NCBI GenBank assembly: GCA_904420535.1
Contig: CAJFVQ010000083.1
Coordinates: forward strand, 33,537-97,536
Origin: Candidatus Cryptoclostridium obscurum
GTDB taxonomy: Bacteria; Bacillota; Dehalobacteriia; UBA7702
DNA length: 64,000 nucleotides
Direction: 5' to 3'
Below the pieces are notes generated by a model. The model was not told where the DNA came from. It did no database searches and worked only from the letters and a program-made list of their open reading frames with translations. Within the stretch, counting starts at the first letter, position 1, and each line of letters opens with the position of its first letter. This document shows, piece after piece, positions 1 to 64,000 of this stretch. The position numbers and the translations under genes are program-made.

Positions 1-1
1 A

Positions 2-2200
2 GATTTTCGCGAAGTGCCATTTGACGAAGATAAAATCGTGCAAGCCATCGTCAAGGCTTTTAAAGCATCGGGCAGTACAAAACGGGAAGAAACGGCTCAA
101 GAATTAACAAGGCAAGTGATCGCTTCTTTGAAAGAGGAAGGATGCGACCGCCCAACGGTAGAACACATTCAAGATATTGTTGAACGAGTGTTAATGGACA
201 ACGGCTTTGTCCAAACAGCTAAAGCTTATATCCTTTACCGTGCGGAACGGAGCCGTGTTCGCGAGATGAATACCAGTTTGATGAAGGTATATCAGGATAT
301 TACCTTTAAAGCCGCGGAAGATTCCGATATCAAACGGGAAAACGCGAATATTGACGGCGATACTGCCATGGGGACCATGCTCAAATATGGTTCTGAAGGT
401 TCCAAACAATTTTATGAAATGTTTGTTTTGGACAAGGAATTTGCCACAGCTCACCGTGAAGGGGATATTCACATTCATGATATGGATTTTTATACTTTGA
501 CGACAACATGTTGTCAAATTGATCTTCAAAATCTGTTTCATAATGGATTTTCCACCGGTCACGGTGTATTAAGAGAACCCAATGATATTTCCAGTTATGC
601 CGCATTGGCCTGCATTGCCATACAGAGTAATCAAAACGACCAACATGGCGGCCAGAGCATTGCGAATTTCGACTACGGCATGGCGCCGGGGGTTCATAAA
701 ACTTTTGCCAAACGTTTTAAGGTGAATTTGTCCAATGCCTTGGAGCTCCTTGGCGATTGTAATGACAGCGATTCGCTGGCAGATGAGGTGATTGCGTCTT
801 GCGGCAAACCGACCCTGGAAGGGAAAACGCAAAATCAAGCCTGTTGTAATTTTTTGCAAAACCAAGGGTTTTCCCAGGAATTATCCGAACGCATCGTGGG
901 TTTTGCTCAACGCAAAGCCATTGAGGAAACAGATCGTTTGACCTACCAGGCTATGGAGGCTTTCATTCATAATTTAAATACAATGCATTCCCGTGCCGGT
1001 GCGCAAACACCGTTTTCCTCGGTGAATTACGGCACCGATACCAGCCCCGAAGGACATTTGTTGATTAAGAATCTGCTTTTGGCCACGGAAGCTGGACTTG
1101 GGCGGGGAGAAACTCCAATTTTCCCTATCCAGATCTTCCGTCTGAAAGAGGGGAAGAATTATAATCCTGGAGACCCCAATTATGATTTATTCCAACTGGC
1201 TTGCCGCGTCAGTGCCAAACGCTTGTTCCCTAATTTTTCCTTCCAGGACGCACCTTATAATTTACAGTACTATAAAGAAGGACATCCCGAAACGGAAATC
1301 GCTTATATGGGATGCCGTACCAGGGTCATTGGAAATTACCATGATAGAGACAAGGAAATATCGACTCGCCGCGGCAACCTTTCGTTTACTTCCATTAATT
1401 TACCGCGAATTGCCATTCGTTCCAATGGTGATTTGTCATTCTTTTTTGATGAATTGGAACGAAAAATGGATTTGGCGGTACGCCAGTTAAACGAACGTTT
1501 TGCCATCCAGTGCAAAAAGAAAGTAAAGAATTTTCCTTTCCTTATGGGGCAGGGCGTGTGGCTCGATAGTGAAAAACTCGGTTGGGAGGACGAAGTAGGC
1601 GAAATATTGAAGCATGGCACCTTGTCCGTAGGCTTTATCGGCCTGGCAGAAACGTTGAAGGCTCTTTGTGGCGCCCATCATGGGGAAAGCGCCAAAGCGC
1701 AAAATCTCGGTTTAGAAATCGTCGGTTTTATGCGCAACTATCTCGACAACCTTACGAAGAAAACAAGACTCAATTACACTTTGTTGGCAACGCCGGCAGA
1801 AGGGTTGAGTGGACGTTTTGTGCGCATGGATAAAAAACGTTTTGGAATTATTGAAGGTGTTACCGACCGTGAATACTATACCAACAGCTTTCACATCCCC
1901 GTATATTATCCAATGAGCGCGTTTGAGAAAATTAATTTAGAAGCACCCTACCACGCGTTGACCAATGCGGGACATATTACCTATGTGGAAATGGATGGCG
2001 ATATTGCCCAAAACCTTGAAGTTTTTGAAAAGATCATCCGCGCCATGAAGGAAGCCGGCATTGGTTACGGCTCTATCAACCATCCGGTGGACCGCGATCC
2101 GATCTGCGGCTTTAACGGTATCATCGGTGATACCTGTCCCCATTGTGGGCGCAGTGAAAATGAAGTGGAATTTGAGCGAATCCACCGCATTACGGAATGA
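2..2200 (+). CDS. nrdD: Anaerobic ribonucleoside-triphosphate reductase (class III RNR). It is probably 5'-partial, because the frame is open to the window start; a GTG lies at 14.
   Basis: ATP-cone-like N-terminus (VPFDEDKIVQAIVKAF). C-terminal Zn ribbon (CGFNG...CPHCG). The NrdG activase gene lies immediately downstream. 728 aa. Confidence 0.85.
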   Translation, partial: DFREVPFDEDKIVQAIVKAFKASGSTKREETAQELTRQVIASLKEEGCDRPTVEHIQDIVERVLMDNGFVQTAKAYILYRAERSRVREMNTSLMKVYQDITFKAAEDSDIKRENANIDGDTAMGTMLKYGSEGSKQFYEMFVLDKEFATAHREGDIHIHDMDFYTLTTTCCQIDLQNLFHNGFSTGHGVLREPNDISSYAALACIAIQSNQNDQHGGQSIANFDYGMAPGVHKTFAKRFKVNLSNALELLGDCNDSDSLADEVIASCGKPTLEGKTQNQACCNFLQNQGFSQELSERIVGFAQRKAIEETDRLTYQAMEAFIHNLNTMHSRAGAQTPFSSVNYGTDTSPEGHLLIKNLLLATEAGLGRGETPIFPIQIFRLKEGKNYNPGDPNYDLFQLACRVSAKRLFPNFSFQDAPYNLQYYKEGHPETEIAYMGCRTRVIGNYHDRDKEISTRRGNLSFTSINLPRIAIRSNGDLSFFFDELERKMDLAVRQLNERFAIQCKKKVKNFPFLMGQGVWLDSEKLGWEDEVGEILKHGTLSVGFIGLAETLKALCGAHHGESAKAQNLGLEIVGFMRNYLDNLTKKTRLNYTLLATPAEGLSGRFVRMDKKRFGIIEGVTDREYYTNSFHIPVYYPMSAFEKINLEAPYHALTNAGHITYVEMDGDIAQNLEVFEKIIRAMKEAGIGYGSINHPVDRDPICGFNGIIGDTCPHCGRSENEVEFERIHRITE

Positions 2201-2250
2201 GTTTTGGCTTCATACTGTCAAAATCCTTATGAAAAAGAAAAGGGAATATC

Positions 2251-2745
2251 ATGAAGATTCAAATCGCCGAACTTATTAACGATTCCATCGTAGACGGAAA
2301 AGGTCTGCGTTTGGCTATATATGTACAAGGATGCAGTCATCATTGCAAAGGCTGTCATAATCCCCAAACTCACGATCCTAGCGGGGGAAAAACCATAGAT
2401 ACAGAAGAGATTTGGAAGGTGGTAAAAAAAAATCCATTATTGGACGGTTTGACCTTTAGCGGTGGGGAACCGATGGAGCAACCGCTTCCCTTGGTAGATT
2501 TGGCGCAAAAAGCCAAAAATAGTGGCATGAGTATTTGGTGTTATACAGGCTATACTTGGGAAGAGCTTATTGCCGCAATGGATCCTAGAAGAGAACTCCT
2601 TTCCTTGGTTGACGTCCTTGTCGATGGTCCCTTTCTTCTGGAACAGCGCACTTTGTCGTTACCTTTTCGCGGTTCTAGAAATCAGCGAATCATCGATGTA
2701 ACAAAAAGTTTATCTTCAGGGGAAATTGTTCGGTTCATGGAATAA
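2251..2745 (+). CDS. nrdG: Anaerobic ribonucleotide reductase activating protein (radical SAM)
   Basis: CxxxCxxC radical SAM motif (CSHHCKGC) near the N-terminus. About 164 aa. Directly follows nrdD. RBS AAGGGAA. Confidence 0.85.
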   Translation: MKIQIAELINDSIVDGKGLRLAIYVQGCSHHCKGCHNPQTHDPSGGKTIDTEEIWKVVKKNPLLDGLTFSGGEPMEQPLPLVDLAQKAKNSGMSIWCYTGYTWEELIAAMDPRRELLSLVDVLVDGPFLLEQRTLSLPFRGSRNQRIIDVTKSLSSGEIVRFME

Positions 2746-2749
2746 ACGA

Positions 2750-2784
2750 CGGGCGGTGTATGGTAATATACCGCCCGATTTCTT
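2750..2784 (+). terminator. Hairpin plus T-rich tail after nrdG
   Basis: cgggcggtgt / 8-nt loop / ataccgcccg, followed by atttctt. Confidence 0.4.
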
Positions 2785-2804
2785 AAAAGAAAGGAGAGTA
2801 TATA

Positions 2805-5015
2805 TTGCCTTATGCGGAGGTTCTGATCAATCGAAAAGTTGCAGCATTGGATCGGCCTTTTACTTATGAAATTCCGCCGGAGCTTTTTGATGAGATTCAA
2901 ATAGGCAGCACCGTTTCGGTTCCTTTTGGCAATACTACGGTAAAAGGTATTGTTATCGGCATGACTGATGATCCCGGTGAAATTACTCCAAAGTATATTG
3001 ACGACATTGTCAACGAAACCTTTCTTTTTCCAAAGGATCTGTTGGAGCTGGCGGAATATCTCGGTGAATATTATATGAATCCAAAGATCTCCATGCTTCA
3101 CGCAATGATCCCTCGTGGCGTAAACCTTTTTGGAAAAGCGCTGAAACCAAAAACAGAGCCTTATGTTTCATTGGCCCCTTGGACGGAAACTTCTAATCTA
3201 CGCGGTGAAAGGCAAAAAGAAATTGCGGCATATTTGGATTCTTATGGGGAAATTTCTCTTCATGAGGCGGTGCATGAAAAAGGGTTTTCTGTTTCTGCAT
3301 TGCGGACCTTGGTGAAAAAAGGTGTGCTTTTAAAAGAAGAACGCCCCGTGCGCCGCTATGGTTTTGAAATCCATAGCGGTGTAGAACATGACTTTCAATT
3401 AACGGAAGAACAGCGAAGAATACTTCATACCATTAGAAGCCGCGGCCATGACGATACACGACCAATTTTACTCCATGGTGTCACTGGTTCCGGAAAAACG
3501 GAGATCTATCTTCGCTTGGTAACGGATGTGATTTCCCAAGGAAAACAGGCCATTGTTTTAATGCCGGAAATTGCTTTGACACCGCAATTTGTAACCATAT
3601 TTGAACGAAGATTCCCTGGAAAAGTGGTCTTGATGCACAGCCGACTCAGCGCCGGAGAACGCAGGGATGCTTGGTATGCCGCCCGTTCCGGGGAGGCCGC
3701 TGTGATTTTAGGCGCCCGCTCCGCAGTGTTTGCGCCGGTAAATTGTCTGGGGATCATCATTATGGATGAGGAACATGAAGATTCCTATTATCAGGGCAAT
3801 GCGCCACGGTTTCATGCCAGAGAAGCCGCAGCAAAAAGATGTGAAATGACCGAGGCTTTGTTTCTCATGGGTAGCGCCACTCCTTCGCTTGAATCTTATC
3901 ATAAAGGCTTGATAGGGGAATATCAATTATTAACGATGGAACGCCGTGTGAATGATGTCCCATTGCCTACAGTGAAAGTCGTTGATATGCGAGAAGAATT
4001 GAAATCAGGGTGGACAGAGGTGATCAGCCGACAATTAATTGAGGAAATGAACAAAAATTTGATTCAAAAACAACAGACGTTGCTTTTTTTAAACCGGCTC
4101 GGTTCTCATACGTTTGTTTCATGTCGAGATTGCGGTTTTGTTCATACTTGTCCCAATTGCGGTATTTCTTTGGTCTATTATGAAAGCAGAAACTCTCTTC
4201 GGTGCAATCATTGCGACCACGAAGTCAAAATGGAAGATACCTGTCCCCAATGCAATGGCCGTCGCATCCGTTATTTCGGCTTGGGCACGGAAGGGTTGGA
4301 AAAAGTAGTTAAAAAGTTTTTTCCCAATGCTGTGGTGGATCGCCTCGATTCCGACAATACAAAACATAAAGGTGATTTTGATCGCATTTATGAACGAATG
4401 AAAAGCGGTGCCACCGATATTCTGATCGGTACAAAAATGATTACGAAAGGCTGGGATTTTCCTAATTTAACATTGACGGGAATTATTGCTGCCGATCTGA
4501 CCTTGAATTTTCCTGATTTTCGTTCCAGCGAACGAACTTTTCAAACGATTACCCAGGTTGCGGGGCGCTGTGGACGATGTTCGGAGCAAGGGCGCGTGAT
4601 TTTACAGACTTACCGTCCCAATGATCCTGTCATTCTCAGCGGCAGTCGTCAGGATTATGGTGCTTATTACGAATGGGAGTCGCAAAAGAGGGCAGGCTAT
4701 GAATATCCGCCCTTTACTCACGAAGTGAAAATTATTTTCACGACTCCCAGAGGATATTTGTTTCAAAATGATTTAGATCAGATCCACCGCTGTTTTGAGG
4801 ATGTTGTAAACAGTGAAACAGAGGTTTTGGGGCCTTCACCGGCGATCTATCGTTATCATAAAGAAACAGAAAAATGGGTCGTTACCTTGATAGGGCCAAA
4901 ACTTTTCGACATGAGAAATGAAATAAAAGAAGGACTTTGCTGTCTTAAGGGAGAAAATATACTGGATAAAAATATCATAGTTCAGGTGGAAATTGATCCT
5001 CTTGATATTGTTTAG
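2805..5015 (+). CDS. priA: Primosomal protein N' (replication restart helicase PriA). The start codon is TTG.
   Basis: Walker A GVTGSGKTEIYL and DEEH box. Cys-rich zinc-binding region (CPNCG...CNHCDH...CPQCNG). RBS AAAGGAGAG. 736 aa. Confidence 0.9.
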   Translation: MPYAEVLINRKVAALDRPFTYEIPPELFDEIQIGSTVSVPFGNTTVKGIVIGMTDDPGEITPKYIDDIVNETFLFPKDLLELAEYLGEYYMNPKISMLHAMIPRGVNLFGKALKPKTEPYVSLAPWTETSNLRGERQKEIAAYLDSYGEISLHEAVHEKGFSVSALRTLVKKGVLLKEERPVRRYGFEIHSGVEHDFQLTEEQRRILHTIRSRGHDDTRPILLHGVTGSGKTEIYLRLVTDVISQGKQAIVLMPEIALTPQFVTIFERRFPGKVVLMHSRLSAGERRDAWYAARSGEAAVILGARSAVFAPVNCLGIIIMDEEHEDSYYQGNAPRFHAREAAAKRCEMTEALFLMGSATPSLESYHKGLIGEYQLLTMERRVNDVPLPTVKVVDMREELKSGWTEVISRQLIEEMNKNLIQKQQTLLFLNRLGSHTFVSCRDCGFVHTCPNCGISLVYYESRNSLRCNHCDHEVKMEDTCPQCNGRRIRYFGLGTEGLEKVVKKFFPNAVVDRLDSDNTKHKGDFDRIYERMKSGATDILIGTKMITKGWDFPNLTLTGIIAADLTLNFPDFRSSERTFQTITQVAGRCGRCSEQGRVILQTYRPNDPVILSGSRQDYGAYYEWESQKRAGYEYPPFTHEVKIIFTTPRGYLFQNDLDQIHRCFEDVVNSETEVLGPSPAIYRYHKETEKWVVTLIGPKLFDMRNEIKEGLCCLKGENILDKNIIVQVEIDPLDIV

Positions 5016-5054
5016 AATAAACTATATAATTTAGGATAAAGAGAGATTAAAATT

Positions 5055-5495
5055 ATGGCTATTTATGAGATTTTACAAGTTGGCGATGAAGTTTTGCGCC
5101 AAAAATGCCTTCCCGTAAAAGAAATCAACGATACGGTACGCGAACTTCTTGACGATATGGCGGAAACCATGTATCGTGCTGACGGCGTAGGCCTAGCAGC
5201 GCCTCAGATTGGAATCACGAAACGCATGATCGTTGTTGATGTTGGGGAAGGTCTTGTGGAACTGATTAATCCCGAATTGGTGAACGGCAGAGGACGCCAG
5301 ATTGACGATGAAGGGTGTCTCAGCGTTGTAGGTGTTACCGGTCCCGTAGAACGGTATAAAACTGTCATGGTCAAAGGGCTTGACCGTAACGGAAAAGGCA
5401 TTTTAATAAAAGCCCATGGTTTATTTGCTAGAGCGTTGCAACATGAAATGGATCATCTTGATGGGATACTTTTTATTGATAAAGTAAAGAAGTGA
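5055..5495 (+). CDS. def: Peptide deformylase
   Basis: Motifs [15 protein letters not shown] and QHEMDHLDG. 146 aa. Confidence 0.9.
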
Positions 5496-5499
5496 TATC

Positions 5500-6456
5500 A
5501 TGAAAATAATTTACATGGGAAGCCCTGCATTTGCCGTTTATGGTTTAAACGCTTTGTATCAAGGGGGACATGAAATTAAAGCTGTGGTGACGCGGGAAGA
5601 TAAGGCGCGGGGCAGAAAAAAACAACTCCAGCCAACGCCGGTGAAGGCTCGCAGTCTGGAATTGGGAATTCCTGTTTATACGCCTTCCGATGTGAATGAT
5701 CCTGCTTTTATTGAAATTTTGAAGGAGACAGGAGCGGAAGTGATCGTGGTTTCTGCTTTTGGACATTTGCTAAAATCAGAATTGTTATCTGCTTTTCCCC
5801 TGGGAGTTATCAATATTCATGGTTCGTTGTTGCCTCAGTACCGTGGCGCGTCTCCTATGAATGCGGCACTCCGTGACGGACAAACGAAAACCGGCATTAC
5901 GATCATGTATCTCAATGAAGGCATGGACGAAGGAGATATTTGCCTCAAAGGCGAGTTGGAAATTGGGGAAAATGAAAATTTTGCCTCTCTTTGCCATCGC
6001 ATGGGAGAGTTAGGAGGATCGTTGATTCTGGAAGCCTTAGCAAAGATCGAACAGGGAACTGCTCCAAGAATTCCGCAAAACCATGAGGCGGCGACCTACT
6101 GTCAGCTGATGACCAGAGAAGATGAAAAAATATCTTGGTCACAAAAGGGTAAATCGATTCATAATCAAATCCGCAGTTTATCTCCGGAACCAGGGGCATA
6201 TACCTATTTTAATGGAGAGGTAATAAAACTCATCGTTTCCCACTGGGAAAATGATGATAGGTGCGAATTTGATGACGCCCCGGGAAAAATTTTGTTTATG
6301 GATAAGAGAAAAGGCGTTGCCGTCAAGGCTCAAGGCGGTATTCTTTGGTTAAAAGAAGTCAAACCGGCAGGGAAAAAACAGATGAAAGCCAATGATTGGT
6401 ATCGCGGTCTTCGCAACAAAGAAATGGCAGTTTTTACTGATGATTCAAACAGGTAA
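5500..6456 (+). CDS. fmt: Methionyl-tRNA formyltransferase
   Basis: Formyltransferase fold (NIHGSLLPQYRGASP). Placed after def as in the canonical def-fmt operon. Confidence 0.9.
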   Translation: MKIIYMGSPAFAVYGLNALYQGGHEIKAVVTREDKARGRKKQLQPTPVKARSLELGIPVYTPSDVNDPAFIEILKETGAEVIVVSAFGHLLKSELLSAFPLGVINIHGSLLPQYRGASPMNAALRDGQTKTGITIMYLNEGMDEGDICLKGELEIGENENFASLCHRMGELGGSLILEALAKIEQGTAPRIPQNHEAATYCQLMTREDEKISWSQKGKSIHNQIRSLSPEPGAYTYFNGEVIKLIVSHWENDDRCEFDDAPGKILFMDKRKGVAVKAQGGILWLKEVKPAGKKQMKANDWYRGLRNKEMAVFTDDSNR

Positions 6457-6514
6457 ATGGAGAAGTCATCATTATTTGCACTATTATTGTAATTAAGGGA
6501 GGATTTTATTAAGT

Positions 6515-7201
6515 ATGTTCTTTTTTGACCCTACGATAATCATTTTGATACCTGCGATTATCTTATCTTTATGGGCCCAAGTAAATATCAGTAGCACCGT
6601 TGGACGCTTTGAAAGGGTGCAGGCTCGTAGCGGCCTTACCGGTGCTCAAGTCGCACAGCGCATTCTTCAGAATAATGGCATTTATGATGTCCGCGTTGAA
6701 GCAGTGAGAGGACACTTGACTGACCACTATGACCCGAGGAAAAAAGTGGTTCGTTTATCGGAATCGGTTTACGGCAGAACATCCCTAGCTGCCTTGGGAG
6801 TAGCAGCGCATGAGGTCGGCCATGCGATTCAGCATGATAACGACTATGTTCCTTTGCGCATTCGTTCCGCATTGGCGCCCATTGCGCAATTTGGCAGCTA
6901 TGGTTCTTGGATTTTGTTAATTATTGGTATTCTCTTTTCTTACGGCCCTTTGGTAGAAATTGGCATTTGGCTTTTTGTGGCTGTTGTTCTTTTCCAGCTG
7001 GTTACTTTGCCTGTAGAGTTTAACGCTTCTTCCCGTGCCTTGGTTCAATTGGAAACGGGAGGATTTCTCGCATCCGATGAAATTGACGGAAGTCGGAAAG
7101 TTCTTCGTGCCGCAGCGATGACTTATGTAGCTGCTGTCGTCATGGCGATTCTTCAATTAGTGCGCTTATTGGCCATTGCAGGAATCTTTAATCGGGAATA
7201 A
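6515..7201 (+). CDS. Membrane zinc metallopeptidase (Zn_peptidase_2 / YugP-like family)
   Basis: HEVGHAIQH zinc-binding motif. TM helices at the N-terminus and in the middle. Confidence 0.6.
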   Translation: MFFFDPTIIILIPAIILSLWAQVNISSTVGRFERVQARSGLTGAQVAQRILQNNGIYDVRVEAVRGHLTDHYDPRKKVVRLSESVYGRTSLAALGVAAHEVGHAIQHDNDYVPLRIRSALAPIAQFGSYGSWILLIIGILFSYGPLVEIGIWLFVAVVLFQLVTLPVEFNASSRALVQLETGGFLASDEIDGSRKVLRAAAMTYVAAVVMAILQLVRLLAIAGIFNRE

Positions 7202-8557
7202 ATGATGGAAAATACTCGAGAAATAGCGGCGACTACTCTTTATGCGATTACCGAGGATGGCGCTTACGCCAATTTGACGCTGGGTAATGCGTTAAGAAAA
7301 AGCCATTTGGACCAACGAGACAAATCCTTTGTAACGAACTTGGTTTATGGAACACTGGAACATCTTTGTCCCATTGATTATCAAGTGAAGCAATTTTTAA
7401 AGAAACCTGTAAAGAAGAAGGATCGTTTTTTAATGACCCTTCTTCGTTTGGGTTTTTTTGAGTTAATGTATACTTCTGTTCCCGGTCGTGCCGTTGTCAA
7501 TGAAATTGTTAAATTAGCAAAAAAATACGGTCATCAAGGCTGGGGGAATATGGCGAATGGTATTTTAAGAAATTTTTTGCGTCAAAAAAACCAATTAGTT
7601 TGGCCAGTATTTCAAAACAGATTGGATCAGATCTTGTTTGAACAGTCTCTTCCTCAGTGGCTGGGGGATCTTTGGAAAAGAGAGAGGGGAGAGGAAGAAG
7701 CCCTTCTGCTTTTGGAAAGCATCGGTAAAAGTCGACCATTTACCTTTCGGATCAATTCATTAAAAACCGATCGTGACCATTTGATGGAACGTCTCGAACG
7801 TGAAGGTTACCATGTGAAACCGTGTCTCTATTCTCCCCACGGATTTCGTTGGGAGAGTGGTGAAAATCCTCTTACAAGTCTTGAATATCAAGAAGGTTAT
7901 TTTACTGTGCAAGAGGAGTCTTCTCAGCTTGCTTCGTTGGCTCTGGCACCAAATCCTGGGCAAACAGTTCTCGATCTTTGTGCAGCTCCCGGTGGCAAAT
8001 CTACCCATTTGGCCCAGTTGATGGAAAACCGCGGTCTGATCATGGCCGGGGATATCCATCCGCACAAAATTGCGTTGATCGAGGAAAATGCGAAGCGGCT
8101 TGCCATTGATATTATTCAGGCTGAAGTTAAAGATGGCCGGACATGGGGAGAAGATTTCCCAAATCATTTTGATGCTGTTTTATTGGACGCCCCTTGTTCT
8201 GGCTTGGGCGTTTTCGCCCGCCGTCAGGATGCGCGCTTCAGAAAGGATGCTGCTGATATTGCAACCTTGGCAAAGGTTCAGTGGGATTTAATTGGTTCCG
8301 CCATAAAAGCATTAAAACCGGGAGGAATCCTCGTTTATTCTACCTGTACTTTGACGAATGAAGAGAATCATCAAAACCGAGAAAAACTGTTGACAGAGTT
8401 CCCCCAAATGAAACCTTTTGATCTTAGCAGACGACTTCCCTGTTTTTCTCAGAAAGAAGCGGCATGTTTGGAGAAAGGCTATCTAGAGCTCCTACCTTAC
8501 CGTCATCATACCGATGGTTTTTATATTTCTGCATATCGAAAGGATCCTCCCCAATGA
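7202..8557 (+). CDS. rsmB: 16S rRNA (cytosine967-C5)-methyltransferase RsmB/Sun
   Basis: N-terminal NusB-like region. SAM-MTase motifs (DLCAAPGGKS, DAPCSGLGV). Conserved fmt-rsmB-rlmN order. Confidence 0.85.
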   Translation: MMENTREIAATTLYAITEDGAYANLTLGNALRKSHLDQRDKSFVTNLVYGTLEHLCPIDYQVKQFLKKPVKKKDRFLMTLLRLGFFELMYTSVPGRAVVNEIVKLAKKYGHQGWGNMANGILRNFLRQKNQLVWPVFQNRLDQILFEQSLPQWLGDLWKRERGEEEALLLLESIGKSRPFTFRINSLKTDRDHLMERLEREGYHVKPCLYSPHGFRWESGENPLTSLEYQEGYFTVQEESSQLASLALAPNPGQTVLDLCAAPGGKSTHLAQLMENRGLIMAGDIHPHKIALIEENAKRLAIDIIQAEVKDGRTWGEDFPNHFDAVLLDAPCSGLGVFARRQDARFRKDAADIATLAKVQWDLIGSAIKALKPGGILVYSTCTLTNEENHQNREKLLTEFPQMKPFDLSRRLPCFSQKEAACLEKGYLELLPYRHHTDGFYISAYRKDPPQ

Positions 8558-9594
8558 TCGATTTACTGTGTCTTACTCAACAGGATATGGAAAATCTTCT
8601 GTATAAAGCAGGGTTTCCTCGCTATCGTGGACGCCAGCTTTATCAGTGGTGTCATGAAAAAGAAGTAAAAAATCTTCAAGCTATGGCTAATTTACCACAT
8701 CAATTAAAGCAATGGCTGGAAGAGAATACGATCATCGGTAGAGGAAAAAGAGTCGACACTCGTTACGGTCGTGATAAAAACACAGTGAAGTTTTTGCTGG
8801 AGTTTCCTGAACATTCCTCCATTGAAACAGTTTTAATGTGTTATGAGCGGGAGGCTTCCAGAAATCGCAATACCGTATGTGTCAGCACCCAAGCCGGCTG
8901 CGGAATGGGATGCCGATTCTGTGCCACGGCTTTGGGAGGATTTCAGCGAAACCTCACTGTCGGAGAGATCATCGAACAGGTTAATTACGGCAATCGGTAT
9001 TTAAAGTCGAAAAAAGAAGCGAGAATTACCAATGTGGTATACATGGGCATGGGAGAGCCTTTGGCAAATTGGGATGCTGTTTGGAAAAGCATACAAATTT
9101 TAAATGACGCCAAAAAAATCGGTATGCGTCGTATTACAGTTTCCACTGCCGGTTTGGTCCCGCAAATTAAAAAAATTACCGCTCTGGGCCCTCAATTTAC
9201 TTTAGCAGTATCTCTCCACGCGCCCAATGATACGATGAGAAATCGTCTGATGCCGATTAATCGGCGCTTCCCGCTAAAAGAATTATTTGATGCTTTGGAT
9301 GAATATACAGAGAAGACAGGCCGTAGAATAACCATTGAGTACGCACTATTTGCCGGTGTAAACGATTCTAAAAAAACCGCTTTGGAACTGGTAAATCTTT
9401 TAAAGGGGCGATTGGTTCATGTCAACCTTTTACCAGGGAATCCTGTCAAAGAAACGGGGTTGTTTCGCTCTGGCGAAGAAAATGTCCAAAGCTTTTTGCA
9501 AATTCTTGAAACAAACGGTATTGAAACAACGTTAAGAGAATCAAGAGGACAGGATATCGATGGTGCTTGCGGACAACTGCGAGGAAAAATGTAA
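8554..9594 (+). CDS. rlmN: 23S rRNA / tRNA (adenine-C2)-methyltransferase RlmN (radical SAM)
   Basis: CGMGCRFCAT radical SAM motif. The likely start is the ATG at 8554, overlapping the rsmB stop (ATGA). Confidence 0.9.
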   Translation: MIDLLCLTQQDMENLLYKAGFPRYRGRQLYQWCHEKEVKNLQAMANLPHQLKQWLEENTIIGRGKRVDTRYGRDKNTVKFLLEFPEHSSIETVLMCYEREASRNRNTVCVSTQAGCGMGCRFCATALGGFQRNLTVGEIIEQVNYGNRYLKSKKEARITNVVYMGMGEPLANWDAVWKSIQILNDAKKIGMRRITVSTAGLVPQIKKITALGPQFTLAVSLHAPNDTMRNRLMPINRRFPLKELFDALDEYTEKTGRRITIEYALFAGVNDSKKTALELVNLLKGRLVHVNLLPGNPVKETGLFRSGEENVQSFLQILETNGIETTLRESRGQDIDGACGQLRGKM

Positions 9595-9704
9595 AAAATT
9601 GTGGCTTTTTATGAAAAAGCATATTCTGAAAAAAGGATAAACAGGAAAGAAAAAGAATATTATTTCAATTAACTTATTTTACAGCTGGAGTGAAAGAGGA
9701 TATC

Positions 9705-10418
9705 ATGAAAGCCTGGTCATTAACGGATATTGGTTTAAAAAGAATAGAAAATGAAGATTTTTATTATTGCGATGCCGCGAATGGCCTATTTCTAATTGCA
9801 GATGGCATGGGTGGCCATGCCGGCGGTGAAGTCGCCAGCGCCACAGCAGTGAAAGTATTTCGTGACCATTTTATGGGTGTTACTGCAGAAAATTATCAAA
9901 AAGAAATTGCCGATCTTTTCCTTCTGGCGAATCGAGAGATTTATGATTTGGCCCAAAGGAAAAAACAGTTAAAGGGGATGGGAACGACCTTTGTCGCCAC
10001 CATTGTCTCTGAAAATCAATTATATATCGGTTATGTAGGTGATAGTCGGGTTTATCTCTACCGTCAGGGAGGAATTCACTGTCTGACCCAGGATCAAAAT
10101 GTAGCAGGCCAGCTGGTACGAGAAGGTGAATTAACCGAAGAAGAAGCAATGGAACATCCTGGAAAAAATTTATTAACTAATGCGATGGGAACTCATCCTA
10201 CCTTAGACATTGCTTTCATTCATGAGTCTTTGGAAGCTAACGATATGCTTTTAATGTGTACTGATGGACTGAATAGCTTTCTTTCTACTTCAGACCTGGA
10301 AGGAATCATTCGCAAATACGAAAAGGATCCTTCCAAAGCCTTGGATAAAATGCTAAAAACGGCCCTGGAACGCGGGGGCGATGATAACATAACAATCATA
10401 TTGACGAAAAATTCTTGA
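9705..10418 (+). CDS. prpC: Ser/Thr protein phosphatase, PP2C family
   Basis: PP2C motifs (DGMGGHAGGEVAS, GDSRVY, DGL). The start at 9705 is preferred because of RBS GAAAGAGGA; an in-frame GTG is at 9690. Paired with prkC downstream. Confidence 0.85.
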   Translation: MKAWSLTDIGLKRIENEDFYYCDAANGLFLIADGMGGHAGGEVASATAVKVFRDHFMGVTAENYQKEIADLFLLANREIYDLAQRKKQLKGMGTTFVATIVSENQLYIGYVGDSRVYLYRQGGIHCLTQDQNVAGQLVREGELTEEEAMEHPGKNLLTNAMGTHPTLDIAFIHESLEANDMLLMCTDGLNSFLSTSDLEGIIRKYEKDPSKALDKMLKTALERGGDDNITIILTKNS

Positions 10419-10432
10419 TATGAGGTGAAATG

Positions 10433-12412
10433 ATGATAGGAACGAAATTTATGGGACGATATGAAATCGTTTCCAAATTGGGCAGCGGTGGAATGGCTGT
10501 GGTTTATAAAGCGATGGATACGGTTCTCAATCGTATGGTAACCGTAAAAATTATGCAGGAACAGCTTTCCTCGAATCAGCAATTTGTGGTTCGTTTTCGA
10601 AAAGAGGCACAAGCAGTTGCCGCTTTGTCGCATCCCAATATTGTGAAAGTTTATGATGTGGGACGCAGTGAAGAAGGACAACATTATTTAATTATGGAGT
10701 ATGTGGAAGGTCGCACTTTAAAAGAAGTTATTCAAAAAAATGGCTCTCTTTCTGTTTCTGCTGCATTGGATTATGTGAATCAGATTTTAGCAGGCCTGCG
10801 TCATGCCCACTCCTATGGCGTCATTCATCGTGATATCAAGCCACAAAATATTATGGTAACCCCGAACAATCAGGTTAAAATTATGGATTTCGGTTTGGCA
10901 ATGAACCTTTCCGATTCTACCATGACTTATGACTCTACAGTCTTTGGATCCGTTTATTATATCGCGCCGGAAATCGCTCAAAAAGGGACCGGCGATGCTC
11001 GTGCCGATATTTATTCCACGGGAATCGTGCTTTATGAAATGCTCACCGGTGAATTGCCCTTTTCCGGCGACAGTCCTATCACCATCGCTTTACAACATGT
11101 GGAAGGAAACTATACTCCTGCCGATGAAATAGATGATGACATTCCCTACGAAGTGGCGCGTATTGTTGATAAAGCTATGGCTGTAGATCCGGAAGAGCGG
11201 TATCATAGCGTTAAATCCATGATGCGCGATATTGAGCGGGCTGCTGCCCAGCATGGCATTCATTTATCCAGTGTTTCTGTGGATGAAGGAAGCGAAGCAA
11301 TGCGCACTGCGGCATTGGGAAATACCGCAATGGTTGCAGAATCTCGCAGAAGACAGCAAGACTACGATTTTGATAATGACGATGACTTTGACGATGAAGA
11401 GGAAGATCGGCATAGCAAGCGTCGTTCAAAAAATAAAAACAATTCTTCCCGTAGTGCCAAGGCAACGGCGGCCAGAAAAAAGAGGAATAAAAAAATTGCA
11501 ATTATTGTAATTATTGGCGTTTTGCTTTTGTCTGCGGGCATTTTTGCTGGAGTTCGCGCCTTCACCAATACCGGAGAAGAAGTAGAAGTTCCGATGGTGG
11601 AAGGAGAACAAGTTGACAGAGCGTGTGAAATGTTAGATGAATTGGGACTCAAATACAATCTCATTCCCACCGAGAGTGATGAAGTGGAAGTGGATTATAT
11701 TATTTCCCAGAGCATCAAAGCCGGCCAAAAAGTGAAAGTCGGTCGTGAAATTGACTTGGCAGTCAGCACCGGCAGCGAAACCGTGGAAGTCCCCGATGTT
11801 GTCGGAGATTCCGAAAGCAGAGCCACCAGAACGCTGGAAAACAGCGGTTTTCAAGTAGAAGTGGAGGAAGAGGCCTCTGATTCGGTCGATGAAGGCGATG
11901 TCATTCGACAGGATCCCGAAGGCGGTGAGAAAGCCGCAAAAAATGCTACTGTTACTATTGTAGTGAGCACAGGGCCGGAGACGCCGGAAACTGAGACTGT
12001 GACGGTTCCAGATGTGACGGGCCTTACTTTGGAAGATGCGAAAAGGCAGTTGGAAGCAAAAGGCCTCAAATGCGGCAGTGTTACGGAGAATTATACTTCG
12101 GAAGCTGCTGCCGGATACGTTTATTATCAGAGTATCAACGCAGGTACCACAGTAGAAGAAGGAACTTCCGTTAACCTTACGGTAAGTAAGGGTAGTGCAA
12201 ATCGAACATATAATTATTCTTACGTTGTGCCAGAAGAGTATGATGGCGGTCTGCTCATCATTCGTTGCGAAGATGAACGAGGGACTACGGAATACTATCA
12301 TGATACTTGCAGCGCAGGTCAAACCATTCGTGTAACCATCGATGTAACGCCGCCGGCAAGAATTATCACTACCATTGATGGTCGAGAAGTTGACAGCGAG
12401 ACGGTGGATTGA
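10433..12412 (+). CDS. prkC: Ser/Thr protein kinase with three extracellular PASTA domains
   Basis: Hanks kinase motifs (GSGGMAVVYKA, HRDIKPQN, DFG, APE). K/R-rich linker. TM segment. Three PASTA-like repeats. Confidence 0.9.
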   Translation: MIGTKFMGRYEIVSKLGSGGMAVVYKAMDTVLNRMVTVKIMQEQLSSNQQFVVRFRKEAQAVAALSHPNIVKVYDVGRSEEGQHYLIMEYVEGRTLKEVIQKNGSLSVSAALDYVNQILAGLRHAHSYGVIHRDIKPQNIMVTPNNQVKIMDFGLAMNLSDSTMTYDSTVFGSVYYIAPEIAQKGTGDARADIYSTGIVLYEMLTGELPFSGDSPITIALQHVEGNYTPADEIDDDIPYEVARIVDKAMAVDPEERYHSVKSMMRDIERAAAQHGIHLSSVSVDEGSEAMRTAALGNTAMVAESRRRQQDYDFDNDDDFDDEEEDRHSKRRSKNKNNSSRSAKATAARKKRNKKIAIIVIIGVLLLSAGIFAGVRAFTNTGEEVEVPMVEGEQVDRACEMLDELGLKYNLIPTESDEVEVDYIISQSIKAGQKVKVGREIDLAVSTGSETVEVPDVVGDSESRATRTLENSGFQVEVEEEASDSVDEGDVIRQDPEGGEKAAKNATVTIVVSTGPETPETETVTVPDVTGLTLEDAKRQLEAKGLKCGSVTENYTSEAAAGYVYYQSINAGTTVEEGTSVNLTVSKGSANRTYNYSYVVPEEYDGGLLIIRCEDERGTTEYYHDTCSAGQTIRVTIDVTPPARIITTIDGREVDSETVD

Positions 12413-12415
12413 TTT

Positions 12416-13303
12416 ATGACTTTGAAAGGTTTACTGATCAAAGGTTATAACGGATTTTATTACGTGGAAACGGAAGGCCGCATTTGGAGCTGTTCCTTGC
12501 GAGGACGGTTTCGCATTAAGAAACAACGGTTTTTGCCTGGTGACCGTGTGAAATTTACCGTTATTGATCCTGATAAGGGGTGCGGTGTAATCGAAGAACT
12601 TTTTCCGCGGCAAAATGAGTTGATTCGCCCGCCTGTGGCCAACGTCGATAAGGTTGTGATAACCTTTGCCCTGCATAATCCAAAGCCAGACTTGCTTCTT
12701 TTGGATCGTATATTGATCCAAGTTCTGCAAGCGGGAATTGAGCCCCTCATTTGTTTCAACAAAGCGGATCTGGTAACAGAGGGGGAATGTGATGCCATAC
12801 TTTCTCCTTACGTTTTTGCAGGTTACGATGTGATCGCTGTATCGGCATACAGTCGACAAGGGATTGATAAACTGAAGTTGGCAATCCACGGCAATCTTAT
12901 TGTTATGGCAGGTCCTTCTGGTGCCGGAAAAAGTAGTATACTTAATGCCATCGATGAAAGATTCCATTTGGCGACGGGAGAATTGAGTAAAAAAGTGGAG
13001 CGCGGCAAACATACGACTCGTCGTGTAGAGTTGTTACCTTTGGAGAAAGGAACTTATTTGGCGGATACCCCTGGATTTTCCAGTTTGTTTCTTCCCGACA
13101 AAATAGAACGTTCCGATTTACAAAAATTCTATCCGGAATTCGCGGTTTTTGCTCAGGATTGCCCGTATACATCTTGCCTTCATGATCGAGAAAGGGATTG
13201 CGGCGTTAAAAATGCTGTTACTCAGGGTAGTATTGACGCGGGACGATATGAACGGTATTGCCTGTTTCTGGAAGAGTTAAAGGAGAGAGAAGGGAAATAT
13301 TGA
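12416..13303 (+). CDS. rsgA: Ribosome small-subunit-dependent GTPase A
   Basis: OB fold followed by circularly permuted GTPase (AGPSGAGKSS). C-terminal Zn-binding Cys/His cluster. Confidence 0.9.
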   Translation: MTLKGLLIKGYNGFYYVETEGRIWSCSLRGRFRIKKQRFLPGDRVKFTVIDPDKGCGVIEELFPRQNELIRPPVANVDKVVITFALHNPKPDLLLLDRILIQVLQAGIEPLICFNKADLVTEGECDAILSPYVFAGYDVIAVSAYSRQGIDKLKLAIHGNLIVMAGPSGAGKSSILNAIDERFHLATGELSKKVERGKHTTRRVELLPLEKGTYLADTPGFSSLFLPDKIERSDLQKFYPEFAVFAQDCPYTSCLHDRERDCGVKNAVTQGSIDAGRYERYCLFLEELKEREGKY

Positions 13304-13953
13304 TGACTATTATAGCGCCATCACTTTTATCTGCGGATTTTAGTCGGTTAAAAGACGAAACGGAAATGGTAGAAAAAGCTGGAGCCCAATGGCTTCATCT
13401 TGACATTATGGACTATCATTTTGTACCGAACCTTACCTTCGGCGCAGGAGTTGTGAAATCTCTTCGTCCACATTCCAATATGGTGTTTGACGCCCACTTG
13501 ATGGTAGAAGATCCGGAAAAATATATCCCGGATTTCCAAAAAGCAGGTACGGAATATTTGACATTCCATTATGAAGCCGTCTCTCATTGCGATCAAGTGA
13601 TTCAAGAGATTAAAAAGCATGATATGAAAGCCGGCATTTCTGTAAAACCAAAAACTGATGTTACGGTTTTAGAGCCTTTTCTGGAATATTTGGATTTAGT
13701 TCTTGTGATGAGTGTGGAACCGGGGTTTGGCGGACAAAAATTTATGGTTGACATGTTGCAGAAAGTACAATGGTTAAAGGAACAGAAAGCACAAGAAAAG
13801 GGAAATTTCTTGATTGAAATTGACGGTGGCATTAATCGTTCCACTGCTGTAGAAGCAGTGAAAGCCGGTGCAGAAGTGCTCGTGGCGGGAACCGCGGTTT
13901 TTGGCGCGGCATCGCCGAAAGAAGAGATTTCTTATTATTTAAAATTATCCTGA
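13303..13953 (+). CDS. rpe: Ribulose-phosphate 3-epimerase
   Basis: MTIIAPSLLSADF... and HLDIMDYHFVPNLTFG. The start overlaps the rsgA stop (TGATG). Confidence 0.9.
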   Translation: MTIIAPSLLSADFSRLKDETEMVEKAGAQWLHLDIMDYHFVPNLTFGAGVVKSLRPHSNMVFDAHLMVEDPEKYIPDFQKAGTEYLTFHYEAVSHCDQVIQEIKKHDMKAGISVKPKTDVTVLEPFLEYLDLVLVMSVEPGFGGQKFMVDMLQKVQWLKEQKAQEKGNFLIEIDGGINRSTAVEAVKAGAEVLVAGTAVFGAASPKEEISYYLKLS

Positions 13954-13961
13954 TATGGTTC

Positions 13962-13989
13962 TTTACAAACAGAAATTAAATGCTATAAT
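13962..13989 (+). promoter_or_regulatory. Sigma-70 type promoter for the rib leader
   Basis: TTTACA, 16 nt spacer, then extended -10 TGcTATAAT. Confidence 0.45.
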
Positions 13990-13999
13990 AGATTATAAT

Positions 14000-14132
14000 A
14001 AAATAGATTTCTTCGGGGACGGTTGAATTCCGTACCGGCGGTAAAGCCCGCGAGCCCATTGGGGTTGATTCGGTGAAATTCCGAAGCCGACAGTGACAGT
14101 CTGGATGAAAGAAGAATGATGATGTGATCATT
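14000..14132 (+). promoter_or_regulatory. FMN riboswitch (RFN element)
   Basis: Conserved RFN segments are all present: CTTCGGGGACGGTTGAATTCCGTACCGGCGGTAAAGCCCGCGAGCC ... GGTGAAATTCCGAAGCCGACAGTGACAGTCTGGATGAAAGAAGAATGAT. It lies upstream of ribD. Confidence 0.85.
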
Positions 14133-14137
14133 TTGAT

Positions 14138-14166
14138 AAGCCCCGATTTTCGGGGCTTATTTTTAT
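14138..14166 (+). terminator. Intrinsic terminator forming the FMN riboswitch expression platform
   Basis: aagccccg / atttt / cggggctt followed by attttta. Confidence 0.6.
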
Positions 14167-14180
14167 GGAGTGTGATATCG

Positions 14181-15329
14181 ATGCAAGTAGAAGAAGAGAA
14201 ATTGCATGAATCATTTATGCGTCGCGCGCTGCATTTGGCGGAAAAATCCAAAGGGTTTACCGCTCCGAATCCTATGGTCGGCGCAGTAATTGTCAAAGAC
14301 GGAAAAATTGTTGGTGAAGGATACCATCGGCGGGCAGGAGAAAATCATGCCGAGGTCAATGCCCTGCATCGTGCCGGGATTTATGCCCAAGGCGCTACAG
14401 TTTATGTAACGTTAGAGCCCTGCTCCCATTATGGGAAAACGCCTCCCTGTGCCGATGCTTTAATTCGTGCAGGAGTAAAAGAGGTCTATATTGCGATAAC
14501 GGATCCCAATCCCAAGGTCAACGGCGGCGGTATCAAGAAACTGGAAGATGCCGGAATCCCTGTTCATGTCGGGCTTTGCGGGAAAGATGCATTTTATCTG
14601 AATGAAGTGTTTTTTACCAATCAAAAGGAAAAACGCGCCTTTATTGCTTTAAAAAGCGCCCAAAGTATCGATGGAAAGATCGGTCCCGAAGATGGTTTGC
14701 CGATTTCGATCACTTCGGAGTTGTCGAGAAAATACTGTCATATGCTGCGTCGGCAGTATGGCGCTGTTCTTGTGGGGATCAATACCATCTTAAAAGATGA
14801 TCCACGGCTGAATATTCGCTACGATATTCCTCATGATAAAAATAAGCCGATTCGTATTATCATTGATTCTGAAATGCGAATTCCTCTCAACGCGAAAGTC
14901 CTTGACGTTCATGACGGACCGATTTTAATCTATACGGCTGCGAATCTCTCCAGAAGCTTACGCGGGAGAATTGAGAGTAAAGGTGTGGAAGTTGTGGATC
15001 TTCCCGATGAAAATGGTCGCGTGGATTTGGCAAAACTGCCTGTTGACCTCTATGAACGTGGCATTTGCAGCGTATTAGTGGAAGGCGGTTCTCAGATTCT
15101 TACCAGTTTTTTCCACCAAGGAAATTGGGACCGCTATTACTCATTTACTGCGCCGGTGCTCATTGGTAACCAGGGAATTCCCGTTTTTGGCACCTGTGAT
15201 CGACCGCCGTTAGAAAATTTGGTAAGAGACCAGGCAAAAATGATTGATAAAGATATTTTAGTCGAATATCTCAGAAAGGATGGATTTGATCGATGTTTAC
15301 CGGAATTATTGAAGAAAAGGGAATCGTAA
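14181..15329 (+). CDS. ribD: Bifunctional riboflavin biosynthesis deaminase/reductase
   Basis: CMP/dCMP deaminase Zn motif (HAEVNAL, PCSHYGKTPPC). C-terminal reductase domain. The start is taken at the ATG after the riboswitch terminator. Confidence 0.85.
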   Translation: MQVEEEKLHESFMRRALHLAEKSKGFTAPNPMVGAVIVKDGKIVGEGYHRRAGENHAEVNALHRAGIYAQGATVYVTLEPCSHYGKTPPCADALIRAGVKEVYIAITDPNPKVNGGGIKKLEDAGIPVHVGLCGKDAFYLNEVFFTNQKEKRAFIALKSAQSIDGKIGPEDGLPISITSELSRKYCHMLRRQYGAVLVGINTILKDDPRLNIRYDIPHDKNKPIRIIIDSEMRIPLNAKVLDVHDGPILIYTAANLSRSLRGRIESKGVEVVDLPDENGRVDLAKLPVDLYERGICSVLVEGGSQILTSFFHQGNWDRYYSFTAPVLIGNQGIPVFGTCDRPPLENLVRDQAKMIDKDILVEYLRKDGFDRCLPELLKKRES

Positions 15330-15943
15330 AATCCATTACCCTGCGAGGCGAAAGTGGCTTTTTGGAGATACAGTGTCAGAAAGTCCTTGAAGATACTAAA
15401 TTGGGAGACAGCATTGCCGTGAATGGCGCTTGTCTCACAGTAACCAGTTTGGAGCAGGACGCTTTCACAGCCGATGTTATGGCAGAAACCTTACGCCGTA
15501 CTTCGTTGAAAGAGTTGAAGAAGGGCTCTTTTGTCAATTTGGAACGCGCATTGCAGATAGGACACCGACTGGGGGGCCATATGGTAAGCGGTCACGTGGA
15601 TGGTATTGGTATCATTCGTAAATTGGAACCGCAAGGCATTGCCATGGTCATGACCATCAGTACCAAGAGCAGCATTACGGAAGGAATTATTGAAAAAGGT
15701 TCTGTTGCCATTGATGGTATTAGTCTTACAGTAGTGTCGGTGGAGGAAGAAGCCTTTTCTGTTTCCTTAATACCCCATACGATACAAGAAACCAATTTGG
15801 CTCATAAAAAACCTGGTAGCACCGTTAATTTAGAAACTGACATGATCGGCAAGTATGTAAAAAAATTTTTAACCTCTGAGACCCGTGATAGCGATTCCTC
15901 AATCACCATGGATCTCCTTGCAGAAAACGGATTTCTACTATAA
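15293..15943 (+). CDS. ribE: Riboflavin synthase (alpha subunit)
   Basis: MFTGIIEE... with duplicated lumazine-binding repeats. Confidence 0.85.
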   Translation: MFTGIIEEKGIVKSITLRGESGFLEIQCQKVLEDTKLGDSIAVNGACLTVTSLEQDAFTADVMAETLRRTSLKELKKGSFVNLERALQIGHRLGGHMVSGHVDGIGIIRKLEPQGIAMVMTISTKSSITEGIIEKGSVAIDGISLTVVSVEEEAFSVSLIPHTIQETNLAHKKPGSTVNLETDMIGKYVKKFLTSETRDSDSSITMDLLAENGFLL

Positions 15944-15958
15944 GAAGGAGGAATGATA

Positions 15959-17176
15959 ATGAGTTTTTGTACCATTGAAGAAGCAATTTCCGACTTAAAA
16001 CAAGGAAAAATCGTCATTGTCGTTGACGATCCCGATCGTGAAAATGAAGGCGACCTTATTTGTGCGGGTGAATTTGCCACAACGGAAAACGTTAATTTTA
16101 TGGCCAGCTATGGCAAAGGTTTGATCTGTATGCCAATGAGCAGTGCAAATATCCATCGTCTCGGCTTGCGTCAAATGGTGGAACACAATACCGACAACCA
16201 TGAAACGGCTTTTACAGAAAGTATCGACCATGTTTCAACCACTACGGGAATTTCTGCAGTGGAGCGGTCGGTTACTGCCATGAAAGCAACAGAAGATGGG
16301 GCCCGCCCTGCCGATTTCCGTCGCCCTGGCCATATGTTTCCATTGGAGGCAAAATCCGGCGGTGTATTGATGCGTAACGGCCATACGGAAGCGACTGTGG
16401 ACTTGATGCGTTTGGCAGGATTAAAGGAGATTGGTCTTTGTTGCGAAATTATGCGCGATGACGGAACTATGATGAGAACCACAGAACTTATGGAATTTGC
16501 CGAAAAACATGGTTTGAAGATCACATCCATCAAGGCACTACAATCTTACCGAAAAATGTATGATAAATTTATGGTACGAGTCACTTCCTCGCATCTGCCC
16601 ACCAAATATGGTAAATTTATGCTTCACGGTTATGTGAATACTATCACACAAAAGCATCATGTGGCTCTTGTCATGGGGGATGTTGCCGATGGAAATCCTG
16701 TTTTATGCCGTGTTCACTCTGAGTGTCTTACCGGCGATGTCTTCGGTTCCTGTCGTTGTGACTGTGGCTTGCAGTTAGATTCCGCAATGCGCCAAATCGC
16801 CAAGGAAGGCCGAGGCATTCTTGTTTATCTTCGTCAGGAAGGTCGCGGCATTGGTTTGATCAATAAATTAAAGGCCTATGAACTTCAGGAAAAAGGTCTC
16901 GATACCGTTGAGGCGAATATTCAATTGGGATTTGCTCCAGACCTCAGGGATTATAGTGAGGGAAGCCAAATTTTAAAGGATCTTGGCGCAACGAAGTTGC
17001 GTTTACTAACCAATAATCCCACAAAAATTTCGGGTCTTTCCGATTATGGTATTGAGATCGTGGAACGAGTCAGCACGGAAATGCCGACAAATCCTTATAA
17101 TGAGTTTTATATGGAAACCAAAAAAGAAAAAATGGGCCACTTGTTAGAGCATGTCGAAGGACATCATCATAATTGA
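15959..17176 (+). CDS. ribBA: Bifunctional 3,4-dihydroxy-2-butanone-4-phosphate synthase / GTP cyclohydrolase II
   Basis: DHBP synthase N-terminal half. GTP cyclohydrolase II C-terminal half with CxxC..C Zn site (CRCDCG). RBS AAGGAGG 8 nt upstream of the ATG at 15959. Confidence 0.9.
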
Positions 17177-17194
17177 GAAAGGAATGTGTTTTGA

Positions 17195-17653
17195 ATGAAA
17201 AAAATTGAAGCGCAATTGAATGGAAACGGATTGAAAGTAGCAATTGTGGCAGCGCGTTTTAATGAATTTATTACTGGGCGCTTAATTGAAGGGGCAGAGG
17301 ATGGTCTTGTGCGGCATGGAGTTGATACTGATGATATTACATTGTACCGTGTCCCCGGTGCTTTTGAAATCCCAATGATGGCACAAAAGGTCGCATCCAC
17401 TGAAGTAGATGTGGTGATTTGCCTTGGTGCTGTGATCCGAGGCAACACACCTCACTTTGATTATGTTGCAGCGGAAGTTTCCAAAGGGTGTGCAAATGTA
17501 AGCTTGGAGTGCGGAAAACCTGTAATCTTCGGCGTATTAACTACTGATACCATTGAACAAGCCATTGAACGTGCTGGCACCAAAGCGGGAAATAAAGGTT
17601 ATGACGCCGCTGTGAGTGCCATTGAAATGGCGAATCTGGTGAGTATGATCTGA
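17195..17653 (+). CDS. ribH: 6,7-dimethyl-8-ribityllumazine synthase
   Basis: About 152 aa, lumazine synthase fold (VPGAFEIP). Confidence 0.9.
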
Positions 17654-18285
17654 TGAAACGATGTGTTTTAATCTGCAATGGTTCCTTAAAAGATCTCCGG
17701 TTTCACCGTGATCAAATGAAAAATGATGACTTTATCATTGCCGTTGACGGCGGTGCAAACCATTGCCACCGCATGGGAATAACACCCAATTTAATGTTGG
17801 GGGATTTTGATTCCATTGATAAAAGCACCATGGAGTCTTTTGCTGAAGTTCCCAGAATTACGGTTCCTGCGGAAAAAGATTTTACAGATATTATTTTAGG
17901 AATTGAGGAAGCAAAGAAACGAAATTATAAAGATATTTTGATTTTAGGTGCCCTTGGTGGGAAAAGAATCGACATGGAAATCAGCAATTTATTATTGCTT
18001 TCTCGTTATCGGGAATTCATTGAAATCGCAGACGACGTCAGCTCTGTTCGTTGTGTCAGAGCAGGGGAATCCATTGAAGTCTCCCACCGACAAGATCAAT
18101 ACCTTTCCATTATCCCTTTGTCCCCTCTGGTGAAAACAGGTAAAAGTTATGGACTAAAGTATCCTTTGGAGGGTTTGGAATTTTCTTTCGGTACAACCTG
18201 TGGCATCAGCAATGAAATTATTTCTGAGACTGCGGAATTAACAATACTGGAAGGTGAAATCCTACTGATTTGTCAGAAAAAATAA
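17653..18285 (+). CDS. thiN: Thiamine pyrophosphokinase
   Basis: ICNGSL...DFIIAVDGGANH...GDFDSI signature. The start overlaps the ribH stop. Confidence 0.8.
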   Translation: MKRCVLICNGSLKDLRFHRDQMKNDDFIIAVDGGANHCHRMGITPNLMLGDFDSIDKSTMESFAEVPRITVPAEKDFTDIILGIEEAKKRNYKDILILGALGGKRIDMEISNLLLLSRYREFIEIADDVSSVRCVRAGESIEVSHRQDQYLSIIPLSPLVKTGKSYGLKYPLEGLEFSFGTTCGISNEIISETAELTILEGEILLICQKK

Positions 18286-18347
18286 TCGATATATGGCAGG
18301 ATATGTGGATAAAAGGTCGTATTTATAATTCATTCAGGAAGTTAAAT

Positions 18348-18929
18348 ATGAATAAAAAAGATGAGTTTATAAATGTTTATAAAAATAATATCCGCAGAGA
18401 CGGCGCGGAGCAGTTGCTAGATTTTTTGGAGCATAAATGTGATTTTTTCATTGCTCCGGCTAGTGCCAGATTTCATCTGTCTCACGAAGGGGGCCTTGTA
18501 ACCCACAGCCTTAACGTCTATTATTGTTTAAAGGCATATATGGAGCGTGCAAGGGTACGAGAGGAATATGGTCTCACTGCAAGTGATGAAACCATTGCCA
18601 TTGTATCTTTGCTCCATGATCTTTGTAAAATCGACTGCTACCGACCTGGTTTTCGCAACGTGAAAGATGACAATGGAATCTGGCAACGGGTGCCCTCTTA
18701 TGATTATGTGGATTCTATGCCCTACGGCCATGGGGAGAAATCAGTCTATATTATCAGTGGATTCATGCGGCTAACTAGGGAAGAGGCTTTTGCCATCCGT
18801 TATCATATGGGATTTTCTGGCACAGAAGACCCTCGCAATGTTGGTGACAGTTTTCGCCGTTTCCCTTTGGCTTTTGCTTTATCCACTGCGGATATGGAGG
18901 CTACTTACTTTTTGGAGAACAATGACTAA
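18348..18929 (+). CDS. HD-domain phosphohydrolase. The start is uncertain: an alternative ATG at 18270 overlaps thiN.
   Basis: H..H.EGGL..HSL and LLHDL motifs typical of the HD superfamily. Confidence 0.6.
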   Translation: MNKKDEFINVYKNNIRRDGAEQLLDFLEHKCDFFIAPASARFHLSHEGGLVTHSLNVYYCLKAYMERARVREEYGLTASDETIAIVSLLHDLCKIDCYRPGFRNVKDDNGIWQRVPSYDYVDSMPYGHGEKSVYIISGFMRLTREEAFAIRYHMGFSGTEDPRNVGDSFRRFPLAFALSTADMEATYFLENND

Positions 18930-18944
18930 GAGAAGGAATGTATT

Positions 18945-19508
18945 ATGAAATACGGACATGGAGTGGGATACTCCGCAAACTTTAAATTACCGGAATATCG
19001 TATCGGGCCTGGAATGCTGGGAAAAATTCCTCCCAATTTACCGATTGCCTCAAGTGTACTGGTTTGGATTATCATGGTCTTATTGGGACTTTTCCGCGTA
19101 ATATCCTGGGGGAACATTTTCATTTTCGGCGGTGCCGTCGGGATTGTGGCCTCGGTTTTATCAATCTTATCTACTTATGCGCGGAAAAGATCTGCGCCAA
19201 AACCCGATCGTGAGGGAATTTTGAAAAAGAAAGTCATTGTGAAGAGCAAAGCAAAGGGGATCATGAAATATCGACTGGTCTTTGAGTTTTCCAATGGCGC
19301 GGAATATAATCTGGAACTGAATGTTGATGAAGAACCGATTTTTCAGTATTATGAACCAGGTGATAAAGTTTGCTTCCATGACGGTTATACTTATCCGGAA
19401 AAGTATGAAAAACTTTTTGATGACCGTGTTGTTTGCATCTCTTGTGGGAGGCTTTATCCTACGGAAATCAGTCACTGCCGCCAATGCCAATTAACGTTGC
19501 TAAAATAG
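18945..19508 (+). CDS. Membrane protein: two TM helices, a DUF2500-like beta domain and a C-terminal Cys4 zinc ribbon
   Basis: Hydrophobic segments, then YRLVFEFSNGAEYNLEL..EPGDKV (resembles DUF2500), then CISCG...CRQC. Confidence 0.55.
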   Translation: MKYGHGVGYSANFKLPEYRIGPGMLGKIPPNLPIASSVLVWIIMVLLGLFRVISWGNIFIFGGAVGIVASVLSILSTYARKRSAPKPDREGILKKKVIVKSKAKGIMKYRLVFEFSNGAEYNLELNVDEEPIFQYYEPGDKVCFHDGYTYPEKYEKLFDDRVVCISCGRLYPTEISHCRQCQLTLLK

Positions 19509-19525
19509 AATCATGATTTTAACAC

Positions 19526-19560
19526 AAAAACCCGTGTTCATACAGAACCGGGTTTTTTCT
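19526..19560 (+). terminator. Rho-independent terminator
   Basis: aaaaacccg / loop / cgggtttttt. Confidence 0.6.
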
Positions 19561-19697
19561 TCATTTTTATGAAAAAAGATTTACAAATCGACAAAAGATG
19601 TTATAATTATAAATTAACTGCTAAGTAAAGGAGGTTGGTAAATAAGCTTTGTGGTTTTATGCCGCAAAGGGGAAATTATATTGAAAGGGGTTCAACA

Positions 19698-21107
19698 ATG
19701 ACAAATGAGACTCATACCTTAAAAAAACATAAGGTAACGACTACGACTGTATTTTTTATGATTTTTTGCATGGTTTGCGCCGGAGCTTACGGAATTGAAG
19801 ATATGATTCCCACTTCCGGACCCGGGTTGACGCTTCTTTTGCTGGTGGCTTTGCCCTTTTTTTGGAGTATCCCCCAAGGGTTGGTTGCCGCAGAATTGGG
19901 TTCTGCCATTCCTGAGGAAGGAGGGTATTACAAATGGATTCAACGGGCGCTTGGTGAGTTTTGGGGGTTCCAAGCCTGCTGGTGGCGGACGATTTCAATT
20001 TATGTGGATTCTACGCTATACGTAATTCTCTCAGTGGGGTATATTTCTTCTATCATTCCGCTTACAGGTTGGCAAACATTGGTATTAAAAATATTTTTTA
20101 TTTTGGCTTTCACCTATATTAATATTCTCGGTCTGCGATCGGTAGGTAGAATCGCTTCTTATTTTTCTATCATTGTGATTGGATCATTTATTGCTCTCAT
20201 TCTTGTAGGAGTAGCAAATTGGCAATATAATCCCGTAACTCCTTTTATCCCGGAAGGTCAAGGACTTTTCGAGAGCATTGGTTTAGGAATTGCGATTTGT
20301 ATGTGGATGTACGCCGGCTATGAATCGATGTCTACTATGGCAGGGGAAGTAGAAAATCCACAAGTGATTCCCAAAGCTACCATTCTTTCGGTGCCTGCAA
20401 TCATGTTGTTATATATTTTTTCCACTGGCGCATGTTTGGCGGCAGTGGGGCATTGGCAATCTTGGGGGGTAGAAGAAGGTATTTCCTTTGGTAGTGTCGC
20501 CCATTTGTTGGGGTATCCGACCTTGGGCTATGTATTTGTCATCACAGCCGTTATCGCAAATCTTTCGATGTATAATACCTATTTGGCGTCTGGTTCTCGC
20601 GGTTTCTTTTGTCTGGCCGACGATCATCTGAGTCCCAGATTCCTCAAAAAGATACATCCGAAACACAAAACCCCTTATGTGGCTGTGATCAGTATGGCGG
20701 TTGTCAATTTACTTCTCTGTCAATTTGGTTTCGATACATTAGTAGTAATTGATGTATTTTTATTGATGTTTGCTTATATTTTAATTTATATTTCAGCCAT
20801 TGTTCTTCGGGTGAAAGAGCCGAATTTAGACCGTCCGTTTCGTATTCCCATGGGAACAAAGGGATTAGTTGTTTTGTGTATTAGTCCGATTATTCTAGCG
20901 GTGGTGGCACTTTTCACCAATGGTCTTGATTATTTTATCGGCGGTTGCATTGGAGCGATTTCCGGCCCCGTTGCTTATGTCATTTGTAAAAAGGCTTATG
21001 GCGGTATCAACGGGAGTAAAACTATTTTATCCCGCGATAAAAAAGCGATATTTATTTTATGCGGTGTTATGATGATTTTTATCGCAGGTGGACTGATCTT
21101 TTTTTAA
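19698..21107 (+). CDS. Amino acid permease, APC superfamily. The start at MTNETH... has RBS AAAGGGG; an in-frame TTG at 19635 is implausible.
   Basis: Twelve predicted TM segments. APC-family glycine-rich regions. Confidence 0.8.
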   Translation: MTNETHTLKKHKVTTTTVFFMIFCMVCAGAYGIEDMIPTSGPGLTLLLLVALPFFWSIPQGLVAAELGSAIPEEGGYYKWIQRALGEFWGFQACWWRTISIYVDSTLYVILSVGYISSIIPLTGWQTLVLKIFFILAFTYINILGLRSVGRIASYFSIIVIGSFIALILVGVANWQYNPVTPFIPEGQGLFESIGLGIAICMWMYAGYESMSTMAGEVENPQVIPKATILSVPAIMLLYIFSTGACLAAVGHWQSWGVEEGISFGSVAHLLGYPTLGYVFVITAVIANLSMYNTYLASGSRGFFCLADDHLSPRFLKKIHPKHKTPYVAVISMAVVNLLLCQFGFDTLVVIDVFLLMFAYILIYISAIVLRVKEPNLDRPFRIPMGTKGLVVLCISPIILAVVALFTNGLDYFIGGCIGAISGPVAYVICKKAYGGINGSKTILSRDKKAIFILCGVMMIFIAGGLIFF

Positions 21108-21125
21108 ATAAATCGAGCAACAGTA

Positions 21126-21156
21126 AGAAACCGCCGGTAAAAGTGGCGGTTTTTTA
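21126..21156 (+). terminator. Rho-independent terminator
   Basis: aaaccgcc / ggtaaaagt / ggcggttttttt. Confidence 0.65.
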
Positions 21157-21279
21157 CTGTTTTGAGAGACTGTTTACCGAATATGAAAAATATCGCGATC
21201 TCCTATGATTCACCACTGATCTAGCAAAAAAATGTAAACTATGGTAAAATAAATCATAATGAAGAGAGGTACGAATCTC

Positions 21280-21918
21280 ATGGGAGAGAAAATCATTTTG
21301 GCAAAGAACGCGGACGCAGAGTTGATTGAAAAAAAATCAAGGTTTATTGGTCATTGCGCCATTGTTCATAATGAAGAAGAAGCACAAGCTTTTATTGATA
21401 CCATTAAAAAACACTATTGGGATGCGACTCACAATGTCTATGCTTATCAAATTGGCAGTCATTGTGAAATTCAGCGGTCAACCGATGATGGCGAACCTTC
21501 CGGAACAGCAGGTCGTCCTGTTCTGGAAGTGATTAAAGGTGAAAATCTTACTGATACGGTGGTAGTTGTGACGCGATATTTTGGTGGCACATTATTGGGA
21601 ACTGGTGGTCTCGTGCGAGCATACAGCAAAGCAGCACACATGGCTATCAAGGCAGCAGGGAAAGCACGTTTTACAGAAGCTTCTATTGTATGTCTTTTTA
21701 TGGACTACGATTTGCTGGGAAAAGTGCAAAACTATCTTTTACGGGAAATGATCGTCATCGATCATATTGAATACCAGAATAACGCAGCTGTCTTTTGTCA
21801 TGTAGAGCAAAACATTGTGAATGATTTTTGCCGCCGTCTCAAAGAAATATTCCCTCATGGGATGAATTATTCCATCCTAGAGGGAACAACTTGGCTTTCT
21901 GTACCACTGGAAAAATGA
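21280..21918 (+). CDS. yigZ: IMPACT / YigZ family protein (UPF0029)
   Basis: Conserved YigZ N-terminal domain (HNVYAYQIG..DDGEPSGTAG..VVTRYFGG). RBS AGAGAGG. Confidence 0.8.
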   Translation: MGEKIILAKNADAELIEKKSRFIGHCAIVHNEEEAQAFIDTIKKHYWDATHNVYAYQIGSHCEIQRSTDDGEPSGTAGRPVLEVIKGENLTDTVVVVTRYFGGTLLGTGGLVRAYSKAAHMAIKAAGKARFTEASIVCLFMDYDLLGKVQNYLLREMIVIDHIEYQNNAAVFCHVEQNIVNDFCRRLKEIFPHGMNYSILEGTTWLSVPLEK

Positions 21919-21925
21919 TTTGCGT

Positions 21926-22243
21926 TTAATGTGAGGTTATATTTAATCCTATGATTCCTACCACAATTAAGCCCAAAAATAATAAACGAAGCAGGGATAT
22001 GGGATCTTTATAAAAGATAATTCCCACGACGACCGCGCCGATCGCTCCAATGCCGGTCCATACGGCATAAGCGGTGCCGATGGGCAATGATTTTACCGCA
22101 GTGGAAATGCAATAAACGCTTAAAGCCATAAGACAGAGGTTAAGAAGGGAAGGCCAAAGCCGCGTAAACCCTTCTGTTAGTTTTAAGGTACTGGCCCAGC
22201 CGACTTCAAACATTCCTGCAATAATTACCAAAAACCACGCCAT
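21926..22243 (-). CDS. sugE: Small multidrug resistance (SMR) family transporter, SugE/Gdx-like
   Basis: 105 aa, four TM helices, conserved membrane-embedded Glu (FEVGWA). Confidence 0.8.
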   Translation of the reverse strand: MAWFLVIIAGMFEVGWASTLKLTEGFTRLWPSLLNLCLMALSVYCISTAVKSLPIGTAYAVWTGIGAIGAVVVGIIFYKDPISLLRLLFLGLIVVGIIGLNITSH

Positions 22244-22348
22244 GCTCTTTCCCTCCTGTGTGATAGTCTTTCTACGTTAATTATAAACTTTTTAGTTGAA
22301 AAAGCAACAATTTTTGCAAAATTTTCGTTATAGAGAGTATTACTTCTT

Positions 22349-22377
22349 TTGCAAAATTTATAGAAAAATGATATAAT
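22349..22377 (+). promoter_or_regulatory. Predicted sigma-70 promoter for miaB
   Basis: TTGCAA, 17 nt spacer, then extended -10 TGaTATAAT. The -35 lies inside the palindrome TTTTGCAAAA. Confidence 0.45.
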
Positions 22378-22498
22378 ATTTTATTAAAGATCATTAATAC
22401 AGATCATTAATATTGAAAGGTAATGAAAGAGTTTTATTCTTCTGGATGGGTGTATTTTCCGAAAAATACGTATGTTAAATAATTTAAAGTGAGGATCC

Positions 22499-23812
22499 AT
22501 GTATTATTATATTAGAACATTTGGCTGTCAAATGAATCAACATGATTCTCAGTTTGCTGCCGCATTATTGGAAAAATCCGGCTACGAACCTACAGCAAAT
22601 CTCGATGAGGCCGACATTGTGTTGGTAAACACTTGTTCTGTACGGGAAAGCGCAGAAAAAAAAATCTTTGGATTTATCGACAGTTTGATTCTTAGAAAAC
22701 GGATCAAACCTTCTTTGCGAGTGGTCATTATCGGTTGTATGGTATCAGCAGAGGAAGCAGTCGATAACCTTTTGAAAAAAAGGAAGCATATTGATATTGT
22801 ATTGGGAACTCGAAGCATTCATCGTCTTCCGCATTATTTAGAATTATTGGAATCTGAATCGGGCCCTTTTGTGGAAATCGATTTAGACCATGAAGTTGTC
22901 GAAGGTAGAATCCATAAAAGGGAAGATTTTTATCGCGCTTTTCTTACGATTATGTATGGATGTGATAATTTTTGTTCTTACTGCATTGTTCCCTACGTGC
23001 GGGGGCGTGAGACAAGTCGTTCCATGAATGATATTTTGGCGGAAGCTCGTTCTTTAGTAGCAGATGGGGTGAAAGAAATTACGCTGCTTGGACAAAATGT
23101 CAATTCCTATGGGAAAGGCCTTTCTGAAGAAGAAAATTTTGCGAATCTACTTTTGGCAATGGAAAAAATTGACGGTTTGGAGCGGATTCGTTATATGACG
23201 TCCCATCCGAAAGACTTCAGCGAAGAAATCATCGATGCCATCGCTTCTTCATCCAAAATATGCCGCCACTTCCATCTACCGTTCCAAGCCGGTTCCGACC
23301 GCATATTAAAGGCCATGAACCGCCATTATAATAGAGAGAAATATCGTGATCTGATTCTGAATATTAAAAATCACTTTCCTGATGCCGTTTTGACTACTGA
23401 TATTATCGTTGGCTTTCCCGGAGAATCAGAGGAGGATTTTTGCGAAACCTTGTCACTGTTAAAAGAACTGGAATTCGATTTGGCTTATACTTTTTTATAC
23501 TCACCGCGCCGCGGAACGCCGGCGGCCGAGAGCGATTCCCAAGTCCCTCAAAGCGTCAAAAAGGAGCGTTTGCTTCGATTAATGGATGTTCAGAATGGGA
23601 TCAGCCTGAAGAAAAACAAGGCGATGGTGGGAAAGACTTATATGCTATTGGGCGAAGGCCCCAGCCGTACCGACCCAAAGGTACAAAGCGGCCGTACCGA
23701 TGGAAATAAATTGGTTCATTTTGAAGCCAAAGAAGACTATACGGGCAAACTGGTTCCCGTTACGGTCACAAGCGCTAATACCTGGTCCATGCGGGGCCAG
23801 CTGTTGAAATAA
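22499..23812 (+). CDS. miaB: tRNA-i6A37 methylthiotransferase (radical SAM)
   Basis: MTTase N-terminal Cys triad. Radical SAM CxxxCxxC (CDNFCSYC). C-terminal TRAM domain. Confidence 0.9.
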   Translation: MYYYIRTFGCQMNQHDSQFAAALLEKSGYEPTANLDEADIVLVNTCSVRESAEKKIFGFIDSLILRKRIKPSLRVVIIGCMVSAEEAVDNLLKKRKHIDIVLGTRSIHRLPHYLELLESESGPFVEIDLDHEVVEGRIHKREDFYRAFLTIMYGCDNFCSYCIVPYVRGRETSRSMNDILAEARSLVADGVKEITLLGQNVNSYGKGLSEEENFANLLLAMEKIDGLERIRYMTSHPKDFSEEIIDAIASSSKICRHFHLPFQAGSDRILKAMNRHYNREKYRDLILNIKNHFPDAVLTTDIIVGFPGESEEDFCETLSLLKELEFDLAYTFLYSPRRGTPAAESDSQVPQSVKKERLLRLMDVQNGISLKKNKAMVGKTYMLLGEGPSRTDPKVQSGRTDGNKLVHFEAKEDYTGKLVPVTVTSANTWSMRGQLLK

Positions 23813-23829
23813 AGGAGGATATCATCAAT

Positions 23830-24213
23830 ATGTCTAATGTGTTGGAAAAAGCCGCCGAATTGGCGGAAGCTTTGGAAGTATGTGAGGAAATGAAAAACAT
23901 GAAGGATAAAGAAGCTGCTATTAAGCAGGATCCTGAAGCGTCTACAATTTTAAATTCTTATTTTCAGATGCAAAATGAACTTTATCAACTTCAAGAAATG
24001 GGGAAAGAGCCCGAAGCGGAACTGGTTGCACAGTTTAATGAAGTACAAAACAAAATGGAAACCAACATCCATATTGCAGAGTTCTATAAATGCCAGGAAG
24101 AACTGGGAAAACTTTTGCAAAAAATCAACGGCCTCATCAGCAAAGCCATCACCGGGGAAGATCCCACAGAATGTGCTCCCAGCGATTGTGCCAGCTGCGT
24201 TGGCTGCCACTAA
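23830..24213 (+). CDS. ymcA: YmcA/YlbF-family protein (UPF0342)
   Basis: About 127 aa helical protein with a C-terminal Cys cluster. Sits in the conserved miaB-ymcA-mutS position. Confidence 0.65.
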   Translation: MSNVLEKAAELAEALEVCEEMKNMKDKEAAIKQDPEASTILNSYFQMQNELYQLQEMGKEPEAELVAQFNEVQNKMETNIHIAEFYKCQEELGKLLQKINGLISKAITGEDPTECAPSDCASCVGCH

Positions 24214-24257
24214 TGATTTTATGAAAGAACTGTAGAAAGGTTTACAGAGGAAAGAAT

Positions 24258-26867
24258 ATGTCCAAAGCCACTCCTATGATGCGACAATACCGAGAAGCCA
24301 AGGCCGCCCATCCGGAAGCGATTTTATTTTTCCGGATGGGAGACTTCTATGAAATGTTCGGTGATGATGCTGTTTTGGCTTCCCGAGAATTGGATATCAC
24401 TTTAACGGCCCGCAGTGCCGGAGAAGAGGGAAAAGTTCCTATGTGCGGTGTTCCGTATCATGCTGTGGAAAACTACATTGCCCGTTTAATTGACAAAGGA
24501 TATCGGGTTGCCATTTGTGAACAAATGGAGGATCCCAAAACTGTGAAGGGTTTGGTAAAAAGGGATATTATTCGCATTATCAGCCCCGGTACCGTTGTGG
24601 AAAATTCATTGTTGCCGGAGGGAAACCATAATTATTTGGCAGCGCTTTTTAGCCGCAAAGGCGATTGGGGCTTCTGTTATACTGATATTTCTACCGGAGA
24701 GTTTAAAGCGACAGAATTTACCACTGAAAATGGTGAGGAAAAAGACCGTATTTTTGATGAAATTTTTCGTGTGCAACCCAAGGAAATTCTCATTCCCCAA
24801 AAGCTTTATGATAGCGAAAGCTTTCGCTTTCGTCTGAAGAAAGTATTCCAAGGACTTGTTTCTCCCTTGCCTGACAGTGATTTTCGTTACACCAGTGCAG
24901 AAGCCGTTCTTATGGAACAATTTCAACTGGAAACCATTGATTCTTTATTTTTGCCGGAACTCTCTGTGATCGTTGCAGGGGCAACCATTACCTTTTTAAA
25001 TCGAACCCAAAAACGTTATTTGAGTTATCTCAGTAAGATTGATTATTACAGCGGCAACACCTTTATGGTATTGGACCAGGCGACCCGTCGCAATTTAGAA
25101 TTAACCTCCACAATTTTGACAAATCAGAAGAAAGGCTCTCTTCTTTGGGTGATTGATAAAACCACCAGTATTATGGGAAAGCGTCTCATGCGAGAATGGC
25201 TTGATAATCCTTTGCTAGATTTAAATCAGATTCTTTTGCGTCAAGAAGCGGTAAAGGAACTTTTTTGTCACCCGGAAACAGTGGCGGAACTGGGAGAGTT
25301 TCTTAGTAAAATTCAAGATATGGAACGCCTTTCCAGCCGGATTGCCTATGGTAGCGGAACTCCCAGAGATATTGCATCGCTAAAAAATTCCATTGCCGAC
25401 TTGCCATCTTTACGGAAAATTCTATTCACGATGAAAAGTACGGTATTCCGTGATATGACGGAACGGTTTGACGACCTTTCCGATCTTTTCCATACCATCG
25501 ACGAGGCGATCAATGACGACCCGCCGATTTCTCCCAAAGAAGGGGGAATCGTCAAAGAGGGGTTCGACGATACCATCGACGAATACCGGCACATCGCCAA
25601 AGGCGGTAAGCAGATGATTTTGGACATTGAAGCAAAAGAGCGGGAGGCTACAGGAATTAAGTCCCTCAAGGTTGGCTATAACCGCGTCTTTGGCTATTAT
25701 ATAGAAGTATCCAATGCTAATAAATCCATGGTGCCGGATCGTTACATTCGAAAACAAACCTTAACCAATGGGGAACGATATTTCACACCGGAGCTAAAAG
25801 AGTATGAGGATAAAGTTCTTGGCGCCACAGATAAACTTTACCAAATGGAGTACGATGTTTTTTGTAGAATCCGCGATTTTATTACCAGAAATACATCTAG
25901 AATTCAGTTGACGGCATCGTTTATTGCCGTGGTCGATGTGCTTCGCGCCTTGGCAGTTGTCGCTGTGGAGAATCGTTACTGCTGTCCAGAATTGGATCAA
26001 AGCGGTGTAATCGAAATCAAAAATGGACGCCATCCCATGGTGGAGAAAGTTAATGAAGAGGTATTTATTGCCAATGATACTTTGTTGAATCAGACAGATC
26101 ATCGTATCATGGTGATTACCGGCCCCAACATGGCAGGGAAATCGACTTATATGCGTCAAACAGCCTTAATTATTTTATTGGCGCAGATTGGATCTTTCGT
26201 ACCTGCCGACAGCGCGCATCTTGGGATTGTAGACCGTATCTTTACCAGAATCGGCGCCTCCGATGATCTGGTCGGCGGCAACAGCACTTTTATGGTAGAG
26301 ATGAAAGAAACTGCGGAAATATTAAAACATGCCACAGAAAACAGTTTTATTATTTTAGATGAAATTGGTCGCGGTACCAGTACCTTTGACGGGTTGGCCC
26401 TTGCCTGGGCTTGTATTGAATATTTATCTGATGCTACCCATGGTCCCAAAACCTTATTTGCCACTCATTATCATGAATTGACCGAACTGGAAAATGAGAA
26501 AACAAATTTGAAAAATTATGCCATCACCGTTCAGGAGCGCAATGGCGATTTGATTTTCCTTCGCAAAATTATGCCTGGAAAAGCCGATAAAAGCTATGGC
26601 ATTCAGGTAGCAAAGCTTGCGGGAATGCCAATTTCCATCATCAATCAGGCAAAACGAATCCTTAAGATGTTGGAAAAGCATCAGATTCATATCGATCCAA
26701 AGGCTCCTCATGAAGAGGAGTATACTCTTTTTAAAGAATTAACGCCGGAAAAAGAAGAAGTGTTAAACGCGATCTGTTCCTTGAATTTGGATGAATTAAA
26801 GCCGGTTCAGGCTCTATCCTTATTGGCGGAATGGCAAGATTATTTAGGGAAAGCCGATGAAGCATAA
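24258..26867 (+). CDS. mutS: DNA mismatch repair protein MutS
   Basis: Mismatch-binding N-terminus (GDFYE.F). Walker A GPNMAGKST. 869 aa. Confidence 0.95.
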   Translation: MSKATPMMRQYREAKAAHPEAILFFRMGDFYEMFGDDAVLASRELDITLTARSAGEEGKVPMCGVPYHAVENYIARLIDKGYRVAICEQMEDPKTVKGLVKRDIIRIISPGTVVENSLLPEGNHNYLAALFSRKGDWGFCYTDISTGEFKATEFTTENGEEKDRIFDEIFRVQPKEILIPQKLYDSESFRFRLKKVFQGLVSPLPDSDFRYTSAEAVLMEQFQLETIDSLFLPELSVIVAGATITFLNRTQKRYLSYLSKIDYYSGNTFMVLDQATRRNLELTSTILTNQKKGSLLWVIDKTTSIMGKRLMREWLDNPLLDLNQILLRQEAVKELFCHPETVAELGEFLSKIQDMERLSSRIAYGSGTPRDIASLKNSIADLPSLRKILFTMKSTVFRDMTERFDDLSDLFHTIDEAINDDPPISPKEGGIVKEGFDDTIDEYRHIAKGGKQMILDIEAKEREATGIKSLKVGYNRVFGYYIEVSNANKSMVPDRYIRKQTLTNGERYFTPELKEYEDKVLGATDKLYQMEYDVFCRIRDFITRNTSRIQLTASFIAVVDVLRALAVVAVENRYCCPELDQSGVIEIKNGRHPMVEKVNEEVFIANDTLLNQTDHRIMVITGPNMAGKSTYMRQTALIILLAQIGSFVPADSAHLGIVDRIFTRIGASDDLVGGNSTFMVEMKETAEILKHATENSFIILDEIGRGTSTFDGLALAWACIEYLSDATHGPKTLFATHYHELTELENEKTNLKNYAITVQERNGDLIFLRKIMPGKADKSYGIQVAKLAGMPISIINQAKRILKMLEKHQIHIDPKAPHEEEYTLFKELTPEKEEVLNAICSLNLDELKPVQALSLLAEWQDYLGKADEA

Positions 26868-28923
26868 AATTCAAATTTTAGATAAGAATATTGCCAATCA
26901 GATTGCCGCCGGTGAAGTTGCGGAACGGCCAACGTTGATTTTAAAAGAATTGATAGAAAATTCCCTTGATGCCGGTGCAACTTCTATTCGAGTTTTACTA
27001 AAAGACAGTGGCTTTACGCAAATGCGTGTGATTGATAACGGTGAGGGAATTCCCAAAAACCAAATTCATACGGCGTTTTTGCGCCACGCTACTAGTAAAC
27101 TGCAGACGATGGCAGACTTGGAATCACTGTATACCATGGGATTCCGCGGCGAGGCATTGGCTTCCATTGCAGCAGTGGCCAAAGTCAAAATAACTACCAA
27201 AACAGCAGGGCAGGACAGCGGCTTTTCGTCGGAAATCAGCGATGGAAGTTTTGGTGAATTGGTGCCTGCGCCCTGCAATGACGGTACCGAAATCACTGTA
27301 GATGACTTATTTTATAATACCCCGGCAAGAAAAAAGTTTTTAGCGACGCCAACCCGGGAATTGCGGGATATCAGCGATCTTACAGGAAAAATCATGATTG
27401 CCAATCCGGATGTTGCCTTTGAATTAAGCAATAATGGAAAAACGATTTTCCGCAGTAACGGCAACGGTAAAATGAAGGATGCGATCTTATCAGTTTACGG
27501 CCGTGAGCTTGTAAAAAACCTCATTTCTTTGGAAGATGATTTATTTCATGGTTATATCTGTCATCCCGGCTATCATAAACCCAACCGCAGTTATTATCAT
27601 TTTTATATCAATCACCGTTATATTCAAAATGACACTCTTAACCGCACCTTGGAAGAGGCTTACCGCACACTGATGCCGGAACGCCGCTTCCCTGTGGCTT
27701 TCATTGATATTGCCGCCAATCCTGCCGATTATGATATTAATGTGCATCCCAATAAATTGGAAGTTAAATTTCATCACGGCAGTGTGATTCCTCAAAGACT
27801 TTATGACGAGCTGAAACGCGTTTTATCGGGAGCGGAGCGATTCTATGATATGGCAGCAGATACCAAAGGTTATTTTGCTGCCCCGGAAAGCGTTGAAGAT
27901 GATTCCGGAAACAAAGTTCCCGTGATTCATCAAGAAAAACCGGATAAGTTTGCCGATGGTCGCAATAAAATGGGCTTTAGCGATTTAAAATCGGTCCCTG
28001 CAGAGCAACAGATCCTGACTGCATCGGAGCAGAATTCTCCCCCTGTCTCAGCAAAGCAAGAGGATCAAACCTCCGATTCATTGAAAAAAATGCCTTTACA
28101 ATCAAAACTCAGCTCTGATTTTAAAAAGATTTCCGATACTGTAGATATGTCTTTACTCCACCTTATGGATAAAGATGAACGCGGTCAAAGTGAAATCAGT
28201 GAAGACGAGACAGATTCGCCGCCGGAAATAACTGCAGAACAGTTGCTTTCTGTTGATCTGTTCCGCAGCCCTGAGGAGTTGGCGCTTCGTGAACAATTTG
28301 ACGCCTTTGAAAAATCTCAAAAACTGAACCTTGATGAATCTTTTTATTCTTCTTTAGAAGTTTTAGGTCAACTTGCCGCTTCCTTTATTATAGCTGCCGG
28401 TAGTGATGCTCTCTATATCATTGACCAGCACGCGGCTCATGAGCGACTGTTGTACAATAAAATTCGCAAAGTTGTTTCCAGGGAAAGTAACGATACACAA
28501 CCGCTCCTCGTTCCATTGGAAATCAATGTAAATTATAAACAGTTTAGCTGGATGATTGAAAATATTATTGCCATCCGTGATCTTGGGTTTGTGTTGGAAG
28601 AATTTGGAGATCAATGTTTCATCCTTCGTGAAGTGCCCATCTGGGCGAAGGATATTGATCATGTAGCCTTTCTTTTGGAATTAGCCGATGGACTGATTGA
28701 GGAAGGAAGCCCTTTAACGGTGGAAAATATTAAAGATTCTCGTATTATGACAAGAGCATGTAAAAGTGCGATTAAAGCAAATCGTTATTTAACGAGAAGT
28801 GATATTCACTTTTTATTCAGTGAATTGGACATGGCTGAAGATGCCTTTACGTGCCCGCACGGGCGGCCGATTACGATCAAATACAGTGTAGCGGAAATCC
28901 GCAGGAAGTTTTTACGAACTTAA
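26857..28923 (+). CDS. mutL: DNA mismatch repair protein MutL
   Basis: GHKL ATPase N-terminus (IAAGEV..LIENSLDA). C-terminal dimerisation/endonuclease domain. Overlaps the mutS stop. Confidence 0.9.
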   Translation: MKHKIQILDKNIANQIAAGEVAERPTLILKELIENSLDAGATSIRVLLKDSGFTQMRVIDNGEGIPKNQIHTAFLRHATSKLQTMADLESLYTMGFRGEALASIAAVAKVKITTKTAGQDSGFSSEISDGSFGELVPAPCNDGTEITVDDLFYNTPARKKFLATPTRELRDISDLTGKIMIANPDVAFELSNNGKTIFRSNGNGKMKDAILSVYGRELVKNLISLEDDLFHGYICHPGYHKPNRSYYHFYINHRYIQNDTLNRTLEEAYRTLMPERRFPVAFIDIAANPADYDINVHPNKLEVKFHHGSVIPQRLYDELKRVLSGAERFYDMAADTKGYFAAPESVEDDSGNKVPVIHQEKPDKFADGRNKMGFSDLKSVPAEQQILTASEQNSPPVSAKQEDQTSDSLKKMPLQSKLSSDFKKISDTVDMSLLHLMDKDERGQSEISEDETDSPPEITAEQLLSVDLFRSPEELALREQFDAFEKSQKLNLDESFYSSLEVLGQLAASFIIAAGSDALYIIDQHAAHERLLYNKIRKVVSRESNDTQPLLVPLEINVNYKQFSWMIENIIAIRDLGFVLEEFGDQCFILREVPIWAKDIDHVAFLLELADGLIEEGSPLTVENIKDSRIMTRACKSAIKANRYLTRSDIHFLFSELDMAEDAFTCPHGRPITIKYSVAEIRRKFLRT

Positions 28924-29871
28924 ATGAATGGACAAAAAAAACAAAAATTGATTGCCATTGTAGGGCCAACAGCTTCGGGAAAGAGCAGTGTTGCCATTGC
29001 TTTGGCAAAAAAAATCAATGGAGAAATTGTCTCTGCCGACTCTGCACAAGTTTATCGCGGATTAGATATCGGCACGGCAAAAGTAACTGAGGAAGAAGCC
29101 CAAGGGATCCCGCATCACTTGATTGATATCGTGGGTCCTGAAACAGATTATAATATCGGTCTGTTCCAATCCGATGCCAAAGCCGCCATTGACGATATTG
29201 CATCACGGAAAAAGATCCCCATACTTTGCGGTGGCAGCGGGCTCTATGTCAATTCCTTGATTAATTCCAGTTACCATTTGGGAAGAGCAAATGCAAATCC
29301 TTCCCAACGAAGAAAATGGTTAGAAAAGGAAAAGGCGGAAGGGGAAGGAACCCTTCATCGGATACTCACAGAACGTTTCCCCCATAGGGCCGCAAAGATT
29401 CACCCTCATGATTATCAACGTATTTTGCGCGCTTTGGAAATGGATCGAGATTTGCCGCAAGATGACCAATATGACCTTTGGGAAAGTCCCTATGATCTTT
29501 CCATATGGGGTTTGACTATGGAACGATCTCTGCTTTATCGGCAGATTGAGGCGAGAGTTGATTTGATGTTTCAAGCAGGCTTGGTGAAAGAGGTTCGGCA
29601 AGCATTGGCAATGGGATATCGCCCCGGCGGTAATGCACTGAACGCCTTAGGGTACAAAGAGGTATTGCCGATCCTCGACGGTATTTATGATGAAGACACT
29701 GCATGCAAATTATTAAAGAAAAATACGCGTCATTTCGCCAAACGCCAACTCACTTGGTTTCGAAGGGATCCACGGATTCATTGGATCTCTATGGAAGGTT
29801 TTCCTGAAAACACAGCAGATCAAGCTGCAGAATATATTTTCACGAATCTATCTTGGTTTGGCAGGATTTGA
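28924..29871 (+). CDS. miaA: tRNA dimethylallyltransferase
   Basis: P-loop GPTASGKS. About 315 aa. Conserved mutL-miaA-hfq order. Confidence 0.9.
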   Translation: MNGQKKQKLIAIVGPTASGKSSVAIALAKKINGEIVSADSAQVYRGLDIGTAKVTEEEAQGIPHHLIDIVGPETDYNIGLFQSDAKAAIDDIASRKKIPILCGGSGLYVNSLINSSYHLGRANANPSQRRKWLEKEKAEGEGTLHRILTERFPHRAAKIHPHDYQRILRALEMDRDLPQDDQYDLWESPYDLSIWGLTMERSLLYRQIEARVDLMFQAGLVKEVRQALAMGYRPGGNALNALGYKEVLPILDGIYDEDTACKLLKKNTRHFAKRQLTWFRRDPRIHWISMEGFPENTADQAAEYIFTNLSWFGRI

Positions 29872-29933
29872 CTGACTTTTAGAGAATTATATATACATCG
29901 TTTATTTTTGTTTATGTTGGAGGTACCCTCACT

Positions 29934-30170
29934 ATGGCCAAAAGTGTAAATTTACAAGACTATTTTTTAAACCAGGTACGCAAAGAAGGAATTTCCGTTG
30001 TTATTTATTTAGTCAATGGATTTCAGACAAAGGGGCACGTAAAAGGCTTTGACAATTTTACAGTAGTCCTTGATTCCGACGGTAAACAGAACCTCATCTA
30101 TAAACACGCCATTTCTACGATTATGCCGGCGAGACCCATTAACTTTAATGTGGAAAAACAAGAAGACTGA
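29934..30170 (+). CDS. hfq: RNA chaperone Hfq
   Basis: Sm motifs ([32 protein letters not shown]). 78 aa. Confidence 0.9.
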
Positions 30171-30197
30171 TGATTAAGGGAAAAACCTTTAATTATG

Positions 30198-30236
30198 ATA
30201 GGGCTACGACGTTTTTACGTTGCAGCCCTTTTCATC
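30198..30236 (+). terminator. Imperfect hairpin plus T tract after hfq
   Basis: gggctacgacgt / ttttt / acgttgcagccc followed by ttttc. Confidence 0.45.
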
Positions 30237-30262
30237 ATGAAATAAATTAGTTGGAGAATTTT

Positions 30263-31480
30263 ATGAAAACTTTTTCGATGTTAGAAACCAAAGGTCTAGA
30301 AGCAGTCCATACATGGTATCAACAGTATCTTCCTACGGAATTACATAACCAAAAAAAGGTATTGAACGCTTTTCGAAACCATCGCGTTAATTACCAACAT
30401 TTTCATACCACCACTGGATATGGCATGGGAGACACCGGTCGGGATACCTTGGAAAGTTTGTGGTCCGAGATATTTTCCGCGGAAGACAGTTTGATCCGCC
30501 AACAAATTGTCTCGGGTACCCACGCCATCAGTTTGGCTCTTTTTGCAATGTTATTGCCTAACGATGAGATTGTTTTTTACGGTCCCCCTTATGATACGTT
30601 ATTTAAGGTTTTGGGAGATCGCGTAGATGCCCCCGGCACTCTCCGTGAAATGAATATTAATATCAAGATTCATCCTTACGGGGATCTGGATACAATTTTT
30701 GATTCCGTTACCGCAAACACGAAAGTGCTTTATTTACAGCGTTCCAAAGGGTATGTGTATCGTAATGCCATGACCATTGGGGAAATCAAAACCATCACCC
30801 AAAAGGTAAAGGCAAAATACCCAAATCTCATCGTTTTTGTTGATAATTGTTATGGTGAATTTACGGAAAAAGAAGAACCTCTGGAAGCGGGGGCGGATCT
30901 GATTGCTGGCTCTCTGATTAAAAATCCGGGGGGCGCCATCGCGCCGTCGGGAGGGTACCTTGCGGGACGCAGTGACCTGATCGAGCGGGCATCTTATCGT
31001 TTGACGGCGCCTGGTATTGGCAAAGAAGTGGGGCCGAGTCTTATCAGCAATGTTTATCTTTATCATGGCATTTTTGTGGCGCCCCATGTCGTTTCCGAAT
31101 CTTTAAAAGGCATGACTTATATCTCAGCAATTTTAGATGAGCTGGGATATGCTTTGTTGCCGGGTAAAGAGGATATCAAAAGCGATATCGTAACAGCCAT
31201 CCGCTTTGAAGACGCTGAGAAAATGAAATCATTTTGCCGCGGCGTACAAAAATATTCCCCGGTGGACTCCCATGTTTATCTGGAAGCTTGGGATATGCCG
31301 GGCTATAGCGATAAAGTCATTATGGCGTCGGGAGGATTTGTGGAAGGATCATCCATCGAATTAAGCGCCGACGGCCCCCTGCGTGAACCTTATGTATGCT
31401 TCATACAAGGAGGAACTTCCTTTCCTTACATTAAAATCGTTATGGATAGTATTATCCAAGAAGAGTGGGGCATAGAATAG
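30263..31480 (+). CDS. Methionine gamma-lyase family / 'aluminium resistance' family PLP protein
   Basis: About 405 aa with Met_gamma_lyase-like regions. Frequently found downstream of hfq in Clostridia. Confidence 0.65.
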   Translation: MKTFSMLETKGLEAVHTWYQQYLPTELHNQKKVLNAFRNHRVNYQHFHTTTGYGMGDTGRDTLESLWSEIFSAEDSLIRQQIVSGTHAISLALFAMLLPNDEIVFYGPPYDTLFKVLGDRVDAPGTLREMNINIKIHPYGDLDTIFDSVTANTKVLYLQRSKGYVYRNAMTIGEIKTITQKVKAKYPNLIVFVDNCYGEFTEKEEPLEAGADLIAGSLIKNPGGAIAPSGGYLAGRSDLIERASYRLTAPGIGKEVGPSLISNVYLYHGIFVAPHVVSESLKGMTYISAILDELGYALLPGKEDIKSDIVTAIRFEDAEKMKSFCRGVQKYSPVDSHVYLEAWDMPGYSDKVIMASGGFVEGSSIELSADGPLREPYVCFIQGGTSFPYIKIVMDSIIQEEWGIE

Positions 31481-31507
31481 ACAAAAAGCAAAAAGGGAGC
31501 ATGAATC

Positions 31508-32824
31508 ATGACTTTCTTTTTTCAATTTTTGTCAGAACTGATCTGGTCTCCTCTCCTTTTCGGAGCATTGATTTTTTTGGGAGCATATTTTTCGGTAAAG
31601 CTCCGTTTCCTGCAAATAAGAAAGCTTCCTCAAGGCCTCTATGAGGCCTTTTTTCATTCATCATCGATAGGGGGAAAGGGGGATATTTCTCCTTTTCGTG
31701 CCTTAATGACCTCGTTATCGGCAACTGTTGGCACTGGAAACATCGTTGGTATTGCGGGAGCACTAGCCATAGGAGGTCCCGGAGCACTCTTTTGGCTTTG
31801 GGTCTCCGCATTTCTTCTCATGCCGGTGAAATATGCTGAAGGATTTCTTGCAGTAAAATTTCGGAAACGAAACCGAGGTGGTGAGTACTGCGGTGGGCCG
31901 ATGTACTATATTGAACATGGACTCGGAAAGAAATCTCTTGCTGTGATTTATGCCTTTTGCGGTCTTTTGGCCAGCTTTGGCATCGGCAATATGGTGCAGT
32001 CAAACTCCATGGTTTTGGGAGCGGAACAACTGCTTTCTGTGCCTCCTAAGATGACTGCAATCATTACGATGATTTTGGCTGGGCGGATTCTGTTTGGAGG
32101 CATTCAAAGGGTTGGAAAATGGGCTGGTATTTTAACACCATTCATGGCGCTTTCCTACCTACTTTTGGGTGTTCTATTTCTTTTTAGAAATTATCAGGAA
32201 ATTATTCCGGCATTGCGAGAGATTTTATGGGGAGCTGTGGGAGGAGGAGCAGAACCTTTTGTGGGGGGAATTTGCGGCACTGCTTTTATTAGCGCAATGC
32301 GAGCCGGGATCTCCCGTGGCATTTTTGCTAATGAAGCTGGGCTGGGCAATGGCGCTATTGCTGCAGCTGCGGCAAAAACAAACTCTCCATCGTCGCAAGG
32401 ACTAGTTTCCATGAGCGGGACGTTCATCGACACCCTGGTCTTTTGTTCCGTTACCGGTTTGGTCCTGGTAATTAGCGGTTCCTGGTCTGATCAGAGTTTA
32501 AATGCAGTAGCAATGACTACTGCCGCCTTCTCTTATGGGTTTCCTCATATTGGCAGTATCATCGTTAACAGCAGTTTACTGGTCTTTGCTTTTACTACCA
32601 TTATTGGCTGGTCATACTATGGAGAACGTTTTTGCGAATACCTTTTTGGAGAAGGCAAAGTGAAATATTATAAACTGATTTTTACTGCTATGATTTTTAT
32701 TGGAACCATAATAAAATCCGACAGTATTTGGTACCTGTCGGATTTCCTCAATGGAATCATGATGATTCCCAATTTAATCGCTATTTTCTTTTTGAGAAAA
32801 TTGATCATTAAAGAACGCCCCTAG
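31508..32824 (+). CDS. Alanine/glycine:cation symporter (AGCS family)
   Basis: About 11 TM segments. AGCS signatures (GGPGALFWLW, GNGAIAAAA). Confidence 0.85.
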   Translation: MTFFFQFLSELIWSPLLFGALIFLGAYFSVKLRFLQIRKLPQGLYEAFFHSSSIGGKGDISPFRALMTSLSATVGTGNIVGIAGALAIGGPGALFWLWVSAFLLMPVKYAEGFLAVKFRKRNRGGEYCGGPMYYIEHGLGKKSLAVIYAFCGLLASFGIGNMVQSNSMVLGAEQLLSVPPKMTAIITMILAGRILFGGIQRVGKWAGILTPFMALSYLLLGVLFLFRNYQEIIPALREILWGAVGGGAEPFVGGICGTAFISAMRAGISRGIFANEAGLGNGAIAAAAAKTNSPSSQGLVSMSGTFIDTLVFCSVTGLVLVISGSWSDQSLNAVAMTTAAFSYGFPHIGSIIVNSSLLVFAFTTIIGWSYYGERFCEYLFGEGKVKYYKLIFTAMIFIGTIIKSDSIWYLSDFLNGIMMIPNLIAIFFLRKLIIKERP

Positions 32825-32826
32825 CT

Positions 32827-33483
32827 TTATTTAAAGCTGCGAAACAGCCCGATCACTTTGCCGATAATTTCAACATTTCGTGCATAAATCGGCTCCATGG
32901 AAGAATTTTCCGGCTGCAAGCGCACTTTGTCTTTTTCCTGGAAAAACCGCTTTACTGTGGCTTCGCCTTCGATCATCGCGGCAACGATCTCTCCATTATG
33001 GGAGATATTACATTTTTCCACAATGACATAATCACCGTCCATAATGCCGGCTTCAACCATACTTTCTCCTTTAATTTTTAAAACAAAAGTTTCGTTTTGA
33101 GGTCGAAAAGTATCCAGGGGCAGGGGATAATAATCTGTAATGTTTTCTTGTGCAAGAATGGGGGAACCGGCCGCGATTTCGCCCACAATGGGAATCATGG
33201 AAATTTCTTTTTGCGGAATGTTATTGTCTTCATCTTGACGGTAAATTACTTCAATGGCTCTCATTTTTCCATCATTTTTGTGAATATATCCTTCTTTTTC
33301 CAAAGTTTGCAAATAATAATACACCGTTGAAGTGGATGGAATCATGAGGGCGTTGCAAATCTCTCTTACCGTAGGAGGAAAATTATTTTTTTTACAAAAA
33401 TCTTCAATAAATTCAAAAACGAGAGCTTGTTTTTGGGTAAGCCCCGGATATTTGCTATCAGCCACAGATTTTTTTCTGGCCAT
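32827..33483 (-). CDS. lexA: LexA repressor
   Basis: Winged HTH N-terminus. S24 peptidase C-terminus with an Ala-Gly cleavage site (EIAAGSP) and Ser/Lys dyad (GESM...KRF). The start is the second ATG, which is the one with proper RBS spacing. Confidence 0.85.
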   Translation of the reverse strand: MARKKSVADSKYPGLTQKQALVFEFIEDFCKKNNFPPTVREICNALMIPSTSTVYYYLQTLEKEGYIHKNDGKMRAIEVIYRQDEDNNIPQKEISMIPIVGEIAAGSPILAQENITDYYPLPLDTFRPQNETFVLKIKGESMVEAGIMDGDYVIVEKCNISHNGEIVAAMIEGEATVKRFFQEKDKVRLQPENSSMEPIYARNVEIIGKVIGLFRSFK

Positions 33484-33630
33484 ATTCATCTCCTTTATGA
33501 GAACTTATTTTCTATTATACAATATTTTGGGCAAAGATTCAATCGTTTTTATCCATATTTCTCTAGGGTGATCTGACTTGACAACGTATCATTAGATTTT
33601 TTATGATATAAACATCTTAAAATAAGTGAA

Positions 33631-34110
33631 GTGGGTTTTATGAAAATTGATATCTTCCGCATCGCTCCAGAAACACAAGAAAGTGCAAGGTGCCTTGTAG
33701 GTAGGGTTTTTATGGAATTTGTTGCGCCGGATTATTCTGAAGAAGGAGTAACATCTTTTCTAAAATTTATTCATAATGAGGCCATGTTCAAAGATTTAGA
33801 AGTATGGGGAGCATGGTGTGAAGGATCATTGGTCGGAGTGATCGCTTTGGACAAGCAGAAACAACATATTGTGTTATTCTTTGTCGATCAACGGTATCAT
33901 CGTTGCGGCATCGGTAAAAATTTATTTCGGCTGGCAGTGAAAGAAAGTGTGGGAAATAAAATTACCGTAAACTCCTCTCCTTTTGGCGTTCCGATTTATG
34001 AAAAGCTGGGATTTTTTGCCGATCAAAATGAGCAAACTGTCGATGGAATCCGTTATACGCCCATGACGTATTGGAAAGTAGCAAAAGGAGGCAATGATAC
34101 ACCTTCGTAA
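33631..34110 (+). CDS. GNAT family N-acetyltransferase
   Basis: HRCGIGKNLF acetyl-CoA binding motif. About 159 aa. Confidence 0.65.
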   Translation: MGFMKIDIFRIAPETQESARCLVGRVFMEFVAPDYSEEGVTSFLKFIHNEAMFKDLEVWGAWCEGSLVGVIALDKQKQHIVLFFVDQRYHRCGIGKNLFRLAVKESVGNKITVNSSPFGVPIYEKLGFFADQNEQTVDGIRYTPMTYWKVAKGGNDTPS

Positions 34111-34198
34111 AAACAAAGTAGAGATTTTACAGCACCATAATAGAGAGACCCTTTGATGAACAGTGTATTACCTGAAAATTTGAAAGGAGAATGAATCT

Positions 34199-34897
34199 AT
34201 GATTCGTCAAATTATACAAATCAATGAAGAAAAATGTGACGGCTGCGGACTTTGCGCCGAAGCTTGCCACGAAGGAGCCATCAGCATAGTACGAGGCAAA
34301 GCGAAGCTGATTCGCGATGATTACTGCGACGGTTTGGGTGATTGCCTGCCCGCCTGCCCTACAGGCGCAATTTCCTTTACTCAAAGGGAAGCTGCTGCAT
34401 ACGACGAAGCCGCTGTCATTGAACATCAAAAGAAAAAGTTTAATCCGCACCTCAGTGTTTGTCCGGGGAGCAAGCCTAAGGCTTTGCAATGCGATCAACA
34501 TGTTTCCTCTACCTGTTCTTCGTCGGAAAACAGTTCTCAGTTGCTTCAGTGGCCGGTTCAGATTAAGTTGTCGCCGGTAAGTGCTCCTTATTTTAACGGC
34601 GCACATCTTTTGATTGCCGCAGATTGTTGTGCTTATGCTTATGGGAATTTTCACCGGGACTTTATGAACGGCAAGATCACATTGATCGGCTGTCCTAAGT
34701 TGGATGAGTTCGATTATAGCGAAAAACTGACAGAGATATTAAAACAAAATGATATCAAAAACTTGACAGTTACAAGAATGGAAGTTCCTTGTTGCGGTGG
34801 TATTGTAAAAGCTGTGACAACTGCTCTAAAAAACAGTGGTAAGTCCATTCCTTGCCAGGTGATTACTATTTCTACCAATGGTATGATGTTGGATTAG
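34199..34897 (+). CDS. 4Fe-4S dicluster ferredoxin-domain protein with a C-terminal Cys-rich (MvhD/FlpD-like) domain
   Basis: Two CxxCxxCxxxCP motifs at the N-terminus. C-terminal region contains ADCCAYAY...GCP...PCCGG. Confidence 0.55.
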   Translation: MIRQIIQINEEKCDGCGLCAEACHEGAISIVRGKAKLIRDDYCDGLGDCLPACPTGAISFTQREAAAYDEAAVIEHQKKKFNPHLSVCPGSKPKALQCDQHVSSTCSSSENSSQLLQWPVQIKLSPVSAPYFNGAHLLIAADCCAYAYGNFHRDFMNGKITLIGCPKLDEFDYSEKLTEILKQNDIKNLTVTRMEVPCCGGIVKAVTTALKNSGKSIPCQVITISTNGMMLD

Positions 34898-35102
34898 CCA
34901 TGCAAGGAGATTGTTATTAATCTTTACCAAAGGAAGCCTTCGGTCGTATGATTATCACAAATCTGTATGATAAGTGATAATTAGGAGCGGATTTTTGCTT
35001 TCAAAGGAGAAAATAGTGAGGATAGATATCGGAAATGTTAGATGAAAATAAAATAGTCTTCATATATTAAAAGCATTTTATAAATTAAGCATAATGTGCA
35101 TA

Positions 35103-35131
35103 TTTACATCATTTCTTTCCGGTGATATAAT
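35103..35131 (+). promoter_or_regulatory. Predicted promoter for ddh
   Basis: TTTACA, 17 nt spacer, then extended -10 TGaTATAAT. Confidence 0.35.
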
Positions 35132-35167
35132 AATTTTGACGCATAAAAACAAAAGGGTGATGAAATC

Positions 35168-36154
35168 ATGACGATAAAAATAGGCATTTTAGGCTATGGA
35201 AATTTAGGACGCGGTGTGGAATGTGCCGTAAAACAATGTTCTGATATGGAACTTACAGCGGTCTTTACACGTAGAAATCCCACTTCCGTTACGATTTTAA
35301 CCCCAGGTGTTCCGGTGAAGCATATGGATGATCTATTATCCATGAAAGACAATATTGATGTATTAATCCTCTGTGGCGGCAGTGCTACAGATTTACCGGA
35401 GCAGACTCCCCAATGGGCAGAGCATTTCAATGTCATCGACAGTTTTGATACCCATGCTAAAGTGACCGAACATTTTGAAGCTGTTGATAAGGCAGCACAG
35501 AAGGGAAAGAAAACAGCCGTTATTTCTGTGGGCTGGGATCCTGGAATGTTTTCTCTAAATCGTCTTTATGCCAATGTAATTCTTCCCGTAGGTTGCGACT
35601 ATACTTTCTGGGGGAAAGGGGTAAGTCAGGGGCATTCCGATGCAATACGGCGTATCAAAGGTGTAAAAGATGCTCGACAGTACACCATTCCCATTGACAG
35701 TGCATTGGAAGCGGTACGAAGTGGCAAGAATCCGCAATTAACTACCCGTGAAAAGCATTTGAGAGAATGCTATGTCGTTGCGGAAGATGGAGCTGACCTT
35801 GAGGCCATCGAAAGAGAAATTAAGACTATGCCCAATTATTTTGCCGATTATGATACCATTGTCAATTTTGTTTCACAGGAAATATTGGACCAGGAGCATA
35901 GCGGAATTCCTCACGGTGGATTTGTTATTCGAAGCGGTAAAACCGGTTGGGAAGAGGAGCATGGCCATATTATCGAGTATTCTTTGACTTTAGACTCCAA
36001 TCCTGAATTTACCTCATCAGTATTGGTTGCTTATGCCCGGGCTGCATACCGGTTGAATGGCGAGAAAAATTTTGGTTGTAAAACGGTTTTTGATATCGCT
36101 CCCGCGTATCTATCACCGAAAAGTAATGCGGAATTGCGCAAAGAAATGCTCTGA
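35168..36154 (+). CDS. ddh: meso-Diaminopimelate D-dehydrogenase
   Basis: NAD(P) binding GILGYGNLGRG. About 328 aa. Confidence 0.85.
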   Translation: MTIKIGILGYGNLGRGVECAVKQCSDMELTAVFTRRNPTSVTILTPGVPVKHMDDLLSMKDNIDVLILCGGSATDLPEQTPQWAEHFNVIDSFDTHAKVTEHFEAVDKAAQKGKKTAVISVGWDPGMFSLNRLYANVILPVGCDYTFWGKGVSQGHSDAIRRIKGVKDARQYTIPIDSALEAVRSGKNPQLTTREKHLRECYVVAEDGADLEAIEREIKTMPNYFADYDTIVNFVSQEILDQEHSGIPHGGFVIRSGKTGWEEEHGHIIEYSLTLDSNPEFTSSVLVAYARAAYRLNGEKNFGCKTVFDIAPAYLSPKSNAELRKEML

Positions 36155-36173
36155 TTTTCTTTATTGGATTTTG

Positions 36174-36212
36174 ATACCTCGTTGATTATTTTAACGAGGT
36201 ATTTTTATGTTC
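36174..36212 (+). terminator. Rho-independent terminator
   Basis: atacctcgtt / gattatttt / aacgaggtat followed by ttttat. Confidence 0.6.
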
Positions 36213-36319
36213 AGATGTTGTCTTGATTTGCCTTTTCTTTCATCTTTTGATAAGATAATAAGGAACGGAACCGTATTGGTTCTTTCGAATCATTTGTCAG
36301 TGAGGAAGGATGGCATTTT

Positions 36320-36913
36320 ATGGAAGAATTGATCCAAAAAGCCATAAAAGGTGATGAGGACGCCTTTACCGCACTGGTTCTTCGCTATCAACACCAGATT
36401 TATCATATTGCCTATCGCTTTTTTGGACATAAACAGGATGCCGAAGATGCGACACAAAATACAATTATTAAAATATACCGTTCTCTCCATATGTATCGGG
36501 AAGGAAGTTCTTTTAAAAATTGGGTTTATACGATTACGATGAATACCTGTCGCGATATGATGCGAAAAGCCAAGCGAACCCCGAGTGTATCTTATGATAA
36601 TGATGAAAATCGATCGGTTTTACAAATAAAAACAGATCGCAGGGAAGATAATCCGGAAGATTCCATGATGGGAAAGGAAGAAATGGCCCAATTGGAATCT
36701 GCCATTGCGCAGCTTCCTGAGGAATATCGCACCGTAATTATTCTACGTGAATTTAGTATCTTGACATATGAGGAAATTGGCAATATTTTGAATATCTCTT
36801 TGGGCACCGTAAAATCGAGAATCAGCCGTGGACGAAAAATTCTTCGTGAACAATTAATTAAAAATGGGAACAATCGCTATCGCAGCAACGTAGAGCAGAT
36901 AGAGGAGGGATAA
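36320..36913 (+). CDS. ECF (sigma-70 family group IV) RNA polymerase sigma factor
   Basis: Region 2 (YRFFGHKQDAEDATQNTIIKIY) and region 4 HTH (LTYEEIGNILNISLGTVKSRISRGR). Confidence 0.85.
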   Translation: MEELIQKAIKGDEDAFTALVLRYQHQIYHIAYRFFGHKQDAEDATQNTIIKIYRSLHMYREGSSFKNWVYTITMNTCRDMMRKAKRTPSVSYDNDENRSVLQIKTDRREDNPEDSMMGKEEMAQLESAIAQLPEEYRTVIILREFSILTYEEIGNILNISLGTVKSRISRGRKILREQLIKNGNNRYRSNVEQIEEG

Positions 36914-36915
36914 CG

Positions 36916-37782
36916 ATGGAATGTCAACGCATACGAGAAAATATTTCCGCATACATCGATGACGAACTCTCAGCGGAGGAAAAAACTGCGTTTAATGAGC
37001 ATTTGTTGCATTGCGAGCATTGCCGCGAAGAATATCGCACAACATTGTTGCTCTCCCAGGATATTAGCTCATTGCCCCTTTGTGAAACAGAACGTGATTT
37101 TAGCAAAGAATGGAAACGTTTTGTCAGATTGGAGCAAGGAGAATTTGTTCCCCGCCATGCAAAGCGAAAATATCACAAGGAAACAAGAAGGAGTCCATAT
37201 TTTAAAGGAGTTTTGGCCATTGCCGCTTGTCTTCTATTAATATCGGTTGCTGCCGTTGCCGGGACTGATTTCCTCTTCGAGCATAATCTTTCTATTTCCG
37301 ATGCTGGCAGTTCCGATCAAGTATTGGAGGAAAACCAACCGGTCTCATCCTATGATGAAAGTGAAATAACTCAAGGTAGTGAGATGGATGAAATAAGTCC
37401 CAATGATGAATCTGATAATACATCTGACAGTCAGACCAAACCCCAAGAGTCCGATGATTCCTTGATTGATGCACCGAGCGTTTCTCCATCAAATTTTGAA
37501 GACAGTATTGATCTCCAGGAGGGAACCGCTCAAATTGTATTATCGGCGGAAAACACTGAATCTATTGTGGAATATTTGGCTCACAATACTTCTGCTGAAG
37601 TGGAAGAGTATAGTAACGACGCGATAACGTGCATGGTAGCGCCAGAGTATTTTTCAAGTTTTTTGGAAAACCTGTATACAAAAGGCTACCTTCAGAGCGA
37701 GGCATATGAACGATTGTCCTCCTGGAATTTATCGGAGTCTAATTCTCAGGTCATTACTTGTACTCTTACCTTAAATCAATAA
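36916..37782 (+). CDS. Anti-sigma factor: zinc-finger (ZAS-like) N-terminus, one TM helix, acidic extracytoplasmic domain
   Basis: HxxxCxxC motif (HLLHCEHC). TM segment. Asp/Glu/Ser-rich C-terminal domain. Translationally coupled to the sigma factor. Confidence 0.65.
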   Translation: MECQRIRENISAYIDDELSAEEKTAFNEHLLHCEHCREEYRTTLLLSQDISSLPLCETERDFSKEWKRFVRLEQGEFVPRHAKRKYHKETRRSPYFKGVLAIAACLLLISVAAVAGTDFLFEHNLSISDAGSSDQVLEENQPVSSYDESEITQGSEMDEISPNDESDNTSDSQTKPQESDDSLIDAPSVSPSNFEDSIDLQEGTAQIVLSAENTESIVEYLAHNTSAEVEEYSNDAITCMVAPEYFSSFLENLYTKGYLQSEAYERLSSWNLSESNSQVITCTLTLNQ

Positions 37783-37902
37783 AAGTGTTTCGCTCAAAAA
37801 GGTTTTTTCCCTTTTTGGGCGAATTTTATATCCTTTAAGCATAAGAAAGCGTTTGTGAATCTGCCGCGATATCGCGATATGTTAGTTATTTGAGGTGAAT
37901 TT

Positions 37903-40506
37903 ATGAATAAAATTTTGTTAATTGACGGTAGCAACATCCTCCATCGAGCTTATCACGCACTTCCATTGTTAAAAACTTCCGATGGGCGATATACCAATGC
38001 TGCCTATGGATTTATGGCAATGTTGAAACATATTTTGCAATTGGAATCCCCAACTCATATCGCAATTTGTTTTGATAAAGGGAAGAATACCTTTCGTCAC
38101 CGAAAATATCCTGAATACAAGGCCCAAAGAAAGCCGACGGATCCGGAATTGATTGAGCAGTTTCCCCTGATTCAAGAAATTCTTACTTTAAACGGCTATC
38201 TTTGTCTGGAAATGGAAGAATATGAAGCAGATGATATCATCGGTACTTTGGCAAGAAGAGGTCAGTCTCACGGCGATGATGTTATTATTTTTTCCGGGGA
38301 TAAAGATTTACTGCAGATGATAGGTGATCATATTACAGTATATAGCGGTAAGCGGAATCTTACGGATTTGGCAAAGATAGATACCGCCGCTTTTGAAGAA
38401 AAATATGGTCTGGAGCCCATAAAGTTGATTGATCTTAAAGCCTTGATGGGAGATGCCTCCGATAATATTCCCGGTGTTTCCGGCGTTGGTGAGAAAACAG
38501 CATTAAAACTCCTTCATCAGTTTGGTAGTTTAGAGGGGGTTTATAGTCATATCGACGAGCTGCCAAAGAATAAGATGAGGGAAAAATTGGAACGGGATAA
38601 GGAGAATGCGTTTTTATCCAAGGAACTGGCTACGATCATCGATGATATTCCTCTGTCTGTGGGTTTCGATGATCTGCAGCCAAAAGAGAAAAATTGGCAA
38701 GCGTTACAGGAACTATACCGGTCTTTGGAATTTCGCGGACTACTCAAGGAATTGGAGTCGGAAATGCCATCCTCGTCGGCATTAGTTCAAGATAGCCTTT
38801 TTGCTTCTGAAGAAGAAGTAGTGGAGGTGCATTATACTGTTGTCAAAGACAATGAGACTTTTTTGAGAAACCTCAAGGGGCCCATTGCGCTGTTGAAAGA
38901 AGGGAATCTTTGCTATCTTTCATCTCCAGAGAATGAAGTCGCAGTTTTGGATCTTTCCGTCGGCGATGATACGATGTTGCTTCTGGAATACCTAAAAGAA
39001 TATCAGGGAAAACTCGTGTCCCATGATTTAAAATCTTTCTATCATTTTAGTTATGAGCATGGTTTTTTCCCCGGTTATGATTGGGATGATCTCGAAATCA
39101 TGGCCTATTTGTTAGAAGCGAATGTTAGCAACTATGATATGAACTTCCTCATGGATCACTATTTAGAAATTGATATTTATTGTGTAGCAGAGAGAGAACG
39201 GCCCTTTGCCCGAGTTACTTCGATTTTAAGTTTACAGGAAAAACTTACAGAAATGCTGAATTCTATGGAACTGATTTCTCTTTACGAGGCGGTAGAGCGG
39301 CCGCTGATTGCCGTTTTGGCAGATATGGAATTTATTGGTATTCGTGTAGATCGTAACAATTTAAAAGAGATGTCAGCAGAATTAGATCAGCGCGTATCTG
39401 CCCTTGCAGAAAAAATTTATACTTTGGCGGGTTGTGAATTTAATCTTAACTCTCCTAAGCAAATGGGTGAGGTGCTTTTTGATCGGTTGGGGTTGCCCAA
39501 AACCAAAAAAACAAAGTCTGGGTACTCTACCAGCAATGAAGTGTTAGAACCCTTGCGGACAGCTCATCCCATTATTAACGAGATCCTTTCCTATCGACAG
39601 CTTTTTAAATTAAAATCTACTTACACCGATGCATTGGAAAAACTAATTGATTCTCGAACCGGCCATATTCATACGAGATTTCGACAGACTGTCACTACAA
39701 CAGGTCGGCTTTCTTCCACAGACCCTAATTTACAAAATATTCCCGTTCGTCTGGAAGAAGGTCGGCTCGTTCGTAAGGCCTTTACTGCTTCGTCTCCGGA
39801 TCATATCCTTTTGGCAGCAGACTATTCTCAAATTGAATTGCGACTTTTGGCTCATTATGCTGATGATTCTGTCTTTATTGATGCTTTTTGTCGGGGAGAG
39901 GATATTCATGCTCGTACAGCTTCGGAGATCTTTGGCGTCCCTCTCGCGGATGTTGACCGTGAAATGCGTAGAAAGGCCAAAGCCGTAAATTTTGGAATTA
40001 TTTACGGCATCAGTGAATATGGACTTGGCCGCGACCTTGGTATTACGCGTTATGAGGCAAAAGAGTATATGGAAAAGTATTTTCATCGTTATCCCAGTGT
40101 AGAACGATTTCAAAAAGAAATGGTGGCCCAAGCCCGACGTGATGGCTATATCACTACTCTTTATGGTCGCCGTCGATATGTACCGGAAATCAACAGTCGT
40201 AATTTCCGTCAACGGACTTTTGCAGAGCGGACAGCGATGAATACACCTCTTCAAGGGAGTGCTGCTGATATTATCAAAGACGTTATGGTGGCGCTTCATC
40301 AAAAATTACGAAATGACGGATTGCAAAGCCGCATTATCTTACAAGTCCATGATGAATTGATTTTAAACTGTCCCAAAGATGAGTTAGATTCTGTTATCCC
40401 CATTGTAAAACAAACTATGGAACACACAAAAGAACTAAAAGTTCCATTGACTGTTGACATGAAATGCGGATATAATTGGTACAATATGGAATCGATCCAT
40501 CTGTGA
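37903..40506 (+). CDS. polA: DNA polymerase I
   Basis: 5'-3' exonuclease N-terminus. Polymerase motifs A and B (DYSQIELR, RRKAKAVNFGIIYG) and motif C (QVHDE). 867 aa. Confidence 0.95.
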   Translation: MNKILLIDGSNILHRAYHALPLLKTSDGRYTNAAYGFMAMLKHILQLESPTHIAICFDKGKNTFRHRKYPEYKAQRKPTDPELIEQFPLIQEILTLNGYLCLEMEEYEADDIIGTLARRGQSHGDDVIIFSGDKDLLQMIGDHITVYSGKRNLTDLAKIDTAAFEEKYGLEPIKLIDLKALMGDASDNIPGVSGVGEKTALKLLHQFGSLEGVYSHIDELPKNKMREKLERDKENAFLSKELATIIDDIPLSVGFDDLQPKEKNWQALQELYRSLEFRGLLKELESEMPSSSALVQDSLFASEEEVVEVHYTVVKDNETFLRNLKGPIALLKEGNLCYLSSPENEVAVLDLSVGDDTMLLLEYLKEYQGKLVSHDLKSFYHFSYEHGFFPGYDWDDLEIMAYLLEANVSNYDMNFLMDHYLEIDIYCVAERERPFARVTSILSLQEKLTEMLNSMELISLYEAVERPLIAVLADMEFIGIRVDRNNLKEMSAELDQRVSALAEKIYTLAGCEFNLNSPKQMGEVLFDRLGLPKTKKTKSGYSTSNEVLEPLRTAHPIINEILSYRQLFKLKSTYTDALEKLIDSRTGHIHTRFRQTVTTTGRLSSTDPNLQNIPVRLEEGRLVRKAFTASSPDHILLAADYSQIELRLLAHYADDSVFIDAFCRGEDIHARTASEIFGVPLADVDREMRRKAKAVNFGIIYGISEYGLGRDLGITRYEAKEYMEKYFHRYPSVERFQKEMVAQARRDGYITTLYGRRRYVPEINSRNFRQRTFAERTAMNTPLQGSAADIIKDVMVALHQKLRNDGLQSRIILQVHDELILNCPKDELDSVIPIVKQTMEHTKELKVPLTVDMKCGYNWYNMESIHL

Positions 40507-40515
40507 GGTGTCGTG

Positions 40516-41940
40516 ATGCCTGAATTGCCTGAAGTGGAAACAGTGAAACGAACTGTTGAACCGAAAATTACGGGACAGATTATCACTGATATTGACGTGC
40601 GAAATGATGCAGTTTTAGAAAATGTTTCTTCCGACTTTTTTATACAATTTATACAAGGAAATTATGTGGTTTCCATGTCACGTCGAGGGAAGTACCTGAT
40701 TTTCCATATGAATCAAGGCGGTGACATAGTACTGCATCTCCGCATGACAGGACAATTAATTACGTTTGAGAATGAGCCTGCTTTGGATAAACATTGTCAC
40801 TTGGTCATATATTTTGAACAAGGCGGTTTCTATTACCGTGATGTTCGACGTTTTGGCCGCTTTTGGATTGTAAAAGACGGAAAATATTCCGGAACGGGGA
40901 TGGAACGTTTAGGGCCGGAGCCCTTTGATAAAGCTTTTTGCGGGAGTTATCTTTTGGAAGCGTTTTCTCGTCATCATTGTCCTGTAAAATCCGAATTGTT
41001 AGATCAACATATTGTGGCGGGCATCGGTAATATCTATGCTGATGAAATCTTATTTGATGCGGGAATCAATCCTTTTCGCTCTTGCCATACATTGACTTTG
41101 AAAGAATGTGAATCCATATGTTCTTCCGCAAGTGCAGTCTTAAAGCGAGCGATTGAAAAACGTGGGACTACTTTCCGTGATTACCGTGATGGTGATGGAG
41201 AAAAAGGGACATTTCAAGAACTATTGAAGATTTTTCATAAACAAGGAGAACCGTGCCCACGTTGCGGAACTCTGATAAAAAAGTCAGTTTGTAATGGCAG
41301 AGGAACTTTTTATTGTCCCAAATGTCAGCCTAAAGATTCGTCAAAAAGAGTTATTGGCCTTACCGGAGGAATCGCCAGTGGTAAAAGTTTTATTTCCGGA
41401 TATTTGCAGTCTTTGGGAGCAGAAATAATTGATGCAGACGAGATTGCGCGAGAAATCATGGTCCCCCATGGGAAAGTATTGGAGAAACTCAACAAAACAT
41501 TCGGCGGCGGCTTCCTCAATGATGACGGGTCTTTAAATCGTAAAAAGTTGCGAGATTATGTTTTTGCCGACAAAGATCGTGTAAAAACAATGAATCAAAT
41601 TACTCATCCTGTTATTCGCAGGATTGCCTTGTCTAGAATTCAAAAATCAACCAAAGACTTGGTAGTTCTTGATGCTCCTTTATTGATTGAGGCCAAATTC
41701 CACTTCTTTTGCGATGAAATTTGGGTGGTTTATGTTGATGAGAAAAAGCAGAGAAGCCGACTGAAAAAACGTGATAATATTAACGAGAAATTGGCTGATG
41801 AGATTATCGCATCCCAGTGTTCTTTTGAATATAAAAAAAAATATGCCGATATTATTATTGATAATAGTGGAACTAGGGCGAATACAAAAAAACAGATACG
41901 TTTAGCCCTTGCGCAAGTGAAAATAAAAAACGATAATTGA
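40516..41940 (+). CDS. mutM/coaE: Fused formamidopyrimidine-DNA glycosylase (Fpg/MutM) and dephospho-CoA kinase (CoaE) in one continuous frame
   Basis: N-terminus MPELPEVETV. Fpg zinc finger CPRCG...CPKCQ at about aa 255-275. The frame then continues without a stop into KRVIGLTGGIASGKS (CoaE P-loop) and a full CoaE-like domain. Confidence 0.8.
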   Translation: MPELPEVETVKRTVEPKITGQIITDIDVRNDAVLENVSSDFFIQFIQGNYVVSMSRRGKYLIFHMNQGGDIVLHLRMTGQLITFENEPALDKHCHLVIYFEQGGFYYRDVRRFGRFWIVKDGKYSGTGMERLGPEPFDKAFCGSYLLEAFSRHHCPVKSELLDQHIVAGIGNIYADEILFDAGINPFRSCHTLTLKECESICSSASAVLKRAIEKRGTTFRDYRDGDGEKGTFQELLKIFHKQGEPCPRCGTLIKKSVCNGRGTFYCPKCQPKDSSKRVIGLTGGIASGKSFISGYLQSLGAEIIDADEIAREIMVPHGKVLEKLNKTFGGGFLNDDGSLNRKKLRDYVFADKDRVKTMNQITHPVIRRIALSRIQKSTKDLVVLDAPLLIEAKFHFFCDEIWVVYVDEKKQRSRLKKRDNINEKLADEIIASQCSFEYKKKYADIIIDNSGTRANTKKQIRLALAQVKIKNDN

Positions 41941-41950
41941 TGGGAGTATT

Positions 41951-42538
41951 ATGCCTTATACATACAAAAAGAAAAAGAGTCGCGGCGGGTTCCGACAATT
42001 CCTCATATTGTTCTGTGTCCTGCTGGCTTTTGTGTTTGTCGTTGTTCATCTTTTCGGAGATTCGGAAAATTCATATCCACGTCCTCACTCTTATTTGGTG
42101 GAATACTATTGCGATGATTATCAGGTCGACAGCAACTTAGTTTATAGCATTATGAAGCAGGAAAGCAACTTTAATCCCGACGCTATTTCTCATAAAGGAG
42201 CCACAGGTCTCATGCAACTCATGCCGGAAACCGCCCAATGGTGCTCTGGAAAAATGGGCATTGATTATAATCAGGATGATTTGACAGACCCTTCCTATAA
42301 TTTAAATCTTGCGATCTGGTATCTCTCGTATTTAAATGGTGTGTTCCAAGATGACACCACAAAAGTGATTGCTGCTTATAACGGTGGAGAAGGGAACGTA
42401 GAAACCTGGATTTCCGAAGGAATTTGGGATGGAACATTGGAAAATGCTTCTGATATTCCTTTTGGTGAGACCTCTCATTATGTGAAAAATGTTTCCACAA
42501 ATCTGGAAAAATATCGTGAGATTTATGGAGAAAATTAA
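41951..42538 (+). CDS. Lytic transglycosylase (SLT domain), membrane anchored
   Basis: N-terminal TM helix. SLT catalytic motif ESNFNPDAIS..GATGLMQLMP. Confidence 0.8.
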   Translation: MPYTYKKKKSRGGFRQFLILFCVLLAFVFVVVHLFGDSENSYPRPHSYLVEYYCDDYQVDSNLVYSIMKQESNFNPDAISHKGATGLMQLMPETAQWCSGKMGIDYNQDDLTDPSYNLNLAIWYLSYLNGVFQDDTTKVIAAYNGGEGNVETWISEGIWDGTLENASDIPFGETSHYVKNVSTNLEKYREIYGEN

Positions 42539-42547
42539 AATTTCCTA

Positions 42548-42576
42548 TTGATTTTTACTATAATGTCTGCTATAAT
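42548..42576 (+). promoter_or_regulatory. Predicted promoter for tRNA-Leu
   Basis: TTGATT, 17 nt spacer, then TATAAT. Confidence 0.4.
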
Positions 42577-42592
42577 AATTTTTGTTGACTGA

Positions 42593-42675
42593 GCGGTAGT
42601 GCTGGAATAGGCAGACAGGCACGTTTGAGGGGCGTGTGGGCGACCGTGTGGGTTCAAGTCCCACCTACCGCACCA
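42593..42675 (+). tRNA. tRNA-Leu (anticodon GAG), type II with variable arm, 3' CCA encoded
   Basis: Acceptor stem gcggtag / ctaccgc. D-arm ctg-gaataggcaga-cag carrying GG. Anticodon stem cacgt / gcgtg around loop ttGAGgg. T-arm gtggg-ttcaagt-cccac. Discriminator A then CCA. Confidence 0.8.
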
Positions 42676-42718
42676 AAGACATACTTTCCATGCAGAGTGG
42701 CAAGTATGTCTTTTTCTA
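42676..42718 (+). terminator. Terminator after the tRNA
   Basis: aagacatactt / 15-nt loop / aagtatgtctt followed by tttc. Confidence 0.6.
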
Positions 42719-42741
42719 TATCATGTTATGTGAGGTTGTTT

Positions 42742-43032
42742 ATGAATTATTATGGAATCTTCATTGCTGTAGTTAGTTTTCTTGCAATCGGACTTTTTCA
42801 TCCTATTGTAATTAAAGCGGAGTATTATTTCTCATCGAAATGTTGGCCGGTATTTCTTATTGCAGGACTCATCTTTTTAGGAATTTCCCTTGGGACTAAT
42901 CATATGATAATTTCCACTATTCTTGGAATCTTAGGTTGCAGTTGTTTATGGAGTATCTTGGAACTCAAAGAGCAAGAAAAACGTGTCGCTCGAGGGTGGT
43001 TTCCAGAAAATCCCAAACGAAAAGAATATTGA
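42742..43032 (+). CDS. Small hypothetical membrane protein, about 96 aa. The ORF-track start at 42625 lies inside the tRNA.
   Basis: Three hydrophobic helices. An ATG start downstream of the tRNA terminator. Confidence 0.4.
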   Translation: MNYYGIFIAVVSFLAIGLFHPIVIKAEYYFSSKCWPVFLIAGLIFLGISLGTNHMIISTILGILGCSCLWSILELKEQEKRVARGWFPENPKRKEY

Positions 43033-43095
43033 TACTTTGAAAATTATCAAAATATTAAAAGTGTGAAAGTTATAAACTTCACGCTTTTAAAAAAT

Positions 43096-43122
43096 AAAGC
43101 CCACAAAATGGGCTTTAAAAGA
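43096..43122. terminator. Hairpin flanked by A and T runs (a possible terminator)
   Basis: aaagccca / caaaa / tgggcttt. Confidence 0.35.
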
Positions 43123-43547
43123 AAATAAAAAGTATGAAAGAAATACACATAAAAACTGTAGTAGCATTGTACCATTTTTTTCACTATTCTGTCAATCCTT
43201 TTTGAAGTAAATTATAGTAGTCATGACATCGGACAATCGTTAATCTATTTCTCACGAATGAAGATGTGTCACTTTTATCTTTAATTTACCGAATTTTCAT
43301 TTTATTTTGTACTGATTTTAACAGGATAGTGCTATAAGGTATTCCAATTTGTTATAGCAGTAAGAAAAAATATTTAGTAGTTATTAAAATAAATACGATA
43401 TTTTTATAAAATTTGTATAAAAATGCATATAATATGTTGATTCCTAACTGTTATAATAATAACAAATTGGAATCAATAAAAATAGTGAAACATGTTTTTT
43501 TCTCAAAAAATATGTTATAATATTGAAAACTATAAAAGTTCCTTAAT

Positions 43548-43680
43548 GGATGAAAAGGGAAATTGGTGAAAATCCAATGCGATCCCGTCACTGTGAAAAA
43601 GGGATGATTTTTATAACCACTGAACTTGAGTTTGGGAAGGAAAAATCATCAATGCTTTTAAGCCAGGAGACCTGCTTTTA
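43548..43680 (+). promoter_or_regulatory. Cobalamin (AdoCbl) riboswitch
   Basis: AAGGGAAattGGTGAAAATCC...CCCGtCACTGTGAaaaaGGG...GGGAAGG... and B12 box AGCCAGGAGACCTGC at 43661-43675. An extended -10 TGTTATAAT lies upstream at 43513-43521. Confidence 0.8.
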
Positions 43681-43737
43681 TAAATAGAAACAAGACCTAC
43701 GGAGGATAGGTGTGTTCTATCAGATCTTTTGGTATTT

Positions 43738-43766
43738 GCGCGCACACCTTTGGTGTGCGTTTTTAT
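43738..43766 (+). terminator. Intrinsic terminator downstream of the B12 riboswitch (the likely expression platform)
   Basis: gcgcgcacacc / ttt / ggtgtgcg followed by tttttat. Confidence 0.6.
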
Positions 43767-43811
43767 ATGCTAATTGTTAGGGTGCTGAAGTAACGAGAAG
43801 GTGGGTTAATT

Positions 43812-44750
43812 TTGGAGCTAAAACAGCTACAATATTTTGTGGTAAGTGTTGACATGGGTAGTTTTCACGCTGCAGCGAAGGCATTGTTGACAACACAGCC
43901 AAATGTGAGTAAAACCGTCAAATCATTGGAAGACGAATTAGGGATGACTTTATTGAAACGACATCGACATGGCGTTAGTATTACTCCGGAAGGCGAACCA
44001 ATTTATCGTCATGCCATTAGTGTCTTAAAGAATATGCAAGTGATTCGGGATATCAAAGAAGATCAAAACACAGAGAAATTATATATCTGTAGCACGCCCA
44101 ATCACTGTTTATCCTCTTCTTTAGCATCTTTTCATCGTGATTTTTCCGATCAGCCGATAAGAATGGATTTTTGGGAAGGAAGCGTTGAAGACGTAATCGT
44201 ACGCATTCATCGCAGAGAATCGGAAGTAGGATTCGTTTATATTTCCAATCGAAATATTTCGGCTTTCCGCAGCCACGTTAAAATCAAAGGCCTAGAATTC
44301 CATGAAATAACCAAAGCACCTCTTTATCTTTTTGTAGGAAAGAAAAATTCTTATTATTCTCGAGAATCCATTGATGAAAAAGCCATTTGCAAAATGCATT
44401 TTATTCAGCACTACGAAGAGCAGTATTCTTTATATAATCATTTGGGACATTTGCGTGAAGACGGCTTTTATAATGGAGAGAATACAAAAATGGCATCCAC
44501 CAACAGCGGTTATTTTTTAATGCAGCTTTTGAGTAATACAGAATATTGTACCATTGACAGCAGTTATTTGCGAAACGAATTACACTATGATGGAATTCGC
44601 GCCATTCCCATTTCATCTTGTGAGAACAGTATCATTTTTGGATATCTAAAACGATTAAAAAATCCGTTGTCTCCCATTGCACAGCGTTTTATTGATTATC
44701 TAAAAGCAGAATGTAAAAAACAAAAAGAAGAAGAGGAATTTGAATCATGA
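43812..44750 (+). CDS. LysR-family transcriptional regulator. The start codon is TTG.
   Basis: N-terminal HTH (MELKQLQYFVVSVDMGSFHAAAKAL). LysR substrate-binding fold. RBS AAGGTGG. Confidence 0.85.
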   Translation: MELKQLQYFVVSVDMGSFHAAAKALLTTQPNVSKTVKSLEDELGMTLLKRHRHGVSITPEGEPIYRHAISVLKNMQVIRDIKEDQNTEKLYICSTPNHCLSSSLASFHRDFSDQPIRMDFWEGSVEDVIVRIHRRESEVGFVYISNRNISAFRSHVKIKGLEFHEITKAPLYLFVGKKNSYYSRESIDEKAICKMHFIQHYEEQYSLYNHLGHLREDGFYNGENTKMASTNSGYFLMQLLSNTEYCTIDSSYLRNELHYDGIRAIPISSCENSIIFGYLKRLKNPLSPIAQRFIDYLKAECKKQKEEEEFES

Positions 44751-45718
44751 AATTGCAAAATATTATTGCTGAACAAGGGGAAAAATCAATAGGATATTTA
44801 GAGGTTCCCGGTACAGAGTTAAAGCTTCCCGCAACTCTGATATGTGGGGTACACGACGGAAAAACTGTATTGATCACCGGAGGAGTTCATAACGTAGAAT
44901 ATGTCGGTATTCAAGCCGCTATAGAACTGGCGGGATCCATTGACCCCAAAGAGGTCACCGGTAATCTTATCATTATTCCGCTAATCAACCGTTCCGGATT
45001 TGAGCACCGCACCATGAGCCTTGTTTATGAAGACGGTAAAAATTTAAACCGACAATTTCCCGGGGATGCTTCCGGTACAACGGCGCAAAAACTTGCTTAT
45101 TTTATGGAAAAGGAATTGTTTTCACAGGCTGACTTTTACATTGACCTTCACTGCGGCGACGGCTTTGAAGAATTGACCCCTTTTGTTTTCGCCCAGGGGA
45201 ACGCAGAAGAATATATAAATGAACAGTCCTTGAGAATGGCTAAAGCTGTGGACGTACCGTATATTATTCGCTCCCAGGCTCGTACCGGAGCTTATAACTA
45301 TGCGGGTCTATGTGGAATTCCCGGAATCCTGGTGGAACGCGGCTGTTCCGGACTTTGGTCCAAAAATGAAGTTGAGCTTTATAAAAAAGACATTAAAAAT
45401 GTATTACGTGTTTTAAAAGTTCTTTCTGGGGAAGATGAGACAACGCAAGACAAGACCATTTTTGACCGTGTAATTTATGAAAACTCCTCCCATGTCGGAT
45501 GCTGGTATCCGCAATTCTCTTCCGGAGATCGTATTCGTGCCGGTGATATTCTGGGCGTTACGAAAGACTATTTCGGACAGGAGTTGTTTTCTTGTGTAGC
45601 GAAAGCTGACGGTGTTATATTCCATCAAATCATTGGCCTCAACATTTTACAAAACAATCCGATGATTGCCTACGGCGTTTTAGAATCCGGCGATGTTAAT
45701 TATGGGGAGAACAAGTAA
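44747..45718 (+). CDS. Succinylglutamate desuccinylase / aspartoacylase (AstE/AspA, M14-like) family zinc hydrolase
   Basis: ITGGVHNVE (a variant of the HGNE motif). DLH zinc ligand. About 323 aa. Overlaps the lysR stop. Confidence 0.7.
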   Translation: MKLQNIIAEQGEKSIGYLEVPGTELKLPATLICGVHDGKTVLITGGVHNVEYVGIQAAIELAGSIDPKEVTGNLIIIPLINRSGFEHRTMSLVYEDGKNLNRQFPGDASGTTAQKLAYFMEKELFSQADFYIDLHCGDGFEELTPFVFAQGNAEEYINEQSLRMAKAVDVPYIIRSQARTGAYNYAGLCGIPGILVERGCSGLWSKNEVELYKKDIKNVLRVLKVLSGEDETTQDKTIFDRVIYENSSHVGCWYPQFSSGDRIRAGDILGVTKDYFGQELFSCVAKADGVIFHQIIGLNILQNNPMIAYGVLESGDVNYGENK

Positions 45719-45720
45719 AA

Positions 45721-46656
45721 ATGAAAAGAACACTGGCAAAAAGATTGCTACAAATGATCATTGTACTGTTTGGCATCAGCTTCTTTACATTTTGCCTTAC
45801 TTATCTCGCTCCCGGTGATCCAGTTCTTACCATGTATGCCGCTTCTGGAACCATGCCGTCAGAGGAAATAATAGAAGCAACTAGAGACGAGATGGGACTG
45901 AACGATCCATTTCTCATGCAGTATGCCCGTTGGCTTGGTAATTGTCTAAAGGGAGATTTTGGAACTTCATACTCCATGAATCAGCCGGTTTTATCAATCA
46001 TTGGAGAAAAAATTGTACCGACGTTGAAGTTAGCTTTTCTTTCCCTTCTAATTATGCTGGCAGTTGCAGTCCCTTTTGGGGTGATTGCTGCTGTGAAACA
46101 AAATAGGCCCATTGACTATCTGATTCGTGGTTGTACATTTCTGGGAGTCTCAATTCCTAATTTTTGGGTTGGTTTGCTTTTACTATATTTGTTTGCTCTG
46201 AAGTTGGGATTACTGCCAGTCGTTTCCACGGGAAACGGTATTTCTAAAATAATTCTACCTGCCATCACTTTAGCATTTGCGATGTCAGCAAAGTATACTC
46301 GACAGGTCCGCACTGCAGTTTTAGAAGAATTAAACCAAGATTATGTAGTGGGTGCCAGGGCACGTGGAATCGACGAAAGGACAATTCTTTGGCGGCACGT
46401 TTTTCCCAATGCATTGCTACCTCTTGTGACTCTTTTAGGATTGTCCCTAGGGAGTTTATTGGGAGGAACTGCTGTTGTTGAGGTCATCTTTTCGTATCCC
46501 GGTTTGGGCAATCTTGCGGTATCTGCCATTACTGCCTATGATTATCCGTTAATCCAAGCATATGTTTTATGGATTGCTCTGATTTATATGGTAATTAACT
46601 TGATTGTTGATCTATCCTATGATTTACTTGATCCTCGGATCAGAGAAAGCAGGTAA
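45721..46656 (+). CDS. ABC transporter permease (DppB/OppB/NikB family)
   Basis: Six TM segments. EAA-like loop. Confidence 0.85.
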   Translation: MKRTLAKRLLQMIIVLFGISFFTFCLTYLAPGDPVLTMYAASGTMPSEEIIEATRDEMGLNDPFLMQYARWLGNCLKGDFGTSYSMNQPVLSIIGEKIVPTLKLAFLSLLIMLAVAVPFGVIAAVKQNRPIDYLIRGCTFLGVSIPNFWVGLLLLYLFALKLGLLPVVSTGNGISKIILPAITLAFAMSAKYTRQVRTAVLEELNQDYVVGARARGIDERTILWRHVFPNALLPLVTLLGLSLGSLLGGTAVVEVIFSYPGLGNLAVSAITAYDYPLIQAYVLWIALIYMVINLIVDLSYDLLDPRIRESR

Positions 46657-46659
46657 CCA

Positions 46660-47544
46660 ATGAAAAAACTCAGAGTATTTATCAAAGAAAATAAATTGTT
46701 TGCGATCCTTAGTATTGCTTTGGTTTTTATTATTTTATCCGCGGTTTTTGCCCCGCTTTTGGCTCCCTATGATCCGGATACTGCCGATATGGGGAACGCT
46801 TTTCAATCGCCTGATGAGGATCACTGGTTTGGCACCGACAAATTGGGTCGGGATGTTTTTTCACGAGTATTGTTTGGTACCAGGGTTTCTTTGGCTGCAT
46901 CATTGGTACTTGTCTCGTCAATTTTCGTTATCGGAACAACCCTTGGTGTTATTGCTGGTTATTTTGGCGGAAAAATTGACACTGTTATTATGCGTTTGTC
47001 AGATATGATGATTTCTTTTCCCGGCATGGTACTTGCTATTGCGGTCGCAGGAATTCTCGGTGCCAGTGTGATCAATGCCATCATCGCTATTATGATTGTC
47101 AGTTGGACAAAATATGCCAGATTGGCCCGAAGTCTTGTGCTCAAGATTCGTCACAAAGATTTTGTTTATGCCGCAGAAGTAACAGGAACCAAAACTTCCC
47201 GTATTTTATTGCGGCATATGATTCCTAACGTGATCCCCACATTGGTGATTACAGCAACCACTGACATCGGCACCATGATTTTGGAATTGGCTGGGCTTTC
47301 CTTCCTTGGGTTTGGCGCACAGCCGCCAACACCAGAATGGGGGCTTATGTTGAATGAGGGAAGAGCATATATGTTATCCTGTCCATGGCTGATGATTTTC
47401 CCCGGTTTGGCTATTTGCCTTGTTGTTATCGTCTTTAATTTATTGGGTGATAGTCTCAGAGATATTCTTGACCCCAAGTTTGAAAATCAACGTCGGCGTG
47501 CGTTAAGTATGCAAAAAACGAAAAAAGTAAATGTGGGTAGTTGA
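46660..47544 (+). CDS. ABC transporter permease (DppC/OppC/NikC family)
   Basis: TM topology and EAA-like motif. Confidence 0.85.
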   Translation: MKKLRVFIKENKLFAILSIALVFIILSAVFAPLLAPYDPDTADMGNAFQSPDEDHWFGTDKLGRDVFSRVLFGTRVSLAASLVLVSSIFVIGTTLGVIAGYFGGKIDTVIMRLSDMMISFPGMVLAIAVAGILGASVINAIIAIMIVSWTKYARLARSLVLKIRHKDFVYAAEVTGTKTSRILLRHMIPNVIPTLVITATTDIGTMILELAGLSFLGFGAQPPTPEWGLMLNEGRAYMLSCPWLMIFPGLAICLVVIVFNLLGDSLRDILDPKFENQRRRALSMQKTKKVNVGS

Positions 47545-47590
47545 AGTGCCCAAATTTGAAAGTGCAAAAGCACAAATAAAGGAGGAAAAC

Positions 47591-49162
47591 ATGAAATCTA
47601 TTAAAAAAGTTGCTGCTTTGGTTATGGCGGCTGTGATCTCAGTTACAGCATTTGCCGGTTGTGGAGGGGAGGATCGTTCTGCGTCTTCGGATACTTTGAA
47701 TTTTGGATGTTTTAATTATTCCGATTCACTCGATCCTTCCGTTATGGTAAATGCTGCTTGGGCCACCAGCCGTTATGGCATTGGAGAATGCCTGTTTCGC
47801 TTTGATGATGAGATGAATGCTCAACCATTACTTTGCGATGAGTATGAAGTTGATGATACGAACACCATTTGGCAATTCCATATTCGCGATGGCATAAAAT
47901 TCTCAAATGGCAATGAAGTAAATGCTTCATCCGTGGTGGCGTCCATTGAACGTATGTATGAAGAAGAAGCCAATGGAGATGGGAGTTCGACGCCTTCGGT
48001 TTATATGGAATATGAATCCATCACCGCAGATGATGAGAGCAATACTGTCACCATCGTTACAACGCAGCCTTATGCCGATCTTTGTGCAGTCCTTGCACAC
48101 CCGTTTTTTGTCATTCTCGATACAGCTGCTGGAACAGATTATAATGAAAACCCCATTGGCACTGGTCCTTATGCCATTGATTCTTATGAAGTCGGCACCT
48201 CTATTGCTATGGTAGCCAACGAGTATTATTGGAACGGTGAAGTTCCCTATGAAAATCTCAATATTATTTTTATTGGTGACAGTACCACCAAAGCTATGGC
48301 CATAGAAAATGGTGACGTTGATCTAGTCGAGAATATTACAACCCCAAGCGACTTGGACAGGCTGCGCAATGATTCCAGTTATCATGTTTCCGAAGCTACC
48401 GGTGTTCGCTGTGCTTTTTCCTACATGAATCAAAACGGAGTCCTTGCTAACGACACTTTAAGACAAGCAATTCTCATGGCGCTTGATGATGATACCATGT
48501 GTGAAACCACTGTTGGAGGTATGTATACCGCAGGATATTCCGTATTACCTTCTACTTTGGATTACGGTTACGAAAATTTAACTGACGCTACCCCCTATGA
48601 TGTGGAGGGTGCCAAAAAACTTTTGGACGATGCCGGAATCGTGGATAGTGATGGCGATGGATATCGTGAACTCAACGGAGAAACCATCGATTTGAATTAT
48701 CTGACTTATGACGGCAGAAACCTCGCAGATTTTACAGAAGCAGTTGTTTCCTACTTAAAAGAAATTGGCATTAAAGCCACGATTCATACTACTGATGCCG
48801 ATACGGAATGGAACATGCTTGTGTCGGGAGAATATGACCTTTTGGCCAACAACTGGTTAACGGTTCCTGTCGGTGACCCTTATGCATATATGGATAATTG
48901 GTATAGCAAATCTAGTGCCAACTACTGCGGTTATGCCAACGAGGAATATGATGCGATATATGAACAATTGAAAACGGAAACCGATGAAAATACTCGCCGG
49001 GAGATGTTTCAACAGTTACAGCAAATTTTGATTGATGATTCTGCAGTATTGGTTCATGGTTATTATCACAGTACTATGATTAGCAATGAAAACGTAATCG
49101 GGGCGGAAATTCCCACAGCTGATTATTATTGGATTACAACGGATATCAAACCCGCCTCATAA
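47591..49162 (+). CDS. ABC transporter substrate-binding lipoprotein, SBP family 5 (peptide/nickel type)
   Basis: Lipoprotein signal (AFAGCGG). SBP_bac_5 length and architecture. RBS AAGGAGG. Confidence 0.85.
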   Translation: MKSIKKVAALVMAAVISVTAFAGCGGEDRSASSDTLNFGCFNYSDSLDPSVMVNAAWATSRYGIGECLFRFDDEMNAQPLLCDEYEVDDTNTIWQFHIRDGIKFSNGNEVNASSVVASIERMYEEEANGDGSSTPSVYMEYESITADDESNTVTIVTTQPYADLCAVLAHPFFVILDTAAGTDYNENPIGTGPYAIDSYEVGTSIAMVANEYYWNGEVPYENLNIIFIGDSTTKAMAIENGDVDLVENITTPSDLDRLRNDSSYHVSEATGVRCAFSYMNQNGVLANDTLRQAILMALDDDTMCETTVGGMYTAGYSVLPSTLDYGYENLTDATPYDVEGAKKLLDDAGIVDSDGDGYRELNGETIDLNYLTYDGRNLADFTEAVVSYLKEIGIKATIHTTDADTEWNMLVSGEYDLLANNWLTVPVGDPYAYMDNWYSKSSANYCGYANEEYDAIYEQLKTETDENTRREMFQQLQQILIDDSAVLVHGYYHSTMISNENVIGAEIPTADYYWITTDIKPAS

Positions 49163-49215
49163 TTGATTACTTTTATGCCGACATAAAAGTTAGCGTAGTA
49201 ATCACGGAGAAACTT

Positions 49216-50001
49216 ATGTTATCAATCAGCAATTTAACAGTTCAATATGGAGAGAACCCACCTGCATTGGAGCATTTTAATTTGGAAATGGACCCGGGAG
49301 AAATTGTATGCATTGTGGGGGAAAGCGGAAGCGGAAAAACAACAATCATCCGTAGCATTATGGGCCTGCTGCCCAGTAATGGAAATATTGTAGAAGGCAG
49401 TATGTATTTTGAAGGAAATTCATTACTATCATATTCCAAAGAGCAATGGAGAAGCCTTCGTGGTACAAAAATTTCCATTATTTTTCAGGATTCCGGTGCC
49501 ATGATCAATCCCATCCGAAAAATTAAACATCAGTTTGTGGAGTATATACGCACACATCAAACGATGTCATCTCATGAGGCAGAGAATCTTGGCAAAGAAA
49601 TGCTGGCAAAAATGCAGTTGCCCAGTGTGGACAATATTATGAACAGTTATGCATTTCAGCTCAGCGGAGGCATGCGACAGAGAGTTGGCATTGCCATGGC
49701 TATGACATTTCAACCCAAGCTTTTGATGGCTGATGAGCCTACCAGTGCTTTGGATGTTACAACACAGGCACAAATTGTACGTCAAATATTGGAGTTGCGT
49801 AATCGGTTTCATACAGGAATTATCCTTGTCACTCACAATCTCGGCGTTGCGGCATATATGGCCGATAAAATTATGGTAATGAAGGATGGGCACATTGTCG
49901 ATATGGGCAAACGAAGTAAGGTTCTACAGTATCCTCAAAGTGACTATACAAAGAAATTATTAGCTTCCGTACCTGCCTTGGATGGTGAAAGATATGTATG
50001 A
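49216..50001 (+). CDS. ABC transporter ATP-binding protein (DppD/NikD-like)
   Basis: Walker A GESGSGKT. Signature LSGGMRQR. Walker B LLMADEPTSALD. Confidence 0.85.
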   Translation: MLSISNLTVQYGENPPALEHFNLEMDPGEIVCIVGESGSGKTTIIRSIMGLLPSNGNIVEGSMYFEGNSLLSYSKEQWRSLRGTKISIIFQDSGAMINPIRKIKHQFVEYIRTHQTMSSHEAENLGKEMLAKMQLPSVDNIMNSYAFQLSGGMRQRVGIAMAMTFQPKLLMADEPTSALDVTTQAQIVRQILELRNRFHTGIILVTHNLGVAAYMADKIMVMKDGHIVDMGKRSKVLQYPQSDYTKKLLASVPALDGERYV

Positions 50002-50953
50002 AAAAGAAAATATGATCTTGGAAACAAGGCATCTTGTCAAACGTTTTCCTGTTGCAAACCATCGTTATCTTACGGCTTGTGATGATATTTCGTTGAAATT
50101 TTATCGGGGACAAACCCTTGGCATTGTGGGAGAAAGCGGCTGTGGGAAAAGTACTTTTATGAAAATGTTGGTTCATTTGGAGGAGCCGTCCGCAGGGGAA
50201 ATACTTTTTCATGGTGAAGATATTTTAAAGTTCAGCAAAAAAAAGCGCCGCTTGAACCGGTGTAAGATCCAAATGGTTTTTCAGGATCCTATGGCTTCCT
50301 TTGATCCCAAAATGAGGATTCGTGACATTATTTGCGAACCACTTTTAAACTTTAATCTTATTTCCAAGAAAGATAAAAATAGCATTGCAAAGGAATTTTT
50401 AGAAATGGTAGAGCTCCCCGCAGAAATGGCGGATCGTTTCCCCCATAGTTTGAGCGGTGGTCAACGACAACGCATAGGTGTTGCCCGAGCCTTAACGTTG
50501 AATCCGGAAATTATGATATGCGATGAGGCCACCTCTGCCTTGGATGTTTCAGTACAAAAAAGTATCATGGAACTCATTGCAAGGCTCCAGCGGGAAAAGG
50601 GGATCTCCATTGGCTTTATATGTCATGATGTGGCCTTAGTGGGGCAAATTTCCCACCAAGTCGCTGTCATGTATCTGGGAAATATTGTTGAAATCCTTCC
50701 CGGCGATCATTTAAAAGACCAGGGGCGTCACCCTTATACCAAAGCACTGATGTCATCAATTTTTCATTTGGATATGGACTTTCAGAAAAAAATAGAAAGT
50801 CTGGAAGGCGACGTTCCTAGTCCATTAAACATTCCTCCGGGATGTCCTTTCCAGAACCGTTGCAAACAGCGTATAAAGCGGTGTTTGGTTGAAAAGCCAT
50901 ATTTGAAAGAAATTGGTGAGCAACATTTTGCAGCTTGCCACTTGGACATCTGA
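49994..50953 (+). CDS. ABC transporter ATP-binding protein (DppF/NikE-like) with C-terminal oligopeptide-type extension
   Basis: Walker A GESGCGKST. Signature LSGGQRQR. C-terminal CPFQNRC. Confidence 0.85.
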   Translation: MYEKENMILETRHLVKRFPVANHRYLTACDDISLKFYRGQTLGIVGESGCGKSTFMKMLVHLEEPSAGEILFHGEDILKFSKKKRRLNRCKIQMVFQDPMASFDPKMRIRDIICEPLLNFNLISKKDKNSIAKEFLEMVELPAEMADRFPHSLSGGQRQRIGVARALTLNPEIMICDEATSALDVSVQKSIMELIARLQREKGISIGFICHDVALVGQISHQVAVMYLGNIVEILPGDHLKDQGRHPYTKALMSSIFHLDMDFQKKIESLEGDVPSPLNIPPGCPFQNRCKQRIKRCLVEKPYLKEIGEQHFAACHLDI

Positions 50954-50960
50954 GGTTAAA

Positions 50961-52313
50961 ATGAAGTACCGTTCTTTCACAGAAGGTAGCATCGGCAAAA
51001 GCATTTTTTTCTTTTCTCTACCGCTATTGGCCAGCAGTTTCATTCAGCAATTATATAGCACTGTAGACTTGATTTTTGTGGGCCACTTTACAGGAACTCA
51101 TGCCTATGCGGCGATTGGGGCAAGTGATCTTCTTATCACCTGCCTCATTGGCTTTTTTAATGGTATGGCGGTAGGAACTAATGTGATCTCCTCACATTAC
51201 TATGGCAGTGAAAATTACGACAAACTAAAAAAACTGATGCGCACTGTATTCATTTTCGGTATTGCAGGCGGACTTCTTTTGATGGCAATTGGCATTTGTT
51301 TCGCTCCACTCTTTCTTTCCTGGATGGATACTCCTGACGAAATTCATGGTCTTGCAGTGCGATATTTGCGAATCTATATGATGGGAATCATATCCATCAT
51401 TCTTTATAATCTTTGTTCTGGTATTCTTCGAGCGATGGGTGATTCGCGATCGCCGATGATGTTTCAACTAATAGGTTGTGCGATCAATATTTTTGCTGAT
51501 TTCCTGCTGATTGCGGTTTGGGATTTTGGCGTAACTGGAGCGGCATTGGCTACCTTATTTTCACAAACAGTTGCTATGGTCTTATGTGTTGTACATTTAC
51601 ACCGCCTGGATTCGAAAATTTCATTGAATTTTTTTCCGTTATCCTGTCCCCAAGATGTTCTTATTCCTGTTCTAAAGATCGGCATTCCTGTTGGGATCCA
51701 GTCCATTGTCATTACATTGTCTAATATTATTATACAATGGAAAATTAACGGTTTTGGCGTCGATGTTATCGCTGCTTTTGCAACTTATTTTAAAGTAGAA
51801 ATGGTGATTTATCTGCCAATTTTAGCTTTGGGGCAAGCTATAGTATCCTTTATTGGGCAAAATTATGGCGCTTTGCAATTTAACCGTATCAAAAAGGGTT
51901 TTCGGATGTGCCTGATTTTTGGCCTTATTTTAACAGTTATGACCAGCGTTCTGTTGACTTTGGCAGGGGCATTTATTTTTGGACTTTTTACCGATGATCA
52001 CCATGTGATTCAATATGGTTGCCGTATTATTACAGTTACCTTTCCTTTCTACTTTTTATACGTAATTCTAGAGTGTTACAGTTCTCGATTAAGAGGAATG
52101 GGCCGCGCCGTTGCCCCCATGGTAATTACTTTGACGAGCTTTTGCGGGATACGTATTTTTCTTTTGTTCATTTTGCTCCATTTTCACGACGAAGTATCTG
52201 CTGTAGCGGCAACCTATCCCATTTCTTGGGCAATCGCAGTAATTCTTTTATGGCTTTACTATAGGTTTACTGAGAGACCGAAAGGGGATAGATATATTGG
52301 TATTGATAACTGA
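50961..52313 (+). CDS. MATE family efflux transporter
   Basis: Twelve TM segments. MATE duplicated halves. Confidence 0.8.
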   Translation: MKYRSFTEGSIGKSIFFFSLPLLASSFIQQLYSTVDLIFVGHFTGTHAYAAIGASDLLITCLIGFFNGMAVGTNVISSHYYGSENYDKLKKLMRTVFIFGIAGGLLLMAIGICFAPLFLSWMDTPDEIHGLAVRYLRIYMMGIISIILYNLCSGILRAMGDSRSPMMFQLIGCAINIFADFLLIAVWDFGVTGAALATLFSQTVAMVLCVVHLHRLDSKISLNFFPLSCPQDVLIPVLKIGIPVGIQSIVITLSNIIIQWKINGFGVDVIAAFATYFKVEMVIYLPILALGQAIVSFIGQNYGALQFNRIKKGFRMCLIFGLILTVMTSVLLTLAGAFIFGLFTDDHHVIQYGCRIITVTFPFYFLYVILECYSSRLRGMGRAVAPMVITLTSFCGIRIFLLFILLHFHDEVSAVAATYPISWAIAVILLWLYYRFTERPKGDRYIGIDN

Positions 52314-52322
52314 TAAACAATG

Positions 52323-54064
<1,742 letters not shown>

Positions 54065-54092
54065 TTAAAGCGCAATCAGGAAAAGGGAAAAA

Positions 54093-54135
54093 CGCAGAGT
54101 AACTTTAGTTATTCTGCGTTTTTCTCGTTAATATT
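54093..54135. terminator. Bidirectional hairpin terminator
   Basis: aaaaacgcagagtaac / ttta / gttattctgcgttttt. Confidence 0.5.
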
Positions 54136-54607
54136 CCGAAAGTCTGGCAGGGCAGAAACGGCACAAAGATCCTTTATCATTCATAAAGAGGCGTTTGGCT
54201 GTACAATAATAGTCATTTCCTTTTTGGTAAACTTTTCCTTCGGAAAAACTCATTCCTGGAGGATGCAACGGTATTTTTGCCACAAAAGCACGATAAGTAT
54301 TTAAAATGCGGATAAACGATTTTAATGATTCTTCTCCTGGAGCGCAGCGGTCCATATATTGGTTGATTTGATCCTCAAATCGTTGAATTAAAAGGGGATT
54401 TAACTCATCACCATAAAATTTTTCTGAATGTTTTAATAGATTGAGCATAGTTTCTGCATTATAGCGGCGGTTTAAAATGGCAATATAATCATCGGCAGAA
54501 GGATCCGGGGCAGCGGCACAAAGTTCATGGTATTCCTGCTCCAAAGCATCTACGGAATAAAGCGCTGCTTCGGCCTGAAGCCGCTTTAATAATTGTTTTG
54601 AATTCAT
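54128..54607 (-). CDS. Hypothetical protein (159 aa) with a C-terminal CxxxC...CxxC cluster
   Basis: RBS AGGAG 8 nt upstream. 26-nt gap to the upstream gene, so it is the second gene of a two-gene operon. No recognisable catalytic motif. Confidence 0.55.
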   Translation of the reverse strand: MNSKQLLKRLQAEAALYSVDALEQEYHELCAAAPDPSADDYIAILNRRYNAETMLNLLKHSEKFYGDELNPLLIQRFEDQINQYMDRCAPGEESLKSFIRILNTYRAFVAKIPLHPPGMSFSEGKVYQKGNDYYCTAKRLFMNDKGSLCRFCPARLSEY

Positions 54608-54633
54608 CGTGTTTTCTCCTATCTTGAAATGTA

Positions 54634-55653
54634 TTAATTGATGGGCGGAAAGTTCCCCAACAGTCCCATAAAATCGTCAATAATTTCTAAATTTGTCCGT
54701 TCTTCCAATTGGATTCCAGTTTTTTTGCAAAGATCTTCCAAAAGATATCGCAAAGTACCAGAGCGAATAATGATCAACCTAGGTCTGCCATTTTCACGAA
54801 TACTTTCCAAAAGCATTTCAATTAATACTTTATGGTGGTCTTGTTGCTCTTCCAAAACTTGTTGATTTTCGATAAATCCTCCGTCATGGTCGGCAAGGAT
54901 ACAAATTCGAGGAAAAATCGGCCGAAAACCGTATTTTGCAGTCAGAGGATTTGGTAAGTAATTGATATCGAGTTCAATGCTCCGTGCCGTTTTAGGTAGT
55001 TTTTTCAACCTTGCAATAAAAAGTTCATCTTCAAATTGGAGGGTTTGGTATTCAACACTGAAGACGGGTAGCTTTTCTGCTAAAACTTCCCAACTGCCAT
55101 CGGATAATTGATGAAAACAGAGACATTCTTGGTTTTTATAATTTGCATCAACTGCTTTTTTTTCTAGTAGCTGAAGTCCTGTATATAAATCATTTAAGGC
55201 TCCTGTTAAGCGGTCTACCTCTGATGGTTCCAAATACCACGGTGCATAACCGGGAATATAAGAACGGAAAAAAGGATATCCCAAAGGGCCAACTTGTGGC
55301 TGATATTCCGCCAATTCAATGGAGCTCAAGTCTCCGTTGCCCAAAGAAGCCCTACTGCTATAATAAACCGTTAAACAGTTTTGATAAGCAATCAAAGCGC
55401 TAAAAGGAATTTCGCTTCCAAATTGCAGCAATTGAAAAAAACCGGCAAGGGCTTGATAGCCGAAATAAACCGAAACGCCGCAATGATCATTTTCTTCTCC
55501 CAATATGGAATAAAATATAGGTTCATCAGTACCGTCTTTATAAACGGCGATGATCTCATTGTTGCGGAATCGTTTCCAAGGTGTATTGTTTTTAATTTGA
55601 TCCGATATCTTGAACAAGGATTGCCATTGTTCTTTGGTCGCCAGATGAAACAT
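54634..55653 (-). CDS. Hypothetical protein (339 aa), first gene of a two-gene operon of unknown function
   Basis: RBS AGGAGG. Soluble. No motif I can assign to a known family. Confidence 0.55.
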   Translation of the reverse strand: MFHLATKEQWQSLFKISDQIKNNTPWKRFRNNEIIAVYKDGTDEPIFYSILGEENDHCGVSVYFGYQALAGFFQLLQFGSEIPFSALIAYQNCLTVYYSSRASLGNGDLSSIELAEYQPQVGPLGYPFFRSYIPGYAPWYLEPSEVDRLTGALNDLYTGLQLLEKKAVDANYKNQECLCFHQLSDGSWEVLAEKLPVFSVEYQTLQFEDELFIARLKKLPKTARSIELDINYLPNPLTAKYGFRPIFPRICILADHDGGFIENQQVLEEQQDHHKVLIEMLLESIRENGRPRLIIIRSGTLRYLLEDLCKKTGIQLEERTNLEIIDDFMGLLGNFPPIN

Positions 55654-55775
55654 AGTTCCTCCTGAATCTTAATCTGATACTATTTTAAATCAAACAAAGA
55701 AGATTCGCAACTGAAAAATGTATTTCAACACAATAGAGGATAATAAAAAATCAGAAACTTTTTTTTAAAAAAACC

Positions 55776-55804
55776 TTGCAAAATATAACAGGATTTGTTA
55801 AAAT
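55776..55804 (+). promoter_or_regulatory. Predicted promoter for rpmB
   Basis: TTGCAA, 17 nt spacer, then TAAAAT. Confidence 0.35.
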
Positions 55805-55856
55805 AATTTGGTAAGCCCAGAAGGGTAGTATATTATATTGTAAAGGAGGTGTCGAC

Positions 55857-56045
55857 ATGGCAGTATGTCAAATTTGCGGTAAGGCAACCCGTACCGGAAT
55901 GAAAGTCAGTCACTCCCATATTCGTACCAAAAGAAAATGGAAACCAAATCTCCAGAGAGTAAGGGTGGTTGTCGATGGCACCCCCAAAAGACTGTATGTA
56001 TGTACCAGATGCTTGCGCTCCGGCAAAGTACAGAGAGCGGTTTGA
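55857..56045 (+). CDS. rpmB: 50S ribosomal protein L28
   Basis: MAVCQICGK...TRCLRSGKV. 62 aa. RBS AAAGGAGG. Confidence 0.9.
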   Translation: MAVCQICGKATRTGMKVSHSHIRTKRKWKPNLQRVRVVVDGTPKRLYVCTRCLRSGKVQRAV

Positions 56046-56059
56046 TTGACAAATTACGA

Positions 56060-56090
56060 AAGACCAGATGTTGATCTGGTCTTTTTTGCT
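56060..56090 (+). terminator. Rho-independent terminator after rpmB
   Basis: agaccagat / gttg / atctggtct followed by tttttt. Confidence 0.65.
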
Positions 56091-56105
56091 GTTTGAAATG
56101 AAATG

Positions 56106-56140
56106 GAAAAGCTCATAGATTGATGTATCTATGAGCTTTT
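56106..56140 (-). terminator. Terminator for the large minus-strand gene
   Basis: aaaagctcatag / attgatgtat / ctatgagctttt, read on the minus strand. Confidence 0.6.
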
Positions 56141-56151
56141 CACTTAAACGT

Positions 56152-59100
56152 TTATTTTTTTTCCTCTGTTAAACGTTTTTTCGCAACAGACATCATTAAC
56201 TTAATGCGGTTGATTTGATTGGATTCACTGGCACCGGGGTCATAGTCTACGGCGACAATATTGCTATCGGGAAATTTGCGTCGTAATTCCTTTAGCGCAC
56301 CGCGGCCGGTAATATGATTGGGTAAACAGGCAAAAGGCTGCATACAGACAATATTATCAGCACCTTGATGAATCAGTTCAATCATTTCTCCGGTCAGAAA
56401 CCATCCTTCACCGGCTTGATTTCCTAATGAAACCACATCTTTGGCATAGTCTGCTAATTGATAGATGGTGGCTGGAGGATCGAAGCGTTTGCTTTGGGAT
56501 AACGCTTTTTTCATGGACTTTCTCGTCCATTCCAGGACAGCAATGATTAATCGTGATATACGCGCTGCTTTTTTGGAACCTTCCAGATATTCTGCTTTAT
56601 AAATGCTGTTATAAGCGCAGTAAAGGAGGAAATCCATAAGCGAAGGCATAACGGCTTCGCCACCCTCTTTTTCTATTAATTCTACAATATGGTTGTTGGC
56701 ATCGGGAGAAAACTTTACTAATATCTCTCCTACCAGACCAACGCGGGGTTTCTTTTCATCAACCAAAGGCAGGCGATCAAATTCTTGTACCAATTCCTTC
56801 ATATCTTTTTTAAATCGCGACATTTTACCGATACGAACGGTCTCTTTTCCTCGTTTCACCCATTTTTGGTAAAGAGCTTCTGCGGAACCCTTTTCCTTTT
56901 CATAGGGACGCACGCGGTAAAGAACGTTCATCAGCACATCACCATAATTGACTGCGATCAAGCATTGTTTGATCAGTTGATATGTCCATTCCATACCCGG
57001 ATGTTTTTCCAACATCTGCGCAGAAATTGCAATGACCGGTATATGTCCGAGTCCTGCATCTTTTAATCCTTTGCGAATGAAAGAAACGTAGTTGGTCGCA
57101 CGGCACTGACCACCGGTTTGGGTCATTAAAAGTGAAACGTTATTCAGATCATAGCGGCCACTTTTCAAAGCTGCGATTAACTGACCCGTTGTGAGAATAC
57201 ATGGGTAACAGGCGTCATTATGAACGTATTTCAGCCCTTCCTCCACCGATTCTACGTCTACTTGAGGCAAAACTTCCAAATTATATCCATTCGCCTGCAT
57301 GGCATCGGTGAGAAATTGAAAATGAATGGGGGACATTTGCGGTGCCAATAAGGTGTGGCGACTCTTCATTTCTTTGGTAAACAAAGGCCGTTCTTCGGGT
57401 TTTATCTCGCTGAAATGGGATTGTTCTTTTTCCTTCTGTTTTTTTTCATCAATGGTAACCTTGAGAGAGCGAATACGGATTCTTGCTGCACCGAGATTAT
57501 CTCCCTCGTCAATCTTAATGGTGGTATAAATCTTATTGTGCCGTTCCAGAATCTCAGCAACCTGATCACTGGTGACAGCATCAAGACCGCAGCCAAAGGA
57601 AGTCAGTTGAATCAAATCCAGATCGTCCCGCTGAGCAACAAAAGTTGCTGCTGCATAAAGGCGAGAGTGGTATGACCATTGATCCCGTACGCGAAGCGGG
57701 CGTTCTGTAGGAACCAGGTGAGCAACGCTATCCTCGCTGAGAACCGCCATTCCCTGGGCAGTAACAAGGTTAGCAATGCCGTGATTAATTTCAGGATCTG
57801 TGTGGTAGGGGCGTCCGGCCAGAACGATCCCATGAATATCGTGATTCTTGATATAATCCAGAGCGTTAATTCCCGCCTGCTTCATATCTTCTTTATAATG
57901 GCTGAGTTCTGCCAAAGCGTCATCAACGGCGGAAGTAATCTCCTGCAAAGAAATTTGCCAATCGGTTTCCTTGGATAAATATTGATGAAGTACTTTAATT
58001 AGTTTCTCACGATGGTTCAGCGTCACATAAGGGCGCAGATATTGAATATTTTTTTCTCGTAAATCTTCTACATTATTTTTAATTACATCGGGATAACCGC
58101 TGACAACTGGGCAGTTGAAATTATTATCGCTATCGGTATATTCTTTTTGTTCATAAACAACAGCAGGATAGAAGATTCGTGAAATTCCCTTATCAATTAA
58201 GGATTGAATGTGTCCATGCGCCAATTTTGCAGGATAGCAAACCGCTTCGGAAGGGATCGTTTCCATTCCCTGTTCAAAAATCTTTTTATCGCTTTTGGGA
58301 GAAAGGATCACCCGGAACCCGAGTTTCGTTAAAAAGGTAAACCAAAACGGATAATCATCGTACATATTCAGGACTCTGGGAACGCCAATCTCTCCTCTGG
58401 ATGCTTCGGATTTTTTTAGTGGAGTATACTGAAAAAGACGTTTGTATTTGTAATCAAAAAGATTGGGAATATCATTTTTTTTGACCTCAACTCCAGCGCC
58501 GCGTTCACAGCGATTTCCTGAAATAAAGTGGCTGCCGTCAGCAAATTCCATGACCGTCAGCAAACAGTGATTTGCACATTTCTCACAATGACGGTAACTT
58601 TTATCATAACCGAATTTTTCAAGTTCTTCTTCTGAAATAAGAGTAGTAGGGGAGCCGTCATAGCGCTCCATGGCAATTAACGCAGCTCCAAAAGCTCCCA
58701 TGAGTCCTGCAATATCAGGGCGAATAACTTCTCGTTTTGTTTCCTTCTCAAAGGCACGAAGAACCGCTTCATTATAAAAAGTTCCGCCTTGGGCCAAAAT
58801 TTTTTCACCGAACTCTTCTGGCCGACGAATTTTAATCACTTTATATAGAGCATTTTTAATGACAGAGTAGGAAAGTCCCGCAGAAATATCTTCTACGGAA
58901 GCACCTTCTTTTTGGGCTTGTTTTACTTTGGAGTTCATAAAAACGGTACAACGATTTCCCAAATCCACAGGTGTACGTGATTTGGTAGCCGCGGCTGCGA
59001 AATCTTGAACTGACATATCAAGACTTTTAGCAAAAGTTTCAATGAATGAGCCGCATCCTGACGAACAGGCTTCGTTTAAAATAATGCTTTCAATGATGCC

Positions 59101-60408
59101 ATTGTGGATGCGAATGGCTTTCATGTCTTGTCCGCCAATATCAAGGATAAACTCAACCCCTGGCAAAAATTCATCAGCGGCTTTGTAATGGCTCATGGTT
59201 TCCACTTCACCAATATCTGCGTGGAGTGCTGCCTTGACCAAGTCTTCGCCATAACCCGTCACAGCAGAAGAAACAATTTTTGCTGTCGGTGGCAATTTTT
59301 GATAAATGTCTTTTAAAATTTCAATGCCGCGGTCCACCGGTTCTCCTTGATTTCCCGCATAAAAAGAATAGACGATATCTTTGTTTTCGTCAATCAATAC
59401 CGCTTTTGATGTGGTAGAACCAGCATCAATTCCCAAAAAGAGATTGCCTTTTGCCTCGGATAGGGGCTTTTGGCCGGCCTTTGCCTTGTTGTGACGGGCA
59501 CGGAACGTTGCCAATTCCTCTTCGTTGGCAAAAAGAGGCTCTAACCCCTGGGCTTCATTTAATTCTTCCACATTTAACTGCTCAAGACGACCGATTACAT
59601 CAGAAATAAATTCGTCTTTCGCTTCTTTTTCATGATTCAGCGCCAAAGCACAGCCCATGGATACATAATAGTGGGCATTTTCCGGCAAAATCGCAGTTTC
59701 ATCATTAAGATCCAAAGTGTCCATGAAAGCCTGCCGAAGCTGGGGAAGAAAATGAAGGGGACCGCCGAGAAATGCGACTTTGCCACGAATTGGTTTTCCG
59801 CAGGCTAAGCCGCTGATGGTTTGGTTAACAACCGCCTGGAAGATGGAAGCGGCAATATCTTCTTTGGCAGCACCCTGATTGATCAGAGGCTGAATATCCG
59901 TTTTGGCAAAAACACCGCAACGGGAAGCAATGGGATAAATCGTTTTATGATGAGTTGCCAATTCATTGAGGCCTGCGGCATCAGTCTGTAATAGCAGTGC
60001 CATTTGGTCGATAAATGCTCCGGTGCCACCGGCGCAAGCACCATTCATTCGCTGTTCCATCACTTTGCCAAAATAAGTGATTTTTGCATCTTCGCCCCCT
60101 AGCTCAATGACGACGTCGGTTTGGGGAATATAGTTTTCAACCGCTTCTGTGCAGGCAATTACTTCTTGGATGAAGGGGAGTCCCACGTGTTCAGCGAGAC
60201 TGAGTCCCCCCGAACCCGTAATTGCCATTTTAATTTTTACATCGCCGATGGCTTCCATGGTTTGCTTTAAAACGTCGGAGGCAGTGGCACGAACATCGGA
60301 AAAATGGCGTTGATATTGTTGAAATATAATATCGGCCTCGTTGGACAACACGGTTACCTTGACAGTGGTGGATCCAATATCAAGACCGAGAACTGAAGGT
60401 TGTTTCAT
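56152..60408 (-). CDS. Large fusion protein: tandem BadF/BadG/BcrA/BcrD-type ATPase (CoA-substrate-specific enzyme activase) domains plus a C-terminal 2-hydroxyacyl-CoA dehydratase-like / DUF2229-type region
   Basis: Two acetate/sugar-kinase-fold ATPase repeats ([11 protein letters not shown]..., [11 protein letters not shown]...). Cys clusters typical of activases (CEKCANHC). About 700-aa C-terminal dehydratase-component-like domain. 1418 aa. Confidence 0.75.
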
Positions 60409-60486
60409 ATAGGCAACAAACTCCTCTCATGGAAAGGTAATATTTTAATGAGTGATTGGATTTCTTTCTACAAATTAATATATATT

Positions 60487-60504
60487 TTGTGCAATTTCGC
60501 ACAA
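60487..60504. promoter_or_regulatory. 18-bp palindrome TTGTGCAATTTCGCACAA (candidate Rex/CRP-FNR-type operator) in the divergent intergenic region
   Basis: Inverted repeat TTGTGC-N6-GCACAA seen directly. Close to the Rex consensus TTGTGAA-N4-TTCACAA and to a CRP-type TGTGA-N6-TCACA. TATAAT lies 6 nt downstream. Confidence 0.3.
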
Positions 60505-60658
60505 TAAAATTATAATATATCTTTCGTCAAAAAGCTACCGACAATTTTATCAAAAGTGTCTAGTTCTTGCCAATATCAACAAAAATCTCCGTAACTGTTA
60601 GATTTCCGCTTTTAAAAGAAGGAAATATTTGTTATAATATTTTTTTAAGGAGGTTTAC

Positions 60659-63298
60659 ATGAAAATTATTATTGGACATCCTAATTTGGATTTCGACGCT
60701 CTTGCTTCCATGGTGGCGGCAAAAAAATTATATCCCGATGCTGTTATGGTTACGGTGGGAAAGGCGGACCATAATGTCATGGACTTTATGAATTTGCACA
60801 GCGAGACGATCGAAATTCAAAATTATATCAATAAAAAAGACGTCGATACTCTTATTATGGTTGATACCCGAAGCGGTAAGCGTCTTCAAGAATTTTCTTC
60901 AGTGTTGGAAAACGAGCCTTGTAATGTCATCATCTATGATCACCATATGCCTTGCGATTACGAGATAGACGGGGCAGAGCTGCATTATGATGCGGTTGGA
61001 GCCAATGTGACCCAAATGATTGAATTGATCCAGGAGCGTGGACTGGAGATCACTCCCCAAGAGGCTACGGTATTTGCGTTGGGAATATATGAAGACACCG
61101 GTTCCCTGTCTTATACCTCTACAACAGTGCGTGATATTGAGGCTGCGGCTTGGACCTTAGAACATGGTGCAAATCTCGGTGTTGTGCGTAACTATATCAA
61201 CCGTTCCTTCACCCCTGAACAGCAAGAATTATTGAATACCCTCATGGCCAATTGTCATGTAGAAAAGATTCGCGGTAAAAAGATTCTTTTTTCTACTGCA
61301 AAAACGCAAGAATTTATCGGTGAATTGGCTTCTCTTACAGGAAAACTGCGGGATTTTCATATTGTAGACGCCGTTTTTACTGTAGTACAGATGGGAAAAC
61401 GTATTTATATTGTTTCCCGCAGCAGTTCGGAACAAATTAACGTTCGTGATATTCTAAAATTTTACGGTGGCATGGGGCATGATCATGCTTCCTCTGCTAC
61501 CATCCGCGATTTAGAATCAGATGGAGAACATCTTACCGTTGACGATGTTGTTGCAAAAATCCGCTCCATTTTATCGGAAACCATTGCACCGCCGCTTATG
61601 GTAAAAGACATCATGACCACCCCGGTAAAAACCATTGACGCAAGAACCACCATTCAGGAAGTAGAAGACTACCTGATTCGCTATGGTCATTCCGGTTACC
61701 CGGTAATGGAAGACGGAAAACTCATCGGCATTATTTCCCGCCGCGATGTGGAAAAGGCCATTTATCACGGCTTTGGCAAGGTTCCCGTGAAAGGATACAT
61801 GTCGCATCATGTGATTACGATTCCCGAAGATTTACCGGTAGAAGAGGCACGTGCGATGATGCTGGAAGAAAATGTTGGACGATTTCCCGTGGTACGCGGT
61901 GATGAGCTGGTAGGAATTATTTCTCGTACTGACTTATTACAGCTTCTTTATGGTGAAAAAGTAACAACTCGCCACAAAACAACTTACGAACCTTCGGAAA
62001 TCGCTGTCGATACCAGCAATGTGTTGTTAAAACTAAAAAAATCCTTACCGGAAAGAACCTATCGTATTTTAGGGGAAATCGCTTCTCTGGCAGATCGAGA
62101 AGGATATCGTGTGTTTCTTGTAGGGGGACTTGTTCGTGATATGCTTCTTGAAACATCCTCATCTGATTTAGATATTGTAGTGGAAGGGGATGGAATCGCA
62201 TTTGCACGCTTGGTGGCGGAGCAATACCATGGTCATTTGACGGCATATGAAAAATTCGGTACTTCCAATGTCTTAATTGACGGTTTTTTGAAATTGGATA
62301 TCGCCTCAGCACGTACGGAGTTTTATGAGTATCCCGCTGCTTTGCCTCAAGTGGAAAACAGTACTTTGCGCCAAGACCTTTATCGCCGAGATTTTACCAT
62401 CAACGCGATGGCAATTTCTTTGAACTTTTCCACGATCGGTCAATTGGTTGACTACTACAATGGTCGAGAAGATATCATAAACAAAAAGATCAGAGTGCTC
62501 CATAATCTCAGTTTTGTGGAGGATCCTACCAGAATCATGAGAGCAATCCGTTTTGCGGTTCGTTACGGGTTTCAGCTGGAAGAAGAAACAGAAATGTTTG
62601 CACGTAAAGCCATTGCTGACGGCGTATTCGATCAACTTTCTTATCGTCGTATATGGCAGGAAGTAATGATTTCTTTGCGTGAAGATAAACCGTATGAGAT
62701 CTTAGAACAATTTAATGAATTCGGTCTGTGGAAATATATCTTTCCGGGCCATCCTTTTGATTTTTCCTTAAAGGATACCAGTGAGTTTTTGGAAAACCAT
62801 GTGCCCTTTTTAAAATATTTAAAAACGAAGCCGAGCGTTCCTCTAATTTATTTCTTATTACTTGTATATGATATGAGTAAAGATGAATTGGACCAATTTT
62901 TTGAAAAAGTTGAGGGGCGACGTCATTATAAAGACTGTGCTTATTATGTCAACCGTGCCAAAGGATATTTTTTTGACGAGATTTCCAATTTAGATATTGT
63001 AGAGTGGTATAAGACTTTTTCGGAGCAAAATCCGGAAATTATCATTGTACTTTTGCTTAAGGCCAATCAGGAACAGCGTAAAATTATTGGCAGTGCTGCT
63101 GTACGGTTTTTCCGTTTCCGTTTAAAATCAAGCCGTCATGAGATCAAAAAATTAGTGGGAAAACAAAGAAAAATCCTGCAACAGATTGTGGATGATTTGA
63201 TTCGGGAAAAAACTTTGGGTAAATTGAATACAAAAGAAGAGGAATTGAATTATGTGAAGTCGAATCTAGAACAAGGGAAGTACGGCAAGGAAGAGTGA
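60659..63298 (+). CDS. Multidomain protein: DHH/DHHA1 phosphoesterase + CBS pair + polyA-polymerase / CCA-adding-enzyme head domain with C-terminal helical region
   Basis: DHH motifs (DFDAL, MVDTRS, IYDHH). CBS pair (IMTTPV..., HVITIPE...). Nucleotidyltransferase head FLVGGLVRDMLL...DLDIVVEG...RRDFTINAMA. 879 aa. A strong extended -10 (TGTTATAAT) lies 17 nt before the RBS. Confidence 0.75.
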   Translation: MKIIIGHPNLDFDALASMVAAKKLYPDAVMVTVGKADHNVMDFMNLHSETIEIQNYINKKDVDTLIMVDTRSGKRLQEFSSVLENEPCNVIIYDHHMPCDYEIDGAELHYDAVGANVTQMIELIQERGLEITPQEATVFALGIYEDTGSLSYTSTTVRDIEAAAWTLEHGANLGVVRNYINRSFTPEQQELLNTLMANCHVEKIRGKKILFSTAKTQEFIGELASLTGKLRDFHIVDAVFTVVQMGKRIYIVSRSSSEQINVRDILKFYGGMGHDHASSATIRDLESDGEHLTVDDVVAKIRSILSETIAPPLMVKDIMTTPVKTIDARTTIQEVEDYLIRYGHSGYPVMEDGKLIGIISRRDVEKAIYHGFGKVPVKGYMSHHVITIPEDLPVEEARAMMLEENVGRFPVVRGDELVGIISRTDLLQLLYGEKVTTRHKTTYEPSEIAVDTSNVLLKLKKSLPERTYRILGEIASLADREGYRVFLVGGLVRDMLLETSSSDLDIVVEGDGIAFARLVAEQYHGHLTAYEKFGTSNVLIDGFLKLDIASARTEFYEYPAALPQVENSTLRQDLYRRDFTINAMAISLNFSTIGQLVDYYNGREDIINKKIRVLHNLSFVEDPTRIMRAIRFAVRYGFQLEEETEMFARKAIADGVFDQLSYRRIWQEVMISLREDKPYEILEQFNEFGLWKYIFPGHPFDFSLKDTSEFLENHVPFLKYLKTKPSVPLIYFLLLVYDMSKDELDQFFEKVEGRRHYKDCAYYVNRAKGYFFDEISNLDIVEWYKTFSEQNPEIIIVLLLKANQEQRKIIGSAAVRFFRFRLKSSRHEIKKLVGKQRKILQQIVDDLIREKTLGKLNTKEEELNYVKSNLEQGKYGKEE

Positions 63299-63347
63299 AT
63301 ACCGTGATAGCAAGTAAATATGAGATCCGTACGAAAGGGAGTATGCT

Positions 63348-64000
63348 ATGCTGGATCTTAATTTAACAAGAATTCTTTTAACCATTCCCGCATTGATTAT
63401 TGCTTTGACACTCCATGAACTGTCTCATGGTTGGGTCGCCTACCGCTTAGGGGATACGACGGCCAAGAGCCAAGGACGCTTGAGTTTGAATCCGTTAAAA
63501 CACATTGATCCGCTAGGCGCTTTATTTCTTTTGATTGTTGGTTTTGGCTGGGCAAAACCGGTTCCGGTCAACCCCTATGCCTTTAAGAATCGAGACAAAG
63601 GGATGGCCTTGGTGGCCATTGCCGGGCCGCTGTCCAATTTGGTCATGGCGCTTTTAGGCGGCATCGGTTTGATGATATCATATCATTTTTTTCAAAGTGC
63701 TGTTTATACAGGAACTTCCTATACGGTTCATGAATACTTGACATATTTTTGGATGTATTTTATCCAAATCAACGTCGTATTGATGATATTTAATTTGATT
63801 CCGGTTCCTCCTCTAGATGGTTCTAGGGTCGTTCGTGCTTTTTTATCTACGGATGGGAAGATTCGTTATGATCGTATCGAACAATTTGGTATGTTTATTA
63901 TGATGGCCATGTGTCTGCCAATTTTTGGCGGCTATTCTATTATTGGTTTTATTTTAACGAAACCGGTAAGTGCAATTTCAAAGTTTATTTACAGTTTGGC
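63348..64000 (+). CDS. Peptidase M50 (site-2 protease family) membrane metalloprotease, 3'-partial at the window end
   Basis: HELSHG zinc motif in the first TM helix. RBS GAAAGGGAG. The frame is open to the end of the window. Confidence 0.7.
   Translation, partial: MLDLNLTRILLTIPALIIALTLHELSHGWVAYRLGDTTAKSQGRLSLNPLKHIDPLGALFLLIVGFGWAKPVPVNPYAFKNRDKGMALVAIAGPLSNLVMALLGGIGLMISYHFFQSAVYTGTSYTVHEYLTYFWMYFIQINVVLMIFNLIPVPPLDGSRVVRAFLSTDGKIRYDRIEQFGMFIMMAMCLPIFGGYSIIGFILTKPVSAISKFIYSL

Follow-up and report, generated by a model that had tools for sequence, protein, structure and literature searches.

The window analysed here, a 64-kb stretch of DNA, contains a cobalamin riboswitch that precedes a run of genes encoding a LysR-family regulator, a deacylase, an ABC importer and an efflux transporter. 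Its features, with candidate regulatory sites upstream of the riboswitch, are as follows.

43341-43355, - strand: distal 15-nt box, exact match to ATAACAAATTGGAAT
43440-43473, + strand: proximal candidate LysR operator, the box plus a degenerate inverted partner
43513-43521, + strand: inferred promoter read from the sequence, with extended -10 TGTTATAAT and a weak -35
43519-43693, + strand: Cobalamin riboswitch aptamer (RF00174, 115.7 bits, E 2.6e-28)
~43661-43675, + strand: B12 box AGCCAGGAGACCTGC, part of the aptamer
43694-43765, + strand: expression platform, a conserved hairpin (ACCTACGG...TAGGTGTG) and then an intrinsic terminator
43812-44750, + strand: lysR, LysR-family regulator with TTG start (Pfam HTH_1 70 bits, LysR_substrate 29.3 bits)
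44747-45718, + strand: cytoplasmic AstE/AspA-family (DoeB-like) zinc deacylase (PF24827 AstE_AspA_cat, 92.9 bits)
45721-46656, + strand: ABC permease of NikB/Opp2B type (NCBIfam NF045470, 404.6 bits, cut-off 350)
46660-47544, + strand: ABC permease of NikC/Opp2C type (NCBIfam NF045474, 343.9 bits, cut-off 300)
47591-49162, + strand: family-5 substrate-binding lipoprotein (SBP) with lipobox FAGC (SBP_bac_5, 264 bits)
49216-50001, + strand: ABC ATPase, NikD/OppD-like (ABC_tran; nickel_nikD 234 bits, below the 318.7 cut-off)
49994-50953, + strand: ABC ATPase, DppF/OppF/NikE-like, with an oligo_HPY C-terminal region (Pfam/NCBIfam profiles)
50961-52313, + strand: MATE-family efflux transporter (MatE 192.5 bits; TIGR00797 218.4 bits, cut-off 147.4)
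52324-52347, both strands: bidirectional intrinsic terminator at the operon end (terminator search on both strands)

The riboswitch matches RF00174 over its full length (model positions 1-189 of 189; gathering cut-off 31.5 bits), and the B12 box AGCCAGGAGACCUGC is present within the alignment. The + strand AdoCbl riboswitch of the initial annotation is thereby confirmed, as is the intrinsic terminator that it had placed at 43738-43766: the stem at 43740-43760 has 9 pairs, 6 of them G-C, and is followed by a T run. This terminator is kept in all seven orthologous leaders, whose consensus fold recovered both platform hairpins; 9 of the 19 pairs show compensatory changes. A possible antiterminator pairing in the window (AGGTGTG with CACACCT) had no clear conservation in loci L008 and L063 of other genomes, and the minimum-energy fold of the leader contained the terminator state and no antiterminator state. 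The aptamer and terminator would make this an OFF switch, in which corrinoid ends transcription at the terminator. A promoter scan of 43412-43953 returned no + strand promoter-like sites; the scanned stretch includes the part between the terminator and lysR, where the initial annotation had named a separate promoter as a counter-argument.

The gene order proposed in that annotation (lysR, deacylase, two permeases, family-5 SBP, two ATPases, MATE, bidirectional terminator) stands throughout. lysR is the first gene past the terminator, with about 46 nt between the T run and its TTG, where about 45 nt had been given; its product begins MELKQLQYF..., and GAAGGTGGG sits 6 nt 5′ of the TTG. The lysR stop at 44750 and the deacylase start at 44747 form the expected ATGA overlap, and PF24827 supports the AstE/AspA assignment. 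The five-component importer and the MATE gene, established from Pfam matches and coordinates, follow on the + strand, either overlapping or separated by short gaps. The lipoprotein signal MKSIKKVAALVMAAVISVTAFAGC of the SBP indicates that its true start is 47591, not 47531; the starts of the SBP, both ATPases and MATE are those of the gene calls on identical public contigs (offset +34746). The final terminator, previously given as 52323-52356, was seen on both strands and also ends glpK, which lies beyond it in convergent orientation. No corrinoid-biosynthesis genes were found within the 64-kb window, no NikR gene or nickel-enzyme gene adjacent to the operon, and no chelator-synthesis gene in the operon.

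In the deacylase, H48, E51, H135 and E197 are invariant across 21 homologues, and a search for a signal peptide found none. The top fold match of its AlphaFold model (pLDDT 90.5) is 6twm (TM 0.86), which is DoeB/EutE, N-alpha-acetyl-L-2,4-diaminobutyrate deacetylase. The two proteins share the HxxE...H zinc triad; however, their identity is 25%, the window protein scores 102 bits on the NCBIfam DoeB equivalog (cut-off 402.7), and ectoine-catabolism genes are absent near it. The SBP has Opp5A_nikA as its top NCBIfam model (241.5 bits, under the 600 cut-off), and two nickel-binding proteins, 3t66 and SaNikA 4ofj, are among its closest relatives of solved structure. Since the SBP and both ATPases score under the curated NikA, NikD and NikE cut-offs, assignment of a substrate rests on context.

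Loci were compared in 79 representative clostridial genomes encoding the deacylase. A same-strand B12 riboswitch is present in 52, and a riboswitch together with Nik-type permeases in 46 of the 79. Rfam was positive in 12 of 12 tested loci that were nhmmer-positive or retrieved through LysR, and detected a riboswitch in none of 7 nhmmer-negative loci. No riboswitch lies within 10 kb in about one third of the deacylase loci, which indicates that the link of the module to B12 is not an exclusive one. MATE orthologues of at least 40% identity occur in 25 of the 79 loci, and an EamA-family gene lies directly 3′ of the deacylase gene in C. magnum, C. drakei and L016. In C. magnum, C. drakei and many Lachnospiraceae loci, the gene directly after the riboswitch is permB or that of the SBP. 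Elsewhere the first gene after the riboswitch encodes a CsoR/RcnR-family repressor (L014, L041) or a P1B heavy-metal ATPase (L022, L045, L047, L054), and other neighbours of the module include ArsR regulators, a GDT1 cation antiporter and CbiO/CbiQ-like genes. Judged by such comparisons of sequence and gene order, the window operon is a case of a widespread clostridial module and no oddity.

Published work already covers the core of this arrangement. B12-riboswitch-preceded Nik-family operons of C. tetani and D. hafniense have been treated as cobalt transporters (PMC2667541). The same paper, Zhang 2009, credits Rodionov 2006 with the prediction that B12 riboswitches before clostridial Nik/Dpp ABC operons govern the uptake of cobalt. 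Among the cobalamin-riboswitch operons of RegPrecise are dppABCDF-CTC01405 and dppABCDD of C. tetani and nikABC-dppDD-metE of C. bolteae (PMC3766115), and cobalt transporters are a standard class of B12-riboswitch targets (PMC3766115; PMC7689651), indeed one of the main ones (PMC7689651). The premise of the initial annotation that the target is atypical is therefore not supported. A clostridial NikZ-like SBP binds both Co and Ni, and histidine makes the binding tighter (10.1101/820670). As far as the available portions of the sources describe them, the operons of C. tetani, D. hafniense and C. bolteae resemble that of the window in having a Cobalamin riboswitch directly before a five-component peptide/nickel-family ABC importer, and the predicted clostridial cobalt operons share its inferred logic, with import on at low B12. 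These descriptions cover only transporter genes and one unnamed gene and do not mention an AstE-like deacylase, a MATE or EamA exporter, LysR or its box, whereas the window adds the deacylase, MATE, LysR and box. The deacylase, exporter, LysR and LysR DNA site thus appear to be undescribed, while the riboswitch and Nik/Dpp-type importer core is already in the literature.

LysR would bind a T-N11-A box at the operon promoter. The exact box ATAACAAATTGGAAT at 43459-43473 fits this pattern and has a degenerate inverted partner, ATTCCTAACTGTTAT, at 43440-43454; the centre of this proximal box is at about -62 relative to the inferred transcription start. The distal box stands 118 nt upstream of the proximal one, and at 117-119 nt spacing L007 also has an exact distal box and L008 one with 2 mismatches. 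Like the window, L007 and L086 carry the box without a mismatch, while L008, L009, L033, L037, L071 and L088 carry it with 1-3, in every case upstream of the riboswitch. The distance from box end to -10 hexamer is 42 nt for the window, L007 and L086 and 44 nt for L009 and L033; L037 has 46 nt, L088 has 32 nt, and for L008 it was judged by eye at about 43 nt. The sequence in between varies among the window, L007, L086, L009 and L033. Either TGTTATAAT or TGTTATATT is found at equal distance from the box in L007, L008, L033, L086 and L088. Across 1.41 Mb of loci there are 8 boxes with at most 1 mismatch, versus 0.1 in shuffles, and 7 of the 8 stand 54-188 nt upstream of a B12 riboswitch; in Acetobacterium loci, ATGCnAAATTGGAAT lies between lysR and permB. 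Within the 64-kb window, the count at up to 2 mismatches (2 versus 0.8 expected) is non-significant taken alone, and the weight of the box comes from its exactness, position and cross-species conservation instead.

The place of lysR itself is variable. Orthologues of 52-81% identity are equally placed in L007, L008, L009 and L033, relatives of 41-53% identity lie inside riboswitch-controlled Nik-type operons of L086, L088 and L089, and for relatives found independently by protein homology, three of the four contexts examined were a riboswitch-controlled Nik-type operon. lysR is thus within the riboswitch-controlled unit in the window and at least seven species (L007, L008, L009, L033, L086, L088, L089), which partly upholds the earlier claim of a riboswitch gating a transcription factor but not that of a wider B12 cascade. 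In L014 two other genes separate lysR from the riboswitch ahead of them, and in L037, L023 and L065 lysR is upstream of the riboswitch; across genomes the gene takes the first, a middle or the last place, or one ahead of the riboswitch. The varying position and the predicted operator at its own promoter indicate that this LysR is a local co-regulator, not a master switch at the head of a cascade.

We consider it probable that the operon, which is of a type widespread among clostridia, is repressed by B12 and serves to acquire a metal, most likely cobalt. A metal substrate is indicated by the RcnR/CsoR-like, ArsR, P1B-ATPase and GDT1 neighbour genes, and we infer that the metal is cobalt; the Nik-type cobalt/nickel acquisition raised in the initial annotation agrees with these metal-homeostasis neighbours in other genomes and with the permeases, which pass the Opp2B and Opp2C cut-offs. 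Transcription would begin at the extended -10 promoter at about 43513-43521, and the leader RNA would take on a class-I-like cobalamin aptamer fold. With ample corrinoid, the terminator at 43740-43765 would form and the downstream genes would stay silent; with B12 in short supply, read-through would yield a single transcript that covers lysR and the genes of the deacylase, the Nik-type ABC importer and MATE. The importer would provide Co(II) for corrinoid synthesis, probably bringing it in within a small chelate, as NikA-type proteins do with Ni-(His)2. Dual control is likely, with LysR and an effector acting at initiation on the same promoter, through the box near -62 and the distal copy 118 bp upstream, and B12 acting at elongation; since lysR lies behind the terminator, the supply of LysR would also be B12-gated. 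Extended -10 promoters can function without an activator, and LysR may therefore repress instead of activate. The deacylase and exporter are conserved partners of the importer. The deacylase would most likely act on an N-acyl-amino-acid-like compound tied to the imported chelate, and the two proteins may take part in a chelator (metallophore) cycle.

A transporter for nickel, or a broad one for Ni/Co/Zn with the B12 riboswitch as one of several inputs to a general metal-chelate module, is unlikely. The permeases do pass nickel equivalogs and the top SBP models are NikA-type, about one third of the modules lack a riboswitch, many hosts are acetogens that need nickel for CODH/ACS, and CcSBPII of C. 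carboxidivorans showed tighter binding of Ni-His than of Co-His (10.1101/820670). However, a B12 OFF switch makes physiological sense for cobalt and not for nickel, the window has no adjacent NikR or nickel-enzyme gene, and the literature regards riboswitch-preceded Nik-family operons as cobalt-specific exceptions (PMC2667541). Salvage of corrinoids or their precursors, where the SBP would import a bulky tetrapyrrole-like compound, the AstE-like enzyme would trim an amide as CbiZ does and MATE would expel the by-product, is very unlikely, and nothing specific favours this suggestion of the initial annotation. B12 riboswitches very often control corrinoid transporters (PMC3766115; PMC7689651), family-5 SBPs can hold large ligands (haem-binding proteins are among the PDB relatives of this one), and the deacylase is an amidohydrolase; yet the known importers of corrinoids belong to the BtuFCD type, the permeases and SBP have their closest relatives among metal-chelate systems, the closest fold relative of the deacylase uses a four-carbon N-acetyl amino acid, and the metal-sensor and metal-efflux neighbours would be left unexplained.

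Those neighbours, namely the RcnR/CsoR-like repressors and P1B ATPases co-transcribed behind the riboswitch and the ArsR, GDT1 and CbiO/Q genes, also tell against a B12-independent amino-acid bypass, most plausibly for methionine, in which failure of the B12-dependent MetH would be met by import of N-acyl amino acids or peptides from which the deacylase frees the amino acid. To this bypass we give a slim chance: B12 riboswitches control B12-independent alternatives such as metE, nikABC-dppDD-metE forms one riboswitch operon in C. bolteae and the B. cereus SAM-riboswitch regulon includes an aminoacylase and an opp operon (RegPrecise, PMC3766115), and the AstE/AspA family cleaves N-acyl amino acids and dipeptides, but the conserved exporter is left without a role and the SBP is nearer to nickel-binding than to peptide-binding models. 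Least probable is a reading in which the output that matters is LysR itself, as a B12-responsive master regulator of distant genes whose transcript the transport genes merely share. lysR is indeed first past the terminator in the window, L007, L008, L009, L033 and L086, and A. woodii-type loci, with a riboswitch before csoR-astE-lysR and a box before permB, would form a true two-step cascade. Against this, a search of the 64-kb window for boxes with up to 2 mismatches gave just the two at the promoter of the operon itself, lysR varies in position and is missing from the otherwise identical operons of L010, L057 and L063, and among the loci searched the box always goes with the transporter operon.

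The B12-repressed operon favoured here shares parts with several known systems. S. aureus NikABCDE, built from Opp2 permeases and ATPases and Opp5A/NikA, imports Ni-(L-His)2. Likenesses to it lie in the Opp2B and Opp2C permeases, in an SBP near Opp5A_nikA and SaNikA, and in the use of a lipoprotein SBP in a Gram-positive cell; by contrast, the window SBP scores 241 against 600 bits, its ATPases fall under the cut-offs, control is by a B12 riboswitch and LysR with no link to nickel or urease, and deacylase, exporter and regulator are extra genes. The staphylopine (cntKLM-cntABCDF-cntE, S. aureus) and pseudopaline (cntOLMI, P. aeruginosa) systems, which handle Co and Ni among other metals, likewise combine a dedicated exporter of small molecules with an ABC importer of the peptide/nickel family or its equivalent, CntE being an MFS protein and CntI EamA-type. 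The window operon differs in having neither CntL (nicotianamine-synthase-like) nor CntM (opine dehydrogenase), in a hydrolase as its sole enzyme, and in B12 control instead of Zur or Fur. CbtJ resembles BtuF, and CbiMNQO is of the ECF kind and lacks an SBP; these are transporter families unrelated to the window importer. Both Sinorhizobium meliloti CbtJKL and CbiMNQO are nonetheless cobalt importers controlled by B12 riboswitches or located in cob/cbi clusters (PMC7689651). For the "Cbt-JKL type" label of the initial annotation, the function fits but the family does not, CbtJKL being a different ABC family.

Listeria AspocR, acting on PocR, and Enterococcus EutX, sequestering EutV, are riboswitch-controlled non-coding RNAs that act in trans on ethanolamine and propanediol regulators. 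There too the action of a transcription regulator depends on a cobalamin riboswitch (Mellin 2014, cited in PMC7689651). The window riboswitch differs from AspocR and EutX in being a plain cis attenuator before the regulator coding sequence.

When the entire window was compared with Rfam, two matches exceeded the gathering score. One is a Cobalamin riboswitch (RF00174; 43519-43693) that lies on the + strand, as do the genes behind it (115.7 bits against a gathering score of 31.5; E = 2.6e-28). The covariance model thus bears out both the riboswitch and the strand proposed in the initial annotation. The aptamer is complete, with model positions 1-189 of 189 covered, and its 3′ part contains the B12 box AGCCAGGAGACCUGC, aligned by Rfam to the consensus AGCCAGGAGACCuGC. 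A terminator follows, consisting of a G+C-rich 9-bp hairpin at 43740-43760 and a T run, and a terminator downstream of the aptamer is kept in seven orthologous leaders. The lysR gene starts with TTG at 43812 (MELKQLQYF...), about 46 nt past the T run, and is preceded by GAAGGTGGG; the promoter scan gave no + strand candidate within 43412-43953. Folding of the expression platform yielded the terminator state only. In the window, a conserved hairpin (ACCTACGG...TAGGTGTG) upstream of the terminator overlaps a segment complementary to the terminator 5′ arm, and antiterminator pairing showed no clear conservation among the orthologous leaders compared. For these reasons the switching mechanism is one that we infer, in which corrinoid binding would favor the terminator and the full lysR-to-MATE transcript would be made when B12 is low.

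All ORFs after the terminator lie on the + strand and either overlap or are a few bases apart; they encode in order a LysR regulator, an AstE/AspA catalytic-domain protein (the deacylase, with an ATG that overlaps the stop codon of lysR), two BPD_transp_1 permeases (permB and permC), an SBP_bac_5 substrate-binding protein (SBP), two ABC ATPases, the second with an oligo_HPY domain, and a MatE protein. The operon ends at a hairpin (52324-52347) that is scored as a terminator on both strands, with the convergent glpK gene next to it. The anatomy first read from the sequence therefore stands, as riboswitch, terminator, TTG-initiated lysR, overlap, importer, MATE gene and end terminator were each found in place. 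The LysR protein matches the Pfam domain HTH_1 (70 bits against 26.6) and, marginally, LysR_substrate (29.3 against 28). Both permeases pass the curated NCBIfam nickel-permease equivalogs (Opp2B, 404.6 against 350; Opp2C, 343.9 against 300). The top-scoring NCBIfam models for the SBP are Opp5A_nikA and nickel_nikA, ahead of Opp, Dpp and Gsi, at scores below the equivalog cut-offs (241.5 against 600 and 155.7 against 393), and its nearest solved chains include 3t66, SaNikA (4ofj) and Brucella NikA (4oer), all annotated as nickel-binding, which rank before DppA and OppA. Its lipoprotein signal ends in FAGC, which places its true start at 47591. The ATPases likewise fall below the NCBIfam Nik equivalog cut-offs (nikD, 234.2 against 318.7; nikE, 232.6 against 332.55). 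The exporter matches MatE in two stretches (Pfam; 192.5 bits) and TIGR00797 at 218.4 against a cut-off of 147.4.

The deacylase matches PF24827 at 92.9 bits against 25 (Pfam), and no signal peptide was predicted on it. Residues H48, E51, H135 and E197 are invariant in 21 homologues; by analogy with aspartoacylase, we take the H48/E51/H135 HxxE...H triad and E197 to be the zinc ligands and catalytic base. Its predicted structure (pLDDT 90.5) gave Foldseek matches to 6twm, 3cdx and 3na6 (E 1e-26 to 1e-29; TM 0.8-0.86). The best of these is the DoeB/EutE N-acetyl-diaminobutyrate deacetylase 6twm (TM 0.86, 25% identity), although the protein fails the DoeB equivalog TIGR02994 (102 bits against 402.7).

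The initial annotation had called a riboswitch in this setting atypical. Comparison with other genomes showed instead that the arrangement is common. Relatives of the window deacylase number about 1,700 and are, going by the available names, all clostridial; a scan of one genome per species gave 417, of which the best 79 loci were taken with 10-kb flanks. An nhmmer profile seeded with two riboswitches and run over the fetched loci produced 63 riboswitch matches, nearly all on the deacylase strand. Rfam confirmed all 12 of the positive loci tested and found a riboswitch in none of the seven nhmmer-negative loci tested.

Features of the best 79 deacylase loci
Nik-type permeases, at least 45% identity, same strand: 57 of 79
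Riboswitch, same strand: 52 of 79
Riboswitch and Nik-type permeases together: 46 of 79
Deacylase at most 6 kb from the permeases: 46 of 79
MATE orthologue, at least 40% identity: 25 of 79
First gene behind the riboswitch, usual cases: permB, 18; SBP gene, 14
First gene behind the riboswitch, other cases: deacylase, 5; lysR, 4; P1B heavy-metal ATPase, about 5; CsoR/RcnR-family repressor, 2

The exact window order from riboswitch to MATE gene recurs in an uncultured Peptococcaceae MAG (locus L007; 72-90% identity), in two Clostridiales/Clostridium MAGs (L008, L009) and in Terrisporobacter (L033), and the same order minus lysR is found in Romboutsia timonensis, L057 and L063. The deacylase lies exclusively upstream of the riboswitch in 17 loci, and an EamA-family gene follows it in three. 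This adjacency, conserved across many gene orders, indicates on genomic grounds that the deacylase and the exporter are functionally linked to the importer. Nik-type ABC operons are doubled or tripled in tandem in Acetobacterium species, Clostridium magnum and some Lachnospiraceae (L028, L035, L046, L027, L006/L011), and each operon comes with a separate B12 riboswitch or copy of the deacylase gene; the second deacylase of C. magnum is truncated.

Upstream of the riboswitch promoter, at 43459-43473, lies a 15-nt candidate operator, ATAACAAATTGGAAT, which fits the T-N11-A rule for LysR boxes. It is centered near −62 of the inferred transcription start and abutted by a degenerate inverted partner, and an exact inverted copy forms a distal box at 43341-43355. 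The exact pair is shared with L007, and the exact proximal copy with L086, one of the loci fetched around LysR relatives. Versions with one to three mismatches occur in L008, L009, L033, L037, L071 and L088, with a palindromic form, ATTCCAATTTGGAAT, in L009 and L088. Between the box and the −10 hexamer of a conserved extended −10 (TGTTATAAT) there are 42 nt in the window, L007 and L086, as against 44 nt in L009 and L033; the intervening sequence has diverged despite this fixed spacing. Allowing at most one mismatch, the box has eight matches in 1.41 Mb of non-redundant loci, compared to 0.1 in shuffles, and seven of the eight sit 54-188 nt upstream of a B12 riboswitch. No further box was found elsewhere in the 64-kb window at up to two mismatches. 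Acetobacterium loci carry ATGCnAAATTGGAAT between lysR and permB.

The position of lysR itself is less constant. Relatives of the regulator, retrieved independently by protein similarity, lie inside Nik-type operons in three of four contexts, as the first gene (L086), the last gene (L088) or just before the MATE gene (L089), and each of these three operons is preceded by a Cobalamin riboswitch; in L037, L023 and L065, lysR is upstream of the riboswitch. The conserved relationship is therefore that of LysR box, promoter, riboswitch and transporter, and a lysR gene behind the terminator is only one of several arrangements, though one that recurs. The boxes and their placement in the window and the fetched loci suggest that LysR is a local regulator with a recognizable candidate operator; that it serves instead as a distant-acting regulator of a B12 cascade, as the initial annotation had allowed, is highly improbable. 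In an Acetobacterium woodii MAG (L014:9270-12160), a Cobalamin riboswitch (120.5 bits) is followed by a CsoR/RcnR-family repressor, the deacylase and lysR, with a LysR-type box after lysR and in front of permB; L041 is similar. This looks like a two-step arrangement, from B12 to regulators to transporter, and not simple attenuation. In Terrisporobacter, the MATE gene of the orthologous operon has a PocR-sensor/AraC-family regulator gene behind it (L033:16449-17480; PocR domain, 164.6 bits). PocR domains are linked to B12-dependent regulation of propanediol and ethanolamine use.

Control of the operon could be dual, given that the gene of its own regulator is often behind the riboswitch; the operon would then respond to B12 and to a second signal. 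LysR bound near −62 would modulate initiation via some effector. With LysR synthesis itself attenuated by B12, high B12 would remove the message and, with time, the regulator. If LysR activates, the shut-off would be sharper and more persistent; if it represses, the response would be damped.

Corrinoid synthesis is limited by cobalt supply in acetogens, gut Lachnospiraceae and other anaerobes. To our knowledge, few cobalt importers have been characterized besides CbiMNQO, NiCoT and CbtJKL, and Nik/Dpp-type systems behind B12 riboswitches are still predictions after about twenty years. Genomic context, namely the riboswitch together with metal-sensor and metal-efflux neighbors in other genomes, suggests that the window importer probably carries cobalt or a cobalt chelate. 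CsoR/RcnR-like repressors directly follow the riboswitch in Acetobacterium, and in several Lachnospiraceae the genes under riboswitch control begin with one for a Zn/Cd/Co-type P1B ATPase that has a long N-terminus rich in His and Cys. ArsR regulators and a GDT1 cation antiporter are also among the module neighbors in the fetched loci, and CbiO/CbiQ-like genes lie downstream of the MATE gene in Lachnospiraceae TWA4. In L022 (816-3353; TIGR01512, 478 bits), and likewise in L045, L047 and L054, the P1B ATPase encoded first behind the B12 riboswitch has a long N-terminal array of CGCGEDHGH-type His/Cys/Asp repeats, and genes for the Nik-type permeases come next. A pump of the efflux type would be co-induced with the importer at low B12, for which our model offers no explanation.

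The coupling of riboswitch and Nik/Dpp-type importer is already known in kind, as predictions. Zhang et al. (2009; PMC2667541), citing Rodionov 2006, place B12 riboswitches before members of the Nik family in C. tetani and D. hafniense and treat these members as the cobalt exceptions among NikA orthologues. The RegPrecise cobalamin regulons include dppABCDF-CTC01405 and dppABCDD in C. tetani and nikABC-dppDD-metE in C. bolteae (PMC3766115), and cobalt transport is a main riboswitch target class in reviews (PMC3766115; PMC7689651). A clostridial NikZ-like SBP binds both Co(II) and Ni(II), with much higher affinity when they are complexed with histidine (10.1101/820670). Nickel, or a broad range of metals, as the substrate of the importer is an alternative toward which its permease and SBP matches would point, and we consider it unlikely. 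The C. carboxidivorans "ana operon" (Diep et al.) was considered as an equivalent and set aside, as its gene content is different (two SBPs, an ECF S-component and methyltransferases); the analogy to the window is limited to Co/Ni-histidine binding, and the deacylase locus of C. carboxidivorans (L018) is without a riboswitch.

Two readings would dispense with a free metal as substrate. The importer could salvage corrinoid precursors, with the hydrolase as an analogue of CbiZ, or it could salvage amino acids (methionine) as a B12-independent bypass. The B12 riboswitch would suit either, and both are very unlikely; the main argument against them comes from other genomes, where this riboswitch is followed by co-transcribed genes for metal sensing and metal efflux. 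Within the 64-kb window there are no corrinoid genes, and the remainder is the usual chromosomal housekeeping of an anaerobic Firmicute (nrdD, priA, fmt, rsmB, prkC, mutSL, miaA, lexA, polA).

A cobalt-based reading could also assign roles to the deacylase and the exporter, if the module were a complete, previously undescribed cobalt metallophore cycle under B12 control, which we regard as doubtful. The MATE protein, or an EamA-family protein, would export a small N-acyl-amino-acid-like chelator; the lipoprotein SBP would capture its Co(II) complex for import by the Nik-type ABC system; and the DoeB-like deacylase would either mature the chelator or free the cobalt by cleaving it in the cytoplasm, much as iron is freed by siderophore esterases. 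The chelate or its hydrolysis product might be sensed by LysR. If true, the module would be the first system dedicated to a cobalt chelator and also the first metallophore system under a vitamin riboswitch. The module differs from the Cnt opine-metallophore systems, as the window proteins fall far short of the cut-offs of the CntA, CntC, CntD and CntF models. The biosynthetic genes CntL and CntM are absent, with every ORF from riboswitch to terminator accounted for and no synthase or dehydrogenase among them. A histidine operon (HisF/IE fusion) directly upstream of the deacylase in Blautia loci might hint at a histidine-derived chelator, but it was discounted, since another gene set occupies that position elsewhere in the Lachnospiraceae. 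In Blautia and Lachnospiraceae, a secreted 400-420 aa protein with a lipoprotein signal peptide is encoded after the second ATPase gene (L068:16803-18050, L050:7307-8503, L026:8062-9330). It has no sequence relative in Pfam, NCBIfam or the PDB and is missing from the window; it could be an extracytoplasmic accessory of the importer.

A literature search, of incomplete coverage and hence weak as evidence, found no description of the deacylase, the MATE protein or LysR in association with B12 riboswitches, and a paper on corrinoid starvation in Dehalobacter had nothing on the module. Within that coverage, what appears new here is that the importer is partnered by a DoeB-like deacylase and, in roughly a third of the loci, by a MATE exporter; that it has a dedicated LysR regulator with a candidate operator; and that regulators (LysR, RcnR-like) recur behind the riboswitch. 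The DoeB-like deacylase is a conserved companion of these importers, which often have a MATE exporter as well and, in some lineages, a dedicated LysR, for which a candidate operator with fixed promoter geometry is now identified. Should the deacylase and exporter be incidental, the window would hold an ordinary cobalt-uptake riboswitch operon. The present findings turn a vague annotation into testable hypotheses on the chelate carried, the LysR signal and the existence of a cobalt chelator, and cultured carriers exist in Romboutsia timonensis, C. magnum, C. drakei, Acetobacterium species and Lachnotalea glycerini.

Elsewhere in the window, an FMN riboswitch (RF00050; 14005-14120, + strand; 102.7 bits) immediately precedes ribD, ribE, ribBA and ribH (14124-17653), which form an ordinary riboflavin-biosynthesis operon. 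The best match of the promoter scan (43195-43166, − strand; TTGACA, 18 nt, TACAAT, with an upstream TG; 11/12) falls in the intergenic region between a DUF4491 gene and the riboswitch operon (43090-43195, − strand) and has an intrinsic terminator downstream, on the − strand only (43117-43095). The transcript that this pair predicts would be about 70 nt long and contain no annotated gene. Downstream of glpK, at 54128-55653 and 56152-60408 on the − strand, are genes for a DUF2115 protein (a family described as archaeal), a DUF7309/DUF6930 protein and a fused activase of 1418 aa (BcrAD/BadFG-type with DUF2229), all unrelated to the operon.
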